Source: an uncultured delta proteobacterium
GTDB taxonomy: Bacteria > Desulfobacterota > Binatia > UBA9968
NCBI GenBank assembly: GCA_963745835.1
Contig: CAVUZH010000024.1
Coordinates: forward strand, 96,001 to 160,000
Length of the DNA: 64,000 nt
Reading direction: 5' to 3'
The position numbers and the translations under genes were made by a program. The notes beneath the pieces are model-generated. The model ran no database searches, was not told the origin of the DNA, and worked only from the letters and a program-made list of their open reading frames with translations. Shown piece by piece: positions 1 to 64,000 of this stretch (position 1 is the stretch's first letter; the number at the start of each line of letters is the position of its first letter).

Positions 1-741
1 CACCGCCGCTCCGAATGCCGCTGGTCCCATCAGGTACAACAGACGACCCAATCCCGGGTGTTTTAAATTAAAATTAAACCGCAAATGAATACCTTGTTTC
101 AGCAAATAAGGTATCTGAAATACAAGCTGCGCCGCTCCACCGATCAGAACTCCGAACGCCAGCCCAAGGATCGGTTCATCCAGCAACGGGTAAAACAGAA
201 TTGCGCAGACGATATTGCAGAGGTTGAATAGAACGGGCGACATCGCTGGCGCCATAAAATGGCGCAGTGCGTTGAGTACTCCCATGGCCAAAGCAACCAG
301 ACTGACGAAAAAGATATAGGGAAACATCCAACGGGTCAGCGATACCGCCACCTCAAATTTCTCAGGCTCCTGGACAAAACCGGGAGCGAAGAACTGAGTA
401 AGAGGGCGGGCAAAAACGATTCCGAACAATGTAATCACAGCGAGAAATATAGCTAAAAAGGTAAATACAATTTGAGTAACTTTAATCGCCTCGGCCTTTC
501 CTTCTTTGGCCAAGTAGTTGGTAAAGACCGGTATAAAGGCTACCGTCAAAGCGCCTTCCGCTGTAAGTCGCCGCAAAAGATTGGGGATTCTAAAGGCGAC
601 GAAGTAGGCATCGGCGGCACCCTGCGCGCCAAAGAGAAACCCGATAACAATATCGCGAAACAAACCCGAGACTCGGCTGAGCAAGGTGAAAAAGCCTACC
701 ACTCCGGCGGCCCGCGTTAATTTCCCGGCTTCCTCGTTCAA
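1..741 (-). CDS. murJ: Lipid II flippase MurJ (MviN), 3' end truncated by window edge
   Basis: Hand translation of the minus strand from TTG at 741: MNEEAGKLTRAAGVVGFFTLLSRVSGLFRD...DEPILGLAFGVLIGGAAQLVFQIPYL...LMGPAAFGAAV; divergent from rpsT as is typical. Not in the ORF track because it has no stop in the window. Confidence 0.93.
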   Translation of the reverse strand, partial: MNEEAGKLTRAAGVVGFFTLLSRVSGLFRDIVIGFLFGAQGAADAYFVAFRIPNLLRRLTAEGALTVAFIPVFTNYLAKEGKAEAIKVTQIVFTFLAIFLAVITLFGIVFARPLTQFFAPGFVQEPEKFEVAVSLTRWMFPYIFFVSLVALAMGVLNALRHFMAPAMSPVLFNLCNIVCAILFYPLLDEPILGLAFGVLIGGAAQLVFQIPYLLKQGIHLRFNFNLKHPGLGRLLYLMGPAAFGAAV

Positions 742-799
742 ATTGACTCCGATAACCCAAGATGGTAGGTAAATGGAAACATTATTTAGGAGGCTAGCT

Positions 800-1072
800 T
801 TGGCAGTTCATCCGTCGGTAATTAAAAGACACAGGCAAAGTCTGAAACGAAAGGCAAGAAACCAGGAGACGAGATCCAAGGTGAGGACCTTGATCAAAAA
901 AGCGCGCCAGGCAGTCTCAACTCAAACACCCGATTCTCAGGGCGCTGATATCAAAGCCGTCAATAAGGCACTCGGTAAGGCGGTGAGCAAGGGAATCATC
1001 AATCGAAATACCGCATCACGCTGGCTTTCCCGATTGGCACGGGCGGCCGCTCGCACCTCCCCGTCTGCATAG
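800..1072 (+). CDS. rpsT: 30S ribosomal protein S20
   Basis: HPSVIKRHRQSLKRKARN...KAVSKGIINRNTASRWLSRL; AGGAGG RBS before TTG at 800 (ORF track starts at 773). Confidence 0.95.
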   Translation: MAVHPSVIKRHRQSLKRKARNQETRSKVRTLIKKARQAVSTQTPDSQGADIKAVNKALGKAVSKGIINRNTASRWLSRLARAAARTSPSA

Positions 1073-1120
1073 CAGGCGTATCCTCGCTACCCGTCAATGC
1101 GGCCGCAGGACTGTCGGGCG

Positions 1121-1744
1121 TTAGAACATCTCCATCAATCTTTGATGCAGCTCTCGCGCAAAACGTTCGACTAGCTGTCCCCGCACCGCGCGGTTTTCTG
1201 TCTCGGTCAATTGGATATCAGTCAGCCGACGAACGTCCGACGCATCCAACGTCCTGGTTTTGAATTCCGAGGAGCTGGTCACTACCGCGGCCCGGGAGCC
1301 GCCAGAGATATCCGTCAGGCGCGTGCCCTGGGTTCGCCAGATAATTTCATTTGGCTCTCGACGACGCAGCGATGCATCGACAACCATGGCCGTTTCATAC
1401 TGAAGCACTTCGTCATAGCGGTTAACTGAAGCGACATGGCTCTCAAACGAGCGCACGACTCCCGCAACAATCCCGTCGGCTTGATCAAGCGTATCAACCA
1501 CACGGAGTTGCCCGCGCCGGTAAAATTCGCTACGCAGCGCTGAGGTTAGTTCTTTCTCCAGACCGACATTGCGCGTTTGATTGATGAACGCTTCAATGTA
1601 AACCGTCCGGATGTCGTTCGGAAAAGCCTCGCTTCGTCCGGCAAATGAATAGCCGCAGCCAGCCATTAACAGAGCGGCACAAAGGTAACCGAGTGTGGTT
1701 AACGCACTTGCCCGTTCCATAGTTTGCCGCAGAGTATTTTTCAA
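1121..1744 (-). CDS. lptE: LPS assembly lipoprotein LptE
   Basis: Lipobox LMAGCGYSF; position directly downstream of leuS is the conserved lptE location. Confidence 0.8.
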   Translation of the reverse strand: MKNTLRQTMERASALTTLGYLCAALLMAGCGYSFAGRSEAFPNDIRTVYIEAFINQTRNVGLEKELTSALRSEFYRRGQLRVVDTLDQADGIVAGVVRSFESHVASVNRYDEVLQYETAMVVDASLRRREPNEIIWRTQGTRLTDISGGSRAAVVTSSSEFKTRTLDASDVRRLTDIQLTETENRAVRGQLVERFARELHQRLMEMF

Positions 1745-1747
1745 GCC

Positions 1748-4342
1748 TCATCCCTCCAAGACAATGTTGACCAGCCTCCGCGGTACGTAAACGATCCGCT
1801 GGACCTTTTTCCGGCCGATAAAAGCTTTAACCCTTGGCTCTGCCAGAGCGTCAGTCTCAACCTGATCTCTCTGGATATCGGCAGGGACGGTCATTTTCCC
1901 GCGCACTTTGCCGTTGACTTGCAAGACGATAAGAAATTGCTCTTCTTCGAGCGCCTCCGGTGAATACTCCGGCCAGGGTATTTGATCCAGTGGTTGGCTT
2001 TTGTTGATGTTTTGCCAGAGTTCGCTCATCAAGTGCGGCACGAATGGATAGAGAAGCAGGATGATCGTTTCCATGCCGGTCCTGATCACCGGCGCAGCCA
2101 AGCGTCCTCCGTCCCGGTTCGCGGCAATATTGAGTGCGTTAAAGAGCTCCATAATAGCCGCAACCGCGGTATTGAAGTGAAATCTTCCATCGATATCATC
2201 CGTGACCTTCTTGATCGTCCGGTGGATCATGCGACGGAGGTCACGCAGCTCAGCGGCTCCGTTGAGCTGTCCCAAATCGGCATCGTCAACAAGCAGCATT
2301 TCTCGATGCTGTGAAACAAAGCGCCACAGCCGACTTAGAAACCGAGACGCCCCCTCTACTCCTTGATCGCTCCATTCAAGATCCTTCTCCGGAGGAGCCG
2401 CAAACAAGGTGAATAGCCGAGCCGTGTCGGCGCCGTAGGCTGCGACAAGTTCTTCCGGATCGACGATGTTTTTCTTCGACTTGGACATTTTTTCAACGCG
2501 GCCCTTTTCGACCGGCCGTGTGCAATGAGGGCAGCGCCATCCATCCTTTTCCGAACCGGCAAGTTCGGTGGGCAGGAGCCAATTATGCTCCAGGCAGCGA
2601 TAGGTTTCTTTGCAAACCATTCCTTGGGTAAGAAGATTGGTAAAAGGCTCATCCATATTGGCAAGCCCAACATCCCTCAGAGCTTTGGTAAAGAACCGAG
2701 CATAGAGCAGGTGCAGCACGGCATGCTCGACACCGCCGATATATTGATCCACTGCCATCCAGTACTCGGCCTGTTTAGCATCAAAGGGAGCAGTAATCGT
2801 TCTCGGAGAAGCGTAACGCAAGTAATACCATGACGAATCAACGAAAGTATCCATGGTGTCGGTTTCGCGACGAGCGGCGGCACCGCATTGGGGGCACTGA
2901 ACATCAGTAAAATTTTTGCTGGCAGCAAGCGGAGAGCGGCCCTTGCCGGTAAACGGCACATTGATGGGAAGGGTAACAGGGAGCTGATCTTCAGGCACGG
3001 GCATGACGCCACAACGCTCACAGTAAATAATCGGAATCGGCGTTCCCCAATAACGTTGCCGCGACACACCCCAATCGCGCAGGCGGTAGCGAACGGCCTT
3101 TTTACCCCATCCCTCTTTTTCGAGATGCTCGGCAATTTTTTCTTTTCCGTCGATGTTGCTTAAACCGCTAAACGGCCCGCTATTGACCATCATGCCTTCA
3201 TCAACATACGCTTCGGTCAAATCTTCGGCGCGCAGAACACTGCCCGCGGGTTGAATCACAACGCGGATCGGCAATCCATACTTGCGGGCGAATTCGAAAT
3301 CCCTTTGATCGTGGGCAGGCACCGCCATGACGGCGCCTGTGCCGTACTCCATCAAGACAAAGTTCGCAAGATAAATCGGAATATTTTCACCGGTGAAGGG
3401 ATTCGTGCAGTACGCTCCGGTGAAGATTCCTTCCTTTTCACCTTCTTCACTGCCACGCCCCGTCGACTTCTGCTGTTTTATTTTCTCGGTAAATTCTCGA
3501 ACAGCATCTTCTTGTGGTAGCCCTTGAGAAAGCTTCAAAGCCAAAGGATGCTCAACCGCCAGCGAGATAAACGTGGCGCCAAATACGGTGTCAGGACGAG
3601 TGGTGAAAACTTTCAGCGTTTCTGCACGCCCGACGAGCGGAAAGATGATTTCCGCGCCGACGGATTTGCCGATCCAATTGCGCTGCATGAGCAGAACTTT
3701 CTCGGGCCAACCAGAGAGTCTTTCGAGATCTTGTAACAGCTCCTCGGCGTATTCGGTGATGCGAAAAAACCATTGATCCAATTCTTTCTGAGTCACTGTA
3801 GATTCACAGCGCCAACAAACGCCTTCAATCACCTGTTCATTAGCGAGGACGGTTTCGCAGGAAGGACACCAATTAACTAAAGAACTCTTCTTGTATGCCA
3901 GCCCGCGTTTATAGAACTGCAGAAATATCCATTGATTCCAGCGGTAATATTCGGGATGGCAAGTGGCGATCTCACGCGACCAATCGTAGGACAGGCCCAT
4001 ACGCTTGAGCTGCGCTTTCATGTACAAGATGTTTTCTTGAGTCCACTTCTCGGGATGAATTCCCCGTTCGATGGCAGCATTCTCCGCTGGAAGGCCGAAG
4101 GCATCCCACCCCATGGGATGAAGCACGTTGTATCCGCGCATGCGCTTGTAACGAGCAACCACATCACCGATGGAATAATTGCGCACATGGCCCATGTGAA
4201 TACGGCCCGAAGGATAAGGAAACATCTCAAGCACGTAGTACTTAGGTTTTCCCTGCTCTTCGGCAGCTTGAAAGGATTTATTTTCCTCCCAGAATTTCTG
4301 CCACTTCTCTTCGATTTCTCTGGGTTGGTAACGCGATTCCAT
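1748..4342 (-). CDS. leuS: Leucine--tRNA ligase
   Basis: [13 protein letters not shown] (HIGH motif), KMSKS, editing domain FTTRPDT and [15 protein letters not shown]; likely start MESRYQP at 4342. Confidence 0.98.
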
Positions 4343-4346
4343 GCTG

Positions 4347-4763
4347 TCAGTGAGCTTTGGCAATCTCTGCATGCGCCAGCTGATCCAACACGCCGTTGAT
4401 AAACGAACCCGAATCGCCGGTGCCGAACCGTTTGCCCATCTCGATAGCTTCATCGAGACTGACATTGAGGGGAATGTCCGGGCAGAAGATCAATTCGTAT
4501 GCCGCCATCCGGAGAATTAGCAGATCCACTTTGGCCATGCGCACGAGCCTCCAGTTTTCCGTGCACTGCTCGATCAATCGATCGATATCGGGACGTTGGC
4601 TGACGACTCCGGATACTAAACGGCGCGCGAATTCTTTGGCCGGCGCACTGCCTTCGAAATGACTGAGGAAGAGATCAACCGCTGCCGCTGAAGCATCCCC
4701 GGTAATTTCAATCTGATAGAGAGCCTGGAGGGCCAACTCCCTGCCTTTGCGCCTAGTTCCCAT
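4347..4763 (-). CDS. nusB: Transcription antitermination factor NusB
   Basis: [14 protein letters not shown]...[11 protein letters not shown]...FINGVLD; follows ribH. Confidence 0.97.
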
Positions 4764-4835
4764 GACTAAAAGAATCTTTGTGGATATTCTGAACGATCCG
4801 ACGCCAGTCCCCTCGACGACGACAAATCCATACGG

Positions 4836-5306
4836 TTATCGAGCAAGCTGGCGCAGCACGTTTACCATCTCAATGGCAGTTAAAGCGGCTTCATATCCTT
4901 TGTTCGCATCCTTCACTCCGGAGCGTTCCATTGCCTGTTGCACGTTGTCGGTTGTCAGGACACCGAAACCGATCGGGATGCGGTATTCCCAAACGGCCTT
5001 GCTAAGTCCATGAGTTACAGCATCGCAGACATACTCGAAATGCGGCGTATCGCCTCGAATCACGGCACCCAGACACACGAGCGCATCAAATTTTCCGCTG
5101 GCCGACATCCTTGCCGCGACGATGGGAATTTCAAACGCTCCGGGCACATGAACCACCGTCAGATCGTCATCCGCGCCGCCATGAGTCTTCAGACCTTCCA
5201 ATGCGCCTTGGAGAAGCTTGACGGTAATGAAATTATTGAATCGGCTGACAATGACGCCGATTTTCATGCCGCGCGCATCAACGGTGCCTTCGATGACTTT
5301 GGCCAT
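4836..5306 (-). CDS. ribH: 6,7-dimethyl-8-ribityllumazine synthase
   Basis: SRFNNFIT, VPGAFEIP, GAVIRGDTPHFEYV, NKGYEAA. Confidence 0.97.
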   Translation of the reverse strand: MAKVIEGTVDARGMKIGVIVSRFNNFITVKLLQGALEGLKTHGGADDDLTVVHVPGAFEIPIVAARMSASGKFDALVCLGAVIRGDTPHFEYVCDAVTHGLSKAVWEYRIPIGFGVLTTDNVQQAMERSGVKDANKGYEAALTAIEMVNVLRQLAR

Positions 5307-5316
5307 AAACGGAACG

Positions 5317-6543
5317 TTAAGATTTGGCCGGTTTCGCTTCCAGATTGGTTAGCAAGTGGCCGAGTTTTTTTTGCTTGGTGCGCAGGTAATGAATATTGGT
5401 GTCACGAGGCGATACTTCGAGAGGAACTCTTTCTTTGACCCTGACCCCGTACTCTTCGATACCAGAAATTTTTCGCGGGTTGTTGGTCAACAGGCGAACG
5501 CTTTTCACCCCGAGATCCCGCAGCATCTGAGCGGCGATCCCATAGTCCCGGAGATCTTCTTTGAACCCTAGTTCCAGATTGGCCTCCACGGTATCATAGC
5601 CCCGATCCTGCAACGCATATGCTTTAATCTTGTTGGTGAGGCCTATGCCGCGACCCTCTTGATGCATATAAACTAGTACCCCTTTGCCAGCCTGATCAAT
5701 GAGCCTGAGTGATTGGCGGATCTGGTCGCCACAGTCGCAACGCTCTGAGCCGAAAACATCTCCGGTCAAGCATTCCGAATGCAAACGCACCAGGACGCTG
5801 TCTGGATTGCTGATATCCCCTTTAACCAGCGCCATATGCTCGGAAGCATCCACTTCGTTTCGATAAACGATAGCCTTGTACATGCCGCCATGGATTGTTG
5901 GAAAGATTTCCTCGGCGGCTCGTTTGACCAAGCTTTCATTGCGCAAGCGATAAGCGATCAGCCGGGTCACGGCCACGACTTTTATACCCAGCCGCTCCGC
6001 GAGCTGTTCCAGATCCGGCAACAATGCCACAGCACCGTCATCATTGAGTATGTGGCAGATCACCCCTGCAGGAGTAAATCCGCACAAGCGCGCTAAATCG
6101 ATCGAAGCTTCCGCTCGCCCCGAGCGTGCCAGTACTCCCCCGGAGCGCGCTTGGATCGGCTGGATATGTCCCGGGACGATTAAGTCCGCATGTTTTGCTT
6201 GATCCGCAACAGCGACTTGAATCGTATGCGCGCGCCCCTTGGCGGAGACCGCGGGCACACCTTCGAGCCGCGCGGAAAAGGCCGCTCCGAATAGATGCCC
6301 CGAGAAGTTGCTGCTCTCATGCGGAATCAGCAGAATGCCCAGTTGGCGAATTCGCTCTTCGGTGAGTGCCAGATAAATGACCCCTCTGCCGTGGTGCAGC
6401 ATCTGATTGATGATGTCGGCGTTGACTTTCTCGGCCGGAACGCAAAAAAACCCGTCGCTGTCTGCAGCCTCCTCATTGACGAGAATAATCATCCGCCCCT
6501 GGCGAAGGTCTTCGAGGGCTTCATCAATACTGGAGATGGGCAT
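5317..6543 (-). CDS. ribBA: RibBA fusion: intact GTP cyclohydrolase II plus a degenerate DHBP synthase domain
   Basis: C-terminal RLHSECLTGDVFGSERCDC, QEGRGIGL and LLTNNPRK are intact; N-terminal RibB fold lacks catalytic residues (see findings). Confidence 0.92.
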   Translation of the reverse strand: MPISSIDEALEDLRQGRMIILVNEEAADSDGFFCVPAEKVNADIINQMLHHGRGVIYLALTEERIRQLGILLIPHESSNFSGHLFGAAFSARLEGVPAVSAKGRAHTIQVAVADQAKHADLIVPGHIQPIQARSGGVLARSGRAEASIDLARLCGFTPAGVICHILNDDGAVALLPDLEQLAERLGIKVVAVTRLIAYRLRNESLVKRAAEEIFPTIHGGMYKAIVYRNEVDASEHMALVKGDISNPDSVLVRLHSECLTGDVFGSERCDCGDQIRQSLRLIDQAGKGVLVYMHQEGRGIGLTNKIKAYALQDRGYDTVEANLELGFKEDLRDYGIAAQMLRDLGVKSVRLLTNNPRKISGIEEYGVRVKERVPLEVSPRDTNIHYLRTKQKKLGHLLTNLEAKPAKS

Positions 6544-6568
6544 GGTGGTACCTAAATGGCGTCGAGCG

Positions 6569-7174
6569 TTAAAGCTGATTTTTAGTTCGTTGGTTAACGA
6601 AGTGACGAACGTACTTGCCGATCAGATCTGTTTCGACATTGACTTTATCACCAACCCTACGGGCGCGCAAATTAGTGTTTTGCAAAGTAAATGGGATAAT
6701 CGCGACGCTGAACTCCCGGGCGCTGCATCGGTTTACAGTCAAGCTGATTCCATCAACGGCAACCGACCCCTTGGAGACCAGCAGTGATCCCAAACGTTGC
6801 GCAAGCCGGAAGGAAAAAAATGTGAAATCTCCTTTTTTTTCGACCGAATGCACAATCCCGACGCCGTCTATGTGGCCGGTAACCAAATGCCCGCCCAGCC
6901 GATCCTCGAGCCGCATCGAACGTTCGAGATTGAGCAGTGTGCCAGGTTCGAGAGTAGCTAAACTGGTGCGCTCCAATGTCTCCGGCGAAACATCAAAGGC
7001 CACTGTCCTTTTGCCTTTTTGAACGACCGTTAAGCATGCGCCGTTGACGGCGATACTAGCGCCCAATGGGATCCCCCGAGGTGCCAAACTTGATTCCACA
7101 GTCAAAACCGCTGACTGCTTACTGAGCACTAAGCTAGCGACGCGTCCGACATCTTCGATCAGACCGGTAAACAT
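6569..7174 (-). CDS. ribE: Riboflavin synthase
   Basis: MFTGL N-terminus, SIAVNGACLTV, GGHLVTGHID, KGSVAVDGISLTV. Confidence 0.97.
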   Translation of the reverse strand: MFTGLIEDVGRVASLVLSKQSAVLTVESSLAPRGIPLGASIAVNGACLTVVQKGKRTVAFDVSPETLERTSLATLEPGTLLNLERSMRLEDRLGGHLVTGHIDGVGIVHSVEKKGDFTFFSFRLAQRLGSLLVSKGSVAVDGISLTVNRCSAREFSVAIIPFTLQNTNLRARRVGDKVNVETDLIGKYVRHFVNQRTKNQL

Positions 7175-7195
7175 GATGCAGGCGAACCTTCCAGC

Positions 7196-8326
7196 TTAGC
7201 GCAATCGGCCAGCCCCGCTCGTCTCAAGGTATCCTGAAACCAGCAAGTCGGCGCCTGATTTCTGAATTGTCAGATTCTGAAGTATGACAGATTGCTTGAT
7301 ATGTTCGACTCCCAAGCTGTCGATCATGTAACGCCCGTCGCCACCCAGAAGTTTTGGGGCATAGAAAAGCAGCATCTTGTCTACCATCTTCTCCTTCAAA
7401 GCGCCGGCAGCGGTGGTTGCCCCGCCTTCAATAAGCACGCTGGCAATGCCGGTTTTGGCCAGTTTTCTCAGCAGCGGAAGCCACCGCACCGCGCCTTCGC
7501 GCGCAGGCATCCGCCAAACCGTTGTGCCTAAATTTTCCAGCGCGCGAATCTTACCCGCGGGTGCGGTATCGCTTGTCACAACGATGTTTTTATCGCTGCT
7601 GCGCTGGCGCAAAAACTGGGCGTCAAGAGGAACTCGTAAACGCGCATCAAGGATGATCCTCCAAGGATCTCGTCCTCCCGGCATACGGCAAGTCAATTGC
7701 GGATTGTCGGTAATCACCGTGCCCGCTCCCACCAGCACCGCATCGTAGCGATTGCGCAAGCGATGCACGGTGGCGCGAGATTCTTCGCAGCTAATCCAAC
7801 GGGCATCTCCGCTCGCCGTAGCAATCTTTCCGTCGAGTGACGCCGCCAGCTTGAGCGCAACAAACGGCACTCCGCAAGTAATGAACTTGGTAAATGCCTC
7901 GTTCAGTGCTCGACATTCTGCTTCGAGAACACCGGTGCGAACTTTTATGCCCGCCCGGGTAAGGGCTCGCAGTCCTTTGCCGGATACCAATGGATTAGGG
8001 TCTTTCATGCCGACAACTATTTCCTTGACACCTGCAGCGATCAAAGCGCGGGTGCATGGCGGTGTTCTACCGTAGTGATTGCATGGTTCGAGATTGATAT
8101 AGAGTATGGCTCCCTTAGCCTTACTACCGGCCTTTTCGAGAGCAACGATCTCGGCGTGGTCGCCGCCGGCAAATTGGTGAAAACCAGATGCGATCATTTT
8201 CCCATCGCGCAGCAGCACCGCGCCGACCATAGGGTTGGGGCTGGTCCTTCCGGCGGCTTTCGCAGCAAGGCGGCAGGCCATCCGCATATAGAGCCGATCA
8301 AGTTGCTCTTGGCGTCGCAGCCGCAC
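7196..8326 (-). CDS. ribD: Bifunctional riboflavin pathway deaminase/reductase RibD
   Basis: PNPMVGAV, HAE, LEPCNHYGRTPPC, KLAASLDGKIA, EGG. Confidence 0.97.
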   Translation of the reverse strand: MRLRRQEQLDRLYMRMACRLAAKAAGRTSPNPMVGAVLLRDGKMIASGFHQFAGGDHAEIVALEKAGSKAKGAILYINLEPCNHYGRTPPCTRALIAAGVKEIVVGMKDPNPLVSGKGLRALTRAGIKVRTGVLEAECRALNEAFTKFITCGVPFVALKLAASLDGKIATASGDARWISCEESRATVHRLRNRYDAVLVGAGTVITDNPQLTCRMPGGRDPWRIILDARLRVPLDAQFLRQRSSDKNIVVTSDTAPAGKIRALENLGTTVWRMPAREGAVRWLPLLRKLAKTGIASVLIEGGATTAAGALKEKMVDKMLLFYAPKLLGGDGRYMIDSLGVEHIKQSVILQNLTIQKSGADLLVSGYLETSGAGRLR

Positions 8327-8329
8327 CGG

Positions 8330-8833
8330 CTAACTCCTTTTCTGTCGCGAAGCGCTTACTCGAGCCGCGGATATTTCTTTTCGTTCCTTGAGAAGCTCCT
8401 CGAGCTCCACCATGAACTCGTTGATATCTTTGAATGAGCGGTACACTGAAGCGAACCGAACGTAAGCCACCTCATCGGTGTCGTGAAGTTCTCGCATCGT
8501 CGCCTCGCCGATTACTGAGCTCAATATTTCTTTTTCCCCGCGTTCCTGAAGGCTTCGCTCGATCCGATCGGCAATGGCTTCGATGGTATTGATGCTAACG
8601 GGCCGCTTCTCACAGGCCCGTTTAAGCCCATTGATTATTTTGATCCTCTCGTAAGTCTCCCGACGACCATCTTTTTTAACCACCAATGGCATCATCTCTT
8701 CGACCCGTTCATAGGTGGTGAATCGGCGCGAGCACTTGGAGCACTCGCGTCGGCGCCGGATCATATTGCTATCCTTGCTCAAGCGTGAATCGATGACGCG
8801 GTTCTCGGTCTCATGACAAAAGGGGCATTTCAT
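8330..8833 (-). CDS. nrdR: Transcriptional repressor NrdR
   Basis: [33 protein letters not shown] cone, [10 protein letters not shown]; start at ATG 8833. Confidence 0.97.
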
Positions 8834-8957
8834 CCGATTGTTCCTTCGAGCACAGCCAGCTAGTTGACTTATATAAACCAGGCAATAGGTTATCGCAGGA
8901 CCGCAGAGTAAATCCTGTGAGTGGCGGGATTGATGTAGGTTGACTATAACGATCAGG

Positions 8958-10214
8958 TCAATTTGACGGAAGCCGGTGCGGATAAACTGGAAATTTCCTG
9001 CACAGCGCGGCCACCTGCTTAGCAACCTCGCTTAAAATGTTTTCATCGTCCACATGGCCGAGCGCCCTGGCAATCAAATCGCCGATCAGAGCCATTTCCT
9101 CCTCCTTCATGCCACGAGTCGTAACGGCGGGCGTACCGATGCGAATTCCGCTGGTGATAAATGGGGACCGCGTATCGAATGGCACGGCGTTGCGGTTAAC
9201 CGTGATGTTCGCCCGATCGAGAGTCTCCTGCGCCGCTTTGCCTGTCAGTTCAGATTTCCGCAGATCCACCAGCATCAGATGATTGTCAGTCCCCCCTGAG
9301 GTAAGACGGTAGCCGTTCGAGGTGAGAGATTTCGCCAGAGCTTGAGCGTTCTTTACAATTTGCTGTTGATAGATCCTGAACCCTGGATCGAGCGCCTCTT
9401 TCAGCGCCACGGCCTTGGCCGCGATTACGTGCATCAAGGGACCACCTTGCATGCCGGGAAAGACTTTGCTGTCTATTGTTTTGGCATGAGCGGCGCGGCA
9501 CAAGACCATTCCTCCACGAGGACCTCGTAGAGTTTTGTGGGTCGTGGTGGTTACAAAATCCGCATAAGGGACTGGACTAGGATGCACACCCGCTGCAACC
9601 AAGCCGGCGATATGCGCCATGTCGACCATCAAAAGCGCTCCCACTTCATCGGCAATTTGACGAAATTTAGCAAAGTCTATGATTCTCGGATAGGCACTGG
9701 CGCCGGCAATAATCAGCTTCGGCCGATGTTCGCGCGCGAGTTTGGCCACTTCATCATAGTCGATGATTCCAGTTTTTTCTGAGATCCCGTAGGGAATGAC
9801 ACGATACAGAATGCCGGAAAAATTCACTGGGCTGCCCATTGATAAATGGCCACCATGCGCAAGATTCATCCCGAGATAACAATCGCCCGGCTTAAGCACG
9901 GACAGATACACGGTCATGTTAGCTTGGCTGCCGGAATGAGGCTGCACGTTTGCATGATCGGCGCCAAAGAGTTCTCGGGCCCTGGCTATGGCCAGAGATT
10001 CGACCTCATCGACAAATTCACAGCCGCCGTAATAGCGCTTGCCTGGATATCCTTCTGCGTACTTATTAGTCATCACGCAGCCCTGAGCTTCCAACACCGC
10101 TTCGCTGACGACGTTCTCAGACGCGATCAGCTCCAAATTCTGTTCGAGCCTGTTCGTTTCTTTTTGGATCGAGGCAAAAACTTCGCTGTCGGTTTGCTGC
10201 AGAAAAGACATCAA
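8958..10214 (-). CDS. glyA: Serine hydroxymethyltransferase
   Basis: [36 protein letters not shown] (PLP lysine). Confidence 0.98.
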
Positions 10215-10696
10215 TCAAGATCCTCGCGCTTGCTACCGCTGGTGTTTCTCAATGTTCCTAAATCTCGCTCAATTTCAGTTATCTTGTCGAGACGTCGTTG
10301 ATGGCGGCCGCCGGCAAAAGGCGTGCTAATCCAGATCTCCAAAATCTCGCGGGCGAGGGAAGGTTCGGTGGTAGCTCCGGCGAGAACCAAAACATTTGCA
10401 TCATTGTGCTCGCGACTGGTGCGCGCTGTTTCACGATCCTGCACCAAAGCGGCCCGAACATTGGGATATTTGTTGGCTAAGATGGACATCCCAATCCCGG
10501 TGGTACAGATTAATATCCCTCGATCGGCCTCTCCTTCTGAGACTTGCTGCGACACCAGCCGGCCAAAATCGGGATAGTCGACCGATTCACTGCCATGTGT
10601 GCCGAGGTCCTGCACATCGATATTTTTTGAACGGAGCACGCCGGCTAAGAAATCTTTGAGTTCTACTCCGCCGTGGTCACTACCCATAGCAATCAT
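10211..10696 (-). CDS. rpiB: Ribose 5-phosphate isomerase B
   Basis: [37 protein letters not shown]. Confidence 0.96.
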
Positions 10697-10842
10697 GAAA
10701 TTATTGAGACGGAAATCTTTTCCCGGCGAAAGCGAGGTAACAGGAGTCGTTGTACACTCGTGCGAGCTCGAGTCCTAAATGGCCAAAGCTCCAGCTCCGG
10801 ATGCATCATCTCGCCGCCGAAATTTCTGAATAGATCCAACAG

Positions 10843-11079
10843 CTAACGATGATTATCGATATACGAGATGACGTCCTGGACAGTCTTAATTTTCTCGGCA
10901 TCCTCGTCGGAAATCTCCATCTCATATTCTTCTTCCAGGGCCATCACTAATTCGACAATATCCAACGAATCCGCCCCTAGATCTTCGATGAAAGATGCTT
11001 CAGGAACCACCTCATCCTCGCTTACCCCCAATTGTTCACACACGATCTCTTTTACCCTAGCCTGCACAGATGCCGCCAT
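10843..11079 (-). CDS. acpP: Acyl carrier protein
   Basis: [14 protein letters not shown]; AGGAGG RBS before ATG 11079. Confidence 0.97.
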
Positions 11080-11111
11080 TTTGTTTTCCTCCTGCTTATC
11101 CGCCATTCTTG

Positions 11112-11855
11112 CTACATGTAAAGTCCGCCATTAACATTCATCACTTGACCGGTAATATAGGCTGCTCCCGGTCCCGTGAGAAACACCACCAGTTGCGCCA
11201 CTTCCTCGCTCCTGCCAAACCTGCCCAAGGGAATCGAGCGAAGAAATTCCTCCTGAAGTTGCGGCGATAAATTAGCGGTCATCTCGGTTTCGATAAAGCC
11301 CGGAGCCACGGCGTTCACAGTGATCCCGCGCGACGCGAGTTCCCGCGCGATTGATTTGGTAAACCCGAGGATTCCCGCCTTTGTTGCCGCGTAGATTGAT
11401 TGTCCGACGTTGCCGGTCTGTCCAACCACCGAAGAAAGATTAACGATCCTACCATAACGCTGGCGGATCATGGCACGGCAAACCGATTTGGTACAAAGAA
11501 CCGTACCCCTGAGATTAGTCCCTATAACCTGATCCCAATCTTGGGCCTTTGAGCGAATTAGAAGAGTATCAGAGATCACCCCGGCATTATTCACCAGAAT
11601 ATCAACTTTCCCTTGTCCGTCAACGATTTTCTTGACAGCCACATCAACATCACTTTCGACTGCGACATCGAATCGGCAAAGTTCGCCTTGGCCACCGGTG
11701 CCGTGAAGCTCTTCGAGCGCCAACTCCGCAGCCTCTTGATTGCCGCGGTAATTAATCACCACGTATGCCCCCGCTTGACCGAGAGCCACGGCGATAGCCC
11801 GACCGATGCCGCGACTTGCGCCTGTCACCAGCGCTACTTGCCCGTTCAATTTCAT
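11112..11855 (-). CDS. fabG: 3-oxoacyl-ACP reductase
   Basis: [25 protein letters not shown]; fab operon context. Confidence 0.96.
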
Positions 11856-12844
11856 TTGATGTCATTCCTTAAGCGGGCAAGGTCTTGCGGTGCTTCGAAC
11901 GTATCAACCTCTATTTTCGGGCTGATCCGCTTCACTAATCCTTTTAGAACTCTTCCAGGACCGACTTCAAGCATTTTAGAGATGCCGAGACTCTCCAATC
12001 TCCGGACAGACTCTTCCCAACGTACCGGTCTCATCGCTTGCTCCGCTAGCAATAGCTTGATCCGGGCAGCATCAAGATTCACCTCGGCGTTTACGTTGCT
12101 GATAACTCCGACTGTGAATGGACGAATCGTCACATCGTTCAGAATACGTTTCAATCCTTCCGCCGCCGGCTTCATCAATGGACAGTGAAATGGCGCGCTG
12201 ACCGGCAGCTCGATAACACGCTTTGCGCCGTTAGACCTGGCAAGAAGCATTGCGCGGACTACGGCAGGCTTGGAACCGGCGATCACGATTTGATCGCCGC
12301 CATTATAATTGGCAGGTGCGACCACTTCCCCGTCCTCTGCCTGTTTACAGATAGAGCTGACCGCTGCCACGTCGAGACCCATGATAACCGCCATTGCGCC
12401 TGTCCCCGATGGCACAGCCGCCTGCATCAAACGACCGCGCTCTCGCACGATCCTTACGGCGTCGCTGAACGAGAGCGCGCCGACGCACACCAGCGCGCTG
12501 TATTCGCCGAGGCTATGACCCGCCACATAAGCCGGTTTAACCGCGGTTTCCGATTGCAAAACGCGGAGCGCGGCTACCGAGACAGCCAGAATGGCCGGCT
12601 GTGTGTTCTCAGTGAGTTGAAGATCGGCTTCCGGGCCGTGAAAACATAGCTGGCTGAGTGAAAATCCGAGGGTCTGTTCGGCCTCTTCAAAAGCTTGCGC
12701 GGCAACTGGATAGTGCTCGCACAAATCTTTGCCCATACCGACATACTGGGAGCCTTGGCCGGGAAAAAGAAATGCCACATTGTCTGTAATCGCCACTTCA
12801 GTTTCCATCGCTCTGCAGTTGACCCGATCGCATGACTCGATCAA
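11852..12844 (-). CDS. fabD: Malonyl-CoA:ACP transacylase
   Basis: FPGQGSQ, GHSLGEY, VSAPFH; start may instead be 12808. Confidence 0.96.
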   Translation of the reverse strand: MIESCDRVNCRAMETEVAITDNVAFLFPGQGSQYVGMGKDLCEHYPVAAQAFEEAEQTLGFSLSQLCFHGPEADLQLTENTQPAILAVSVAALRVLQSETAVKPAYVAGHSLGEYSALVCVGALSFSDAVRIVRERGRLMQAAVPSGTGAMAVIMGLDVAAVSSICKQAEDGEVVAPANYNGGDQIVIAGSKPAVVRAMLLARSNGAKRVIELPVSAPFHCPLMKPAAEGLKRILNDVTIRPFTVGVISNVNAEVNLDAARIKLLLAEQAMRPVRWEESVRRLESLGISKMLEVGPGRVLKGLVKRISPKIEVDTFEAPQDLARLRNDIK

Positions 12845-13879
12845 GGCCGGATCGTAGTCAGCAAAGTCTTGTTTTCAGTTGCGGCCTGAGCCATGGATTC
12901 CAAAGCCGCGCTAATGTGACCGTTTACATTCTGTGAAACTGATTCACTGGCAACGCGAATGGCGTTTTTTATTGCCAGCGCAGTTGACCCGCCATGGGCG
13001 ACAATGGCGACTCCATCCAATCCCAGCAACCGTGCTCCGCCGTATTCGGCGTAATCAAGCTTTCGATAGGCATGCCGCAGCGATCTGTCGGGTCAGCAAA
13101 TAGCCCAAGCGGCTCAACCAGCTTTTCTCAAAGCCGCTTTTTAAAATTTCGCCGGCAAAGCTCGCTACCCCTTCCATGGTCTTCAGTGCCACGTTTCCTG
13201 TAAAGCCATCGCACACGATGACATCGACCTTACCGTTGAAAAAGTCCCGGCCTTCGACGTATCCGACATAGTTTACCGGCGCGTTGTCGAGAAGCTCGCT
13301 GGCCGCTCGGGTCAACTCGTTCCCTTTGCTGTCTTCTTCGCCGTTGCTTAGCACACCGACTCGCGGATTGCCGATACCCAACCCACGCTCTGCGTACACC
13401 GAGCCGATGATCCCAAACTGTAGTAACTGGCGCGGCTTGCAGTCGACATTGGCTCCCGCATCGATGATGATGGTTCCCTTAGATGTTCCGGGGACGATAG
13501 CTAGAATCGCGGGTCGAGTGACTTGAGGTAAAGTGCCGATGACCAGCATCCCGATGGCCATCATGGCCCCCGAGTTTCCGGCGCTGACGACGGCTTGCGC
13601 ATCGCCGCGCTTGATCATCTCGAACGCGACCTTCATCGACGAATCTCTCTTCCTCAGTGCAATGCTGGGGGATTCGTCCATAGATACCGTTTGTGTGGCG
13701 TTAATAACAGGAAAACGGGGGAGCTTGCCGCCGATGCGCAAACATTCTTGTTCAATGGCGAGTTTGTCCCCGACAAGAATCAATTCCGCATCGACGTCTT
13801 GGGCCGCAAGCAGCGCGCCTTCAACAACAACCGCCGGGGCATGATCTCCCCCCATCGCGTCGACTGCGATTTTCGGCAT
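12841..13879 (-). CDS. plsX: Phosphate acyltransferase PlsX, with one +1 frameshift near 13088 (likely sequencing error)
   Basis: IAVDAMGGDHAP, SAGNSGA, DAGANVD, VCDGFTGNVALK; removing one base restores ...TRRSLRHAYRKLDYAEYGGARLLGLDGVAIVAHG. Confidence 0.93.
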
Positions 13880-13893
13880 AGAGGAATGAAGTA

Positions 13894-14076
13894 CTAACTC
13901 TCGTCAACTTTAAGAACCGCCCGGCCGCGGTAGAAGCCGCAGGCACGGCAAGCGCGATGGGGCATGACGGTTTCGCCGCACTGCGAACACGTGCTCCATT
14001 GCGGCGGGGTAAGGGCATCATGCGATCGCCGCTGGTTTTTTACTCGTTTCGAAGTTCGTCTCTTTGGTACAGGCAT
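13894..14076 (-). CDS. rpmF: 50S ribosomal protein L32
   Basis: MPVPKRRTSK..RRSH..CSQCG..PHRACRACGFY. Confidence 0.96.
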   Translation of the reverse strand: MPVPKRRTSKRVKNQRRSHDALTPPQWSTCSQCGETVMPHRACRACGFYRGRAVLKVDES

Positions 14077-14137
14077 TTTAACCCTATCCTTCCCGTCGGC
14101 AAACGGCAGAACCAATGTTCAGAAAATTGGCAATAAA

Positions 14138-14677
14138 CTAACGATTGATTTTGAGCGTCCGAAAAATCGCAAGACGCGCGTCGGACGGCGCAGCGGGATC
14201 GCAGGCGCACTCTTCAATATTGAGATTAACTCCACAACCACCACACAATCCCCGGCAATCTTCACGACACAGCGGGCGGGTCGGCAAGGCCAGTAGAACT
14301 TGCTCTTCGATTAACGGCGCTAGCTCTATAATATCGCTTGAGTAGTAACTCAAACCTAGCTCCTCTCGCCTCAACTCCTCAACTTTGCGCCCGGGGCGCG
14401 CCGGGTCCGGAACTAACACTATGTCAAACGACTTTTCGACGTCAAACGAATAATTAGCTAAACACCGACTGCAGCAGCCTTCGAATCTGCCGCCAAAAGA
14501 TCCCTGGAAAAAAAGCTCCTGCCCCGATCTGTAATAAACCAGACTTCCATCCAGCACCGGTGGAAAGTGAAAATCCCGATACTTTTCATTTGCGAAAAAC
14601 GAATTTAAATCCTCAATCTTCTCTGAAAACATGATTTCTTTGGGAGACTGAGTTATCTGGTCGACGGGAATTTTCAT
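14138..14677 (-). CDS. yceD: YceD/DUF177 metal-binding protein
   Basis: CSRCL, LALPTRPLCREDCRGLCGGCGVNLN; directly upstream of rpmF. Confidence 0.92.
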   Translation of the reverse strand: MKIPVDQITQSPKEIMFSEKIEDLNSFFANEKYRDFHFPPVLDGSLVYYRSGQELFFQGSFGGRFEGCCSRCLANYSFDVEKSFDIVLVPDPARPGRKVEELRREELGLSYYSSDIIELAPLIEEQVLLALPTRPLCREDCRGLCGGCGVNLNIEECACDPAAPSDARLAIFRTLKINR

Positions 14678-14707
14678 AGCGAAAGAACTGGTTGGCCGGA
14701 CGATTTG

Positions 14708-14735
14708 AATATATTGGATCCTGCTCTATTGTCAA
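14708..14735 (-). promoter_or_regulatory. Putative sigma70 promoter for the yceD-rpmF-plsX-fab operon
   Basis: Minus strand TTGACA-16 nt-TATATT, about 30 nt before the yceD start. Confidence 0.6.
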
Positions 14736-15051
14736 GTTGGCAGGTATCACAAACATACAAAAGTCTGTGATTTATCCGTAACTTCCGACGCTGGCTCTCT
14801 TCATCAGTAGTTAAATCCACAGTGCTAAAGGCAGCGCTGCTATTTGCCGTTCGCGGTATTGTTCGGCGCCAAACGATATTGATGCCGCGGTCCCCCTTCG
14901 ACCATTCGATTGTTCGAACCCGCGGCCGAGGTTCACGATTTTATATGCTTCTCTTGACCCTTCCTAAGACAGGGGCCAAATCGCGCTGATTGAAAGATTT
15001 GAACCGATCAACGTACGCCCAACGAGCAAATTAACAACGCGCCAGTGACCG

Positions 15052-15079
15052 TTGACAAGCCCGCAATCATCAATAGAAT
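15052..15079 (+). promoter_or_regulatory. Putative sigma70 promoter for the HtrA-like gene
   Basis: TTGACA-16 nt-TAGAAT. Confidence 0.6.
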
Positions 15080-15180
15080 TCAGGCGGAGACCTTTAAACC
15101 GGCGTAAAGCCGCGCAGAATAGTACTGCGCGACATGCTCGCGCTAACAGCAGCGAGTAAAATCGCATAAGGAGCAGGACT

Positions 15181-16071
15181 TTGAACGGCCATCTCGGCTT
15201 GATCCATGCCATCATTCCGGCAACAGTAGACATCCGCGTATCGATCCCAGAAGATCATCCGTCCACCAGGAACCTAGGCTCGGAGCGCACCGGATCCGGA
15301 ACCATAGTCGATCCGGAAGGGTACGTTTTAACGGTTAATTACGTGGTGACCGGAGCTTCGTCCATTACCGTCACCGTAGCCGAAGGAGAAGAGTATCCGG
15401 GTGAGATCGTCACACAGGATCTCGATAGCGGACTCGCGCTTTTAAAAATCCCTGCTCGCGGGCTGCCTTTCCTCAAGCCGGCAAGCGAACCGGCCGCACT
15501 TGGCCAGGCTAGCCTCATCGTTGCCAGCAGCGGAAACAACGAACGAAAAGTGAGCGGAGGCTATGTAACTTCACTGGAACCGTACGACGGCCATTGGGAA
15601 TATATGCTCGACCAAACGGTGAGAGTGACAGCCGTCAATCCGGGCTTCGGCGGCGGCACATTGGCGAATTTCAAAGCAGAGATGTTGGGCGTGGTTTCCT
15701 TGAATCTTGCTGATGTTGGAAAATTCTCATTGGCCATTCCGATCCGCTATTACTTCGATCAGGAGCAGGCGTTCAGACAACGTTCCCTTGTCAGTCAAAA
15801 GCCTTGGTTAGGTTTCTATCCCCACTTGCTCGCTGGACATGTGGTTGTCGGCGGAGTGACGGAAGGAAGCCCGGCTGACCGTCAGGGACTTAAAGAGGGC
15901 GACATCATTCTGGATGTTGAGAAAACGCAGATCCGCTCGCGGCGGCAACTCTATCAGGAGCTTTGGAAGAAGCGACCGGGAGAACGCATCTGTCTGCGTG
16001 TCTTAAGGAACGAAACCAGTATCGAGCTAAGCTTAATCGGCGCCGACCGCCGCAATCGCTATGGCAGCTAG
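15181..16071 (+). CDS. S1C/HtrA-like trypsin-fold plus PDZ protein, catalytic triad degenerate
   Basis: GSGTIVDPEGYVLTV, NPGFGGG, PDZ segment PWLG..SPADRQGLKEGDII; AAGGAG RBS before TTG. Confidence 0.8.
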   Translation: MNGHLGLIHAIIPATVDIRVSIPEDHPSTRNLGSERTGSGTIVDPEGYVLTVNYVVTGASSITVTVAEGEEYPGEIVTQDLDSGLALLKIPARGLPFLKPASEPAALGQASLIVASSGNNERKVSGGYVTSLEPYDGHWEYMLDQTVRVTAVNPGFGGGTLANFKAEMLGVVSLNLADVGKFSLAIPIRYYFDQEQAFRQRSLVSQKPWLGFYPHLLAGHVVVGGVTEGSPADRQGLKEGDIILDVEKTQIRSRRQLYQELWKKRPGERICLRVLRNETSIELSLIGADRRNRYGS

Positions 16072-16535
16072 TCGTCGCCACCGACCTTCTGTAATTTACC
16101 TTCTCCAGTCACCTTGATGGCGGTTGCCGGAGTATAGGCTTCGGGTTCATAGTTGATCAAGGCTTTATCGCTCTGCTGCAAATCTTTTAATTTGACTCTG
16201 CTGCCGGCTTTTTCGATATTCGTTTTCTCATCAACTCCAACCACCTCCTCGCGAACCTTTCCCTTGCGCTCCACTTGGAAGGTAATCGTTCGCTGGCCGA
16301 CGCTGCTGATGACACCCTCAACTTCGACAGCCTTGGATTTGGTTTCTTTTGTTTCGCTCTTTGTGGCTTTTGCCTCTGCCGGTGTCTTTGCTTCGGCGAC
16401 AGGTTTGGCCTGCGCCGGTGTCGGTTTTTGCGCGGGTGCGGCCGTTTGTTCCTGAACAGATGAACACGCGATTAAACCCGCAGCGAGCAGGAGCGAGCCG
16501 GTTGATAACGTCAAGAAATCAGTTGTTCGCTTCAT
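16068..16535 (-). CDS. Hypothetical lipoprotein with an Ala/Lys/Pro linker and small beta-barrel-like domain
   Basis: Lipobox AGLIAC; GGAGGA RBS; VEGVISSV...LKDLQQSDKALINY. Confidence 0.7.
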   Translation of the reverse strand: MKRTTDFLTLSTGSLLLAAGLIACSSVQEQTAAPAQKPTPAQAKPVAEAKTPAEAKATKSETKETKSKAVEVEGVISSVGQRTITFQVERKGKVREEVVGVDEKTNIEKAGSRVKLKDLQQSDKALINYEPEAYTPATAIKVTGEGKLQKVGGDD

Positions 16536-16685
16536 TACATTCCTCCGAACCTTTTTACCCGAAATTCACGAATATGATCGCCGAAAATTTCTAGAACTTA
16601 AAGCATACTTCATTTCAAATTGTCAAGGCGCGTCGGGAACTATGGCGTTGAGAAAAGCTCCAAAACAACATACGAGTGAGAGCGC

Positions 16686-17129
16686 ATGACTTCGAGCAAA
16701 CCGAACAATTTAAATGTGACAACCTATCGAGTCATCTATGGTGATACAGATCAAATGGGCGTGGTCTACTACGCCAACTACCTACGCTGGTTCGAAAGAG
16801 GCCGCGGTGAGTTTCTGCGTGCAAGCGGAATCCCGTACGCAACCATCGAGCGACGGGGCATGCATTTTCCAGTTGCGGAGCTGTCATGCCGATACTTCAG
16901 ACCAGCTCGTTACGATGATCTGATTGTCATCGAGACACGGATAGCTTCGGTCAGCCGCGCATCATTGACATTCACCTACCGAATCATGCGCGAGGCTGAA
17001 GCCACGCGGCTGGCCTCCGGCTCGACCAAGCACGCCTGCGTCGATGGTCAGGGCAGGGTCATGAGAATTGAGGAGGAGCTGATGAAGGCGCTCGAAATCA
17101 TGATTTGCCCACCCGAAGACACTGCTTGA
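16686..17129 (+). CDS. Acyl-CoA thioesterase, YbgC/FadM hotdog family
   Basis: RVIYGDTDQMGVVYYANYLRWFERGR. Confidence 0.92.
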   Translation: MTSSKPNNLNVTTYRVIYGDTDQMGVVYYANYLRWFERGRGEFLRASGIPYATIERRGMHFPVAELSCRYFRPARYDDLIVIETRIASVSRASLTFTYRIMREAEATRLASGSTKHACVDGQGRVMRIEEELMKALEIMICPPEDTA

Positions 17130-17165
17130 AAATGATGCTGCTTATTCTTATTATGGATCACTATA

Positions 17166-18335
17166 TTACAAGTGATCAGGGACAGGTTCACTGGCCTCAC
17201 GAAGAGCCTCCTCAATCTCGCTTTTAACCTCCGGGTTAGCTTCTGAAAGCAATTTCTGCCGCAGTGTCGCGAGCGCCTCAGATGTACCAATCCGGCCCAG
17301 CGCCCATGCGACATGACCGCGAACTAGTGGCTCTTCGTCATTCAGTGCCTCGGTCAGCGCCGGCACGGCTTCGGGCGCGCGATTATTGCCCAGCGCCACG
17401 GCTACATTGCGCAAAAATCCACGTCGTTTTGCCCGGACAATGGGACTGCCGCGAAACCGCCGGCGAAATTCCTCTTGGTCGATCGACAGCAGCGCAACCA
17501 AATCGGGAGCATAAAGGCCTTGGCGCGGCAGGTAAGACGGTTCATCGGTGGAATTCGCTTTAACATTATAAGGACATACTTCCTGGCAGATGTCGCAGCC
17601 GAAAATGTGATTACCGATAAGGGGTCTCAGATGACGTGGAATAAAACCCTTGAGCTCGATCGTAAGATAGGAGATGCAGCGACGCGCATCCAAAAGATAG
17701 GGCCCGATGAAGGCGCCGGTTGGGCAGGCTTTTAGGCACAGGTCACATTGACCGCAGCGGTCACGAATGGCCTGATCATAAGCAAGGGGCAGACTGGTAA
17801 ACAGCTCACCAAGGAAAAACCAGGAGCCTTTGTTCGGCGAAATCAGCTGAGTATTTTTCCCGATCCATCCTATGCCGGCACTACCCGCAAAGTCCCGCTC
17901 TAGAATCGGGCCGGAATCGACGAAAGTTCTGCCTTCCACCGTCTCGCCGCCAATCTCACGAAGAAATACGAGCAGGGTTTCCAGTTTATCCCGGATAATC
18001 TCATGATAATCATCACCCCAAGCATAGCGCGAGATCCAGCCGCGCCCGCGTTCTGACGGGGTTGGCCGTTTAAACGGCGTGTAGTAATTCATCCCCACGG
18101 AAATGATTGACACCGCCCAGGGGACAAGCAGCCGTGGATCGCGCCGCAAAAGCTCGGTTCGCTCCATATACTCGAGATGACCGTGAAGTTTCTTCCGCAG
18201 CCAATCAGCGAATGACTCCTCGTGCGGCGGCACCCGCACTGGAGAGATTCCAACGAGTTCAAAGCCGAGCCTTTGCGCTTCATTCTTGATGCGCTGAGAC
18301 AGCTCGGCCAAATTCGGCTCAGCGGTGGAAATCAT
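17166..18335 (-). CDS. queG: tRNA epoxyqueuosine(34) reductase with C-terminal HEAT repeats
   Basis: SRYAWGDDYH, VDSGPILER, CGQCDLCLKACPT, RCISYLTIE, FGCDICQEVCP. Confidence 0.96.
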   Translation of the reverse strand: MISTAEPNLAELSQRIKNEAQRLGFELVGISPVRVPPHEESFADWLRKKLHGHLEYMERTELLRRDPRLLVPWAVSIISVGMNYYTPFKRPTPSERGRGWISRYAWGDDYHEIIRDKLETLLVFLREIGGETVEGRTFVDSGPILERDFAGSAGIGWIGKNTQLISPNKGSWFFLGELFTSLPLAYDQAIRDRCGQCDLCLKACPTGAFIGPYLLDARRCISYLTIELKGFIPRHLRPLIGNHIFGCDICQEVCPYNVKANSTDEPSYLPRQGLYAPDLVALLSIDQEEFRRRFRGSPIVRAKRRGFLRNVAVALGNNRAPEAVPALTEALNDEEPLVRGHVAWALGRIGTSEALATLRQKLLSEANPEVKSEIEEALREASEPVPDHL

Positions 18336-18398
18336 AACGCCAGAAAACTCCGGAATAAGATTGACGCGGAACTACAACTGGAGAAGACGGCCAAGCGC

Positions 18399-18848
18399 TC
18401 AGTGAAGCGGGCCGCCGCCGCGCGACCCGGTGACAGTGGAGTCCAACAATGGGCGTCTGCCGGCAAAGCCCTCCTCAATTCTGTGCCAGTAGGCAATCTC
18501 AGGTTCGCCGTATTGCCAACAAAGAAAGACAATCTCTTCTCCCAATAAACAGGGAAAATCGAGCAATCCTTGTTCTACGCCTTTGCACACACAGCCATGT
18601 TGTTGAATTTCATTGACAGCGTCGTTGATCTGCTTGATCAAGGCGGCGATCTCATCGTTCCGCTGTAAACGGCGCATCAGGTTGGGCGTTTCCGGGTCGA
18701 TCTGCTCCGCGCGAATCACTATTTCGCTCTTGGCCCGCAGGCGTCGTATGATCTCCAAAATGCGTTCGATCGTCGGACGCACTATAGGCAAAAGGGCGTT
18801 CGCTTCGTTGATCGTGAACAATCTGGAATAAGGCGAAGATGAATCCAT
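18399..18848 (-). CDS. DUF2203 family protein
   Basis: FTINEANALLP, GLLDFP, FLCWQYGEPEIAYWH..EGFAGRRP; likely start ATG 18848. Confidence 0.85.
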   Translation of the reverse strand: MDSSSPYSRLFTINEANALLPIVRPTIERILEIIRRLRAKSEIVIRAEQIDPETPNLMRRLQRNDEIAALIKQINDAVNEIQQHGCVCKGVEQGLLDFPCLLGEEIVFLCWQYGEPEIAYWHRIEEGFAGRRPLLDSTVTGSRGGGPLH

Positions 18849-18885
18849 ATCATCCACTTTGGTCGTCGGCACTTCAACGAGAAAG

Positions 18886-19750
18886 TTATAGCCGCAGGCC
18901 GGTTCGAACAGCTTTAAGTAATGCAATGTTATCGGAATGGCCGGTCATGTGAGCCGTGATTTTGCCGCGAATGGGTCTTCCCAGCAGATAAAAATCCCCG
19001 ATAATGTCAAGAATTTTATGACGCGCCAGTTCCTCCGGAAAGCGCAAGTCTGTGTTGACGATCTTCTCATCATCGATCAAGATACAATTACTAAGCTTGC
19101 CTCCGTTGATCAAGCCGAGCTTTTGCATTTTCTCCATATCGCGCAGAAAACCGAAGGTCCTTGCCGGCGCAATTTCTTCTTTGAAGGAAGTCGGACTCTG
19201 ATGTGTGAATAGTGTATTCCTGCACGCCGACCGGTTTCGGATAGTTCAGAACGTAGTGGACCGAAAACGTCTCCGCTGGTTCAATACTGATCCATTCTCC
19301 TGCGTCGTCACCGATGCGATAAGGACGATCAATGACGATTCTTGACCAGCTTTCGTCTTGCTCGTGCAGCCCAGCTTCCTCGATGAGTTCGCAAAACTCC
19401 GCCGCCGATCCATCTAAGATCGGAACCTCGCCTTGAACTTTCACCAGCAAGTTCGTAATTCCGTAACTATGGAGGACCGCCAAAAAATGCTCTACGGTCG
19501 CAACCGTAAAACCACGATGGCTCAATGATGTCGCAAATCCCGTTGATCCGACATAATCTAAATGCGCGGGTACGCTCACATCACCTGAGATACCCTCGAA
19601 TAAGATGCCGCTATTTGGCGGGAGCGGATGCAGAATCAATCCTGTTTTGATACCTGAATGCAATCCTTGACCTGAACTCACCACGCTTTTTCTTAAGGTC
19701 TTTTGTCGGATCGGTTCGGCGGATGTGACTATCCGCGGAGCTGTACTCAC
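18886..19750 (-). CDS. lpxC: UDP-3-O-acyl-GlcNAc deacetylase LpxC, +1 frameshift near 19211; probably fused to the upstream receiver domain
   Basis: QKTLRKSVVSSGQGLHSG, ATVEHFLAVL, EVPILDGSA; after the frame change EIAPARTFGF, RHKILDIIGD and TGHSDN. Confidence 0.93.
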
Positions 19751-20207
19751 TGAGTCGGTCTCCTCGACCCCATGGCGCTGTGCCGATTTCGGAGAGGCTC
19801 TGAGCTACAGGGAGCTCGCCCAGAGCGCGTTGCACGGTATGAAGCAGGCCGTCGAGCGAGACCGGCTTTTCGATAAAATCGAAAGCGCCAAATTTAGTTG
19901 CGGTCACCGCCGTGTGGATATTTCCGTGCCCGGAGATCATCACGACATTGGTTGAAGGCTTCTTGCTCTTGATCTCCTTGAGCAAGCCAATACCATCGAT
20001 TTTCGGCATCCAGATGTCGAGCAGCACGAGCCCGGGTTGCTCCGCTTCGATCATTTCCAGGACGCAAGTGGCATCGGCGGTATCGAGTACCCGATATCCC
20101 TCGTCCGTCAGCACTTCTTTAACCGACTCCCGAACCTTGTCCTCATCATCGACAACAAGGATGGTTTTCTGAGATGATAACTCCTTCACCGCCCCTCCAT
20201 TTTTCAT
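19611..20207 (-). CDS. Response-regulator receiver (REC) domain, NtrX-like, no output domain; likely the N-terminus of LpxC
   Basis: ILVVDDE, LVLLDIWMP (phospho-Asp), MISGHG, GAFDFIEKP; sequence after about 19800 is non-conserved and overlaps lpxC. Confidence 0.88.
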   Translation of the reverse strand: MKNGGAVKELSSQKTILVVDDEDKVRESVKEVLTDEGYRVLDTADATCVLEMIEAEQPGLVLLDIWMPKIDGIGLLKEIKSKKPSTNVVMISGHGNIHTAVTATKFGAFDFIEKPVSLDGLLHTVQRALGELPVAQSLSEIGTAPWGRGDRLSEYSSADSHIRRTDPTKDLKKKRGEFRSRIAFRYQNRIDSASAPAK

Positions 20208-22438
20208 AGCTGCGCAGCCTTCCTTTTAAACTCGCGTAGCGCGCCCTGCTCCCGCACCGGAAACTCTATCACGAACCTGGTGCCGCGCGGTTCGTTGTTC
20301 CGTACCCGAATATAACCGCGATGATCTTCGACAATTTGATTGACGATGGTTAGCCCCAGGCCGGTACCCTGTTTTTTAGTGGAAAATCCAGGCTCGAATA
20401 TTCTAACTCGAGCTTCCGCCGCCATGCCGCAACCATCGTCGGCAACTTCAAGGTAGACCGTGTTCCGAGTGCGATCATAAGCACTCGATATCTGCACATG
20501 GCCGCCGTCGCCAACGGCGGCCACGGCGTTGTCTAATAAGTTAATCATTACCCGTTTGATTTGCTCCCGATCGAGCTCTAGCGCCGGCAACTCTCCCGGC
20601 CGGAATTCAAAATCGATATGGTTATGTCCTTCCTTAAACAGGAATAGCGCGTCCTGGACAATCACGTTTAGGTCGTTGGGCACCGGCTGAGCCGTAGGTA
20701 GTCTTGCGAATTGCGAAAACTCATTCACCAGATTCTTGAGCTCGACCACCTGCTGGATAATCGTCGTCGTGCATTTGTCCAGTACCGCGCCGTCCCCTTG
20801 CAACAGTTTAGCATAGCGTTTGCGCAGTCTCTCGGCCGAGAGCTGTATCGGCGTGAGCGGATTTTTGATTTCGTGAGCGATTCGCCGCGCCACTTCGCGC
20901 CACGCTTCCATCCTCTGTACTTTTTGAATCTGGGTAATGTCTTCCAGAAAAATCATGATACCTAAGCTGTCATTAGCATCATCTCTGAGGGTAGCGGCGG
21001 TCGCAAATACGGTAAGGAGATGGTCTGGTAGCTGTATCTGCAATTCAGTCTCGCTGCTTTCGCGATCTTTGAGGTTGTCGATCAAGTCGCGCATGACCAT
21101 TAGCGGCGCGGTTTCAAACGCTTCCCTGTAGTATCTTCCGAGAGCAGCAGAACCATCCACACCTAACATTTGTTCGGCCGCCTTGTTCCAAGAAGTGATC
21201 TTCCCATTCGGGTCGACAGCAATCACTCCAGCGGTAATATTAGCGAGAAGTGTTTCAACGAACTTGCCGCGACGCAACAATTCCAGGTTGCTCTTCTTTA
21301 AGTCTCGGGTCATCTGGTTGAAAGACTCAACCAAGGTCCCTAACTCGTCATCGCCGGCCGCCTCAATTTGATAATCCCAGTTGCCATGAGCGACTTCGTG
21401 AGTCCCCGCCGCCACCTGCTGAATCGGGATCGTGATTCCTTTGGCAAGATAAAGGCCGAACCAAGTCGCGGCGAAGATAATCACCAGCGTAATTAATAGC
21501 AGGGTCAGAATGTAACTGTTTTTCACCGGGTTCTTCAGAAAACCAAGGTGCTTGTACTGCTCATAGGACCGGGAGATTTCGAGGGCGCGTTTGGTGATGC
21601 TCTTCGGCACGTAATAATCGACTACCACGACTCCCTGAATCCGCTTGCCGCTGTCATAGATCGGAACACCGCCGCGAATAACGTCGCCCTCGCCGAAAGC
21701 CTGAGTTCGGGTAACTTCCAGGCCGCGCAGCGCCCGGTTAAGGAAATCGGCTTCAGCCTTGATGCTAACTCCAGTGGGTACCTGGTCATTGAAAGCCACT
21801 ACTACCGGCAGGTGATCTGGTGAAAATAATTCCACAGTGCCGAGATTGTACTCACGCTGCTTGATCTGGATAAATTCTTTAAGATCGCTCCGCCGTCCGG
21901 TCTCGAACAGCCCCTGTTCAGTGACGCGCCGGCTTAGCTGCCGTGCATAGAACAGCGCGTTGTTTGCCGAGTTTTGATAATAGGTCTGGCCGATTTCCAA
22001 AGATCCCTGAAGCGCGGTCTCGACCTGTATATCGAACCACCTTTCAAAGGAGCGGGTGACGAATCCCCCGGCAATGACGAACAGCAACAGTGTCGGAATC
22101 AGCGATAGGCCGACAAATGCAATCACCAGGCGAACTCTCAGTCGTGAGCCCAGGATCCGCCGTTTGCGTTCGAATACCAGCTTCACCAGGTTTCTGACGA
22201 CCAGAAAAACCAGGAGAATCAGAAGAATGATGTTGATGTTGATTAAGAGAAAGAAAACTATGTTATTGCTGAGAGAATATTCCGACGAGACATCGGGAAG
22301 CTGCACCTCGAAGAATGCAAAGGCCAGCACCACCAGTGAAGTGATGAGAATCGCCAGTCCTTCACGCTTTCGTCGTTTAGTTTCATCCAACGTGGGCGTC
22401 TCGCTGATCTGCTGTTGGGTTTTGAAGGTTTTGCTCAT
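20204..22438 (-). CDS. NtrY-like membrane sensor histidine kinase (TM-HAMP-PAS-HisKA-HATPase)
   Basis: AWREVARRIAHEIKNPLTPIQLSAERL is the NtrY-type H-box; HAMP DELGTLVESFNQM; GTGLGL. Confidence 0.92.
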   Translation of the reverse strand: MSKTFKTQQQISETPTLDETKRRKREGLAILITSLVVLAFAFFEVQLPDVSSEYSLSNNIVFFLLININIILLILLVFLVVRNLVKLVFERKRRILGSRLRVRLVIAFVGLSLIPTLLLFVIAGGFVTRSFERWFDIQVETALQGSLEIGQTYYQNSANNALFYARQLSRRVTEQGLFETGRRSDLKEFIQIKQREYNLGTVELFSPDHLPVVVAFNDQVPTGVSIKAEADFLNRALRGLEVTRTQAFGEGDVIRGGVPIYDSGKRIQGVVVVDYYVPKSITKRALEISRSYEQYKHLGFLKNPVKNSYILTLLLITLVIIFAATWFGLYLAKGITIPIQQVAAGTHEVAHGNWDYQIEAAGDDELGTLVESFNQMTRDLKKSNLELLRRGKFVETLLANITAGVIAVDPNGKITSWNKAAEQMLGVDGSAALGRYYREAFETAPLMVMRDLIDNLKDRESSETELQIQLPDHLLTVFATAATLRDDANDSLGIMIFLEDITQIQKVQRMEAWREVARRIAHEIKNPLTPIQLSAERLRKRYAKLLQGDGAVLDKCTTTIIQQVVELKNLVNEFSQFARLPTAQPVPNDLNVIVQDALFLFKEGHNHIDFEFRPGELPALELDREQIKRVMINLLDNAVAAVGDGGHVQISSAYDRTRNTVYLEVADDGCGMAAEARVRIFEPGFSTKKQGTGLGLTIVNQIVEDHRGYIRVRNNEPRGTRFVIEFPVREQGALREFKRKAAQL

Positions 22439-22473
22439 GGCACCTGCTAAGAGACTAAAATGCGAGAAGAATT

Positions 22474-22686
22474 TTATCTTCTAAAGAGGTACAGAACAAG
22501 GCTGATGAGGATGCTGATAACAATGCACGTGGCGATTGGAAAGTAAAAACTGAAGCGACCTCGCTGGACGTAGATATCACCCGGCAAATGCCCGAGCCAA
22601 GGGATTTTTCCACCGAATGTAAACAGTACTCCGACGGCAATGATTGCGACCCCCAGAATGATCAAAGTTCTACCGAACTCAGGCAT
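22474..22686 (-). CDS. DUF2905 small membrane protein
   Basis: LGHLPGDIYVQRGRFSFYFPIATCIVISILISL. Confidence 0.9.
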   Translation of the reverse strand: MPEFGRTLIILGVAIIAVGVLFTFGGKIPWLGHLPGDIYVQRGRFSFYFPIATCIVISILISLVLYLFRR

Positions 22687-22734
22687 ATGGTTCGATCCCG
22701 CTGGTTGAGGGAGGGATTTCAGGTCGTTGCTACT

Positions 22735-23808
22735 TCAAAACAAACTAGGTTGGTTCTTGGGGGCACTGCCCTTTTGTCCCCTAGGTTTTTGGCCGAAGTG
22801 ATTGTAGGCCAACGGCGTCGCCATCCGCCCTCTAGGCGTTCGCTGGATGAAACCCGCCTGAATCAGAAATGGCTCATAGACATCTTCAATGGTGTCTTTC
22901 TCTTCGCCAATGGCCGCTGCCAGAGTCTCGATTCCAACCGGTCCTCCGGAGAACTTTTCGATCAGGGTCAATAGCAACATGGTATCCATTTTATCGAGGC
23001 CGATGGAGTCAACCTCCAACATCTGTAACGCCTCGACCGTTACCGCGAGCGTAATCCGTCCGGCTGCTTTGACCTGTGCATAGTCGCGCACACGGCGTAG
23101 CAGGCGGTTGGCGATTCGTGGTGTGCCGCGCGACCGCCGCGCGATCTCGGCAATTCCGTCCTGTTCGCCAGCCACGCCGAGAATCACAGCCGAGCGCTGG
23201 AGAAGATCAGTAAGGGTTTCCGGTGAATAAAAATCTAGCCGGAAGCTCAGGCCGAAACGATCCCGCAGCGGCGAGGTCAGCAGACCTGATCTTGTCGTTG
23301 CGCCAATCAAAGTAAATGGCTTCAACTCAAGCTTGATGGATCGGGCCGCCGGACCTTGTCCAATCATGATATCGATCTGAAAATCTTCCATGGCGGGATA
23401 TAGAACCTCTTCGACAATATGGTTGAGGCGATGAATTTCATCGATGAACAAGATATCGCCTTCCTCCAAATTGGTGAGAATCGCCGCCAGATCACCGGCA
23501 CGCTCGATAACCGGCCCTGAAGTCCCTTTGATATTGACGCCCATCTCACGGGCGATGATGTAGGCCAGGGATGTTTTTCCTAATCCTGGCGGGCCATGAA
23601 ACAAAAGGTGGTCTAAAACCTCGCCACGACCGCGGGCTGCGTCGATGGCTACTTTAAGGTTTTCTTTAACCCGATCTTGGCCGACGTATTCCGCGAATCC
23701 ACGGGGCCGCAGATTTACTTCGTAGTTCAGATCCTCATCGCTTCGCGCCGGCGAGATCTCCCGCGATTCCGAGGATTTGTCCGAATCGATGATGGGTGAG
23801 TGGGCCAT
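22735..23808 (-). CDS. ruvB: Holliday junction branch migration ATPase RuvB
   Basis: [46 protein letters not shown]. Confidence 0.98.
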
Positions 23809-23816
23809 AATCAGTG

Positions 23817-24410
23817 TCAGCGACTCATGCGCCGAAGTACCTCTTTAATCACCTGCTCGAGACTGTGATTGCCCGCTTGAACGCAGTCACGCACGTTCTT
23901 TTCAACTTCCACTTTACGATAGCCCAGATTAACGAGAGCCGAAACAGCGTCTTGGAGCAGCTGCGGGTCGCGCCCTTGCGCAGGAGTTTCTGTGGCTTGA
24001 GATTCGAGAAGCGCAAAGCGATCACGAAGCTCGACGATCATGCGCTCGGCTAGTTTCTTGCCCACGCCAGGGATCGATACCAAGCGCAACTGATCGCCTC
24101 CCTTGATCGCACGGGTGAGTTCATCGGCGGGGATTCCCGACAAAATGTTCAGCGCAAGTTTAGGTCCGATGCCGGCGACGCCGTTGAGTTGCAAGAAAAC
24201 TTGTTTCTCCGCCGGCTCCTGGAAGCCAAAAAGCTGGAGAGCATCCTCGCGCAAGTGCGTATGGATATGTAGCCGGACCGGCGCGCCGATCTCCGGCAGA
24301 TGATAAAACACATTGAGCGGGATGAAGACCTGATAACCGACTCCACCGACATCGACGACGATTTCTCCTGCAACCTTCTGCGCCAGAGTGCCGCTGATTT
24401 GAGCGATCAC
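23817..24410 (-). CDS. ruvA: Holliday junction DNA-binding protein RuvA
   Basis: [44 protein letters not shown]. Confidence 0.97.
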
Positions 24411-24452
24411 GACTGTGTGATCTTCCGGTTAATTTGAACGTCGTTCGACATC

Positions 24453-25043
24453 TCAAGGAAGGATCGACTTGCGCGGCCGCAACGGCGCAATGGTTCTTGG
24501 CAGGGCTTCGATGAGGCGCGCGCGCAACACCTGCATATGAAGATGGCAAATTGCCGCAGCGAGCGCGTCCGCGGCGTCGGCCGGCAACTTGCCGCGAAGA
24601 CGCAACAAAGAAGCAATCATCATTTGTACCTGCTGTTTAGTGGCGTGGCCGTATCCTACCACCGCGGCCTTGATTTCAACGGCGGCATACTCATGAACTG
24701 CCAAGCTCCTTCGGGCAGCGGCGAGAATGGCTACGCCGCGCGCCTGACCGAGCTTGAGCGCGCTCTGCGCGTTTCGCGCGAAAAAAACCCGCTCGACGCA
24801 AACACCATCCGGATTATAGGAATCGATGACTTCCTCAAGGCCGCGGTAAATGCGCTCCAGCCGAGCCGCCTGCCCCTGAGTGCCCGCCGTAATCACCGTG
24901 CCATGCGCCAGATGGACCAATGAAGTGCCTGTCGCCTCAACGACTCCCCAACCGGTGACTGCCGAACCGGGATCGATACCGAGAACCCTGCGCGCCAGCG
25001 GTTGTGCATCAGCCCTGCGCCGGACAGGCGAAGACCAGCTCAA
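24453..25043 (-). CDS. ruvC: Crossover junction endodeoxyribonuclease RuvC
   Basis: [30 protein letters not shown]. Confidence 0.97.
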
Positions 25044-25786
25044 CTAGCCTTCTCCATTAACTCACTCGGGATGTTGAAATTAGCCGAAACGCTCTGGACA
25101 TCGTCATGATCTTCAAGTTCCTCCGTTAGCTTCAAAATCTGTTCGACATTCTTCTCGTCGACATCAACAGTGTTCTTCGGCACCATGGTGATTTGAGCGC
25201 TGGCGATCGCTACTTTTTCGAGTTCGAGCCGTTCCTTGACTTTGTCGAACTCTTCGACGGCTGTGATCACTTCGAAAATTTCATCTTCATCCCTAACATC
25301 CTCGGCCCCGGCATCAAGAACAATTGACATCAAGCGATCCTCATCAACTTGCGTTTTTTCGATCGTGATCAGGCCCTTTTTGTCGAACATCCAGGCGACG
25401 CAGCCGGCCTCGCCCATATTGCCGCCGTGTTTTGTAAACAGGCGACGGATCTCCGAAACCGTGCGATTTTTGTTATCCGTCAGCACATGCGCCAATATGG
25501 CCGCACCACCCGGCCCATATCCTTCGTATTGAATCTCGTCGTAGGTGACACCTTCAAGCTCGCCGGTTCCCTTTTTGATCGCCCGATCGATGTTCTCGGT
25601 AGGCATACTTGCAGATCGAGCCGTGAGTACCGCCGTGCGCAGGCGCGGATTCGCATTGATATCGCCGCCGCCCATTCGCGCCGCAACCGTAATTTCCTTG
25701 ATCAGCTTGGTGAAGAGCTTGCCCTTCCTCGCGTCTTTTGCGGCTTTCTTGTGCTTGATCGTGCTCCATTTTGAATGGCCTGACAT
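25040..25786 (-). CDS. yebC: YebC/PmpR family protein
   Basis: [29 protein letters not shown]; upstream of ruvC. Confidence 0.96.
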
Positions 25787-26062
25787 AAACTAAGACACTC
25801 CTTTGTAAGTTGTCGGTAAGGTAGCACAATCTCTGCGCTGCGTAAACGGCGCTTCGTATTGAAAATGCGCCTTTGTAATGCATTCTAATTGACCATTCGA
25901 ACAAAACCACGTAGTGTGAAGCACGTTTTCACGAGCTCAATAGGAACTCACATAGTAAAGATCTGCATTCCGCCTTGCCAACTGGCGTCATAAGCCTTCC
26001 AATAGACAAAAATCTTCGAAGAGTCGTTTACTCAATCGTCATACAGGGAGCGAAACAAAATC

Positions 26063-26629
26063 ATGTCATTTTACATTAGCGAACTCGCCGCGTTCGCAGC
26101 CTTTTTCGTGTACGGCAGCTTTTTCGAATGGACTTTACACAAATACCTCATGCATCAGCCGCGCTGGAAATATCCATTTCGCGCTCATGCATTGGTGCAC
26201 CATGGTCTCTTCCGCACGGGAACCGATTACTTTTTGTCGGATAAGAAATATCTGAGAAAGGTTCGCTTCGCTTGGTGGAACGCACCGTTTATCATCGCTC
26301 TTCACGTTCCTGCAATACTTCTTATACAGAACCTTGTTGGCGCCCCTATACTCGCCGGCGCGTGCGCGGCCATGGCGGTTTATTATGCGCTTTACGAGTA
26401 TCTGCACTACTGCATGCACATTCCCACGGGGCGGCGCCTGGAGCAGACTCGGTGGTTTCGCTGGCTCGACGCGCATCATCATATGCATCACAAACGGCAC
26501 CTGAGCAATCTAAATGTTGTTTTACCGTTGGCTGATGCCGTATTCGGTAGTCTGATAAGCGCAAAAGAAAGAGTTCCTACCCCGGATCGGCAGCAGGGGG
26601 CTTACAGGATGGAAGCCTTGCTAGGTTAA
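26063..26629 (+). CDS. Sterol desaturase / fatty acid hydroxylase family membrane di-iron protein
   Basis: His boxes EWTLHKYLMH, HALVHH, YEYLHYCMH and HHHMHH. Confidence 0.85.
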   Translation: MSFYISELAAFAAFFVYGSFFEWTLHKYLMHQPRWKYPFRAHALVHHGLFRTGTDYFLSDKKYLRKVRFAWWNAPFIIALHVPAILLIQNLVGAPILAGACAAMAVYYALYEYLHYCMHIPTGRRLEQTRWFRWLDAHHHMHHKRHLSNLNVVLPLADAVFGSLISAKERVPTPDRQQGAYRMEALLG

Positions 26630-26710
26630 TAGATGATTTGCATGTCGCTCGGAACTCCGGTTCGATGTGCCTTGGCGCCAGGGATTCGATAAACATCGAT
26701 CCTGACGATT

Positions 26711-27391
26711 TTGCCGGGAGGGATCTTGAAGCCGATTTCCGATTTAAAACTCGTTCTCCTCTCGGTAATACTCATCTACCTGGCAGCATGTTCCTTGCCG
26801 CCCTCGAGAATCCCTCCTCCTGTCACCGCGCCCAGGGTCATTCAAACCGGCATCGCCTCATGGTATGGGCCCGGCTTTCACGGGAAGACTACTGCCAGCG
26901 GCGTTATCTATAACCAACACGACCTCACGGCGGCGCATCAAACATTGCCGCTCGGCACTCGAGTGCTGGTAACCAACTTAGAGAATGGCAGATCGATTGA
27001 AGTTCTGATCAACGATCGCGGACCCTTCGCGAAGGGAAGAATTATAGATTTATCCTATGCGGCAGCGGAAACGCTCGGCATGATTGGTCCCGGAACCATC
27101 CCGGTGCGGATCGAAGTTGTCGGTAGCAGCGCTGACAAAATATCCTTGATTAAAGATTCACTCGACTACACGCTTCAGCTAGGCTCGTTTTCAGTACTCG
27201 AGAATGCTCGCCAGCTGCGCGACCGGGTCGCATCGAAGTTTTCCGAGGTTGCCATTGTCCCTTTGAACACCGGCGCGAGCACGTTTTATCGTGTCCAACT
27301 CGGACAATTTTCTACTCGGTCCAGTGCCGAGGAACAAGCGCGACAGGTGACACAAGAGGGGTATCCGGTTGTTATTTTAGAGAAGTGGTAG
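26711..27391 (+). CDS. rlpA: Septal ring lytic transglycosylase RlpA with SPOR domain
   Basis: Lipobox LAAC; GIASWYG, TAAHQTLP, INDRGPF, RIIDLS; SPOR LQLGSF..YRVQLG. Confidence 0.93.
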   Translation: MPGGILKPISDLKLVLLSVILIYLAACSLPPSRIPPPVTAPRVIQTGIASWYGPGFHGKTTASGVIYNQHDLTAAHQTLPLGTRVLVTNLENGRSIEVLINDRGPFAKGRIIDLSYAAAETLGMIGPGTIPVRIEVVGSSADKISLIKDSLDYTLQLGSFSVLENARQLRDRVASKFSEVAIVPLNTGASTFYRVQLGQFSTRSSAEEQARQVTQEGYPVVILEKW

Positions 27392-27614
27392 ATCAGAACG
27401 GTCGCAACACCTACGATAACCAAGCACAGGTTTTAGGCTCCTTGTTAATTGTTGCCGGTTTCTCCAGAGGCACCGACTCTGTCGGCAGCAAGGCGATTTT
27501 ACTGCTCAGGCCAAAGTTTTACTCTCAGGTTTATGTTAGACACGCCGATGACATGCAGATCGGGTTGCAGACAAATGGCGATTCGACGCTCTTGATTCGG
27601 CACAAGGCGATGTA

Positions 27615-28532
27615 TCACTGGCCAAGCAGATGATAGCGGCCATCTTCTCTTTTCACACGTTCATCGCGGATGAGCTTCTCCAGATGCGCCTGAACTGAAA
27701 ATTCCGCCACCCTTTGCAGGCCGGCGGACACATCCACATAGATGGATTGGGTGATATCCCCGATGGTATTAAGTCCCTTGCGCAAAGCATCGAGCACCTG
27801 CTTCTCGCGCATCATCCGATGCCGCAAGTATTCCCTGATCTTTGCCTCCGGTTTGCCAACCAAAGGCCCGTGTCCGGGCAGAATCAAATCGATATTGAAC
27901 TCCAACAGCCGCTCCAACGATTGCAAGTAATCGGTCATGTTACCGTCAGGCGGGTGAATCACGGCCGTTCCGTGTCCCAAAATATTGTCACCGCTAAACA
28001 GCACCTTCTCGCCTGATTCATAGAAACAGCAGTGGCCCGATTCATGACCTGGAGTGTGCAGGACTTGGAGCTCGCCGCCGCCAAAGGAAATCCAGTCTTG
28101 GTCATCGTACCGAAAGTCCTCCCCGCCCAAATAGCCTGCGCGCGAACGGTGAATGCCGAGCTTTGCGCCGGTGCGCTTCTTGAGAGCCAGTGCCCCACCA
28201 CAGTGATCGATATGGATATGCGTCAGAAGGATCTTCTCAATTTTTTTGGCGCCCATGGCTTCGGCCTGTTCGATGATTCCATCCATGTTTCCGTCTGAGC
28301 TCAGCGCCACATCGATGACAACTGCGCTGTCCTTACCAACGATATATTGGTTGGTCCCCTGCAAGGTCATCATGCCTGGATTATCCGCGGTAAAATTTGC
28401 GATGTGAGCTGGTTGATTCATTATCGGCCTTTCAACGGCGTAGCTATTTCCACGGAGTAGTCGCGCAGGGCCGAAGAGAAGCGCCAGACCCGGTCCAATT
28501 AACCCAAGCGCTTGTCTCCGATTCATCGGCAT
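27615..28532 (-). CDS. MBL-fold metallo-hydrolase (LACTB2-like, C-terminal wHTH)
   Basis: THIHIDH, HTPGHESGH, FSGD, PGHGP; start is either 28532 or 28421. Confidence 0.88.
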   Translation of the reverse strand: MPMNRRQALGLIGPGLALLFGPARLLRGNSYAVERPIMNQPAHIANFTADNPGMMTLQGTNQYIVGKDSAVVIDVALSSDGNMDGIIEQAEAMGAKKIEKILLTHIHIDHCGGALALKKRTGAKLGIHRSRAGYLGGEDFRYDDQDWISFGGGELQVLHTPGHESGHCCFYESGEKVLFSGDNILGHGTAVIHPPDGNMTDYLQSLERLLEFNIDLILPGHGPLVGKPEAKIREYLRHRMMREKQVLDALRKGLNTIGDITQSIYVDVSAGLQRVAEFSVQAHLEKLIRDERVKREDGRYHLLGQ

Positions 28533-28601
28533 TGGTCGGGAATGCCAGCGGCTGGCCCAAGCTCAATCTCTGAGCTCGTTCGAAGCCTTGGTTCCAGCGA
28601 T

Positions 28602-31295
28602 TCAGCTTTGTAAAAGTTGCCTGAGCACGAACTCCAAGATTCCGCCGTGACGGTAGTATTCAAGCTCGGCCGGGGTATCGATGCGGCAAATAGCCGTGAA
28701 CTCTTGAACCTCGCCGTCGTCCTCCATCGCTCTCACGGTAAGAGTTTGTCTCAACTTGAGGCCGGCCGAGATGCCGACGATTTCGAAAGTCTCAAAGCCG
28801 GTAAGATTATAATACTTCAGGTTTTCACCAGGCTTAAACTGCAGCGGCACGATTCCCATGCCAATCAAATTACTACGGTGAATACGTTCATAGCTCTCGG
28901 CGATAACCGCTTTCACGCCTAACAACCGGGGGCCTTTGGCCGCCCAATCACGCGAGGAACCGGAGCCGTACTCTTTTCCAGCAACAACTATGAGCGGGAT
29001 GCCTTCTTTTTGATATTGTATCGCGGCATCGTAGATTGACATTTGCTTCTTGTCCGGCAAATGAACCGTCACGCCGCCTTCAGTGCCCGGCGCCAGCATG
29101 TTTTTCAAACGAATATTTGCAAACGTTCCGCGCATCATGACTTCATGATTACCGCGACGCGCGCCATACTGGTTAAAGTCTTTGGGCAAAACGTCATTGT
29201 TGCTGAGGTAGCGCGCCGCCGGGCCGTTTCTCTCGATGGAACCCGCCGGCGAAATATGATCGGTGGTAACCGAATCACCGAGCAACGCTAGTACACGCGC
29301 TCCCTTGATCTCCTTAAGCTCGGCCGGGGTTCTCGACATTCCGTCGAAGTAGGGCGCTTCACGCACGTATGTCGACTGCAAATCCCATTGGAAGAGCTCG
29401 CCCTGCGGCACCGGCATGTTCTTCCACTGCTCATCGCCTTCGGTGGCCTGACCGTATTCCTTTTTAAACATCTCCGACCGCACCGATTTACGCATAGTCT
29501 CCTGAACTTCTTGGGGCGTCGGCCAAATGTCTCGCAAATAAACCGGCTTACCCTCCGAATCATTTCCTAGCGGTTCGTTATAGAGATCGGTATCCATACT
29601 ACCGGCCAACGCATAGGCAACTACCAGAGGCGGTGAGGCGAGATAATTGGCGCGGACATTAGGATGAATACGGCCTTCGAAGTTTCGGTTGCCGGACAAC
29701 ACCGCAGCGGCAACCAAGTCCCCTTCCTGAATCGCGTTAACCACTGGCTCAGGCAGTGGTCCGCTATTGCCGATGCAGGTGGTGCAGCCATAGCCAACCA
29801 GATGAAACCCGATAGCTTCTAAGTACGGCAGAAGGCCGCTATCCTTTAGATACTCGGTCACCACCTTCGACCCAGGTGCTAGACTGGTTTTCACCCAGGG
29901 TTTACTCGCCAGACCCTTCTCTGCGGCCTTTTTGGCCAGCAATCCGGCGCCGATCATGACCGACGGATTTGATGTGTTCGTGCAACTCGTGATCGCAGAG
30001 ATGACAACCGAGCCATGCGTGAGCGCGAACTTGTCGCCATTATTCTGCACAGTGACCGTCTTGTTGAGATCCCCACCCTTCATTAGAGACGGCAGCGCTT
30101 CTTTGAATGATTTCTTGCTTTCAGTCAACGGTATCCGATCTTGCGGCCGTCGCGGACCCGACAAGCTCGGCACCACCGTTGCCAGATCAAGCTCGAGTGA
30201 ATCGGTGAACATAGGATCAGGCGAAGAATCGGTGCGGAACATGCCTTGCTCTTTGGCATAGCTTTCAACCAAGTTGATCAGGTGTCGGTCTCGGCCGGTT
30301 AGTTCCAAGTAGCGCAAGGTCTCATCGTCAATTGGGAAGTACCCAATGGTCGCGCCGTATTCAGGCCCCATGTTGCCGATGGTCGCGCGATCGGCCAAGC
30401 TCAGACTAGACAAACCTGCGCCGTAAAACTCGACAAACTTCTCAACCACTCCCTTTTTCCGAAGCATCTGCACAACCGTCAGAACCAGATCCGTTGCGGT
30501 TGCTCCCTCCGGAAGTTTGCCGTGCAGCTTAAAACCGATCACTTCGGGGATGAGCATGATGATCGGCTGGCCAAGCAGCGCCGCTTCCGCTTCGATGCCA
30601 CCTACTCCCCAGCCGACGACACCCAAACCATTGATCATGGTCGTGTGTGAATCGGTGCCGACAACGGTATCAGGATACGCGAAGTGCGCGCCGTCTTTTT
30701 GCGCGCGGAAAACCACCGGCGCCAGATATTCAAGGTTCACCTGATGGCAAATTCCGGTATCGGGCGGGATCAGGCGGAAATTGTCAAAAGCCGTTTGACC
30801 CCATCTTAAAAATGCATAACGTTCGACATTTCGCCTAAACTCTATTTCCGAATTCTTGTGCAACGCATCCGCGCTGCCGAAAAAATCGACTTGGACCGAA
30901 TGATCGATCACCAGATCGACAGGAGCTAGCGGATTGATTTTTTTTGGATCTCCGCCTAAACGCTTCATCGCCTCGCGCATCGCCGCGAGATCGACTACGG
31001 CAGGAACTCCAGTTAGATCCTGCATCAGCACCCGCGCCGGCATAAACGCAATCTCTTTTTCCGACTTAACCTTCGGGTTCCAATTTGCGAGCGCTTCAAT
31101 GTCGCCCTTGGTAACGTGATGGTTGTCTTCCTGCCTTAACAGGTTTTCCAATAACACCTTGAGAGAAACAGGCAATCGAGAAATGTTCTGAAAGCCTGTG
31201 TTCTCTAGCAAATCGAGCCGGAAGATATCATAGCCTCGATCGCTCACTCTCAGCACCTTGCGCGTGCCGAAGCTGTCCACATACTTCTGTGCCAT
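28602..31295 (-). CDS. acnA: Aconitate hydratase A
   Basis: [59 protein letters not shown]. Confidence 0.98.
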
Positions 31296-31739
31296 TGACT
31301 GCTCCTTGTATCTCTAACGGAACCTAGGTGAGTCGTCCTATTTTGTAGCTAGCCCGACGGGATAAAGCAACAGGAAGGTTGACAGTTGAGCGGTCCGGAG
31401 AAAACCCGAGCTATACCCAGCCTCGGGCTGCCGCGGCGGGAAAATCTTTTAAACCTTTATTAGGTGCAACTTAGCAACATCAGATAAGCCGCCTGGCTCA
31501 CCCCACCGGGCAGGCTGTCCTTACGGATTGTCGGCAATTAGTACACCATTTCGCTGAAAACGCGGGAGAACCGGACCGGGTGCAATCAGGCGAGAAGCTG
31601 CTGACTTGGGGAAGATCAGCGCTCTCCAACACAGGATCGCACTGAAGCGCACGGTTGTAGCGGCCGGCGATTTAGCCGCGTTCTGTATCGGATAATAAAA
31701 AGTTTCGCTTGATTGGGTGAAGCCGCTGATGCGCGAGAG

Positions 31740-32010
31740 TTAAAGGCCCGGAACTTCGGCTTCATGCGCGTGAGCTACTGCATCGAGCCGCCTCTGATCC
31801 AATCGTGTTCGGTCGAGAATTACTTTGCCATCGTGCGCCGCGCGAACGGCATCCAAGGAGACGATGAACTCTCCCGAATTCTCAACGTAAATTGTGATCT
31901 CATTACGATTTCCCAGCCGCACATCGCGCACGGCGCCGCAAGGATCACGCCCTCTCCTAGATATACCTGAGCTCCGATCTCGACATTTTTCTTCTGTTCC
32001 AGAATATCAT
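31740..32010 (-). pseudogene. Small conserved hypothetical protein, frameshifted near 31948; start uncertain
   Basis: Two overlapping ORFs join with one added base: NVEIGAQVYLGEG-GDPCGAVRDVRLGNRNEITIYVENSGEFIVSLDAVRAAHDGKVILD...AHAHEAE. Confidence 0.55.
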
Positions 32011-32375
32011 CCCTATCTTGCACCTGGCGGTCCGACGTCCTCGCCGGGCGCGGGCCGCCGCGCAGAGGTAGTCGGTTCAAACGACAGCCGGCAGCCTTCG
32101 AACGTTTGTTGTGAATTTTTCTTTGGACGTTGGTCTTCTATACCCTTTGGGGCCGCAACCTTCGTACCATTAGAGAATCAAAAAACTTATTGCGCGGCGG
32201 CTCAAGTCTCCTGGATAGGTCGTGGATTGTACCGGAATAACGACATTACGATCGGAGTTGTTGCGGCTTCAAGACATTGAGATAGTTAGCAGAATACAAA
32301 TTAGACTGTTATCGACACTCCACTCCTCTGTTCGAACCTGCTATGCTCAGCCAATAATTAATAAATGGAGGACTT

Positions 32376-33188
32376 ATGAACGCATCGTATTTCGCGCGAG
32401 TATTAATATTGTCTATGTGCGTCGCCCTGGTCGGCGCCTCCGGGGCGGCACAAGCGCAGCCGGCGAAAAGCTATGAGCCCCAGGTCGGCCAAGAAGGCAA
32501 GGATGTGGTCTGGGTGCCAACGCCTCAGGCTCTGGTAGACAAGATGCTCGATATGGCAAAAGTAACTCCTAAAGACTTCGTCATCGATCTGGGTTCGGGC
32601 GATGGTCGCACTGTCATAACAGCGGCTAAACGCGGCGGCAAGGCTCACGGCATCGAATACAATCCGGATATGGTCGAACTAGCCAAGCGCAATGCCGCCA
32701 AAGAAGGCGTCAGCGACCAAGCCACCTTTGCTAAGGCGGACTTATTCGAAAGCGATTTCTCGCAAGCTCAGGTGATCACGATGTTTCTCCTGTCGAGCAT
32801 CAATATGAAGCTGCGCCCTAAGATTCTCGATCTAAAACCGGGTACGCGCATCGTTTCGAATACTTTCGATATGGGAGAATGGAAGGCGGATGAAACGGGC
32901 AGGGCCGACGATTGCAACGGTTATTGCACGGCTTACCTGTGGATCGTGCCGGCGAAGGTAGACGGAACGTGGAAGCTGCCCAATGGCGAGCTGACGCTTA
33001 AACAAACTTTTCAGATGATCAGCGGCACTCTAAAATCCGGCAACGTCGTCACACCGGTCAACGGCAAACTAAACGGCGAGGAGATTACCTTCACTGCCGG
33101 TGAGGGACAGTACAACGGGCGGGTTAACGGCAACTCGATGGAGGGATCGCTAAAATCCGGCGGCAAATGGAGCGCCACGAAGCGGTAA
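32376..33188 (+). CDS. Class I SAM-dependent methyltransferase with signal peptide, copy 1
   Basis: DVVWVPTP, motif I DLGSGDGR, GIEYNP; signal ending AQA; GGAGG RBS. Confidence 0.9.
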   Translation: MNASYFARVLILSMCVALVGASGAAQAQPAKSYEPQVGQEGKDVVWVPTPQALVDKMLDMAKVTPKDFVIDLGSGDGRTVITAAKRGGKAHGIEYNPDMVELAKRNAAKEGVSDQATFAKADLFESDFSQAQVITMFLLSSINMKLRPKILDLKPGTRIVSNTFDMGEWKADETGRADDCNGYCTAYLWIVPAKVDGTWKLPNGELTLKQTFQMISGTLKSGNVVTPVNGKLNGEEITFTAGEGQYNGRVNGNSMEGSLKSGGKWSATKR

Positions 33189-34315
33189 ATCGTGACAAGA
33201 CTTCTTGGAGTAGATCATTTCGCTGACGCCGACTTGAAGCACCGCATTCTGCTTGTCGCTTCAGTCCGGTACCCGCGCGCCGGCATCTCAACAGCTCACA
33301 AAAACGCGGCCCAAGGCATTATGACTTGGGCCTTAGTTTCTCTCGCTCCTTGGTCGAATGACACAAACAACCCATCCAACTCCTTGGCACCGCCTAGGAG
33401 CGCCAAGTTATCGTGCTCTTCCTTTCTGGACAATTGCGCATCGCTAAGGTATGGATTGAACGTTTCGTCTGCTCTATTCACCGGCCGATACTGCCAGTAT
33501 CACCGATCTCGGAGGGTTAGATGATTGTATCGCGTTTAGCTAGCATTTTATCATTGGCGCTTAGCCTTTCTCTAATTACCGCAATCGGATTTGCTCAGCC
33601 GGCAAAGCAATACGAACCGCAGGTCGGCCAAGAAGGTAAGGACGTGGTCTGGGTGCCAACGCCTCAGGCTCTGGTAGAAAAAATGCTCGACATGGCAGAA
33701 GTCACCGCCAAAGATTATGTCATCGATTTGGGTTCGGGTGATGGCCGCACTGTAATTACGGCAGCTAAACGCGGCGCCAAGGCCCACGGCATCGAATACA
33801 ATCCGGACATGGTCGAGCTCGCCAAGCGCAATGCCGCCAAAGAAGGTGTCAGCGATCGAGCCACCTTTGCTAAGGCGGACTTGTTCGAAAGCGATTTCTC
33901 GCAAGCTCAGGTGATCACCATGTTCCTCCTGCCCAGTATCAATCTCAAACTTCGTCCCAAGATCCTCGATTTAAAACCGGGCACGCGCATTGTTTCGAAT
34001 TCTTTTGATATGGAAGAATGGAAGCCTGACGAAACCGCCAACGCGGAAGGATGCAGCAACTGGTGCACAGCCTACCTTTGGATCGTGCCGGCGAAAGTAA
34101 ACGGAACGTGGAAGCTGCCTAATGGCGAGCTGACGCTTAAACAAACCTTTCAGATGATCAGCGGCACTCTAAAATCCGGCAACGTCGCCACACCGGTCAA
34201 CGGCAAACTAAACGGCGACGAGATTACCTTCACTGCCGGTGAGGGACAATACAACGGGCGGGTTAACGGCAACTCGATGGACGGATCGCTAAAATCCGGC
34301 GGCAAATGGAGCGCT
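32450..34315 (+). repeat. Tandem gene duplication (about 32450-33176 vs 33595-34315)
   Basis: Mature coding regions are highly similar at DNA level; the last ~235 nt differ at about 8 positions by eye. Confidence 0.9.
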
Positions 34316-34333
34316 ATGCGGGCCGGTAGGTAA
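33521..34333 (+). CDS. Class I SAM-dependent methyltransferase with signal peptide, copy 2
   Basis: Same motifs and same 270 aa length as copy 1; signal ending GFA; GGAGG RBS. Confidence 0.9.
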   Translation: MIVSRLASILSLALSLSLITAIGFAQPAKQYEPQVGQEGKDVVWVPTPQALVEKMLDMAEVTAKDYVIDLGSGDGRTVITAAKRGAKAHGIEYNPDMVELAKRNAAKEGVSDRATFAKADLFESDFSQAQVITMFLLPSINLKLRPKILDLKPGTRIVSNSFDMEEWKPDETANAEGCSNWCTAYLWIVPAKVNGTWKLPNGELTLKQTFQMISGTLKSGNVATPVNGKLNGDEITFTAGEGQYNGRVNGNSMDGSLKSGGKWSAMRAGR

Positions 34334-34545
34334 GATATAGCTGGTCGTTAGCTGGTCAAAATCAACTTGGTTGCGAGTTGCCGCAGGACTGAGAAAGCCG
34401 TGTTAGGTGAGGCAGCTGTCCATCACAATTGCCGCCTTCGCCGCCAAACGGCAGTCCACTAGACAAGCGACAGCACCTCACACCCATGCATGGGCGGGAA
34501 GGCTTTCCCGCTACTAATTTGATTTCTTGCACTTCGGAGATGTGC

Positions 34546-34572
34546 GGCTCCGGTCATCGACCGGAGCCTTTA
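34546..34572 (+). terminator. Intrinsic terminator
   Basis: Perfect 10-bp stem GGCTCCGGTC-atc-GACCGGAGCC followed by TTTT, between convergent genes. Confidence 0.7.
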
Positions 34573-34616
34573 CCTACATCGCGTATTGGAAAAGATTGAA
34601 CAACGATTTGATGCGA

Positions 34617-35003
34617 TCAGGCCGCAAGCCGATGCGAGCTACCGTTTCTAACCTTCTGGTATTTACCTCTTTCTAATCGCTTGACTCTTCCCTCCTTTGC
34701 CCATCTGGAAAGCGCCAGTCGAAGGTAAACCGATGGTTTTTTGGTGCGCGTCGCCGCCTTGATAAATTCCTTGCTGGTAAATGTTTCGGGCAGCCCGCCT
34801 AGCACCCCGGCGAGATCTGTTTTTCCGCGCGGTCGACCTTTTCTTCTCGCATTCCTATTGTGATCATCACGCAGCAGAGTCAGGACGGACTCATAGCGCT
34901 TCAACTCTTTCTCCAAGTCGGCTACCTCGAGAGCCTTTTCAGAGATTGCCACCTTGAGTTCATTTATATTTTCCATAACCGCGGCTTCGAGATTTACTGA
35001 CAT
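34617..35003 (-). CDS. Hypothetical basic DNA-binding protein (coiled coil, AT-hook-like motif, wHTH-like C-terminus)
   Basis: AGGAGGT RBS before ATG 35003; LEVADLEKELKRYESVL; RRKGRPRG; LSRWAKEGRVKRLERGKY. Confidence 0.75.
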   Translation of the reverse strand: MSVNLEAAVMENINELKVAISEKALEVADLEKELKRYESVLTLLRDDHNRNARRKGRPRGKTDLAGVLGGLPETFTSKEFIKAATRTKKPSVYLRLALSRWAKEGRVKRLERGKYQKVRNGSSHRLAA

Positions 35004-35271
35004 AACACGATACCTCCTGGCTGAAGAGTATGTAATCTGGCGTCTCAACTCAAGATGGCTTCAATATAAAATCGCTTTATTTGTAATATTTCCTGGATGC
35101 GGATCAGTGATAGCATTGCGTCTACTCAGAGTTTGTAGCGGGGACGCTACAAACAAAGAATGGCACACTTGAGATCAAATTTTGCAGCGGTGAAAACATC
35201 GCGAATGCTCGGCGCGCCAGAGATAGCATCAGCTCATAGTGTATAATTAAGCCGGATTAAACAGGTGGACG

Positions 35272-36297
35272 TTACACGCCGCCGAATCCTTCATCCTGCG
35301 CTTCAGCCAACAACCAGGGATCTTTGACTTCAGTGCTTGGGCCTCTGCCGCTAAGAACATTGACAACTTCGCGCGCCGCATGTGTCTGGCAATCAATGTA
35401 GGACTCATCGGAGTTCGCAGCGGTGTGACATGTTACGATTACATTTGAAAGGGTAAGAATCTTGTGGTCCGCCGGCAACGGTTCCGGTTCGGTAACGTCT
35501 AGGGCCGCTCCGGCCAATTCTCCAGCCACCAGCGCTTCATACAAACCCTCAGTGTCGACCAGACCGCCGCGCGCGCAATTGATCAAGTAGGCGGTTTTTT
35601 TCATGGCTTTGAACTGGGGCGCGCTAAACATTTTGCGGGTTTGTCTCGTGAGAGGCGCATGAAGGCTGATGAAGTCCGATGTTGCAACCAGCTCATCAAA
35701 CGACACCAGCTTTACGCCGAGCGACTGGGCAACTTTAGAATCCAGATACGGATCGACCGCTTGTACATTCAGCCTCATTCCTTGGGCTCGCGGCGCCACT
35801 TGCCGCCCGACATGGCCGAGCCCGACGATCCCCAGCGTGCGCCCCTGAATGCGATAAACCCGCCCGCGATAGGCATGCAGTTCGGCAGTATGCCGCCGCC
35901 ATTTACCGTCGCGCACGTACTGATTCATGCGCACGAGCTTTCTCGAGATAGCGATCAGTAGTCCGATCGTCTGTTCCGATACTTCGATGGAATTGCAGCC
36001 GGCCGCATTGCAGATAATCATGCCGTGATCGGAAGCTGCTTTAAGATCCATTCGATCGACTCCGACACCGGTGCGGCAGATAACTTTACAACGCTTGAGT
36101 TGTGAAATGATCTCTCTTGTTAGCGGCACCGAACCATGCATGATGATGCCATCGGCATCCTTGCCCATTTCGACCACCTCGGCGTCGTCGGTCGGTCGCC
36201 TGATCGTCATATCGGCATCGATTTCCGCCAGGATCGGCTTGATCAGCTCCACCGGCACATCATTGCTGCCAAAATAAACCACATGAAATTTGCCCAT
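35272..36297 (-). CDS. D-isomer-specific 2-hydroxyacid dehydrogenase (CtBP/SerA-like)
   Basis: GVGVDRMD, GIVGLGHVG, LINCARGG, AALDVTEPEP; GGAGG RBS. Confidence 0.9.
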   Translation of the reverse strand: MGKFHVVYFGSNDVPVELIKPILAEIDADMTIRRPTDDAEVVEMGKDADGIIMHGSVPLTREIISQLKRCKVICRTGVGVDRMDLKAASDHGMIICNAAGCNSIEVSEQTIGLLIAISRKLVRMNQYVRDGKWRRHTAELHAYRGRVYRIQGRTLGIVGLGHVGRQVAPRAQGMRLNVQAVDPYLDSKVAQSLGVKLVSFDELVATSDFISLHAPLTRQTRKMFSAPQFKAMKKTAYLINCARGGLVDTEGLYEALVAGELAGAALDVTEPEPLPADHKILTLSNVIVTCHTAANSDESYIDCQTHAAREVVNVLSGRGPSTEVKDPWLLAEAQDEGFGGV

Positions 36298-36484
36298 CTC
36301 AAACCTCCATTTCATACGAACAGATCGGATTAAACATAAAATTTGCGGCGCGTCTCAGCGCAGTATTCGCGAAATTGCCGGTGCCGACGCTATGCGCCTA
36401 ATCAATAGAAACGGTCCAGATCCGCGCCGGGACTTCCACGATCGCGAGTTCTCCGCCGTCGGAACATTCTGAATGTTCTGATTC

Positions 36485-36600
36485 CAGGCTGTACGAAGGC
36501 TCAGACGCAAGGCCCGCAATTGATCAGAGCGGCGGCGTACTTGCTGATTACTTACTCGCAAAGGCAAGTGACGGAGCGTGCGAGTCTTTTCGACAGGCCG
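36485..36600. repeat. Degenerate palindromic MITE/REP-like element
   Basis: Imperfect terminal inverted repeats CAGGCTGTACGAAGGCTC vs reverse complement CGGCCTGTCGAAAAGACTC; abuts the CTAG that contains the amidohydrolase stop codon. Confidence 0.4.
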
Positions 36601-37704
36601 CTAGTGTGCCACCTTCATGCCGAACAGCTTCATGGCGTTGCCGCCGAGAATCTTATCTTTGTCTCTATCGCTCAAGCCGCGCATCGCTCTGATCGGCGCG
36701 ACCGTTCTAGGCCAGGTCGAGATCGCGTCGCCATGATCGAAATCGCTGCCGATGATGATGTTGTGATCGGGCCAAATTTCCACGATTTTCGGCAGATAAT
36801 CTTCCCAGGCGATGGCCGCGACATACAGCTGTTCGAAGTAAGCGCTCGGTTCTTTCTTCAAGCGATCCCTGCCTTTGAAGAAATCGTTCACCGATGTCGT
36901 CCCCGGCGACTCGGACAACGTGTGATGATTCAGCGTCTTCATTAGCCACGGCACCCAACCAATGCCGCCTTCGAAAAAGGCAAACCGCAAGTTTGGAAAT
37001 CTATCCAGCGTACCGCTCATGATAAGTCGCGCCGCGCTCACCATATAAGTCAGCGGAAACCCGAGCGCAGTGGCGAGCATTTTAAAACCATCATAGCGTT
37101 CGCTGCCGACCAGCCAGGGGTGACAGTCCTGGGCTTCGAAGATGCGCGTTCCCGGATGAACCAGAACCGGCACATCCAGCTTGCAGACCGCTTCGTAAAA
37201 AGGCCAGAGCACCTCGGCGTCGAGATCGCAGTTTTGATGACCACCCATCAATTTTACGCCTTTGAAGCCGAGTTCCGTCACAGAGCGCGTCAGTTCACGC
37301 ACAGCTTCAGCGACGTCAGGCAAATACACCCAGGAGATTGGGATGAATCGTTCGCTGCCGCCAATATCCTCGGCAACCGTATTGTTATAGGCGCGCGCCA
37401 TGGCATTGCCCAGAGACGGCTCCACTTCATAGATGAGCGGCCGGTTGTCAGGAATTACCACCTGGTAATCGAAACCTTCGCGTTCCATCACATCGTGGCG
37501 GATCTCCAGGTTCCAGCGAGTTTCGCTGAAAGAATGAATCTTCTTGCCGTCGCGGTAGTAGGTCGCGGCATCGCCGGGAAATTTCTCGCCATAGCGGATC
37601 ATTTCACCGGCGCCTTTTTTAAGCTCAACGTGCCCTCGGCCGGGATGATCGACTCGTTCGATAAAGCGCACCGGCCAATAATGGGTATCGCCATCGATAT
37701 ACAT
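36601..37704 (-). CDS. Amidohydrolase-2 family metal-dependent decarboxylase/hydratase
   Basis: IDGDTH, LGFKGV, PVLVHPG, DRFPNLRFAFFEGGIGWVP, GSDFDHGD. Confidence 0.88.
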   Translation of the reverse strand: MYIDGDTHYWPVRFIERVDHPGRGHVELKKGAGEMIRYGEKFPGDAATYYRDGKKIHSFSETRWNLEIRHDVMEREGFDYQVVIPDNRPLIYEVEPSLGNAMARAYNNTVAEDIGGSERFIPISWVYLPDVAEAVRELTRSVTELGFKGVKLMGGHQNCDLDAEVLWPFYEAVCKLDVPVLVHPGTRIFEAQDCHPWLVGSERYDGFKMLATALGFPLTYMVSAARLIMSGTLDRFPNLRFAFFEGGIGWVPWLMKTLNHHTLSESPGTTSVNDFFKGRDRLKKEPSAYFEQLYVAAIAWEDYLPKIVEIWPDHNIIIGSDFDHGDAISTWPRTVAPIRAMRGLSDRDKDKILGGNAMKLFGMKVAH

Positions 37705-37864
37705 TTTTACCTCATTAGAAATTTTGAATCACAGGCCGGATCTTATTTGTAAGGCGATGTGAGGTCAACCAGTGCGATAACCAGATGATCTATGGATCTG
37801 CGCATAAGTTCCTTTGGCGAGACGCCTTTGACAGTCAGGCTCAAGTTCTAGTAACGGTTGGATC

Positions 37865-38815
37865 ATGGCAAAAACCAAAATCACTTTGGCATTGGGTTCT
37901 TACGACCGCCACGCGCCGCTGCTGGAAGGTTGTATTCAGCACCCGCAATTCGATGGGCAATATGTCGAACTCGACCCGCAGCAGGGGCGGCACGAGCGCT
38001 TCCTGCAAAATTTTGAATTCGATGCTGCTGAACTGTCGCTGTCTTCCTATCTGATTGCCGTCGACCGAGGAATGCCGGTCCATGCCGTGCCGATTTTTCC
38101 AAGGCGCTTGTTCAGCCAGTCGCAAATGTATAAGAACGTTCACTGTCACATCGACTCGCCCATGGATCTGGCCGACAAGAGGATTGCTCTGAGCGGATAT
38201 CAAAATACCCTCGCCGTGCGAGCAAAAGGCGACCTGAGCCGTTTTTATGGCGTGCCGCGCACAACCGTAACCTGGATAACTCCAGGCAAAGAGGTGCTGG
38301 ATCTAGAGTTGCCGGGCGATGTCAAACTCGAAACCCGGAACAGCATGGATCAGATCGAAGCCGAGTTCGTCCAAGGCAAAATCCATGCAATGTTTGTCTC
38401 CCGTCTGCCGAAAGTTTTTCGCGAAGGAAACCCAAATGTCGCTCGCTTGTTCAGTGACCCGCAGGCGGAGGAGGAGCGCTACTTGGAGGCCGAGGGTTAT
38501 TTTCCGATCATGCACGTGCTGGCATTCCGAAAACAACTGGCGCAACGAGAGCCGGAACTGCCTAAAGCTCTTTACGACATTTTTGAGCAGGCCCGACTTA
38601 AGGCGCTAAAGCGGTGGGCCGATCCTAATTGGTCAATGGTGATGTGGGGCAGGTGCGAACTGGAGCGGCAAGAGACGCTTTGCAACTTCGATCCTTGGCG
38701 CAATGGGCTTGAAGCAAATCGAAAAAACATCGAGAGGTTCGCCCTGTATAGTTACGAGCAGGGACTAACAAAGCGCCAATTAACGCCGGAAGAGTTATTC
38801 GTGGCGATTGAATGA
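37865..38815 (+). CDS. 4,5-dihydroxyphthalate decarboxylase-like protein (PBP2 fold)
   Basis: LALGSYDR, EFDAAELSLSSY, PIFPRRLF, FPIMH, DPWRNGLEANRK, YSYEQGL..LTPEELF; no signal peptide. Confidence 0.82.
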   Translation: MAKTKITLALGSYDRHAPLLEGCIQHPQFDGQYVELDPQQGRHERFLQNFEFDAAELSLSSYLIAVDRGMPVHAVPIFPRRLFSQSQMYKNVHCHIDSPMDLADKRIALSGYQNTLAVRAKGDLSRFYGVPRTTVTWITPGKEVLDLELPGDVKLETRNSMDQIEAEFVQGKIHAMFVSRLPKVFREGNPNVARLFSDPQAEEERYLEAEGYFPIMHVLAFRKQLAQREPELPKALYDIFEQARLKALKRWADPNWSMVMWGRCELERQETLCNFDPWRNGLEANRKNIERFALYSYEQGLTKRQLTPEELFVAIE

Positions 38816-39008
38816 AGTCGGTGCCAATGTCACGACAGGGTTCGATCAGCGGCCGAGCTTAGACAGTTATCTTCCTCGTATCGGATGATGAAGCAGCAAC
38901 GATTGATCAGCGCAAGTTCTTTAGGCTAACAGAATGGATGTCCGGAATCTCAAAAAATTTTATCGACATCAACCGCTGATCCGTTCCACTATCGTTCGCG
39001 TCGCATCA

Positions 39009-39854
39009 CTATACGGCTCCGGCTGAGAATGTATCGCATTGGTCGAGATCTCGACTCTCGAGGCCGCGACGAAACCATCGCACACGTTGCCCCGCGCTGC
39101 CGTGAGTAAAGCCCTCCGGCACTACGTAACCTTGACTGCGTTTTTGAATTCGGTCATCACCGATCTGCGCGGCTGCATTCAGACCCTCCTCGATGTCTCC
39201 CTCCTCGAGAATCTTCCGATCCCGGTTCGCCGTGCCCGCCCAGATCCCGGCAAGGCAGTCGGCTTGAAGTTCCACCCGCACTGAAATGGCGTTCGCTTGG
39301 GCGCGGCTCGAGCGGCTCTGCAACTCGCCTGTCTTTCTCATGACACCGAGTTGATTTTGCACATGATGACCGATTTCGTGGGCAATGACATAGGCCTGCG
39401 CGAAATCTCCCGGCGCTTTGAAACGGTCGCGCAGCTCGCGAAAGAATTCCAGATCGATGTAAACCCTCCTGTCCTGCGGGCAATAAAATGGTCCGGAAGC
39501 TGATTGGGCAAACCCACAAGCAGACTCGACGGCGCCGGAAAAAAGCACCAACTTGGGCTCCTGATATTCTTGGCCATGCCGGCGGAAGATTTCTCCCCAG
39601 GTGCGTTCGGTGCTGGCAAGCACACTCGAAACAAACTGACCCATTTCATCGTTAGCGCCTTGTTGCGGAGCTTGTTGGGACGGCGGTGCGCTATCGATGT
39701 TTCCTTGCAGTAACACGCTGGGATCAATGCCGAAGAATAGGCCGATCAGGACGATAGCGATTGTGCCGATCCCGCCACCGGCCAACCCCCGGGACACTCG
39801 CATCCCGCGGCGGTCTTCAACGTTTGTGCTTTGGCCTTCTTGATCGAGTCGCAT
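39009..39854 (-). CDS. YpfJ-like neutral zinc metallopeptidase
   Basis: NVEDRRG, SACG..GPFYCP, AHEIGHHVQ, ELQADC, FTHGS. Confidence 0.93.
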   Translation of the reverse strand: MRLDQEGQSTNVEDRRGMRVSRGLAGGGIGTIAIVLIGLFFGIDPSVLLQGNIDSAPPSQQAPQQGANDEMGQFVSSVLASTERTWGEIFRRHGQEYQEPKLVLFSGAVESACGFAQSASGPFYCPQDRRVYIDLEFFRELRDRFKAPGDFAQAYVIAHEIGHHVQNQLGVMRKTGELQSRSSRAQANAISVRVELQADCLAGIWAGTANRDRKILEEGDIEEGLNAAAQIGDDRIQKRSQGYVVPEGFTHGSAGQRVRWFRRGLESRDLDQCDTFSAGAV

Positions 39855-40096
39855 ACAAACTCCTTGGCGGTAAACTTTAGAAGGGTTACCGCCTGCACCA
39901 GTAGTCTTCTCGAGAGATTAAGTGTGTCGATAGGCAACTTTCATACCATGAGATGCTCAGATTCCCGCCTAGCGAATAATTCCTCTTATCGAGATCTTGC
40001 CCAATCGTCTACAGCATCTGTGTCTCAGGAATCGGACGGAACTTTCGGTCGCTAGTGGTCGGTTAGTTGTGGATACGCCTTGCGCCATTTTTCTAC

Positions 40097-41092
40097 TTAC
40101 TTGAGTTCCTTAGAGCGCATATATGGCTTTGGATCAAAGGCGCTTTCAGGCGGATCTTTTTGCGCGCCGCCGTGCGCCTTGACAATCTCATGCATACGTT
40201 TCAGCGATGTTATGTCTTGGGGCTCGAAAGAGGCCATATACGCGCCGTCCCACTGGCTGGCATATGCAGTGGCGTCTTTGCTATCCATGTTGGCGACTTT
40301 CTGAAGTATCTCGGCAACACGGGATTTGTTTTTGGATCCATATTCGACGGTTTTCCTCATCGCCACGATAAACTTCGCTACCGCCTCGGCATTCTTCGCC
40401 AGGTAATCGCTGTACACGATGGTGACGCCCAGAATTGGCGCGGCGCTGCTCTTGGTGAGCTTTTTCCATTCATCGACGATACTCGCGAGACGGCGCAACT
40501 TGGTTTCCTCCATCTGTGCAATCGTCACCGATCGGATGATTGCCGCGTCGATTTCCTTTTGCGTCAAGAACTGCGCCAGCCGCGCTTCATTGCCCGGTGC
40601 GACGCTGTATTCCTTCGATTTGATGCCGTAGTTCTGATCGAGAATCGCGCTGCTAATGGCGTGAGTTGCGCTGCCGGGCGGCGACATACCGATTTTCTTC
40701 CCCTTAAGATCGGCAGCCGTTTTAATCGGCGCGCCTTCGAGCACGACCATCTGCGCCTCGGCGATCTGTGTCGCCAATACGATCTTCACCGGCACGCCGT
40801 CAGCGGCGATGCCGATGGAATTGGTCGAGGGCGCGGCAAAGGCAAGGTCGATGGCATTGGAAACGATCGCGCGAGTAGGTCCGTTAACTTCGGCAAACTT
40901 CACCCATTCAACATCGAGCGCCTCTTTCTCCGCCAATTTCATTTGCTCCAAAACTGCGCCGAATCCCAGGCTGAATCCGCTGGTCCAATAACCAACTTTA
41001 ATTTTTTGCGCGAACAGCTGGCATGGCATGAAAGCCACGGCCGCGAGGACAAGTCCAGCAGCTGCGCGCCTAGCTATTTTCCCGACTCTCAC
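40097..41092 (-). CDS. ABC transporter substrate-binding protein (SsuA/TauA/NMT1 family)
   Basis: Signal peptide, DLKGKKIG..PGSATH; in operon with ATPase and permease. Confidence 0.88.
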   Translation of the reverse strand: MRVGKIARRAAAGLVLAAVAFMPCQLFAQKIKVGYWTSGFSLGFGAVLEQMKLAEKEALDVEWVKFAEVNGPTRAIVSNAIDLAFAAPSTNSIGIAADGVPVKIVLATQIAEAQMVVLEGAPIKTAADLKGKKIGMSPPGSATHAISSAILDQNYGIKSKEYSVAPGNEARLAQFLTQKEIDAAIIRSVTIAQMEETKLRRLASIVDEWKKLTKSSAAPILGVTIVYSDYLAKNAEAVAKFIVAMRKTVEYGSKNKSRVAEILQKVANMDSKDATAYASQWDGAYMASFEPQDITSLKRMHEIVKAHGGAQKDPPESAFDPKPYMRSKELK

Positions 41093-41139
41093 GTTTACCT
41101 CCCTTTTTCTGGGGAGCAGGCTCGACCGCTCCCTTCCGG

Positions 41140-41242
41140 TCGCTATTCAACAGTTCCACCGCTCGCGCTGCTCGCTATTCAACGGTGCGGAACTTGACGT
41201 TGAACGTTTGAATACGCCGGACGCCCTGTTGGACGGTTGAAC
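41140..41242. repeat. Intergenic imperfect palindrome with internal direct repeats (REP-like)
   Basis: TCGCTATTCAAC at 41140 and 41172, followed by complementary GTTGAACGTTTGAATA and GGTTGAAC. Confidence 0.5.
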
Positions 41243-41281
41243 AATTTCCTTTCGCAGAGAAATACCCCGCGCCGATCCTTT

Positions 41282-42085
41282 TTAAATGAGTGCTCTCAAT
41301 TTCTGAATATAGTTTGCGACTTCCGGCCGGGTCGTGTCGCGCGGGCGCGCTAGGGTTATCGGTACGATCTCTCGGATCGTGCCGGGCCGCGGCGACATCA
41401 CCGCTACTTCATCGGCGAGAATTACCGATTCCTCGACGTCGTGCGTTACGAATACCACCGTCATCCGTTTGATCTCATGTATGCGCAGCAGTTCCTCATG
41501 CATCAGCCCGCGGGTTTGGGCGTCGAGCCGAGAAAACGGTTCGTCCATCAAAAGAATGCGTGGCTCGGTGACCAGGCTACGCGCCAGAGCGACACGACTG
41601 CGCATGCCGCCGGAGAGCTGATAGGGAAACGATGCTTCAAAACCATTCAAATCGACCAGCTCCAAGGCTTCGCTGGCGCGCTCAATCCTTTCACTTTTCG
41701 GCATCGCTCCCGCTTCCAAAGCGAATTCAACATTGCGCAGCGCGTTGCGCCATGGCAACAATCGATCGTCTTGAAACATATAACTGATCGTGCGCCAGTC
41801 GTTGAATTCCGCGCTGGGCGCGCCGCAGATGCATACCTGGCCATGGTCCGGTTTAACAATGCCGGAGATGATGTTGAGCAACGTGCTCTTGCCTGAGCCC
41901 GATGCGCCGAGCAATCCGACGATGGCGTGGTCGGCCACCGTAAGATTGACATCCTTCAGCACTTCAAGCCGGCTATCACCGGCAGCAAAACTCTTGCTGA
42001 TGCCGCTTAGGCGGATGGCGGCTGCCGGCTGCCCCGGTTCGATGCACGCTTGCTGCGCTAAGCTCGGACTATCCATTGGTTTCAA
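41282..42085 (-). CDS. ABC transporter ATP-binding protein (SsuB/TauB family)
   Basis: GASGSGKST, LLPWR, LSGGMRSRV, LLMDEPF, VTHD. Confidence 0.93.
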   Translation of the reverse strand: MKPMDSPSLAQQACIEPGQPAAAIRLSGISKSFAAGDSRLEVLKDVNLTVADHAIVGLLGASGSGKSTLLNIISGIVKPDHGQVCICGAPSAEFNDWRTISYMFQDDRLLPWRNALRNVEFALEAGAMPKSERIERASEALELVDLNGFEASFPYQLSGGMRSRVALARSLVTEPRILLMDEPFSRLDAQTRGLMHEELLRIHEIKRMTVVFVTHDVEESVILADEVAVMSPRPGTIREIVPITLARPRDTTRPEVANYIQKLRALI

Positions 42086-42148
42086 TAAGCGCTGATCGTC
42101 ATGCTTTCGAGAGTAGAACGCGTCTCCTAAAAAGACAATTTCCGTTTT

Positions 42149-43003
42149 TCATTGCCCTTCCGCTTCTTTCTTCCAGCGAAACAGGTGATTCTCCAGCGGC
42201 TTTAACAAGCCCGTTTCCAAGGTGGCCATCATAACAACCAGAGTTAGAGTCCAGGCAAATACCTGGTCGGTCTGGATCAAATCCGCCGCCTGGCGCAGAC
42301 GATAGCCGACTCCGCTCGACGCGCCTATGGTCTCGGCGACCAGGGAGACGCGCCAGCCGAAGCCAAACGCTAGGCGCGCGCCGGAGAAGAAGTAAGGAAG
42401 TATCGTCGGCAGATAGATTTTGGTCATCACTTTCCATTTCGGCATGCGCAGCACCTGGGCCAACTCGATGAACTCCGCGTTGACCGTGCGCGTACCCTGC
42501 CAAACGTTGGTAATGATCAATGGCATCGCAGTCATGAACACTACGAAAATAGTCGTGGCGTTGGAGATGCCGAACCAGATGATGGCGAAGATGGCCCAGA
42601 TCGCAGACGACACCGTGTTCATCACCGGGATTACCGGCTCAAAGAATTCGCCCGCCCGTTTGTTCGCTCCCAGGAAGATCCCAAGGGGCAAACTTACAAG
42701 CGCCGCAATGACAAACCCCACGGTGACCCGCCAGAGCGTAATACCGAGATTGCTCCACAGATCGCCGTTGGCGGCGATAAGTGTGAGCGCCTGCCAGACT
42801 CGCGCCGGTCCGGGCAAAATGTAATGCGGCACCGACAAAGAGAACAGCCACCAGATGCCGATCAACAACGCAACGAGAACGAGACGCTGAAGAAGAAGGT
42901 CAAAGCGCAGCCTCCGGAAGTTGGAACGCGTCCATGCGTTATCTGCAACTGCTTCGGTCATTTCATGTTTCATCCGCGTTCTCTTAGAAGAGGCAAGCCC
43001 CAC
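42149..43003 (-). CDS. ABC transporter permease (SsuC/TauC family)
   Basis: LPGPARVW, TLWRV, LPTILPYFFSGARL, AETIGASSGVGY. Confidence 0.9.
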   Translation of the reverse strand: MGLASSKRTRMKHEMTEAVADNAWTRSNFRRLRFDLLLQRLVLVALLIGIWWLFSLSVPHYILPGPARVWQALTLIAANGDLWSNLGITLWRVTVGFVIAALVSLPLGIFLGANKRAGEFFEPVIPVMNTVSSAIWAIFAIIWFGISNATTIFVVFMTAMPLIITNVWQGTRTVNAEFIELAQVLRMPKWKVMTKIYLPTILPYFFSGARLAFGFGWRVSLVAETIGASSGVGYRLRQAADLIQTDQVFAWTLTLVVMMATLETGLLKPLENHLFRWKKEAEGQ

Positions 43004-43260
43004 CGATTCTGATTATTACCCTATCCCGCTGCGCCGAATCTTGCCACAAGCCATACTCGTCTTGAGCGATTCGCAGGACTTTACCGGCCATATGACTTAC
43101 CTGATAAATTTCCGACACATTACAAATGAACTCGGAGCCAAGTTCTTAATAGGGTCTTGTCAGCGACATTGTGTGGGGCAGAACTGTAGTGTATCGGTGC
43201 TTTTTACCAAGCGGAAGCTGCTCGGAGCAATCGAGAGCAGGCAGGTAACAGTAAATTAAA

Positions 43261-44113
43261 CTAGGCCCGGCGTTTGGCCTCTAACAGCGGTTGCGCTGAT
43301 GCGGCGACTTCGGCTAGGAGCGAGCCCATCTTCGGATGAGCCGGCTCAATGTCAGGATCAATGCCGAAGCGGTCGAGCACTTCCGTGCAGATTGGCCCAA
43401 CGGAGCCCACGACGGCCCGCTCCAAGCCCTCACGTAATGAATTGGTATTGTTGCTTTCCGCCGCCACTCGAAACAGATGATCAACCTGAGCGCCGTTGGT
43501 AAAAAGCACAACTTCGGCATCGACCCTGCGTTATCTTCTCGATGGCTTGCCGAAGAGGTTCGAGATCTTCTGGCAAGTCCCAGCGATAGATTGGAATGCC
43601 GAAACTGTGGCGCCCTGAGCCGTAGGGCGGACGTCAATTCCGGATTCGGAATGCCATATTCCTGAATCGCAATTCGCTTTCCGCGAAGATCGACGCGCGG
43701 CATCGAGCGCGGAGAGAATTTCGCGCCAGGTATTGGGCTCGGGCACGCTGATGGCCGGCACAAGCCGTCAACTCTTTCAGAGCGGCTGCCGGCTTCGGCC
43801 CGCGCACCACCAACTTTACACGCTGCATCGCTGCAATGATTCGCTCTTGCGAAAATTGGGTTAACAAAACCTGGTTGAGGGTCCTGGTGCCGACGCCGGT
43901 CATGAGAATCAGCAGGTCGAGGTTCCCCGCTTCCAAGTCAGGAATAAGTTCTAGAGCGGCGCGGTTTTCCTCAAGCGGAATTTCACGCATCGAAGGCGCG
44001 ACAAAAGGATCACCGCCGTAGCGGCGAATCAACTCGGCGATCTCGACAGCACGCCGGCTTTCGAACGAGACAACTTTCAGCCCCTGCAAGTCAGCTCTTA
44101 AATTTAAGTCCAT
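43261..44113 (-). CDS. hemD: Uroporphyrinogen-III synthase with several frameshifts
   Basis: FESRRA, LMTGVG, RGPKPAAAL, PEPNTWRE, GKRIAIQEYG and SVGPIC..HPKMG are spread across different frames. Confidence 0.8.
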
Positions 44114-44218
44114 AAAACAATCTCAGCTAAGTTCATCCCAACGAGGCGACGTCAAGAAAACAATAAGACATCAGACAAGCATGCCGGCGGCGAAGCTGTC
44201 GTTGCTCGCAGTGAGTTC

Positions 44219-45030
44219 CTAGTCCAGTGACGGGTAGATAGTCGCCTCTTCACCATAGGACCGAGCATCTCGCTGCGATTCGAAAGCTGACTCGAACCAA
44301 TTCAGCCGCTGTTGCAACCCGACGACTCTGCCAACGACGATAACGGCAGGCGAATCGAGGTGCGCCGCTTTATCGACAATATCGTTAACCGTGCCCGTGA
44401 CTGTCTCTTGCACCTGTGTCGTGCCGCGGCTAATGACAGCAACGGGTGTTCCGGGAGCCAGCCCATGACTAAGCAGTGCACTGGTAATCTGCTGAAGGTT
44501 CCTAAGCCCCATGAGAATCACCAGTGTATCCACCGCTGCCACAAGCTTGTCCCATTGAACTGAAGATTCGAGCTTGCGTGATTCGTGGCCCGTAACTACC
44601 GCGAACGAAGAAGAATACTTTCTGTGTGTGAGTGGAATACCGGCGTAGGCTGGCACCGCCACCGCCGAGCTGACGCCTGGAACGATCTCGAAAGGAATAC
44701 CGGCGGCTGCCAGCGCTTCGGCCTCTTCGCCGCCGCGGCCGAACACGAATGGATCGCCGCCTTTGAGTCGCACGACTTCGTACCCGACGCGCAGCATGAT
44801 CGATCAGCACCTGGTTAATTTCTGATTGCGCGATACAATGACGGCCGGCTCTGTTTACCGGCGAAAATTCATGGCTAACCGCTGGAGACGTCTCTCTCCA
44901 ACAGAACCGGATTGACCAATTGATCGAAGACGATGACTTGCGCTTGGCGCAGCAATTCGAGCCCGCGCACTGTCAGCAATCCCGGATCGCCCGGGCCGGC
45001 GCCGACCAGATAAACCCTTCCTAATCGCAT
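44219..45030 (-). CDS. cobA: Uroporphyrinogen-III C-methyltransferase (SUMT), frameshifted near 44810-44890
   Basis: [20 protein letters not shown]; [16 protein letters not shown]; VPGVSS; GIPLTHR. Confidence 0.9.
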
Positions 45031-45657
45031 GACCTCTCCTCCAGTTGCGCGACAAGAAGTTGCTTTGCCTCCGCCACTTTTCCTTGTCGAAGCAATAGAC
45101 GAAAGTCGCCTTTCAATGCCTCGTTCCACGACTCCGCTCTTGCATGGATTGAACGTTGCCGCAGATCGGCGCGCACTTCGGAGGCGGTTTGAACAAGCTG
45201 CAGCAAAGTCTCCGGTAGAGATGGCTTTCGAGCTCTTCTCGAATGGCACGAGTCGCTGCCGGGCTCGCGCCCCCGAGGAAATGGCAACCGCGAGTTGACC
45301 GCGCCGGATCACCGCCGGCGAAATAAAATCGCAGTGACTTGGATCGTCCGCGCAATTCACCCAAATGCCGCGGGTACGCGCCTCATCGAATACCGCTGCA
45401 TTGACGGTTCCATCATCTGTCGCGACAAACGCGATGGCGAATCCTGCAAGATCTCCCTTTTCATATTTGCGCGCCAGATGTTCTAACGATGACTGCAGAA
45501 TCAATCGCCGGAGTCCCTCGGAGATTTCCGGACTGACAACGGTGACGTGCGCTCCTGCAGCTAATAGCCCATCTACTTTACGTTCAGCGACCACGCCCCC
45601 GCCGATGACGATACATCGCCGGCCGGTGAGGTCGAGGAAAACTGGATAGTACCTCAT
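45021..45657 (-). CDS. Precorrin-2 dehydrogenase / sirohydrochlorin ferrochelatase (CysG-N, SirC/Met8-like), frameshifted
   Basis: [38 protein letters not shown] (frame change). Confidence 0.87.
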
Positions 45658-45998
45658 TGATCGTCATCCGAGTCGAAGATCTTCCAAAGATCGCCGTCGC
45701 CCGCCTGTAACTGTTGCAATGCGTCGGCGACGAACACCCTCGACCCAAGAAGTCCAATGTCGACGGCCCAGCCGCCGTGGCGCAGCTCGTCTCGATAGAG
45801 ACTTTCGGCCAATTGTTCGGCGAGTTCGCATAAAGGAATTTGCTGGTTACGACTGAGCACCGCTGCGGCGTTGCCTTCAAGCGGGGTTCGCGCAGATCGA
45901 TTTAACCTGCTGAGACGCACGTTGCGGTCTGTCATCGATGATTCACTTTGGCGTTTACCTAGAAGGATTGTTGAAATTAGTTCCATGATGCCTGCCAT
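45654..45998 (-). CDS. Hypothetical protein in the siroheme operon
   Basis: GGAGG RBS before ATG 45998; stop overlaps the next start (ATGA); [21 protein letters not shown]. Confidence 0.65.
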
Positions 45999-46168
45999 CG
46001 TGCGCCTCCATTTACTTGAGTTGGGCTTAAGAAAAGTAGGAGCTACCATGATTTCCCCTGCTCTTCGGTAACTGTCGGCCGGTAACCCGGCTGCAGCGGC
46101 AGTTTCAAGTGCCGTACAAACCCACTCAGATTCACCTCGAAATCGAGAAGGGGTGAATGCGTCGAGCA

Positions 46169-46759
46169 TCAACTGCTTTGCGTTTCAGCACCTGAAGCCT
46201 CGGCCAACTTATCCATGTCGAAATGTTTGGATGCACGCACCGTGACTGAGAAACGCTGTCTTGGATCTTGATTATGTTCGAGCGTAAAGTTTGCGTCGCC
46301 GACCAGGGGGCGAACGGCGCTTTCCAAATCCGGCTTTAACGCCGTAAGCGTCTCCTGGCTGTTCGGCGCACGGAAGACGATCGTTAATCGAAATGCAAAT
46401 TTCCTCGTCCGAAAACTTCAGTCTGCCGCGCAACGTCGGTTCCTGCTCGAGATGCCGGCAGTACTTCAGCGCCGCGCGGAGCACCGCGCGAATTTTCTCT
46501 TCATTGGAGCCACTAAGATGTGCTTTTTGGCTATACAGAAGCCCACACCGATTGTTAGTCTCATCGATGCTCAGATTGGCGTGACTGGCTACCAGAACAA
46601 TCCCCGGTCCGGCCCGCATGTGGCTGTAGTCGGCAACATCGTGGTACACCCCGTCGGCGGCCTGAATCCAGCCATGGAAACACGTCGATAAAGTCAGTCA
46701 GCGGAATGTCATCCGGCAAGCTCGACAAAAATTTTAACGGTAATCTTTTGCAGGTCCAT
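46169..46759 (-). CDS. Conserved hypothetical protein downstream of sulfite reductase, frameshifted
   Basis: MDLQKITVK..DFIDVFHGWIQ..DVADYSHMRAGPGIVL..LEQEP..INDRL..DPRQRFSV reconstructed across frames. Confidence 0.65.
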
Positions 46760-46815
46760 GTTGCTTATACCGTGAAGCTAAACGCTCGGTTGAGCTAGGT
46801 TGTCCAGTTTAACCG

Positions 46816-49074
46816 TTAGCTCACAACTCCGCCACGAAGCTTGTTATGACAACCGTGGGCAGCGTCTATAAATAACTGCGCTTCCTGCAGTAGTTGAACC
46901 GCGCGATCGGCATCTGCGGCTTTAGCATGGCTCACGAATTCCCTTGCCTTAAAGAAATATTCGGCAAACTTTCCGCCGGCATACTTATCCCAGAAAAGCT
47001 GGGTGTCATAAAAGCGCGTGGTGAATTCTCGGATGATTTGATTCTCATCTTCAGAGACGCTGGGGTTCTGGTCTTTGACCAAGCCCTGCGCGGCGCGCAA
47101 CATCGAGGCGTAGGCGCCCTTCACCGCGTCCTGCGACTGACCGGCGTCAAGCAGCAGTTGCGCTTCGAACAACTCGCGTTCGCTTGCCGCCAGGGTAAAT
47201 TCGGCTTGACTGACCACTGCGCCGGCGCATTCGCCGACGCCCATGTCGACCAGAGTGAATTCGCGCGGATCGCCCCAATCGCTGTAGTAGGACCGATCCA
47301 CTTCATGCGCCGGAATCTTGGTGAGATTTTCGAGCAGCTCCTTGACCGCCTTCTTACCGACACGCCCGATGAATTCCTGGAATCGTTCATTCCTCTCGCG
47401 CCGGCGCAGGTAGAAGTCGGTGATCGACAGCACCGCCTCCGGGATTCGCTTGGATGGCACCGCGCCGATGGGCATCCCATATTCGCCGGCATTGTCGTGA
47501 AACTTGCCGCCGAGGATCACTTGAAAATGCGGCACCTGAAAACCTTTGACGTTGCGATTGATGCCGTAGAATCCGATATCGGCGATATGATGCTGGCCGC
47601 AGGAGTTGAAACAGCCGCTCACTTTAATGCGCAGGTTCTTGACCGCCTCGTCGAGTTCCAGGCTTTTTTCGCCCAACCGATAGCGCAGTTCGCGCGCCAA
47701 ACCGCGCGATGACGCGATGCCCAGTTTGCAGGTGTCCGTGCCAGGGCAAGAAGTCACGTCAACGATGGTGCCCGCGTCCGCCGCGCCCAGGCCAATGGCT
47801 TTGATCGCCTGATAAAACTCCGGCAGATCGGCTTCGCTTACCCAACGAAACAGAATATTTTGCTCCACCGTCGTGCGCAGAGTGTCCCTGACGAAGCGGC
47901 GCGCGATAACGGCGAGCGCGCGCATTTGATCGGCGCTGGCATCGCCCAGTGGAAGCGTGACGGTGGCCGCGACGTAGCCAGGCTGTCGCTGTTTATAAAC
48001 ATTGGTGGCATACCAGGCCTCAAACCCTTCGGCGCGCTTTCGCCCGTTAAGACTCGCGCCCGCACGAAGCGGTTGCTCGTCCTGTTCGTTGACCGTCGCC
48101 AAGAAGTCCGTCCAGCGCGGATCAGCCGGCAGCTTTTGTCTCTCTTCCAGGACCAGCTTGCGAAATTCATCGATACCGAGGCTGGCGATTAAAAACTTAA
48201 TGCGCGCCCGGGCGCGATTGCGCTTCTCGCCCAGACGGGCAAAGACGCGGGAGATTGCCTGCATCGTCGGCAGAAGTTCTTCTTCCGGCAAAAATTCATC
48301 GAACAGTTTCGCCTTGTACGGCACCGAGCCCAAACCGCCGCCGACGTAAAATGCAAAGCCGCGCCGCACTTGGCCATCGACGACTTTGGTTTTGGCGATC
48401 GCGCCCATGTCATGCATGGTGACCAAACCGCAAGGATTTTGTTCGCAGCCCGAGAAGGCGAGTTTCACCTTCCGCCCAAAGTCTTGGGTATCGAGGTGGC
48501 CCAGTAAGAATCTTGCCGAAGCCTTGGCGTAAGGCGTCGTGTCGAATTTTTCCTCGTGGCAGATTCCCGCCAGCGGACAGGCTGTGACATTGCGCACGAC
48601 ATTGCCGCACGCTTCGCGCGTGGTGATCCCGACCGCGGCGAGACGGCGCATGAGCGCAGGCGTGTCATCGATGTGGACATAATGAAATTGAAAGTCTTGG
48701 CGCGTGGTGACGTGAGAAACACCGTCGGCGTATTCTTCCGAGAGATCCGCTAGCGTCTCCAATTGTTCGGGCGTTACTCCGCCGAAAGGAATTTTGATGC
48801 GCATCATTCCGGGCGCGTCCCACAACGTATCGGGTCCTTTGAGTACGTCTGCGCGGTATTCGAGCTTTTGGATACGCTTGCCGTCGTGACGCTGGCCGTT
48901 GTCGTAGCGCTGGCCGTAGATGCCGCGCCGCAGGCGGGTTTCGGCGAAAACCTTTTCATCGATCTTGCCCTGTTTGCGGAGCTCCATCTGCTGCTCGAAG
49001 ATATCGATCTCACGGCCCAGATCAGCGGGAATTTTATGCCCTAGCTTTTCTTTCCAGTTCAGTTCGCTTTTCAT
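46816..49074 (-). CDS. Ferredoxin-dependent sulfite/nitrite reductase (siroheme) with C-terminal extension
   Basis: RGIYGQR, TTRQDFQ, ACGNVVRN, SCPGTDTCKLG and SGCFNSCGQH ([4Fe-4S]/siroheme Cys); GGGGAGG RBS. Confidence 0.93.
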   Translation of the reverse strand: MKSELNWKEKLGHKIPADLGREIDIFEQQMELRKQGKIDEKVFAETRLRRGIYGQRYDNGQRHDGKRIQKLEYRADVLKGPDTLWDAPGMMRIKIPFGGVTPEQLETLADLSEEYADGVSHVTTRQDFQFHYVHIDDTPALMRRLAAVGITTREACGNVVRNVTACPLAGICHEEKFDTTPYAKASARFLLGHLDTQDFGRKVKLAFSGCEQNPCGLVTMHDMGAIAKTKVVDGQVRRGFAFYVGGGLGSVPYKAKLFDEFLPEEELLPTMQAISRVFARLGEKRNRARARIKFLIASLGIDEFRKLVLEERQKLPADPRWTDFLATVNEQDEQPLRAGASLNGRKRAEGFEAWYATNVYKQRQPGYVAATVTLPLGDASADQMRALAVIARRFVRDTLRTTVEQNILFRWVSEADLPEFYQAIKAIGLGAADAGTIVDVTSCPGTDTCKLGIASSRGLARELRYRLGEKSLELDEAVKNLRIKVSGCFNSCGQHHIADIGFYGINRNVKGFQVPHFQVILGGKFHDNAGEYGMPIGAVPSKRIPEAVLSITDFYLRRRERNERFQEFIGRVGKKAVKELLENLTKIPAHEVDRSYYSDWGDPREFTLVDMGVGECAGAVVSQAEFTLAASERELFEAQLLLDAGQSQDAVKGAYASMLRAAQGLVKDQNPSVSEDENQIIREFTTRFYDTQLFWDKYAGGKFAEYFFKAREFVSHAKAADADRAVQLLQEAQLFIDAAHGCHNKLRGGVVS

Positions 49075-49100
49075 AGCTTGCCTCCCCGTCACCGCTTAAA

Positions 49101-49124
49101 TGACTAATTCAATCGGTTTAGTCA
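49101..49124. promoter_or_regulatory. Putative Rrf2/CymR operator upstream of the sulfite reductase
   Basis: TGACTAA-N10-TTAGTCA inverted repeat; contains AACCGAT-N6-AGTCA on the minus strand. Confidence 0.55.
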
Positions 49125-49148
49125 AAAATCAACACAAAAAATTTTCAG

Positions 49149-49580
49149 CTAGATGTAATACATGTATGATTCAGCAGTTGGTTTACACAGATCCGCCAGG
49201 GTCGTCTCCTCCAACACTTGCTCCATGGCGCGCACGCCGCGCGCCCAGGTTTCGATCAGCTTCTGGGTGACGGAAGACAGACCGCCGCCAGCTCTGGTTT
49301 TGGGATCTAGCCCCACTCCAGGTCCCTCCAGTGACTGCAAGATCTCTTTGACGCTAATGGTTTCCGGCGCGCGAGCCAAAATGTACCCACCGGTTGGGCC
49401 GCGCGAGCCGTGTACCAGATGAGCCCGCTTCAATATCACCATGATCTGGCCGAGATACTCCGAAGGAATATTCTGATTGCTGGCGATTTCTTTGACTTGC
49501 ACAGCGCGGCGCATCCGATAATTCGCAGCCAACTCGGCCAGCGCCAGCAACCCATAATGACCCTTCGATCCGATTTTCAT
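49149..49580 (-). CDS. Rrf2 family regulator, CymR-like
   Basis: KGHYGLLAL, EIASNQNIP..YLGQI, GSRGPTGGY.LAR; lacks the IscR Cys triad; C-terminus SYMYYI. Confidence 0.85.
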   Translation of the reverse strand: MKIGSKGHYGLLALAELAANYRMRRAVQVKEIASNQNIPSEYLGQIMVILKRAHLVHGSRGPTGGYILARAPETISVKEILQSLEGPGVGLDPKTRAGGGLSSVTQKLIETWARGVRAMEQVLEETTLADLCKPTAESYMYYI

Positions 49581-49609
49581 TTTGAACCGTTTTGATTCAG
49601 CTTTGGTCG

Positions 49610-49638
49610 AAACTAAGTTAACCGATATAAAAAGTCAA
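49610..49638 (-). promoter_or_regulatory. Putative sigma70 promoter of the Rrf2 operon, overlapped by a second operator copy
   Basis: TTGACT-17 nt-TAGTTT on the minus strand; AACCGAT-ATAAAA-AGTCA at 49620-49637. Confidence 0.55.
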
Positions 49639-50088
49639 GAACTCTATAGGAAGCTATTTTTAGTTGCCCGCAACAGAGGATTACGGGTATAAATCGGCCA
49701 ACTCGCGGCGCCGAGGGCACTGGCTGGTAAAGAAGTGCAACCGAAAGTACGACCTTCGAAAGGACGATGCTTTAGTAGCTCTAAAATAAACCGGCATCCC
49801 ACGGACTGCGCGATCCCGCAGCGGCTGAAACAGCTTACCAAGAGGTGCTCATCCTGGTACGTATGAAGGAATAGCGCAAAACCATGCGTCATAAGTCTTA
49901 CGGCGGCTGCTGAAAGGCCAAAACTAAAGAGTCGGCGAGTTCAAAGATGGAGAATCTCGTCGTTCCAAGTATTGTGCAAAGGTGGACGGCAGCGGCTTCT
50001 TCGAAAAACTCTATGCCGATCACCGAGTGAGATAAGGAAGGACGTAGCGAATTTCGCTTTTTATCTTTTCAACTGGAGGAGGCCGCTT

Positions 50089-51150
50089 ATGAGGCATATC
50101 AAATTAATTGCATGGTTATCCAACTTGGTTCTGTTGGCTCTGTTCCTGTTTCGCACGCCGCTTCACGCGCAAGAATCGTTCTACAGAGGGAAAACTCTTC
50201 GATTTATCGTCGCATACGAGCCCGGGGGCGGCTTCGACGTCTATACCCGCACAATTGCGCGCCACTTTGGCAAACATGTGCCAGGAAATCCCACCACTAT
50301 CGTGGAGAATATGACTGGCGCGGTCGGCATGATCGCAGCCAATTATATTTACAATCAAGCTAAGCCCGACGGTCTAACCATCGGTCATTTCGTCGGCACG
50401 TTGATCTTGCAGCATGTGCTGGGCAATGAAGCGGCAAAATTCGACGGACGCAAATTCGGTTGGCTAGGCGTACCTATCGCCGATCACGGCGTCTGCGCTC
50501 TAACCAAAGCCAGCGGCATATCGACTCTGGATGGCTGGCTAACGGCCAAGGAACCGGTGAAGATGGGCGGGCATGGACCAGGTGGAGTGACCTCCGATAC
50601 AGCCCGCATTTTGCGCGATGCTCTTAGCGTACCGCTTAGAGTCGTCGACGGTTACAAATGCACCGGCCCGATCCGGCTTGCAGCCGAATCCGGCGAGGTC
50701 TCCGGCGGGTGCTGGGCTTGGGAGTCTATGAAACCGACTTGGTCTCAGGGCTTTGAGAGCGGCCAGGTAAAGGTTGTCGTGCAAACAGCCCTTAAAGCGC
50801 ATCCCGAACTGAAGGACGTTCCTGTCGCCATCGATTATGCGAAGACTAAGGAAGCGCGGCAGCTGTTGGAAATTCTCGATCATGCTTACGGCACAAGCTT
50901 CCGCAGCTACTCTGTGCCACCGGGGACACCGAAAGACCGGTTGACGGTTCTACAAAAAGCTTTTCTCGACACCTTGAAGGACCCGGAGTTTCTTGCAGAT
51001 GCAAAAAAAGCGAAATTAGACATCGCTCCCATCGACGGTGCTGCAACCGCCAAGACGCTCGCCGGTTTCTATGATCTCGATCCTCCGATAGTCGCCAAAC
51101 TCAAAAAAGTTTTACTCTCGGATGTGAGTGGCAGGGAGACACCGCAATGA
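50089..51150 (+). CDS. TctC/Bug family tripartite tricarboxylate transporter binding protein
   Basis: FYRGKT..PGGGFDVYTR, ENMTGA, AKPDGLTI, PPGTPKDR..DPEFLADAKK; GGAGG RBS. Confidence 0.88.
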   Translation: MRHIKLIAWLSNLVLLALFLFRTPLHAQESFYRGKTLRFIVAYEPGGGFDVYTRTIARHFGKHVPGNPTTIVENMTGAVGMIAANYIYNQAKPDGLTIGHFVGTLILQHVLGNEAAKFDGRKFGWLGVPIADHGVCALTKASGISTLDGWLTAKEPVKMGGHGPGGVTSDTARILRDALSVPLRVVDGYKCTGPIRLAAESGEVSGGCWAWESMKPTWSQGFESGQVKVVVQTALKAHPELKDVPVAIDYAKTKEARQLLEILDHAYGTSFRSYSVPPGTPKDRLTVLQKAFLDTLKDPEFLADAKKAKLDIAPIDGAATAKTLAGFYDLDPPIVAKLKKVLLSDVSGRETPQ

Positions 51151-51986
51151 CGACAATCCAGACACAGCTGTTGAGTTTTACAACGACGGACGAGGAAACT
51201 CTGCACGGACTCCTCTTCACGCCGGCGGATAAATCGTCCGATCTGGCATTGCTCTTCGTCCATGGGGTAGCGATGAATTTTTATCTGCCGCCTCTTGCTG
51301 TTTTCGGGCAGGCTATCGCCGAACGCGGCTATCACGGCTTTGTCATTAACACCCGCGGGCACGATTGGATAAACCGCGCAGGAGATTTGACCGCCTTCGG
51401 CGGTGCGACCTACGAAACTTTCGAAGACAGCGCAATGGATCTCGATGGCGCGTTGGAGTGCCTAAACCGGCAAGGCTACAAGCGCTTCATTCTGATTGGT
51501 CACAGCTTGGGTTGTATCAAGTCGCTCATGTATCAGGGCAGCCGGCGCCGTCGTGATGTTGTAGGCATCGTTTCTTGCTCTTGCCCTAAACAATTTTATT
51601 CAGCGCGAGCAATGGAGCAGCCCGAATTCAAGCAGTTGATGGCCCAAGCGGAAGAAATGGTGGCGCAAGGCAAAGGAGAAGAAATTCTTTGGGCTCCGGC
51701 GAGCGGAGCGATGGGAATGTTTTGCGCGCGCACGTACGTCAACAAGTACGGCAAACACGAAAACAACGACGTTCGGCCTCATGCCGGCCGTTTAGGCTGT
51801 CCTCATCTCGCTATCGCGGGTGGTGCGGAACATCCGTTTTTCCCGGAATACGCCAAAGAGCTTGCCGAGGCGAGCGGCGCAACTGGTACTTACAGGATCG
51901 TTTCAGGCTCAAATCACTTCTACGACAAACACGAACCCGAGGTAATCGAAATTATCACGCACTGGCTAGAACAGTTCAAAACTTGA
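51147..51986 (+). CDS. Alpha/beta hydrolase
   Basis: FVHG, nucleophile GHSLG, GSNHFY; overlaps the upstream stop (ATGA). Confidence 0.85.
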   Translation: MTTIQTQLLSFTTTDEETLHGLLFTPADKSSDLALLFVHGVAMNFYLPPLAVFGQAIAERGYHGFVINTRGHDWINRAGDLTAFGGATYETFEDSAMDLDGALECLNRQGYKRFILIGHSLGCIKSLMYQGSRRRRDVVGIVSCSCPKQFYSARAMEQPEFKQLMAQAEEMVAQGKGEEILWAPASGAMGMFCARTYVNKYGKHENNDVRPHAGRLGCPHLAIAGGAEHPFFPEYAKELAEASGATGTYRIVSGSNHFYDKHEPEVIEIITHWLEQFKT

Positions 51987-52235
51987 TACGGCTAGCACGG
52001 CATTTGACCGGTAATTGAAGCTGCCTACAGCCTCTCTTCCCGCAGTTTACTTCTAACAGAGACGACAATACAAAAATGAAATTTGCAAGCTCGTGGCTCG
52101 AGTGAATCATTTTTATAGCCGCCACCCCGCAAATCATCGAATCACCGCATAGGGCCCCCGTACCATTTGGGTAACATCAAGGATAAAGTTTCTAACGGGT
52201 TAAAGTTTCGCAATCTTTTGAAAGGAACAAGAGAA

Positions 52236-53270
52236 ATGAATTGTCGCTCCATCAGAGTCTGTGTGATTGTACTTTGTTTTGTCGGCTGGCCACTGTGGTG
52301 GCACATTCCCGCGCACAGCGCGGCCGCGCCCGTGAAAATCGTCATCGGCTACGCGACTGTCACGGCGCGCCTGATGCCGCTCTGGATTGCTCACGAGCAG
52401 GGAATCTTTGCCAAGTACGGCATCGATGCGCAACCGATTCTGATCCGCGGCGCGCCGACCCTGGTAGCCGGCCTGGCCTCGGGCGACATACACATCGGTC
52501 GCACCGGCGGCAGCGCTATGCTGGCCGCGGTCGCGGCGGGACACGATTTTAAATTCGTCGCCAGCTTCTCCAGCCGCAACACTTATGATCTGGTCGTCCG
52601 GCCCAACATCAAGAGAGCTGAAGATTTGCGCGGCAAACGTTTTGCGGTGACCAGCATCGGCGGCACCACATGGATGGGCATTCTCCTCTGGCTGGAACAC
52701 CTCGGCCTGGATCAGCAGCGCGATCAAATTCAGATGCAGGTGGTCGGCGATCAGGGAATCCAGGCGCAAGCGGTCGAGAATGGTCTCTGCGACGCGGCGG
52801 TTCTCGACGGCGCATTCAGCCGCAAACTCCAGCAAAAAGGCATGACGATCCTGCACGAATACACCGAGATGACCAAGCTTCTCGCCGGCCAATCGATGGT
52901 GGTCCCTGGCGCTCTGCTTAAGCAGAAAAGCGATCTCGCGGAGAATTACTTGAAAGCTGAAATCGAAGCGTTGGCCTATTCTCTCGCGCCAAAGAACAAA
53001 CCGGCAGTTATAAAATCATTGATGCGTCACCTGAGGACTGACGCCGCGGGCGCGGAAGATGGATATCTGGATTTAACCCGCGGTGTCGATCGCAAGCCGA
53101 TCCCTTCTGTGGAAGGGCTGCGCAACGTGCAGCGGCTTCTGAAAACACGCACCCCCAAGGTGGGCGATCTCAAAGTGGAGGATGTTATCGACGGCCGCAT
53201 CGCCCGGAGACTCGACGAAAGCGGCTTCATCGAACGTACCTTCGCCACCCACGGCGCGAGCTTGAAATAA
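52236..53270 (+). CDS. Orphan ABC substrate-binding protein (NMT1/SsuA/THI5-like)
   Basis: Signal peptide, PLWIAHEQGIFAKYG, EDLRGKRFAV, LDESGFI. Confidence 0.85.
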   Translation: MNCRSIRVCVIVLCFVGWPLWWHIPAHSAAAPVKIVIGYATVTARLMPLWIAHEQGIFAKYGIDAQPILIRGAPTLVAGLASGDIHIGRTGGSAMLAAVAAGHDFKFVASFSSRNTYDLVVRPNIKRAEDLRGKRFAVTSIGGTTWMGILLWLEHLGLDQQRDQIQMQVVGDQGIQAQAVENGLCDAAVLDGAFSRKLQQKGMTILHEYTEMTKLLAGQSMVVPGALLKQKSDLAENYLKAEIEALAYSLAPKNKPAVIKSLMRHLRTDAAGAEDGYLDLTRGVDRKPIPSVEGLRNVQRLLKTRTPKVGDLKVEDVIDGRIARRLDESGFIERTFATHGASLK

Positions 53271-53303
53271 ATCTACCAGCAAACATCTCACGAGGTAAAT
53301 TAA

Positions 53304-54338
53304 ATGAAACGACAAATCCGCTGCGCAAGTTTTCTTCTGCCGATGCTTCTAATGCCGCTCTTGATCGTATCAAGCGTTTATTCGCAAGACACTTTCTTCA
53401 AAGGCAAGACCATGCGCATCATCGTCGGCGGCCCTCCGGGCGGGGGTTTCGATACCTATGCGCGCATGATCGCCCGGCAAATGTCCAAGCACATTCCCGG
53501 TAACCCAACCATCATCGTCGATAATATGCCCGGCGCCGGCATGATGATCGCAGCCAATCACATCTACAAAGCAGCCAAGCCCGACGGCCTCACCATCGGC
53601 CATTTCACCGGCAGCCAGAGCATTAGCCAAATACTCGGGCAGCCCGGCGTCGAATTCGACATGCGCAAATTTACCTATCTCGGCGCACCCACCGCGGATC
53701 ATTTCTCCTGCGCTTTTACCAAGGCAAGCGGCATTGTCAGCACGGATAAATGGCTCGCCTTGCCGAAGCCGGCGAAGATGGGTGCGGTGGGACCTGGAAA
53801 CCTGACCGATAATACCTTGCGAGTTCTCAGCACTGCGACCAACTTTCCGATTCAGCTGGTCTCCGGATACAAGGGCACGGCGCCGGTGCGACTCGCGATG
53901 GAAGCCGGCGAGCTCGACGGCTCGTGCTGGGGATGGGATTCGATCAAGTCGACCTGGAGCCGAGCCATGGAAACGGGCGATGGCATCGTCGTGCTTCAAG
54001 CGGCCCCAAAAGCTCATCCCGACTTGCCCAAAGTTCCGCTGGCGATCAATTTCGGCAAGAACGAGGAAGGCAAACAGCTGATCGACGTGGTGATCCATGG
54101 CGGCAATATCGTCGAGCGCTCATTTATGCTTCCGCCGGGAGTGCCGAAGGATCGAATGGCCACCATAAAATCGGCATTCGATACGACCCTGCGAGATCCG
54201 GAGTTTCTCGCCGAAGCAAAGAAAGCCAGACTCGGGGTGGCGCCGATATCCGGCGATGAACTGACCCGGAGGGTGAACGCGTTCTTCAATCTGCCTGAAG
54301 ATATGAAGAGGAAGATCAAAAGAGTGCTGTACGAGTGA
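53304..54338 (+). CDS. TctC/Bug family binding protein, paralog of 50089-51150
   Basis: FFKGKT..PPGGGFDTYAR, NMPGAG, AKPDGLTI, GYKGTAP, DPEFLAEAKK. Confidence 0.88.
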   Translation: MKRQIRCASFLLPMLLMPLLIVSSVYSQDTFFKGKTMRIIVGGPPGGGFDTYARMIARQMSKHIPGNPTIIVDNMPGAGMMIAANHIYKAAKPDGLTIGHFTGSQSISQILGQPGVEFDMRKFTYLGAPTADHFSCAFTKASGIVSTDKWLALPKPAKMGAVGPGNLTDNTLRVLSTATNFPIQLVSGYKGTAPVRLAMEAGELDGSCWGWDSIKSTWSRAMETGDGIVVLQAAPKAHPDLPKVPLAINFGKNEEGKQLIDVVIHGGNIVERSFMLPPGVPKDRMATIKSAFDTTLRDPEFLAEAKKARLGVAPISGDELTRRVNAFFNLPEDMKRKIKRVLYE

Positions 54339-54460
54339 TCAGTCGGAGGAAATAAGGTTCGATGGGATGAGAGCTTAGTTGGAGTATCGCTAAACCGGGG
54401 CTTCTTCGGTCTAAGAAGACGTGGTCGCAAATTCAGAGCGCCTCTTCGAAATTTACAAAC

Positions 54461-55168
54461 GTGAGATTCGATACCGTCATTTTCGACTTGTTTGGCACCT
54501 TGGTAACCCATTTCATGTCGTCGGTCGGCCAAATGCATAAGGAAATGGCCGACGTCCTGACGGTGCCTTACGAACAGTTCAACCCGCTCTGGAATCAGAC
54601 CACGGAAATGCGAGTCGTCGGCGATTTTGCATCCGTCGAGGCCAGCATTGAATACGTCTTGAACGAAATGAATGTAGATGCGCAAGCTGCGCAAATTGAA
54701 CAAGCCGTCGCAATCCGGATGGCCTACATCAAAAAGGCGCTGCGACCGAAGGCTCACGCCATAAGCACACTAAACCAGCTTAAGCGCCAGCGCTACAAAA
54801 CCGGACTGCTCAGCAATTGCTCAGTGGAGATTCCGCTGCTCTGGCCCGAAACCGATTTCGCCGGCGCAATCGATATGCCTATTTTCTCCTGCCTCGCTCG
54901 TTTGAAAAAACCGGATGAGAGGATCTATCATCTGGCATGCGAACAACTCGGCAGCAAAGCTGAATCCTGCCTCTATATTGCCGATGGAGAGGAGTATGAA
55001 TTGGCAGCCGCGGCTAAAATAGGTTTACAGCCGGTGCTGATCCGATCATCCTCAGAAGAGTCCCTGAGTGAGTTGCATAGGGAGGCGAGAGAATGGCGCG
55101 GGCTGGCTATCACCACTCTCCCAGAAGTATTGGCTCTCGCGGGTATTGAAAATTCGCAGTATGATTAG
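54461..55168 (+). CDS. HAD superfamily hydrolase
   Basis: FDLFGTL, LLSN, KKPDERIY, YIADG. Confidence 0.87.
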   Translation: MRFDTVIFDLFGTLVTHFMSSVGQMHKEMADVLTVPYEQFNPLWNQTTEMRVVGDFASVEASIEYVLNEMNVDAQAAQIEQAVAIRMAYIKKALRPKAHAISTLNQLKRQRYKTGLLSNCSVEIPLLWPETDFAGAIDMPIFSCLARLKKPDERIYHLACEQLGSKAESCLYIADGEEYELAAAAKIGLQPVLIRSSSEESLSELHREAREWRGLAITTLPEVLALAGIENSQYD

Positions 55169-55284
55169 GCAGCCGATGCTGCGCTTTTCGTTTTTCGACT
55201 CACCGCCTGCCTTGGAGCGATCCGAAGTTTCTGCGCTTGTCGCTGACATGCCTGGAATCAAAGGACTAGGGTAGCACTGAGCTT

Positions 55285-55989
55285 CTAACTGAGAAAGAAC
55301 GTAAGGCCCAGCATAAACAAACTGCTGTTGATACCGGCATTTTTGCCGTGAATACCCGCGTTGGAAATATGATGAAAGCGCCACTCTCCGGTCAATGCGG
55401 TGCGTTGGCTTATGAAGTAGTGAAGACCTACGCCTGATTGCACGATGAAATTCAAACCATCGGCTTGCCGAGCCAGATCGGCGTCCAAAGCGATGAAGCC
55501 GACACCGGCATGGAAGAACGGAATAAACCGAGTGCCGGTCAAGAAATTATAGCGCAGCCCCGGTGCGATACCTCCGGCGATTCCAGGGTTGGGTTCGAAC
55601 ATGTAGAGGAAGGTCCCTTCGAGTATTAATTCGAAGTTCCCCCGGTACCAACTGCGTCCTCCCAACGGATCCGAAATGCCGATGCCCCAGCGCGGAGTGG
55701 CATAGACGAATTGAATATCTTCCAACACGGGGGCGTGACTACCGCCAACCGGCAGTGCATATCCATAGCCGCCACTGATCCCCAACGATTGCTTACCATA
55801 CCCGAACGCCGACTCGTATGTGCGCGGCTGGTCTGCGGCATCCGCGGCCACAGCTTCGCCATTTTTCAGCGCAAATCCCGAGAGAGTAATCGATGCAACG
55901 ATTAGAAGGATGACGTGTCGAAGGAAGCTTGAATAAGTGTTTGGTCGTCGGTCGAAGATGCGGTTTTGATACCACGAGTCGTTGATCAC
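55285..55989 (-). CDS. Acyloxyacyl hydrolase / PagL-like lipid A 3-O-deacylase outer-membrane barrel
   Basis: Amphipathic beta strands, LRYNF, PFFHAGVG, catalytic HHISNAG..NAGINS; start uncertain. Confidence 0.8.
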   Translation of the reverse strand: MINDSWYQNRIFDRRPNTYSSFLRHVILLIVASITLSGFALKNGEAVAADAADQPRTYESAFGYGKQSLGISGGYGYALPVGGSHAPVLEDIQFVYATPRWGIGISDPLGGRSWYRGNFELILEGTFLYMFEPNPGIAGGIAPGLRYNFLTGTRFIPFFHAGVGFIALDADLARQADGLNFIVQSGVGLHYFISQRTALTGEWRFHHISNAGIHGKNAGINSSLFMLGLTFFLS

Positions 55990-56299
55990 TTAGGAACCTC
56001 CAGATGTCGGCCCGCGCTACCAGATACTGTGACTTGATAGATCGTTCAGAGATCATTCCAACTCTCGAGCACCCGGCTCGGCCAGGGCACAAAAATGCTC
56101 ATCCCTTCATCTATGCAAGGAAATGGCTCTTACTACAAGTCCACCATCGAATAACGTTTCGAGACGTTTTTTGCGCCTGCCAAGCATGATCGAAAAGCGT
56201 GAAATGTCTGAAGCCACGCAGCAACAGGTGCACTGACCGTTGAACGAGAAACTCGTGAACCGCAGTTTGTGCAGAGATTAGCGAAACCCCAAATCTCGA

Positions 56300-57178
56300 T
56301 CATTTCCACAACGTCAGCAGCAACACGCCGCCGACAATCATGGCGGCGCTGATGACGATTCGAAGAGTGACACGCTCGACATCGCGTAAAAAGAGCGCGC
56401 TAAAGATCAGTGAAAAGAACGGGCCGGTGCTGCTTATCGGAATCACCACAGAAACTTTACCCAAATCCAAGGCATAGTAGATGCAGACCATGCCAAGGCT
56501 GATGGTAATCCCAGCCGCAAAAAACCACCAGAAGCATTTCCGGTTCATTTTCCAGGTTTCTTGACTCTTCTCCACATACCAGAGCGTCAACAGCGACACC
56601 ACGAAGGAAGAAGTTGCGGTAACCGCCGCGGCTAGAAACGGATGGGGAACGGCTGCCAAACCAAATTTGCGCACCACCTGAGAGGCGCCCGCGAGTGCCG
56701 AGGCGCCGATGGGATACCATAAAAAGATGGCGGAGCCCGCGAGTTTCACTGAACCGCTGCGCCAGGATAATAAGGTGATGCCAGCGATAATCATCAAGGT
56801 GGCGACAACGATTGGCAAAGTGATTTGCTCGCCGAGAAAGATAATCGCCATCATCGCGCTGAACAGCGGGGTGGTGGCGCGGATGGGATCGGTGATCGCC
56901 ATCCCCAGCGCATCGATGCCTTTGTAGGTTAACAATCGGGTCAATCCCGGTTGGAAAAATCCGACCACGACAAAAATCAAAATTGACGCGCTAGTTAAAG
57001 ACGACAGCGGCACGAACAAGATCGACACGCTCCAGAGAAATACAATGTTAATCAACAGGCTACTGATCACGCCGGTGGCAGGATTGGAGTAGCGCATCGC
57101 CTTTTTGGTGAGCATGTTATGGAATGCGAATAGAAAAGCGTTCGCCAGGGCGTAGAATTCAGCGGGGATGGCAGCCAT
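56300..57178 (-). CDS. DMT/EamA family transporter
   Basis: About 10 hydrophobic segments in two repeats; TTPLF..FLGEQ; ALDLGKVSVVIP..FLRDVERVT. Confidence 0.88.
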   Translation of the reverse strand: MAAIPAEFYALANAFLFAFHNMLTKKAMRYSNPATGVISSLLINIVFLWSVSILFVPLSSLTSASILIFVVVGFFQPGLTRLLTYKGIDALGMAITDPIRATTPLFSAMMAIIFLGEQITLPIVVATLMIIAGITLLSWRSGSVKLAGSAIFLWYPIGASALAGASQVVRKFGLAAVPHPFLAAAVTATSSFVVSLLTLWYVEKSQETWKMNRKCFWWFFAAGITISLGMVCIYYALDLGKVSVVIPISSTGPFFSLIFSALFLRDVERVTLRIVISAAMIVGGVLLLTLWK

Positions 57179-57421
57179 GTTGCGTGAATTATTATTTGGG
57201 GGAAATATGCCGGGATTGTAGACGTTCGTGATCTGCTGCTTTCGACGTGCACCTGAGCTATACAGTCTTTAATATCAGAGGACAAATAATCGTGCCATCA
57301 AAGGGTTATTATCTAGACGCTCAGCGCTCCAGAAATTGATTCTTTGATTCCCCTTCCTGCAAACAGGAAAAAAATTAGATTAGAGAACATCGAACGAGTT
57401 GAGAGCTTTAATGGCCGTCTC

Positions 57422-60202
57422 ATGAAAAGAACCTTCTTGCTTTCTTTACTGCTCGCTCTGCTCTTACTTAGCACCTATGCCTCGATCAGACAGGCTCAGG
57501 TCGGTAGCTGCCTCGCCTATGCGTTTGGCGGCTTGCGCGAAGTCGCGCAGGAACGCTCGACGCGCTTTCTCGGAAAAGTTCACGAGGACAGCGCACGCTG
57601 CCGCGGCGGCGAGTCAGCGGTAGCTTGGCGCAACACACCGTGGATCGACTGGCAACGCTACTCGGCCGCGGCGGGCCCTGAAAGTCGGACCCGCGGTTGG
57701 GCCGGCAACCTCGGTTTTTTTAGTCCGGACAACCGCGGCCTTAACGGCGCGCTGCTCGATCTCGAGTACCAGCGTCTTGAATTGCTCAAGTTTAATCTGT
57801 TCGACAACAGCGGCACTTTCCCGACTTATATGCGCGACTGGCACAGCCCATCGGATGTCACAAAGACCTGGCCCGAATTGCGGCTGCCGAAGGACCATCC
57901 GCTCTACAAAGAGGTCGGCGGCGATGGTCCTCAACTCTGTTCCGGTGAATTAATACGCTTTCGCACGATCAGCGGGATTTGCAACGACATCACCAATCCG
58001 CTGATGGGCTCTACCGGCCAGCCGTTTGCGCGCAACGTTGAATTCGAGAGCACGTTTCCGGAGCTGGCTATGGACCCGGTTGCCGCAAATCGCCACGGCG
58101 GTCGAATCGGTTTGTTAAAGCCCGACCCGCAGCTCATTAGCCAAAAATTATTCAGCCGCCCATTAGTAGGAACATGCGATGGTTACGAGCTAGGAAATTC
58201 GACTGTAGCGAGTTGTGCCTATCAAAAAGCGTCACACTTAAATTTGCTCGCAGGATTCTGGATCCAGTTCGTGACCCACGATTGGTTTTCTCATCTAGAC
58301 GAAGGACAAAACCAATCGGCAATGATGGCGATGGGCTGCGATGATCACGAAGGAGCAAACGATCGAAGTAGGTTGGCGGCCGCGCGAGCCGAACCAGCCG
58401 GCTGCCGCCCCACCGATCGCATCGATAAAAGCTTGATCGCTCAGGACCTGCCGGCGCCGACCTTCAAGCTTGGCAAAAACTCCTACATGACGCGTGCGCA
58501 CAGAACCACGGTCAACAAAGTCACCGCGTGGTGGGATGCTTCGCAAATTTACGGATATGACGAGACATCGCGCCGGCGGGTAAAGCGCGATCCGCGCGAT
58601 CCGGCCAAGCTATTGCTGGAGCCGGGAATAACGGCTAGGGAAAACACGCCGGTTTATTTGCCGAGGTTGAACTCTGCCGATCCCACGAATCCACAGTGGA
58701 TCGGCCAGGAAGCTGTCGCCTTCCCCGACAACTGGAACATCGGTCTGAGTTTTTTCCACAATGTATTCGCGCGCGAGCACAATCTTTTCGTCGACGCCTT
58801 TCGCCTGGAAATGAGAAAAAACCCGGATGCCGATTCCGGATTACGACGACCGGTACAGCCCGACAAACTGATCAGTAACAAGGAGGTCACAGCCGACGAG
58901 CTCTTCGAAGTGGCGCGTCTAGTGATTGCAGCCGAGATTGCGAAGATCCACACCATCGAGTGGACCACCCAGCTGCTTTACAACAAGCCGGTCTACCTCG
59001 CTATGAATGCCAATTGGTCGGGTCTGTTTGACGAGCACCCTTTGGTCAATGCCGCTCTCGAGCGGGTAATCCAGCGGTTTACTCAATCCGATAATGGCAG
59101 AAAAGCCACTGGATGGTATGCCGCTTTCGCCGCCGGACCGGGGATCGTCGGTCTCGGCAATACGCAAGCCGACGTTAGTGCCGGGGTCAACCACTTCGGT
59201 TCGCCTTTCAGTTTTCCTGAGGAGTTCATCAACGCCTACCGCTTGCATCCGATGCTTCCCGACTTCATCGAACTCCGCGAGCTGAACCACCGAAACGTTA
59301 TCAAGTCGAAGATTGCAGTTTCCGAAACTCTGCGCGGCAAGGCGACTCAAGCGATGCATCAGCACGGGCCGGCCAACTGGGCGCTCTCATTGGGCCGGCA
59401 GCGACTCGGCAAGCTGACATTGCGTAACCATCCGAAGTTTTTACAAAGCCTATCCATGCCTCGCCTAAAAGGTGGCAGCGGTAAAATAGATGTCGCCGCT
59501 TTGGATCTGATCCGCGACCGGGAACGCGGCATACCACGTTATAATGAATATCGACGCCAGTACGGTCTCAAACAGCTGACCAAGTTTGATGATTTCATCG
59601 ACCCGCAGGTTTCAAAGAACTCGGCCGAATGGACAGAGCAGCAAAAGCTCGTGGAGCTACTCCGGGAAGTTTATGGACAACATCGATGTGCTTCGTCGAA
59701 GATCATCACGACCGCGCAGAAAAATGACGACGGCAGCCAAATCAACGACTGCCTTGGCCATCCCAACGGCAGCCTCGTGGATAACATCGAGGACGTCGAC
59801 GCTATGGTAGGATGGCTCGCTGAATTCGCGCGCCCTCACGGTTTTGCCATCTCGGAAACACAATTCCAGGTTTTCATTCTTAACGCATCCCGGCGGCTTT
59901 TTAGCGATCGCTTTTTAACATCGAGTTTTCGACCGGCGTTTTACACCAACCTAGGCTATAACTGGGTAAACAATAACGGTCCTGGCGCAAAAATCTTCGA
60001 ACCGAAGAAAGCCAACGGACATACGGTCGAAGTGTCGCCATTAAAGCGCGTGCTTCAAAGAACGGTTCCAGAATTGCGCGAAGAACTCGAACAGGTCGTA
60101 AATGTTTTCGATCCCTGGACCCGGGACCGCGGCGAATACTACTCGCTCGCTTGGAAGCCGCGGCGCGGCGCAGAAGCGGACTTATCCTTCAAAAGCAATT
60201 AG
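57422..60202 (+). CDS. Secreted peroxidase-cyclooxygenase superfamily heme protein, fatty acid alpha-dioxygenase-like
   Basis: Signal MKRTFLLSLLLALLLL; FRTISGICN, WIQFVTHDW, WWDASQIYG, AKIHTIEWT, EEFINAYRLHPMLPD, DRERGIPRYNEYRR, GFAISETQFQVFILNASRRLFSDRF. Confidence 0.88.
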   Translation: MKRTFLLSLLLALLLLSTYASIRQAQVGSCLAYAFGGLREVAQERSTRFLGKVHEDSARCRGGESAVAWRNTPWIDWQRYSAAAGPESRTRGWAGNLGFFSPDNRGLNGALLDLEYQRLELLKFNLFDNSGTFPTYMRDWHSPSDVTKTWPELRLPKDHPLYKEVGGDGPQLCSGELIRFRTISGICNDITNPLMGSTGQPFARNVEFESTFPELAMDPVAANRHGGRIGLLKPDPQLISQKLFSRPLVGTCDGYELGNSTVASCAYQKASHLNLLAGFWIQFVTHDWFSHLDEGQNQSAMMAMGCDDHEGANDRSRLAAARAEPAGCRPTDRIDKSLIAQDLPAPTFKLGKNSYMTRAHRTTVNKVTAWWDASQIYGYDETSRRRVKRDPRDPAKLLLEPGITARENTPVYLPRLNSADPTNPQWIGQEAVAFPDNWNIGLSFFHNVFAREHNLFVDAFRLEMRKNPDADSGLRRPVQPDKLISNKEVTADELFEVARLVIAAEIAKIHTIEWTTQLLYNKPVYLAMNANWSGLFDEHPLVNAALERVIQRFTQSDNGRKATGWYAAFAAGPGIVGLGNTQADVSAGVNHFGSPFSFPEEFINAYRLHPMLPDFIELRELNHRNVIKSKIAVSETLRGKATQAMHQHGPANWALSLGRQRLGKLTLRNHPKFLQSLSMPRLKGGSGKIDVAALDLIRDRERGIPRYNEYRRQYGLKQLTKFDDFIDPQVSKNSAEWTEQQKLVELLREVYGQHRCASSKIITTAQKNDDGSQINDCLGHPNGSLVDNIEDVDAMVGWLAEFARPHGFAISETQFQVFILNASRRLFSDRFLTSSFRPAFYTNLGYNWVNNNGPGAKIFEPKKANGHTVEVSPLKRVLQRTVPELREELEQVVNVFDPWTRDRGEYYSLAWKPRRGAEADLSFKSN

Positions 60203-60282
60203 GCAAACTCGCGAGACGAGGAGCCGGCTCGGGGTTCTACTCCGCCGGAAATCGAGCCGCAATAACCAGATCTGATAAGTAG

Positions 60283-62136
60283 CTAACGATTGTCAGCCAG
60301 GATCGCGTCCGCAGCCTTTTCACCGATCATGTACACGGCGCTGACGATAAAGAAGCCTGGAATGCGCGGAAATACCGAAGCATCGACAACCCGTAGCCCT
60401 CTGGTGCCGTGCACCTGGAAATCGCTCGTTAGCACCCCGCCTTTTTCTTTGGCCCCGATTGGGCAAGTGCAGGAAGCATGGTGACCCCAGGCGTTGTTGC
60501 GCACGTAATCGCCAAGCTCGGCATCCGATTGAACCTGACTACCCGGCAATTCCTCCTCTGAAATGACCTTCTCTGTTCTGAGCGCTGCTGTCATTTTGCG
60601 CACGAACTTGATGCCTTCGACAACGCTGTCGAGGTCCTCTCCACTCGTGTCGCTACCCTCATCGAAATAGCGAAAATTGATTGTCGGGGTATCTCTTGGA
60701 TCTGACGAGCGCAAGCTCACCGCCCCCGCGTTGTTGCGGGTATGCGCTTTCAACACCACCCAACTCAAATAGTTGTGGTGCGCTGATATCAGTTGTGAGT
60801 ATCCCGGGAAATAGCCCTTGAATTTGCCGATAAAGCCGAGGCAGAACAGATCCGGGACGGTACGACTCGGCTGGGATTTCTTAACCACCACCAGCGCTGC
60901 GCCGGCAGTGGCATACACACCCTTCCTATCTGCGGCCCATTCTCGATACTGCGGATCGCTGCTATCGAACTTTGCCGCTGCCAATACATTCCAGTCCTGC
61001 GTCATGCGATTGACGACACTCACCTCATAACGGTCCTGCAGATTCCTGCCGACGCCGGGAAGGTCGATCCGCACTTTGATGCCGTGAGATTGCAAGTCCT
61101 CTCGTGGGCCTATGCCGGACAGCATGAGCAATTGGGGGGTATTAAAAGCTCCGCCGCACAAGATCGTCTCTCGCGCAGCAAACGCTTGGCGTATTTCTCC
61201 TGGCTCGCTGCTGGGATCACTATGGGCGCGGTACAGACGCTCCCCTTTGAGGTACTCGACGCCTAATGCGCGATTATCCTGGTCGAACAGCACTCGCGTC
61301 ACCAGAGCGTGAGGCTCGATGTGCAGCTTACGGGGGTATCTCTTGGCCACGTCCAAGACGCGCTCGCGAGTGCCGATGCGCCCCTGATTGCACGTGGTCA
61401 GAGGTGTGTAGCGCACGCCGAACGAATTAGACTGCACCAAGCGCCAGTCATTGGGATCGTGCTGCGATTTGATCGACCATCTAACTTGCGTCAGCGGATC
61501 TCCCATTTCTTTGAATGCCTTCAGCGCCGATCCCTTGATCATGTCCATCATGTCTCGATCGCCCAGCGCCAATCTGGGATCTCTTCGCTCGGTAGTCAGC
61601 CAACCGCTGAAACCATGGCGCGTTGGATTTAATCCCAAGATTTTCTTTAGCCAGCGATAGGGAGGTCGATGGCGGCAGTCTTCCAGACGCTCGAAGTACC
61701 GGCGCATGTTTTCAGCTCGCCAGGAAGGATCGCCCGTCAGGTCGGCGATATCGTCCCAATCTTGATTGTGCGGATAGACCAGAATCATTGCGTTATGGCT
61801 CGTGCAACCGCCCAACGCGCCGGCGCGAGGATAAAGGACGCCGTCTCTCATGGCCGTGAATTTAGAGTCTTTCTTCTGGCGCTCGTCATCATCGTAGTGG
61901 CGCACGAAGAAATCCCACCTCAAGGCAGGATTCTCAGATGCGAAAGGATGAAAGGCAGGGACTTGGTAGTCTTCCGGCAAACGTGTGCCGGCTAGACCTA
62001 GGGGATCGCCGCCCGCTTCCAGAAGCAAGACCGTGCGTCCGGCTTCGGCCAATCGCGCGGCGACTGTGCCGCCGCCGGCGCCCGATCCGACGACGACGTA
62101 ATCATATCCATTGGATGGCAAATCCGCGGCAGACAT
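60283..62136 (-). CDS. GMC family FAD oxidoreductase
   Basis: VVGSGAGGG, LLLEAG, LGGCTSHNAM, TPQLLMLSGIG, GVGRNLQD, GHHASCTC, GLRVVDASVFP, GEKAAD. Confidence 0.93.
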   Translation of the reverse strand: MSAADLPSNGYDYVVVGSGAGGGTVAARLAEAGRTVLLLEAGGDPLGLAGTRLPEDYQVPAFHPFASENPALRWDFFVRHYDDDERQKKDSKFTAMRDGVLYPRAGALGGCTSHNAMILVYPHNQDWDDIADLTGDPSWRAENMRRYFERLEDCRHRPPYRWLKKILGLNPTRHGFSGWLTTERRDPRLALGDRDMMDMIKGSALKAFKEMGDPLTQVRWSIKSQHDPNDWRLVQSNSFGVRYTPLTTCNQGRIGTRERVLDVAKRYPRKLHIEPHALVTRVLFDQDNRALGVEYLKGERLYRAHSDPSSEPGEIRQAFAARETILCGGAFNTPQLLMLSGIGPREDLQSHGIKVRIDLPGVGRNLQDRYEVSVVNRMTQDWNVLAAAKFDSSDPQYREWAADRKGVYATAGAALVVVKKSQPSRTVPDLFCLGFIGKFKGYFPGYSQLISAHHNYLSWVVLKAHTRNNAGAVSLRSSDPRDTPTINFRYFDEGSDTSGEDLDSVVEGIKFVRKMTAALRTEKVISEEELPGSQVQSDAELGDYVRNNAWGHHASCTCPIGAKEKGGVLTSDFQVHGTRGLRVVDASVFPRIPGFFIVSAVYMIGEKAADAILADNR

Positions 62137-62406
62137 TTTTATTGAAGCTCGCCGGATAACATTGCTAGCGCGGATTATTCATTCTTCGAAAAGCACGACA
62201 CCGTGTTGCCGGGGAGTCAGCCTCGGAGCGAGCGGGCGGAGGAACGTAAAAGCTGCGCCTACCTGTAACGGAATTGGTAATCGGCTTCGTTTTCTTCCTG
62301 CTGTACACTCTACCACTTATATTTAGTCGGCGGCCTCAAGAAACAGGCCCATTGCTCGCGCTCGCAAACTCGCTCCTCGGACATGGTTCTGTGAATAAAT
62401 TTCGTA

Positions 62407-64000
62407 TTAGAACGTCTTCAAGAATTCGATCAACGCTCGTTTATCTTCGTCGCTCAGCGGCGTCTCTTCCTTCAGCAAACTCGTGCCGAAGTAGTGGCCC
62501 CGGTTGACGACGAAATCCGGACACTTGCTGACCTGCAAGAGATCAGGCACGAGGTTTTTAAACACCTCGGCCGCTTCCTGTTCGCTCTTGCCTTCTACCG
62601 CCTTGAGATCGGCTTTCATCTTCAATAACAGCTTAGCCAAATCGATTTTGCTGCTCTCTAAGTCGATATTCGTAAGCAGATTCACCGGAGTGCCCTTCGG
62701 AATGGGGCCGATTTGCACCCCTTCTTCATTAAACAGCCAAGGCAACCAGCGCGCTCCCAAATCATTCCAGCTGAGCAGATGGTTCAGAGAAGCGGGTAAG
62801 AACCCGGGGGCGAGTTTGATATAGCTCGTCGCGGTGGTGCGATAGATGAACCCCGGCACCTTGTCAGCGAGAATCGGGTCTTTGTCACGCTTTTCCGGCC
62901 ACAGCATTTTTTCTATCGAATCATTGAACGACTCCATGCGCGCCTCCACGGATGGTGACGGATTGAACTTGCCGACTGAATTGTTGAGCAGAAAAGGCGC
63001 CGTTGACCACAAGCTAATTAGCGAGGGCACGCGGGTATAGCCGCGCCCATTGCCGGGCATCTCGTATTCCTGCGGGCTGCCGTCGATCGGGTTGTGCACG
63101 GTAATCTTGCCCACCGATGGCAAGTCTTTATAGGTTTGCGATGAGTAATTGTCCCAGATGTTGCCGCCGAGAGCATTGGTCGCCAGCGGACTGCAAGCGT
63201 TGGTCTGGAGCAAGGTAACAGGAATGCGGCGGTCCGTGGACAAATAATTATCGACGAGAAAATCATCCGCCATCACCATCTCAGTCATTTTTTTCTTGAA
63301 GTCGTCGGTCTTGGTCCATTTCCAGTATTGCTCCCAATCCCGTTCATCCACACCAGCGGACGCTGCGGGAATCTTGCTCGAATGACAGCGCGCGCAGGTC
63401 TCCGCGAACACCGTCTTGCCGCGAGCCAACTGAGCTTGATCCTTGGTCAGATATTGCTCGCCACCCGGAACATTCTTGAGCAGATCCGGCTGCGCCGTCT
63501 TGAGGAAGAACAGCGCAACATCCGGAGTCTGGGCCACGGTTGCGTTCCAGTAGCTCGAATTTTTTTCGGCATCCTCAATCCTAATGGGCGTGATTTTTTT
63601 TCCGCCTACTAGAGCATTGAAATGCAGCAGCCACTCTTCGCTGAACAGCCCAATGTTGATGAACACGCGATTCAGCGCCCCAAGCACGCCGACGGAATCC
63701 GCACCGTCTTTTAGGATGCGCGGCGTCCATACGGTGTCGGGTGGTTTATGGTACTGCGCCAAAGCCGCGGTTTGCTTGAAGTCTTGGAACTGCTTGTTCT
63801 TGACTCCTCCGCCGGCGAGTTTTTCCTCTCCCCAGCGTTCGGCCGCCTTTAAACGCGCCGCGACGCTGTAGACGGCGTTCATTGTGCGCGGGTTATTGAT
63901 GTAGTCGGTGGAAATAAACGATGTGTCTAAAGTACCCGGCAATGACGTATGGAGCAGTTGCTGGATGAAATTGGCGTCATCCTTTTCCCAGAAAAGAATC
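62407..64000 (-). CDS. Large cytochrome c protein, RoxA/CcP-like C-terminal half; 5' end outside window
   Basis: Frame is open to the window end (ILFWEKDDANFIQQLLHTSLPGT...); ARGKTVFAETCARCH (CxxCH); RVPSLISLWSTAPFLLNNSVG; NRGHYFG..LSDEDKRALIEFLKTF. Confidence 0.85.
   Translation of the reverse strand, partial: ILFWEKDDANFIQQLLHTSLPGTLDTSFISTDYINNPRTMNAVYSVAARLKAAERWGEEKLAGGGVKNKQFQDFKQTAALAQYHKPPDTVWTPRILKDGADSVGVLGALNRVFINIGLFSEEWLLHFNALVGGKKITPIRIEDAEKNSSYWNATVAQTPDVALFFLKTAQPDLLKNVPGGEQYLTKDQAQLARGKTVFAETCARCHSSKIPAASAGVDERDWEQYWKWTKTDDFKKKMTEMVMADDFLVDNYLSTDRRIPVTLLQTNACSPLATNALGGNIWDNYSSQTYKDLPSVGKITVHNPIDGSPQEYEMPGNGRGYTRVPSLISLWSTAPFLLNNSVGKFNPSPSVEARMESFNDSIEKMLWPEKRDKDPILADKVPGFIYRTTATSYIKLAPGFLPASLNHLLSWNDLGARWLPWLFNEEGVQIGPIPKGTPVNLLTNIDLESSKIDLAKLLLKMKADLKAVEGKSEQEAAEVFKNLVPDLLQVSKCPDFVVNRGHYFGTSLLKEETPLSDEDKRALIEFLKTF

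Follow-up and report, generated by a model that had tools for sequence, protein, structure and literature searches.

The locus at 18886-22686 (minus strand) of the window, a 64,000-nt stretch of DNA from an uncultured delta proteobacterium of soil (CAVUZH010000024.1:96001-160000), raises the question of whether LpxC, the enzyme that sets lipid A flux and a major antibiotic target, can itself be the output domain of a two-component system. A gene for an NtrY-like sensor kinase is followed here by a receiver (REC) domain and lpxC, which the initial annotation proposed to be a single REC-linker-LpxC protein of about 440 aa, recoverable by deleting one base between 19750 and 19804.

Reading frames of the receiver and lpxC

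The features of the locus and its immediate surroundings are as follows.

22474..22686, minus strand: DUF2905 gene between ruvB and the kinase, belonging to the conserved gene order (Pfam DUF2905, E 3e-24)
20204..22438, minus strand: NtrY-like sensor histidine kinase, 744 aa (ORF; Pfam NtrY_N, HAMP, PAS, HisKA, HATPase_c)
18886..20207, minus strand: whole REC-linker-LpxC gene, interrupted by two single extra bases (ORFs, Pfam, relatives)
19833..20162, minus strand: REC domain, NtrX-like sequence (Pfam Response_reg, residues 16-125, E 4e-31)
19706..19832, minus strand: variable linker between REC and LpxC, containing the first frameshift and spanning some 34 aa where the gene is intact, in the relative (pLDDT, length comparison)
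19781, no strand assigned: first extra base, GGC[A]CAG on the minus strand, moving the REC frame into lpxC frame A (relatives, public contigs)
19213..19705, minus strand: N-terminal part of the LpxC domain (frame A), carrying GLHSG and VEHF, the Glu-His pair (Pfam LpxC positions 1-175, E 6e-43)
19212, no strand assigned: second extra base, ATACA[C]TATT on the minus strand, moving lpxC frame A into frame B (relatives, public contigs)
18886..19211, minus strand: C-terminal part of the LpxC domain (frame B), with HKILD and TGHSD (Pfam LpxC positions 190-266, E 3e-26)
18399..18926, minus strand: DUF2203 gene immediately downstream of lpxC (Pfam DUF2203, E 1e-36)

The stop codon of the kinase (TGA) and the ATG of REC at 20207 overlap by 4 nt as ATGA, as first annotated. 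As it stands, the REC ORF (19611-20207, 198 aa) gives no match past about residue 142 and extends 140 nt beyond the lpxC GTG at 19750, in agreement with the earlier description of this stretch as unrecognisable. In the window assembly, lpxC is itself split into frame A (19091-19750) and frame B (19137 to 18886, with its stop codon at 18886-18888), and upstream its frame is open as far as a TAG at 19807-19805, close to the previously given limit of about 19804. The REC frame and the two lpxC frames are two +1 shifts apart, each from one extra base (~19781 and ~19212), the first of which lies within the interval predicted for a deletion. Both bases are absent from 4/4 same-genus sequences (L009, L011, L012 and L022), from the same-genus genomes G004 and G001, and from contigs of 3/3 covering public runs (X2, X3 and X9, from three studies), whose alignments place them at 19781 or 19783 and at 19212 or 19213. 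A further run, X1, covers neither site, and its single long piece differs at 15/214 bases. Over 19 kb, 12 one-base indels relative to the window are common to both same-genus genomes; the three in coding sequence are all extra bases in the window, namely 19781, 19212 and one in plsX at 13084, the same +1 error that had been noted in plsX and inside lpxC. Given that relatives and contigs lack the extra bases and that plsX is broken by a third one of this type, the frameshifts are likely due to assembly error. From these comparisons, the two bases are most probably long-read assembly errors, and the broken plsX and doubly broken lpxC most probably reflect single-base insertions in the assembly, likely errors rather than biology.

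It is scarcely credible that the split is instead real in this strain, with separate REC and LpxC proteins or an lpxC pseudogene. Both extra bases do stand in the given assembly, no public run is clearly the source sample of this strain, and a GAGGAG (19765-19760) is indeed found 9 nt 5' of GTG 19750, from which separate or dual translation had been envisaged. A start at 19750, however, leaves the second frameshift (19212) within the catalytic domain, and Shine-Dalgarno sequences with a start codon show no enrichment in the linker (19/58 genes, against 32/58, 6/58 and 12/58 for control windows) and are no commoner there than within lpxC, so that this part of the proposal finds no support. The near-identical contigs have an intact frame, and lpxC is the only copy in the genome (97.1% complete) by genome search; likewise, 39/40 relatives have a single LpxC match, G036 having two. 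Differences to relatives are mostly synonymous, with 47 synonymous and 10 non-synonymous codon differences against L012 (14 and 0 in the REC piece) and 24 and 9 against L009.

The intact protein from the same genus is 439 aa long, and by comparison with relatives, the natural gene is confirmed to encode one 439-aa REC-linker-LpxC protein. Rather than separate REC and lpxC genes, the outcome that would have told against a fusion, all 30 fetched loci, which come from three families of the same taxonomic order, have REC and LpxC in one frame. This count takes in two unpublished genomes, G018 and G012 (28/28 without them), and locus L011, which has a separate frameshift such that only the C-terminal half of REC shares the LpxC frame. 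In two further relatives outside this set of 30, G031 and G020, the LpxC open frames are shorter (334 and 343 aa). Around the fusion, L033, L034 and L038 likewise have DUF2905 and ruvB upstream of their kinase gene, and the DUF2203 gene is downstream in 21/40 loci (L003-L042). DUF2203 matches start at residue 27 in most loci, and this gene probably starts some 26 codons into the listed ORF.

Receiver, LpxC and kinase domains

The Response_reg match (PF00072) scores 107.9 bits in the window ORF and 106.3 bits in the intact relative (cut-off 30.2). As initially annotated, the motifs of the receiver are complete (VVDDED, LLDIWMP, MISGHG and IEKP), and a Pfam scan of the window's REC ORF finds neither AAA+ nor HTH. 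Residues D20, D21, D64 (20018-20016), S92 and K114, which we take to be the acidic pair, phospho-acceptor, Thr/Ser and Lys of the receiver active site, are invariant in alignments of 25 and of 55 fusion proteins, the latter reaching down to 44% identity. The suggested closeness to NtrX also holds: NtrX is the best NCBIfam response-regulator model for the intact short form, and the nearest solved structures are Brucella NtrX receivers (4d6x and 5m7n, 49-50% identity). Some of the genomes with a fusion contain a longer form, with REC, a sigma-54 AAA+ module (Sigma54_activat), AAA_lid_14 and LpxC, and one such protein, L116, matches the NtrX model end to end. The scores of 131.6 bits (short form, REC only) and 327.9 bits (L116) are nevertheless below the cut-off of 600 bits of the NtrX equivalog NF051870, and the window protein has REC alone of the NtrX architecture (REC, AAA+ without GAFTGA, HTH).

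The LpxC domain is equally well preserved. Against PF03331 (cut-off 27), the two pieces in the window reach 147.8 and 92.9 bits, the intact relative scores 254.6 bits against TIGR00325 (cut-off 187.25), and the predicted model superimposes on solved LpxC with Z 38.6 and rmsd 1.7 over 273 residues. Protein P0001 also matches the LpxC/FabZ model NF009667 via its LpxC part (204 bits, cut-off 465). The EH, HKxLD and GH motifs described earlier are present in the window frames as VEHF, HKILD and TGHSD, and E239, H240, H396, K397, D400 and H423 are invariant in the 55 fusion proteins; we take the motifs EH, HKxxD and GH to be the zinc ligands and catalytic Glu/His of LpxC. Deacetylase activity on UDP-3-O-acyl-GlcNAc is predicted indirectly, from this being the sole LpxC locus of the 97.1% complete genome.

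Between the two domains, the linker is 21-62 aa long (median 33 in 52 measured short forms) with a charge of -4 to +15, and since both vary, a passive tether fits as well as a regulated linker. An AlphaFold2 model from 55 sequences has a mean pLDDT of 86.1 and a pTM of 0.84, with pLDDT <50 only at residues 1-11 and 134-160; a first model from 25 sequences had a pTM of 0.61, and the linker (133/134-160) is below 50 in both. For two domains on either side of a disordered linker, the pTM of 0.84 hints, indirectly, at a fixed REC:LpxC packing.

The kinase has a membrane region at its N-terminus and a complete NtrY-type layout, in which NtrY_N scores 36.5 bits (cut-off 23.2) and HAMP, PAS, HisKA and HATPase_c are likewise above their cut-offs. 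NtrY_N matches only Caulobacter among 14 control genomes, and the kinase of this locus is the only NtrY_N match in its own genome; its best NCBIfam match is a LIC_11548-family kinase model (278.8 bits versus a cut-off of 750), with no NtrY model among the matches. H522 (20875-20873), in the H-box AHEIKNP, is presumed to be the phospho-acceptor His. The expected linkage to the fusion is extensive: the kinase is directly upstream in 29/30 order-level loci, the 30th having no upstream DNA, and in 8/10 more distant fusion loci, with kinase identities of 41-75%. It also lies upstream of 3/5 long forms. No NtrY_N gene was found beside L040, L041, L118, L114 and L115. In short-form families f21, f23, f11, f67 and f107, the NtrY_N gene is far off or on another contig, distance being judged only where both gene places are listed, and in G093, a short form with its kinase elsewhere, there is no regulator gene beside the kinase gene. 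Because many genomes of the phylum (258/401) have an NtrY_N kinase, co-occurrence alone is weak evidence, and it is from the genetic linkage that we infer phosphotransfer from the kinase to D64 of REC as a prediction.

Distribution and descent of the fusion

The fused type occurs in about a quarter of the sampled genomes of the phylum (102/400). A search for the combined architecture, which had been proposed as a check, recovered Response_reg and LpxC together in 120/120 homologues among the matches listed and in 17 Atlas clusters. GAFTGA and the Asp-Glu of Walker B are missing in 12/12 long forms, and HTH_8 gave no match at E 1e-3 in the five long forms scanned; by these sequence features, the AAA+ module of the long forms has decayed.

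In our phylogeny, all 70 fused LpxC domains fall into a single clade (SH-aLRT 100) that excludes the 25 standalone domains, and among its 70 rows no standalone LpxC was observed. The short forms require at least two changes on the tree, and REC was retained each time the AAA+ module was lost. In three standalone-LpxC lineages, lpxC, an NtrY-like kinase and an NtrC/NtrX-type regulator with an intact GAFTGA are adjacent, and the fused RECs cluster with these three regulators (support 91), sharing 51-55% identity with them versus 30-41% with 12 sigma-54 regulators of this genome. At the level of sequence, the fused REC is thereby shown to descend from an NtrC/NtrX-type regulator kept beside lpxC.

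Proposed control of LpxC and comparison with known systems

We consider it probable that the membrane sensor kinase and the response regulator with LpxC output, being translationally coupled, constitute a two-gene signalling unit that controls LpxC post-translationally; phospho-control of LpxC activity is inferred from sequence. The kinase would sense an envelope-related or redox-related signal and autophosphorylate at His522, the phosphoryl group would go to Asp64 of the receiver, and the phosphorylated receiver would alter the output of the attached LpxC domain. The likeliest route would be altered REC/LpxC packing or oligomeric state and hence altered catalytic activity, the next likeliest a change in LpxC stability. 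Lipid A flux would thereby come under rapid post-translational control, in a genome in which no LapB was found over the cut-off (best 34.7 bits versus 363), the single Zn_ribbon_LapB match being RadA. Precedents are opposed, as separate lpxC-linked regulators are sigma-54 activators and alphaproteobacterial NtrYX lowers lpxC transcripts. More tentatively, and with the odds somewhat against it, phosphorylation by the kinase may reversibly dock the fused receiver on the LpxC catalytic domain or release it. If so, lipid A balance would be the ancestral job of NtrYX-type systems, which would explain envelope phenotypes in proteobacteria, and the loci would form a series from lpxC beside ntrY and a sigma-54 regulator, through a regulator-LpxC fusion with a decaying AAA+ module, to REC-LpxC.

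The receiver could instead set the lifetime or location of LpxC rather than its catalysis, by exposing it to or hiding it from FtsH, Lon or Clp or by recruiting it to the membrane, which we regard as unlikely. RssB and CpdR are examples of receiver proteins that serve as proteolysis adaptors, and the fused receiver would resemble single-domain receivers in that role. The REC of P0001 also matches the RssB model (88.6 bits), but more weakly than those of NtrX (131.6 bits), FixJ and NtrC. In the organisms studied, LpxC is controlled mostly by proteolysis, according to PMC12444477. LpxC of the window's family ends directly after the domain with no tail, and as LapB was not found over the cut-off, turnover would need another route; the neighbourhood, with only ruvB, DUF2905 and DUF2203, contains no conserved protease or adaptor gene, and the pTM of 0.84 hints at direct REC/LpxC packing. 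Less likely still, by a wide step, is that the receiver is a leftover or phosphate sink, the fusion merely co-expressing LpxC with a kinase whose real output lies elsewhere. The decay of the modules between REC and LpxC in long forms indicates that parts of these proteins can lose function after fusion, the linker is poorly conserved, and at least 12 further NtrC-type regulators of full length are encoded in the genome. Against this, the five phospho-acceptor-site residues are invariant across the 55 proteins, REC differs from that of L012 by synonymous changes alone, and it survived every AAA+ loss, with no standalone member among the 70 rows of the fused clade; a useless 130-aa domain on the sole LpxC would be expected to be lost.

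The proposed post-translational control by a fused receiver can be set against several known systems. NtrY of Rhodobacter sphaeroides, Caulobacter crescentus and Brucella abortus has the same layout as our kinase (NtrY_N-HAMP-PAS-HisKA-HATPase_c). NtrX is without GAFTGA, a likeness shared by the long fused forms. According to PMC7240162 and PMC12444477, NtrYX is tied to lpxC and LPS levels and decreases lpxC transcripts in Rhodobacter (PMC7240162) and Caulobacter (PMC12444477), with no NtrX site reported at lpxC in Rhodobacter (PMC7240162). Whereas NtrX is a DNA-binding protein with a transcriptional effect on lpxC, LpxC itself is here the attached output, without AAA+ or HTH. A kinase and NtrC-family regulator from the same phylum-level group, DVU2931/DVU2934, resembles the present pair as described by Rajeev et al. 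2011 (PMC3333781), where lpxC is the sole mapped target of the D. vulgaris regulator DVU2934 and adjoins the orthologous operon in Syntrophobacter fumaroxidans. The same order of lpxC, kinase and sigma-54 regulator is seen in our three standalone-LpxC genomes; as described there, DVU2934 control is transcriptional, via a separate sigma-54 activator, whereas here the receiver is fused to the enzyme. In enterobacteria, LapB(YciM)/FtsH/YejM likewise balances lipid A by post-translational control of LpxC, as outlined in PMC12444477, but through proteolysis by separate proteins. LpxC/FabZ (NF009667) is another natural LpxC fusion, in which both partners are enzymes of a single pathway and the added domain is C-terminal, unlike REC-LpxC, which has a signalling domain at the N-terminus.

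Our literature searches returned no paper on a receiver-LpxC protein or on the fusion and no experiment with any such protein, and a 2025 review of LpxC control covers proteolysis, MurA and transcription, the words receiver, response regulator, fusion and fused being absent from its main text. As a "Rosetta stone", the fusion provides a connection between NtrYX-type systems and lipid A that does not depend on the Rhodobacter and Caulobacter transcript data or on the Desulfovibrio binding data, and it suggests that lipid A synthesis may be switched directly by a signalling system. A receiver permanently on the cell's only LpxC, beside a sensor kinase, would link signal to enzyme directly. An N-terminal receiver, a linker and a phosphorylation-gated enzyme domain are also found in the CheB methylesterase, in the GGDEF proteins PleD/WspR and in the HD-GYP protein RpfG, and by analogy, the fusion most likely works like these enzymatic-output response regulators. 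Their outputs, however, are signalling enzymes, whereas that of the fusion is a biosynthetic enzyme at the committed step of an essential pathway.

REC-LpxC gene of the window and its two frame breaks

We resolve the kinase, receiver (REC) and lpxC reading frames of the window as four features:

20204-22438, minus strand: NtrY-like sensor histidine kinase, 744 aa, with Pfam NtrY_N (36.5 bits, cut-off 23.2), HAMP, PAS, HisKA and HATPase_c
19611-20207, minus strand: REC frame, 198 aa, with a receiver at residues 16-125 (E 4e-31)
19091-19750, minus strand: lpxC frame A, covering LpxC profile positions 1-175
18886-19137, minus strand: lpxC frame B, covering LpxC profile positions 190-266

The TGA stop of the kinase and the ATG of the REC frame at 20207 overlap by 4 nt (ATGA). 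The REC frame carries the motifs VVDDED, LLDIWMP, MISGHG and IEKP, has no matches past approximately residue 142, and extends 140 nt beyond the GTG at 19750. The open lpxC frame is limited upstream by a TAG at 19807-19805, and a GAGGAG lies 9 nt ahead of GTG 19750. Both frame changes are +1 shifts in which one base must be skipped. The initial annotation had described these ORFs, motifs, overlap and +1 shifts, and its description is accurate in every detail. Next to lpxC, a DUF2203 gene (18399-18926, minus strand) encodes a product with no NCBIfam match at E 1e-5; among the 40 loci L003-L042, 21 have a DUF2203 gene after the fusion gene, and those of family f3 lack one at this place.

When aligned to four same-genus loci (L009, L011, L012 and L022; 88-97% DNA identity), the window gene has one extra base at each of two sites only, 19781 and 19212. 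The public short-read contigs omit one base at 19781/19783 and one at 19212/19213 in all three covering sequencing runs (X2, X3 and X9, from three studies); a further run, X1, which matches the stretch best, spans neither site. Over 19 kb compared, 12 one-base indels relative to the window are common to both same-genus genomes. Nine of these are intergenic. The other three fall within genes (13084, 19212 and 19781), and each is an extra base in the window. The first falls in plsX (13055-13879, minus strand), where the extra base at approximately 13084, absent from both same-genus genomes, truncates the gene at 274 aa; plsX had been flagged in the initial annotation as showing the same type of error as lpxC, and this is borne out.

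With its three pieces read separately, the window gene shows 47 synonymous and 10 non-synonymous codon differences to L012 and, respectively, 24 and 9 to L009; for the REC piece and L012, these counts are 14 synonymous and 0 non-synonymous. Such a predominance of synonymous differences marks a functional gene under purifying selection. The locus is also the sole LpxC locus of the genome (7.28 Mb, 25 contigs, 97.1% complete). Based on the relatives, the contigs, the plsX case, the codon differences and the sole LpxC locus, we conclude that the natural REC-LpxC gene is intact and that the two extra bases are most probably assembly errors.

Two other explanations of the broken frames were considered and rejected. 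A programmed frameshift is contradicted by the absence of the extra bases from the same-genus relatives and from the contigs of X2, X3 and X9. A conserved internal lpxC start gets no support, a Shine-Dalgarno sequence with a start codon being no commoner in the linker than within lpxC. In the same-genus locus L011 (genome G006, 30 contigs), one base is missing in REC at the position matching window 19959, leaving REC frameshifted, which points to an assembly error of this type in another genome with long contigs. Elsewhere in the window's own genome, two 687-aa sigma-54-type frames on different contigs (G000:C12:2379-3398 and G000:C19:542583-543602) score identically (E 3.2e-77, 261 bits); the pair could represent a duplicated stretch or redundant contigs, the genome's contamination being estimated at 9.3%.

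Conservation of the fusion and its linkage to an NtrY-like kinase

LpxC is found in all 40 of the nearest genomes (three families, one order), with a single match in 39 and two in G036. LpxC and REC occupy one open frame in every fetched locus (30/30, or 28/28 without the unpublished genomes G018 and G012), including L011, whose own frameshift within REC leaves just the C-terminal half of REC in the LpxC frame. Together with the extra base at 19781, this supports the initial proposal of a single REC-linker-LpxC protein. In the other ten of the 40 genomes, the stop-to-stop LpxC frames span 436-633 aa, with the exceptions of G031 (334 aa), G020 (343 aa) and G009 (contig end).

The intact same-genus fusion protein P0001, our reference for residue numbers, is 439 aa long; Response_reg occupies residues 16-125 and LpxC residues 168-433. 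The catalytic residues are intact, and LpxC E239, H240, H396, K397, D400 and H423 are invariant in alignments of 25 and 55 fusion proteins extending down to 44% identity. As judged by profile and motifs, REC-LpxC is a bona fide LpxC. Both Pfam domains occur in 120 of the 120 best homologues listed, for which any name given is "LpxC" alone, and 17 ESM Atlas clusters, each with 50 or more members, have Response_reg and LpxC in 100% of members. Clearly, the databases hold this architecture, without remark. The nearest named homologues are from Syntrophobacter/Syntrophobacteraceae (70-71% identity), Syntrophobacterales (60%) and Candidatus Binatia/Binataceae (50-53%).

The gene for the kinase lies directly upstream of the fusion in 29/30 order-level loci (27/28 without G018 and G012), the 30th, L027, lacking upstream DNA. 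In more distant fusion loci, it is upstream in 8/10, at identities down to 41%, with ruvB further upstream in five. Long forms, in which a sigma-54 AAA+ module lies between REC and LpxC, have the kinase upstream in 3/5 loci and, by coordinates, in nine more genomes. The kinase is non-adjacent in several families with the short form (REC and LpxC only), namely f21, f23, f11, f67 and f107, and it is not found beside loci L040, L041, L118, L114 or L115. In G093, where the kinase is encoded elsewhere, no regulator gene lies beside it, and the window's own genome has one NtrY_N kinase only and no regulator reaching the NtrX cut-off. We set aside a phyletic comparison of NtrY_N with fused LpxC, as the NtrY_N model is weak and NtrY_N is widespread (258/401 genomes); at E 1e-5, the profile misses G015 despite the kinase being there.

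Short and long forms and their origin beside lpxC

Among 400 other genomes sampled evenly from the phylum, 102 have a best match with E ≤9.5e-88, whereas the next best match is at 1.5e-63. This gap indicates that fused-type LpxC forms a distinct group, to which all 12 of the same-class genomes belong. Approximately 30 of the 102 fused-type LpxC sequences sit in open frames of 630-840 aa. In each of the 12 long forms fetched, a receiver is followed by LpxC some 290-350 residues on, and the five scanned with Pfam contain Response_reg, Sigma54_activat (44-109 bits), AAA_lid_14 and LpxC. Both GAFTGA and the Asp-Glu Walker B are absent from all 12. The long form L116 aligns with the NCBIfam NtrX model over its entire length at 327.9 bits, under the cut-off of 600.

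The 97 LpxC frames collected comprise 59 short fusions, 12 long fusions and 26 without a receiver, one of the latter at a contig end. On an LpxC-domain tree (n=95; a quick search excluding G018, G012, L011 with its frameshift and a single identical row), the 70 fused domains form one clade with an SH-aLRT of 100 versus 25 standalone domains. This single clade is compatible with a single fusion origin, and the fusion may thus have arisen once. Long and short forms are intermixed on this tree, with at least two changes for the short form and at least one for the long form. From parsimony and the decay of the AAA+ module, we infer that short forms derive from loss of the module and not from its insertion.

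Two side observations concern the distribution of LpxC. Genome G351 has both a fused REC-LpxC (contig 12, 97102-98391; L138, a 449-aa frame) and a standalone LpxC (contig 17, 104655-105482; L139, 311 aa), and its NtrY_N kinase gene adjoins the standalone copy. In family f50, 11 genomes of 99-100% completeness have no REC-LpxC match at E 1e-20 (G119, G186, G217, G247, G277, G305, G332, G382, G406 and G430 of genus g98, and G358 of g231); their LpxC may be highly divergent or missing altogether. G081 of the same family has a match.

In three genomes with standalone LpxC (G333, G417 and G308), lpxC, an NtrY_N-HAMP-PAS-HisKA kinase gene and a regulator gene lie side by side in this order; in G333, a DUF4390 gene (L168:1396-2025, plus strand) is found between lpxC and the kinase. 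By coordinates, the same neighborhood occurs in G345, G351 (contig 17), G399 and G047. The three regulators consist of REC, Sigma54_activat (235-251 bits) and HTH_8, with GAFTGA and the Walker motifs intact, and their best NCBIfam model is NtrX (495-522 bits). The fused receivers share descent with these lpxC-neighbor regulators: on a receiver tree (n=82; 122 columns only, with long outgroup branches), a branch with a support of 91 places the fused RECs and the three regulators on one side and 12 further sigma-54 regulators encoded in the window's own genome on the other. Identity to the REC of P0001 is 51-55% for the three lpxC-neighbor regulators versus 30-41% for the own-genome regulators.

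Structure models, proposed control of LpxC and known systems

An AlphaFold2 model built with 55 sequences has a mean pLDDT of 86.1 and a pTM of 0.84, with pLDDT below 50 only at residues 1-11 and 134-160. The model built with 25 sequences (pLDDT 73.6, pTM 0.61) is too weak for domain packing, and a Foldseek search with it returns LpxC chains only. The LpxC part of the model matches solved LpxC with a Z of 38.6 (rmsd 1.7, 273 residues), and the REC part matches solved receivers with a Z of approximately 21, the highest identity being to Brucella NtrX (49-50%); no solved chain among the structural matches spans both domains. As the pTM reaches 0.84 although the linker is disordered, the model hints at a defined packing of REC and LpxC. 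Across 52 short forms, the linker measures 21-62 aa (median 33) and its net charge ranges from -4 to +15. At eleven LpxC positions (P0001 174, 176, 188, 189, 246, 256, 272, 309, 322, 376 and 421), the residue is conserved in 90% or more of 69 fused domains and present in no more than 8% of 25 standalone domains; Lys256, for example, is Glu in 92% of standalone proteins. These clade-specific residues may be a candidate contact surface for the receiver.

In the proposed mode of action, the kinase would phosphorylate Asp64 of the receiver, and this would alter the output of LpxC. We favor direct control of LpxC activity through domain packing or oligomerization as the likely route. Control of LpxC stability by the receiver ranks next. 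The window's own genome has no LapB above the cut-off of the equivalog model (best 34.7 bits versus 363, from weak TPR-type matches), and therefore the enterobacterial route of LpxC control is probably missing from it. Only the cut-off is informative here, as the model matches 13/14 control genomes below it; the sole Zn_ribbon_LapB match in the own genome is RadA. A receiver that is merely vestigial is unlikely; its phospho-acceptor residues are intact, and D20, D21, D64, S92 and K114 are invariant in the same alignments of 25 and 55 fusion proteins.

We found no papers on a receiver-LpxC fusion in the openly searchable literature, and none of the terms "receiver", "response regulator", "fusion" and "fused" occurs in the main text of a 2025 review on how lipid A is regulated. 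REC-LpxC belongs to the response regulators with enzymatic output, an already known kind of protein, and it is a widespread, apparently undescribed variant of putative two-component control aimed directly at LpxC.

When compared to known systems, REC-LpxC is related to NtrX and is not a member of that family, differing in domain architecture and scoring below its cut-off. The separate regulators beside standalone lpxC act as activators. NtrYX, by contrast, reduces lpxC transcript levels both in Rhodobacter, where they rise 8.8-fold in a deletion strain (excerpt of PMC7240162), and in Caulobacter (excerpt of PMC12444477). An excerpt of Rajeev et al. 2011 (PMC3333781) gives lpxC as the only mapped target of the D. 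vulgaris regulator DVU2934 and places lpxC of S. fumaroxidans next to the operon orthologous to that of DVU2934. As described there, the targeting of lpxC by the DVU2934 system agrees with the lpxC-kinase-regulator clusters and the receiver tree that we observe.

Follow-up and report, generated by a model that had tools for sequence, protein, structure and literature searches.

The far end of the window (the whole 64,000-nucleotide stretch of DNA that was analysed) carries three adjacent large redox genes, which an earlier note on this DNA had pointed out and which proved to be real genes rather than chance open reading frames. A gene for a haem peroxidase (PEROX) on the plus strand converges, as had been described, on a minus-strand pair encoding a c-type cytochrome (BIGCYT) and a GMC-family flavoprotein (GMC). 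The features referred to below are the following, in window coordinates:

56300 to 57178, minus strand: EamA-family transporter gene, divergent from PEROX and a conserved neighbour in the window's clade
57344 (TTG) or 57422 (ATG), plus strand: optional starts of the PEROX open reading frame, which ends at 60202
57422 to 60202, plus strand: PEROX, a secreted, alpha-dioxygenase-like haem peroxidase of 926 aa that belongs to the peroxidase-cyclooxygenase superfamily (ORF list, Pfam, PDB search)
57422 to 57481, plus strand: probable Sec signal peptide of PEROX (MKRTFLLSLLLALLLLSTYA), read directly from the translation
58277 to 58279, plus strand: His286 of PEROX, aligned with distal haem His157 of rice alpha-dioxygenase
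58949 to 58966, plus strand: His510, Trp514 and Thr515 of PEROX, aligned with rice His311, Trp315 and Thr316
59237 to 59248, plus strand: Tyr606-Arg-Leu-His609 of PEROX, aligned with catalytic Tyr379 and proximal His382 of the rice enzyme
59891 to 59896, plus strand: Arg824-Arg825 of PEROX, of which Arg825 aligns with carboxylate-binding Arg559 of the rice enzyme
60203 to 60282, no strand: 80-nt intergenic gap separating the stop codons of the convergent genes PEROX and GMC
60283 to 62136, minus strand: GMC, a 617-aa GMC-family FAD oxidoreductase with no N-terminal signal peptide
60343 to 60360, minus strand: PGFFIV motif of GMC, with Phe596 at the position of Asn510 of choline oxidase
60469 to 60489, minus strand: WGHHASC motif of GMC, present in 29 of 29 orthologues, its second His being the counterpart in the alignment of catalytic His466 of choline oxidase
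62068 to 62088, minus strand: FAD-binding GSGAGGG motif of GMC, 16 residues past the start codon
62137 to 62406, no strand: 270-nt spacer between BIGCYT and GMC
62407 to 63999, minus strand: BIGCYT, the C-terminal 530 aa of a di-haem c-type cytochrome lipoprotein of about 798 aa, its N-terminus and first haem motif lying beyond the window
62971 to 63012, minus strand: LWSTAPFLLNNSVG in BIGCYT, a degenerate version of the signature W-x-x-A-P-Y/F-L-H-N-G/N-S found in RoxA-like/CcP di-haem proteins
63382 to 63396, minus strand: CARCH, the only haem c motif of BIGCYT inside the window; the full protein has two, of which this is the second

The ATG at 57422 is likely the true start of PEROX, since a 100%-identical database protein has 926 aa and homologues of 917-964 aa cover 97% of the longer reading frame. 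The Pfam search found an An_peroxidase domain (4.8e-66) and no other, and the strong PDB matches are alpha-dioxygenases (alpha-DOXs) only, from rice (4kvj, 3.8e-50) and Arabidopsis (4hhr, 4.8e-46), with lactoperoxidase next at 8.9e-9; no cyclooxygenase appeared in this PDB sequence search at an E-value of 0.001 or better. The residue roles in the rice enzyme were taken from the accessible part of PMC8720084, in which His311 is assigned to carboxylate binding and Trp315 and Thr316 to positioning of the alpha-carbon. All 12 alignable residues listed there (rice H157, H311, W315, T316, F375, Y379, H382, F549, F552, I553, A556 and R559) are kept in PEROX, the N-terminal channel residues L53 and R57 not being alignable, and the nine PEROX positions checked (H286, H510, W514, T515, F602, Y606, H609, R824 and R825) are identical in all 17 family members compared. 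Judged by alignment, PEROX and the alpha-DOXs of its superfamily described in the same source (rice 4kvj/4kvk/4kvl, Arabidopsis 4hhr/4hhs, cyanobacterial CsDOX, CalDOX, LepDOX) share the distal and proximal His, catalytic Tyr, stacking Phe, carboxylate-binding His/Arg and alpha-carbon-positioning Thr. Unlike these enzymes of about 620-650 aa, PEROX is about 300 residues longer, carries a cleavable-looking signal peptide, internal insertions and a conserved Cys-rich N-terminal extension of about 200 residues, and is linked to cytochrome and flavoprotein genes. The claim of a secreted alpha-dioxygenase-like protein holds. Alpha-DOX-like sequences are reported from five bacterial phyla in the part of PMC8720084 available to us, where only the cyanobacterial ones are given as characterised.

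GMC contains the GMC_oxred_N (3.7e-21) and GMC_oxred_C (6e-30) domains, and shares both, as well as the N-terminal FAD motif and the catalytic His, with choline oxidase (2jbv, 3nne), choline dehydrogenase (9lq0) and chloramphenicol oxidase (8b7s). In addition, a His of GMC is aligned with His99 of choline oxidase, which we take to be the flavin-linking His. GMC is about 70 residues longer than these enzymes, scores 250 bits against a cut-off of 605 with the curated choline dehydrogenase model and, unlike the characterised GMC oxidoreductases compared, is always encoded after a di-haem cytochrome. It had been called atypical, and rightly so: the catalytic His is kept, but Phe replaces the family's Asn/His in 29/29 orthologues at the position where choline oxidase Asn510 serves as the His/Asn partner of the catalytic His. 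Since this canonical partner is absent, the chemistry of GMC is not readable from its relatives.

Within the window, BIGCYT gives only weak Pfam matches to cytochrome c, around its single CxxCH motif there, and its signature was compared with the A3 consensus WLRAPYLHNGSVP and the A4 consensus TAPFLHNNSLG. The Pfam RoxA-like_Cyt-c domain is present in 21 of the 60 A4 sequences, all among the 47 more distant relatives of A4. The full-length protein of L002, a locus 92-97% identical to the window at the protein level, is a lipoprotein of about 798 aa with two CxxCH motifs. The proposed likeness to RoxA and CcP stands as distant kinship, RoxA being the top Foldseek match, a weak one (E 3.5e-3, TM 0.30-0.36), but no PDB sequence match to BIGCYT was found, RoxA included, and NCBIfam CytoC_perox scores 43.9 bits with a cut-off of 150. 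BIGCYT resembles RoxA (4b2n) and PA2077/PA2078 in being periplasmic, large and of monomer size and in having two CxxCH motifs, which in P0121 are separated by about 239 residues; it differs from RoxA in its lipoprotein nature, its size and the Leu that replaces the signature His, and a GMC flavoprotein always accompanies it, a pairing that is not known for RoxA or PA2077/78. In the accessible part of PMC4496055, the CxxCH spacing is 199 in RoxA, 245 in PA2077 and 235 in PA2078, the latter two being RoxA-like fatty-acid di-haem enzymes encoded in the oleate-diol synthase operon of Pseudomonas aeruginosa.

L002 confirms that the cluster extends beyond the window edge: there, BIGCYT is succeeded by two further RoxA-like di-haem cytochromes and a conserved 145-aa protein, all encoded on its strand. 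Linkage was examined in 80 PEROX loci, 39 of which have at least 8.4 kb on both sides. By tblastn, GMC is found at 31 and BIGCYT at 28 of the 80 loci, with GMC adjacent in all 28 and BIGCYT always directly upstream of it, mostly 12-30 nt apart, so that about 240 nt of the spacer are extra and unique to the window. Both genes are near PEROX in 20 of the 39 well-flanked loci (18 as intact reading frames, two as fragments) and absent within 8-10 kb in the other 19, whose neighbours are heterogeneous; thus, the pair is either not obligatory or located elsewhere in those genomes. The linkage occurs in at least six arrangements in several soil-bacterial phyla, and the PEROX tree requires at least seven changes of linkage state. 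The convergent arrangement is found in Binatia and Bryobacteraceae, and in the window it implies that PEROX and the pair are not co-transcribed; a terminator scan of the gap gave nothing exceeding chance. In Methylomirabilota and Betaproteobacteria the pair lies upstream of PEROX, separated from it by 3-7 kb of other conserved genes, and in L078, a Nitrosomonas MAG, the seven genes are all colinear, the end of GMC lying inside the PEROX reading frame as called (38-nt overlap, one strand). The earlier note had staked its reading on co-occurrence elsewhere, which these loci bear out across phyla and arrangements; its "trio" is correct as to the linkage of the three genes, but the unit is larger and PEROX lacks the pair in about half of the loci. 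Among other neighbours, an EamA-family gene adjoins PEROX in 15 loci besides the window, phospholipases flank PEROX in Acidobacteriota, and a patatin-like phospholipase adjoins it in five loci, three of which (L057, L061 and L075) have in addition a PF04185 phosphoesterase immediately downstream.

The linkage of PEROX, flavoprotein and cytochrome genes across phyla points to an unstudied lipid-oxidising pathway, and a characterised pathway that already explains these genes, the other outcome against which the earlier note had set its reading, was not found in our literature searches. As the best, if tentative, explanation we propose fatty-acid alpha-oxygenation, in which a cluster conserved over several phyla would oxygenate lipid-derived carboxylic acids and the flavoprotein-cytochrome pair would handle the hydroperoxide or aldehyde products. 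Oxylipin or aldehyde chemistry, attack on polymers and a system that makes and consumes peroxide, as put forward in the earlier note, are putative functions; a fatty-acid substrate is favoured by the residue conservation in PEROX together with the phospholipase neighbours. PEROX, exported via its Sec signal, would act like a plant or cyanobacterial alpha-DOX: the haem would generate a radical on Tyr606, this radical would take the C2 hydrogen from a fatty acid that His510 and Arg825 keep in place, and addition of O2 would yield a 2-hydroperoxy acid, which may then give a one-carbon-shorter aldehyde and CO2 or be reduced to the 2-hydroxy acid. The BIGCYT and GMC genes would form one transcription unit, cytochrome first, and we infer that their products deal with the reactive products of PEROX: GMC might oxidise the aldehyde, alcohol or hydroxy acid, and the RoxA-superfamily di-haem BIGCYT might accept the electrons of GMC or spend them on reducing the hydroperoxide. 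Plants pair alpha-DOX with an aldehyde dehydrogenase, and the proposed pathway would be the NAD-independent equivalent of that combination. The family assignments, the conserved residues, the export signals and the gene linkage are observed here, while the substrate and the handling of the products belong to the proposal.

The suggestion that the pathway is extracytoplasmic is supported for PEROX and BIGCYT, which are exported, but not for the GMC of the window, which has no signal peptide, just 4 of the 29 orthologues having a Tat-lipoprotein signal. This makes a periplasmic flavoprotein-cytochrome complex doubtful in the window's lineage, and both the cellular side on which GMC would act and any physical complex are points that we infer. 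FAD-glucose and fructose dehydrogenases are periplasmic flavoprotein-cytochrome c complexes encoded by adjacent flavoprotein and multi-haem cytochrome c genes. The present pair is similar in gene adjacency and in the Tat signal of some GMC orthologues; however, most GMC orthologues have no export signal, BIGCYT is no tri-haem electron carrier but a member of the RoxA superfamily with the size of an enzyme, and no Tat-bearing small subunit was found. The 10S-dioxygenase and lyase of Nostoc are a cytoplasmic pair. That pair and the di-haem, RoxA-like fatty-acid oxygenases PA2077/PA2078 are precedents for the proposed pathway (accessible parts of PMC13049297 and PMC4496055). In Nostoc punctiforme, a linoleate 10S-dioxygenase operates with a hydroperoxide lyase that is catalase-related and a protein of its own (Brash et al. 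2014, as cited in the accessible part of PMC13049297). Here, similarly, a bacterial haem dioxygenase of the cyclooxygenase type has as its partner another haem enzyme, the product of a different gene, which uses up the hydroperoxide; the dioxygenase belongs to another subfamily than PEROX, and the partner is catalase-related instead of a di-haem cytochrome c plus GMC.

Other readings have to be weighed against alpha-oxygenation. The cluster might be an island for detoxification of peroxides or lipid hydroperoxides, with PEROX as a peroxidase, the di-haem cytochromes as CcPs and GMC as electron feeder or merely co-regulated, as several carriers are aerobic lithotrophs and the wider cluster gathers peroxidase-type families (An_peroxidase, the partial CytoC_perox match of BIGCYT). 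The two additional di-haem proteins of L002 exceed the curated cut-off of NF040606 "cytochrome c peroxidases" (156 and 187 bits versus 150), and in other lineages a distant DyP-type peroxidase replaces them (TIGR01413, 1.4e-18). We nevertheless regard this reading as unlikely, given that the catalytic Tyr and carboxylate-binding His/Arg kept in PEROX serve dioxygenation and not simple peroxidase activity, that phospholipase neighbours better fit substrate supply and that BIGCYT is far under the CcP family cut-off. Rather less probable still is that two independent modules are often neighbours, PEROX being a stand-alone secreted oxygenase and the cytochrome-GMC pair acting on an unrelated alcohol or aldehyde. 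The 19 loci without the pair, the separate transcription implied by convergence in the window, three loci (L053, L063 and L069) with other cluster genes and no pair in the available flanks, and best GMC family scores to choline dehydrogenase/oxidase would all agree with it, but linkage kept through so many arrangements and phyla goes far beyond chance neighbourhood, and the same-strand overlap in Nitrosomonas argues against separate modules.

An attack on unsaturated polymers or isoprenoids, in which RoxA-like C=C cleavage would give aldehydes or ketones, GMC would convert these to acids and PEROX would bypass methyl branches by taking off one carbon through alpha-oxidation, seems improbable to us. 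It draws on RoxA as the best structural match of BIGCYT, on the match of the two L002 di-haem proteins, as a profile, to RoxA 4b2n (1.9e-17) and, over short stretches, to the NCBIfam RoxA/B/C models, and on a molybdopterin aldehyde-oxidase-type gene near PEROX in about seven loci of the window's clade (e.g. L005). However, those RoxA-family scores are 55-90 bits against cut-offs of 900-1000, the matches extend over no more than about 50 residues on either side of and including a common motif, BIGCYT itself does not match RoxA in sequence, and no polymer-binding or secretion features were seen. We give very little credence to the idea that an animal-haem-peroxidase-type enzyme oxidises Mn(II) here, as is reported for some heterotrophs, with GMC as the source of H2O2. 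The accessible part of PMC9040806 cites homologues of haem peroxidase as Mn(II) oxidases, and the PEROX family is present in Candidatus Manganitrophus genomes (L022 and L031), but GMC and BIGCYT are missing near these loci. Mn(II) oxidation by PEROX itself appears unlikely from its sequence, as An_peroxidase is its sole Pfam domain and the protein is specifically alpha-DOX-like, with the fatty-acid-binding residues kept.

The earlier note had described three large redox genes at the 3' end of the window, and these are borne out by the ORF listing together with the Pfam and NCBIfam families of their products: a secreted alpha-dioxygenase-like haem peroxidase (PEROX), a GMC-type flavoprotein (GMC) and a large di-haem cytochrome c (BIGCYT) that is cut by the window end. 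An 80-nt gap separates PEROX from GMC, and PEROX is convergent on GMC and BIGCYT.

Genes of the trio, with lengths from the ORF listing, and the two genes upstream of PEROX.
55285-55989, minus strand: PagL-like outer-membrane (lipid A) deacylase gene, upstream of PEROX
56300-57178, minus strand: EamA-family transporter gene, upstream of PEROX and divergent from it
57344 (TTG) or 57422 (ATG) to 60202, plus strand: PEROX, 926 aa from the ATG
60283-62136, minus strand: GMC, 617 aa
62407 to beyond 63999, minus strand: BIGCYT, 530 aa inside the window

PEROX likely starts at the ATG of position 57422, since an identical database protein has 926 aa and the homologues span 97% of the longer ORF. The EamA-family transporter gene is a conserved divergent neighbour of PEROX in the window's clade (15 loci and the window), and the PagL-like gene was rejected as a conserved partner, being present only in the window and in two of the 80 loci compared (L002 and L003). 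Within 57000-64000, Rfam gave no match, and promoter-like and terminator-like sites occurred at chance level.

From the ATG, PEROX begins with MKRTFLLSLLLALLLLSTYA, read from the translation as a putative Sec signal peptide, and it carries a Pfam An_peroxidase domain (4.8e-66). When all PDB sequences were searched, its strong matches were alpha-dioxygenases (alpha-DOXs) only, namely rice fatty-acid alpha-oxidase (4kvj, 3.8e-50) and Arabidopsis alpha-dioxygenase (4hhr, 4.8e-46); the next match was lactoperoxidase at 8.9e-9, and no cyclooxygenase was among the PDB matches at E<=0.001. In the rice enzyme, H157 and H382 are the distal and proximal haem ligands, Y379 is the radical carrier on which F375 and F552 stack, H311 and R559 bind the carboxylate, T316 positions the alpha-carbon, and W315, F549, I553 and A556 line the channel (PMC8720084). 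All 12 of these residues are matched by an identical residue in PEROX (H286, H510, W514, T515, F602, Y606, H609, F815, F818, I819, A822 and R825) in the HMMER alignment, the chain indices of which are offset by 3 from the published rice numbering, and the rice N-terminal or loop residues L53, R57, M325 and A331 fall outside its aligned segments. Nine residues checked by position (H286, H510, W514, T515, F602, Y606, H609, R824 and R825) were invariant in 17/17 family members, in an alignment of 65-85% identity. PEROX has the haem peroxidase domain, the catalytic Tyr with both haem His, and the carboxylate-binding His/Arg with the Thr that mark the alpha-DOX family. Its architecture departs from that family, however, as characterised alpha-DOXs have about 620-650 aa and no secretion signal, whereas PEROX has 926 aa and a signal-like N-terminus, with ~200 extra conserved, Cys-rich N-terminal residues and internal insertions.

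A database search returned 2368 protein matches to the PEROX family, and a pattern scan with one genome per species gave 493 stretches encoding PEROX relatives, the best 80 of which were retrieved together with flanks of at most 10 kb. Neighbours were scored by cluster membership and by tblastn; under a greedy choice of non-overlapping ORFs, long shadow ORFs displaced real genes where loci were GC-rich. By tblastn with the window proteins, GMC was found in 31 and BIGCYT in 28 of these best 80 of the 493, and GMC adjoined BIGCYT in all 28 BIGCYT loci, the three loci with GMC only being L029 and the contig ends L001 and L018. The trio named in the earlier note does recur in other genomes: among the 39 loci in which PEROX is flanked by at least 8.4 kb on either side, GMC and BIGCYT lie near PEROX in 20, as intact ORFs in 18 and with one or both fragmented in two (L011 and L070), and neither is present in the other 19. 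By tblastn, L011 (about 15900-16900) and L070 (about 10500-15900) show PEROX, GMC or the cytochrome as fragments only, which are either pseudogenes or long-read frameshift errors. In the cultured Undibacterium strains (L034 and L038), PEROX was the sole member of the trio.

BIGCYT always immediately precedes GMC in the same orientation, mostly with 12-30 nt between them, and this fixed, tight order suggests that the two form one functional unit. Where the pair lies with respect to PEROX is variable. In Bryobacteraceae, as in the window's clade, it converges with PEROX at a distance of 3-250 nt. In L019 and L020 it immediately precedes PEROX on the same strand, and in Methylomirabilota/Rokubacteria and Betaproteobacteria it is again upstream, separated from PEROX by 3-7 kb of other conserved genes. 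One Nitrospira (L080) has it downstream in the same direction. A Nitrosomonas MAG (L078) has an unbroken run of seven genes on one strand, which successively encode a conserved 145-aa protein (s145), a 434-aa protein, a distant DyP-type peroxidase, a 402-aa protein, BIGCYT, GMC and PEROX. In a tree of 75 PEROX sequences (FastTree), the pair was present in 27 rows and absent in 19, the other 29 being not assignable, and it was present in all 12 assignable rows of the window's clade. The known states imply at least seven changes, a count that cannot separate gain from loss, on a quick tree of which the fine detail should not be over-read. The repeated linkage through many rearrangements suggests that the pair and PEROX share a pathway.

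The wider neighbourhood is similarly modular. The s145 gene lies near PEROX in 20 of 78 loci, and the DyP-like protein with its two companions (434-aa and 402-aa) in 11-13 of 78. Since such companions also occur with PEROX in loci lacking the pair (L069, and L053 and L063 within their short flanks), PEROX is the hub of a modular cluster, and the trio is a configuration that this cluster frequently takes. In lineages other than the window's clade, the ~145-aa, 434-aa, ~503-aa and ~402-aa proteins make up a cytoplasmic-looking module (L078 461-5019; also L030, L050, L059, L062, L066, L069, L072 and L076). The ~503-aa distant DyP-type peroxidase matched TIGR01413 at 1.4e-18, under the cut-off. 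The 434-aa and 402-aa proteins gave no Pfam family at E 1e-3, no NCBIfam match and no PDB match, and a Pfam search at E 1 with one c14 copy of them gave a single noise match at 0.16.

The flavoprotein shows both GMC domains (N and C) in Pfam and has the FAD-binding motif GSGAGGG at residues 17-23. Its ORF is already maximal, so that there is no room for a signal peptide; an RR motif with a lipobox-like Cys is found at the N-terminus of four of the 29 orthologues (L029, L040, L050 and L080), the other 25, including that of the window, being without such a start. Among solved structures, chloramphenicol oxidase (8b7s) and the choline oxidases and dehydrogenases come closest (about 1e-42 to 1e-45), and the scores against the BetA choline dehydrogenase models are far under their cut-offs (212.8 against 732.1 bits for TIGR01810 and 250.1 against 605 for NF002550). 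The second His of WGHHASC (H553) aligns with the catalytic His466 of choline oxidase, and the His of GGCTSHNA aligns with His99 of choline oxidase, which we take to be the flavin-linking residue. At the position of choline oxidase Asn510, where the family has its His/Asn partner, GMC has Phe596. Across the orthologues the His-His is conserved in 29/29, the Phe in 29/29 and the His of GGCT-x-H in 28/29. Given this Phe in place of the partner and the conserved set of His, the description of the enzyme in the earlier note as an atypical GMC was correct.

Inside the window, BIGCYT gave weak cytochrome c matches only in Pfam and a partial match to the 'di-haem cytochrome c peroxidase' model NF040606 (CytoC_perox; 43.9 bits against a cut-off of 150). 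The missing part was taken from L002, a locus on a 349-kb contig of an uncultured delta proteobacterium, with proteins 92-97% identical to those of the window. The full protein of ~798 aa starts with MEIRRLNLSALAILIILGAAGC, by reading a putative lipoprotein-type signal, and its haem c motifs CGFCH and CARCH, ~239 residues apart and of which the window includes CARCH only, are invariant in 14/14 orthologues. Neither the window fragment nor a full-length orthologue (P0121) matched the curated RoxA, RoxB or RoxC models. Against the PDB, the single sequence and a 14-sequence profile gave haem-motif noise only and linked BIGCYT to no solved structure, and hhalign of the BIGCYT profile with the neighbouring di-haem family aligned just 24 columns around CxxCH (probability 85%). 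When 1.84 billion representatives were searched with a profile, a very large superfamily emerged, comprising 2930 clusters at E<=1e-3, of which 979 were at E<=1e-30; its proteins have about 700-1300 aa, and none characterised was found among these 2930 clusters (50% identity). In a 60-row alignment of 13 cluster cytochromes and 47 diverse representatives, Pfam RoxA-like_Cyt-c (PF21419) was found in 21 of the 60 sequences, all of them more distant relatives, and in none of the 13 cluster cytochromes.

The AlphaFold2 model of BIGCYT from the 60-row alignment was confident (pLDDT 91.5, pTM 0.90), and a model from 14 sequences (pLDDT 45.8) was discarded. Foldseek of the confident model against the PDB placed RoxA (4b2n) first, with E 3.5e-3, probability 0.92 and TM 0.30/0.36; MauG and the cytochrome c peroxidases of bacteria ranked next, at E 0.6-5, and nothing reached E<=0.001. 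In addition, the BIGCYT motif LWSTAPFLLNNSVG is a degenerate form both of WLRAPYLHNGSVP, the signature of the neighbouring RoxA-like proteins, and of TAPFLHNNSLG of its own wider superfamily. The label 'RoxA/CcP-like' used for BIGCYT in the earlier note therefore appears to hold as a distant superfamily resemblance, but not as membership of the curated RoxA or CcP families. The database relative P0242, included in the 60-row alignment and by Pfam a cytochrome-flavoprotein fusion, was rejected as such, being a frameshift-garbled read-through of the cytochrome into GMC.

That the cluster continues past the window edge can be seen in L002, where a minus-strand unit encodes, in order, s145 (145 aa, no known family), two di-haem proteins of 506 and 486 aa, each with an N-terminal membrane anchor, BIGCYT as a two-haem lipoprotein and GMC as an FAD oxidoreductase; a PmbA/TldD gene lies upstream of the unit. 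The 486- and 506-aa proteins are tandem paralogues, 40% identical (L002 17230-20247, minus strand), each with two CxxCH motifs and a Pfam RoxA-like_Cyt-c domain, and both are over the NF040606 cut-off of 150 bits, the lower score being 156 and the higher 187. Their family profile matches RoxA at 1.9e-17 across about 50 residues, and their arrangement is like that of PA2077/PA2078 of Pseudomonas aeruginosa. The s145 protein gave no Pfam match even at E 5 and no NCBIfam match, and its nearest named cluster in the Atlas is GXWXG/DUF4334 at 0.87, a lead only. Structure prediction of a complex of GMC with the 145-aa protein (L002 pair) scored 0.05, which counts neither for nor against binding.

Clues to the substrate come from the neighbours. 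A Pfam scan of 118 flanking ORFs in the 19 pair-less loci found no common partner, except in three Terriglobia loci (L057, L061 and L075; about 7000-14200 in each), where GMC and BIGCYT are absent and PEROX is flanked on one side by a divergent ~950-aa patatin-like phospholipase and, directly downstream, by a PF04185 phosphoesterase, of a family that presumably includes phospholipase C. The patatin-like gene also precedes PEROX in two pair-bearing Bryobacteraceae loci (L067 and L074). The complete alpha-DOX catalytic set of PEROX together with these phospholipase neighbours supports a fatty acid or other lipid carboxylate as the probable substrate, and a predicted alpha-DOX-type chemistry in the cell envelope.

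Our preferred, still tentative, reading is that GMC oxidises the products of PEROX, which would be aldehydes, alcohols or hydroxy acids, and that the electrons from GMC would be either accepted by the di-haem cytochrome or spent in reducing the 2-hydroperoxide. Precedents are the Nostoc 10S-DOX, a haem dioxygenase with a separate hydroperoxide-converting enzyme (PMC13049297), and the RoxA-like di-haem proteins PA2077/PA2078, which act on fatty acids (PMC4496055). The main difficulties for this reading are that the window GMC is without an export signal and without the active-site partner residue, that transcription is convergent, and that PEROX stands alone in about half of the loci. Another possibility is that an H2O2-forming GMC primes PEROX, given that the title of Zhu et al. 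2013 speaks of alpha-DOX being activated by hydrogen peroxide.

Other explanations were weighed alongside this oxidation of PEROX products by the pair. We consider it unlikely that the cluster serves peroxide detoxification, BIGCYT resembling the cytochrome c peroxidases at a distance and scoring far under the model of that family. That PEROX and the pair are independent neighbouring modules would sit well with the convergent transcription and the loci of PEROX alone, and poorly with the linkage retained through rearrangements, and appears rather improbable to us. Breakdown of an unsaturated polymer or isoprenoid, for which the RoxA likeness of BIGCYT is to be set beside its failure to match the RoxA, RoxB and RoxC models, seems more doubtful still, and Mn(II) oxidation by the cluster is highly improbable.

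The superfamily of each protein is known, as are haem-dioxygenase-plus-partner operons as a kind, and alpha-DOX-like sequences have been noted in five bacterial phyla, with only cyanobacterial enzymes characterised (PMC8720084). What is new is the secreted long-form alpha-DOX, its conservation with an atypical GMC, a RoxA-superfamily di-haem lipoprotein and further uncharacterised proteins, and the taxonomic range of the cluster, whose carriers include Binatia, Methylomirabilota, Acidobacteriota, Betaproteobacteria including Nitrosomonas, and some Nitrospira. The known bacterial fatty-acid oxygenases are few, namely the oleate-diol synthase of Pseudomonas and, in cyanobacteria, alpha-DOX and 10S-DOX. 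In the literature covered, which leaves out most subscription journals, we found no account of the PEROX cluster, of the function of the PEROX family or of an alpha-dioxygenase in these taxa. A bolder proposal, which is possible and on balance unlikely, is a widespread envelope pathway not described before, in which the secreted alpha-dioxygenase would make 2-oxygenated fatty acids or aldehydes and the flavoprotein, the RoxA-superfamily di-haem cytochrome and the 145-aa protein would convert them without NAD, the outcome being either a one-carbon-at-a-time alpha-oxidation cycle wired to c-type haem or bacterial oxylipin signals. The conserved cluster with its flavoprotein offers candidates that can be expressed, with a view to new lipid chemistry in the envelope of abundant bacteria of soil and freshwater (nitrifiers among them), to new biocatalysts that form aldehydes, and to a first insight into the function of a very large family of di-haem cytochromes of enzyme size.

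Two features set individual loci apart. Several loci of the window's clade (L005-L009, L033 and L070; e.g. L005 6199-8535) have, at a distance of one or two genes from PEROX, a ~778-aa gene of the molybdopterin aldehyde-oxidase/xanthine-dehydrogenase type, which is absent from the window. In the window, the spacer from the BIGCYT stop to the GMC start (62137-62406) measures 270 nt, as against 28 nt in L002; its surplus of ~240 nt has no second copy in the window or the 80 loci and no Rfam match, and it contains one terminator-like hairpin (62211-62196, minus strand), which may uncouple BIGCYT and GMC in the window genome.
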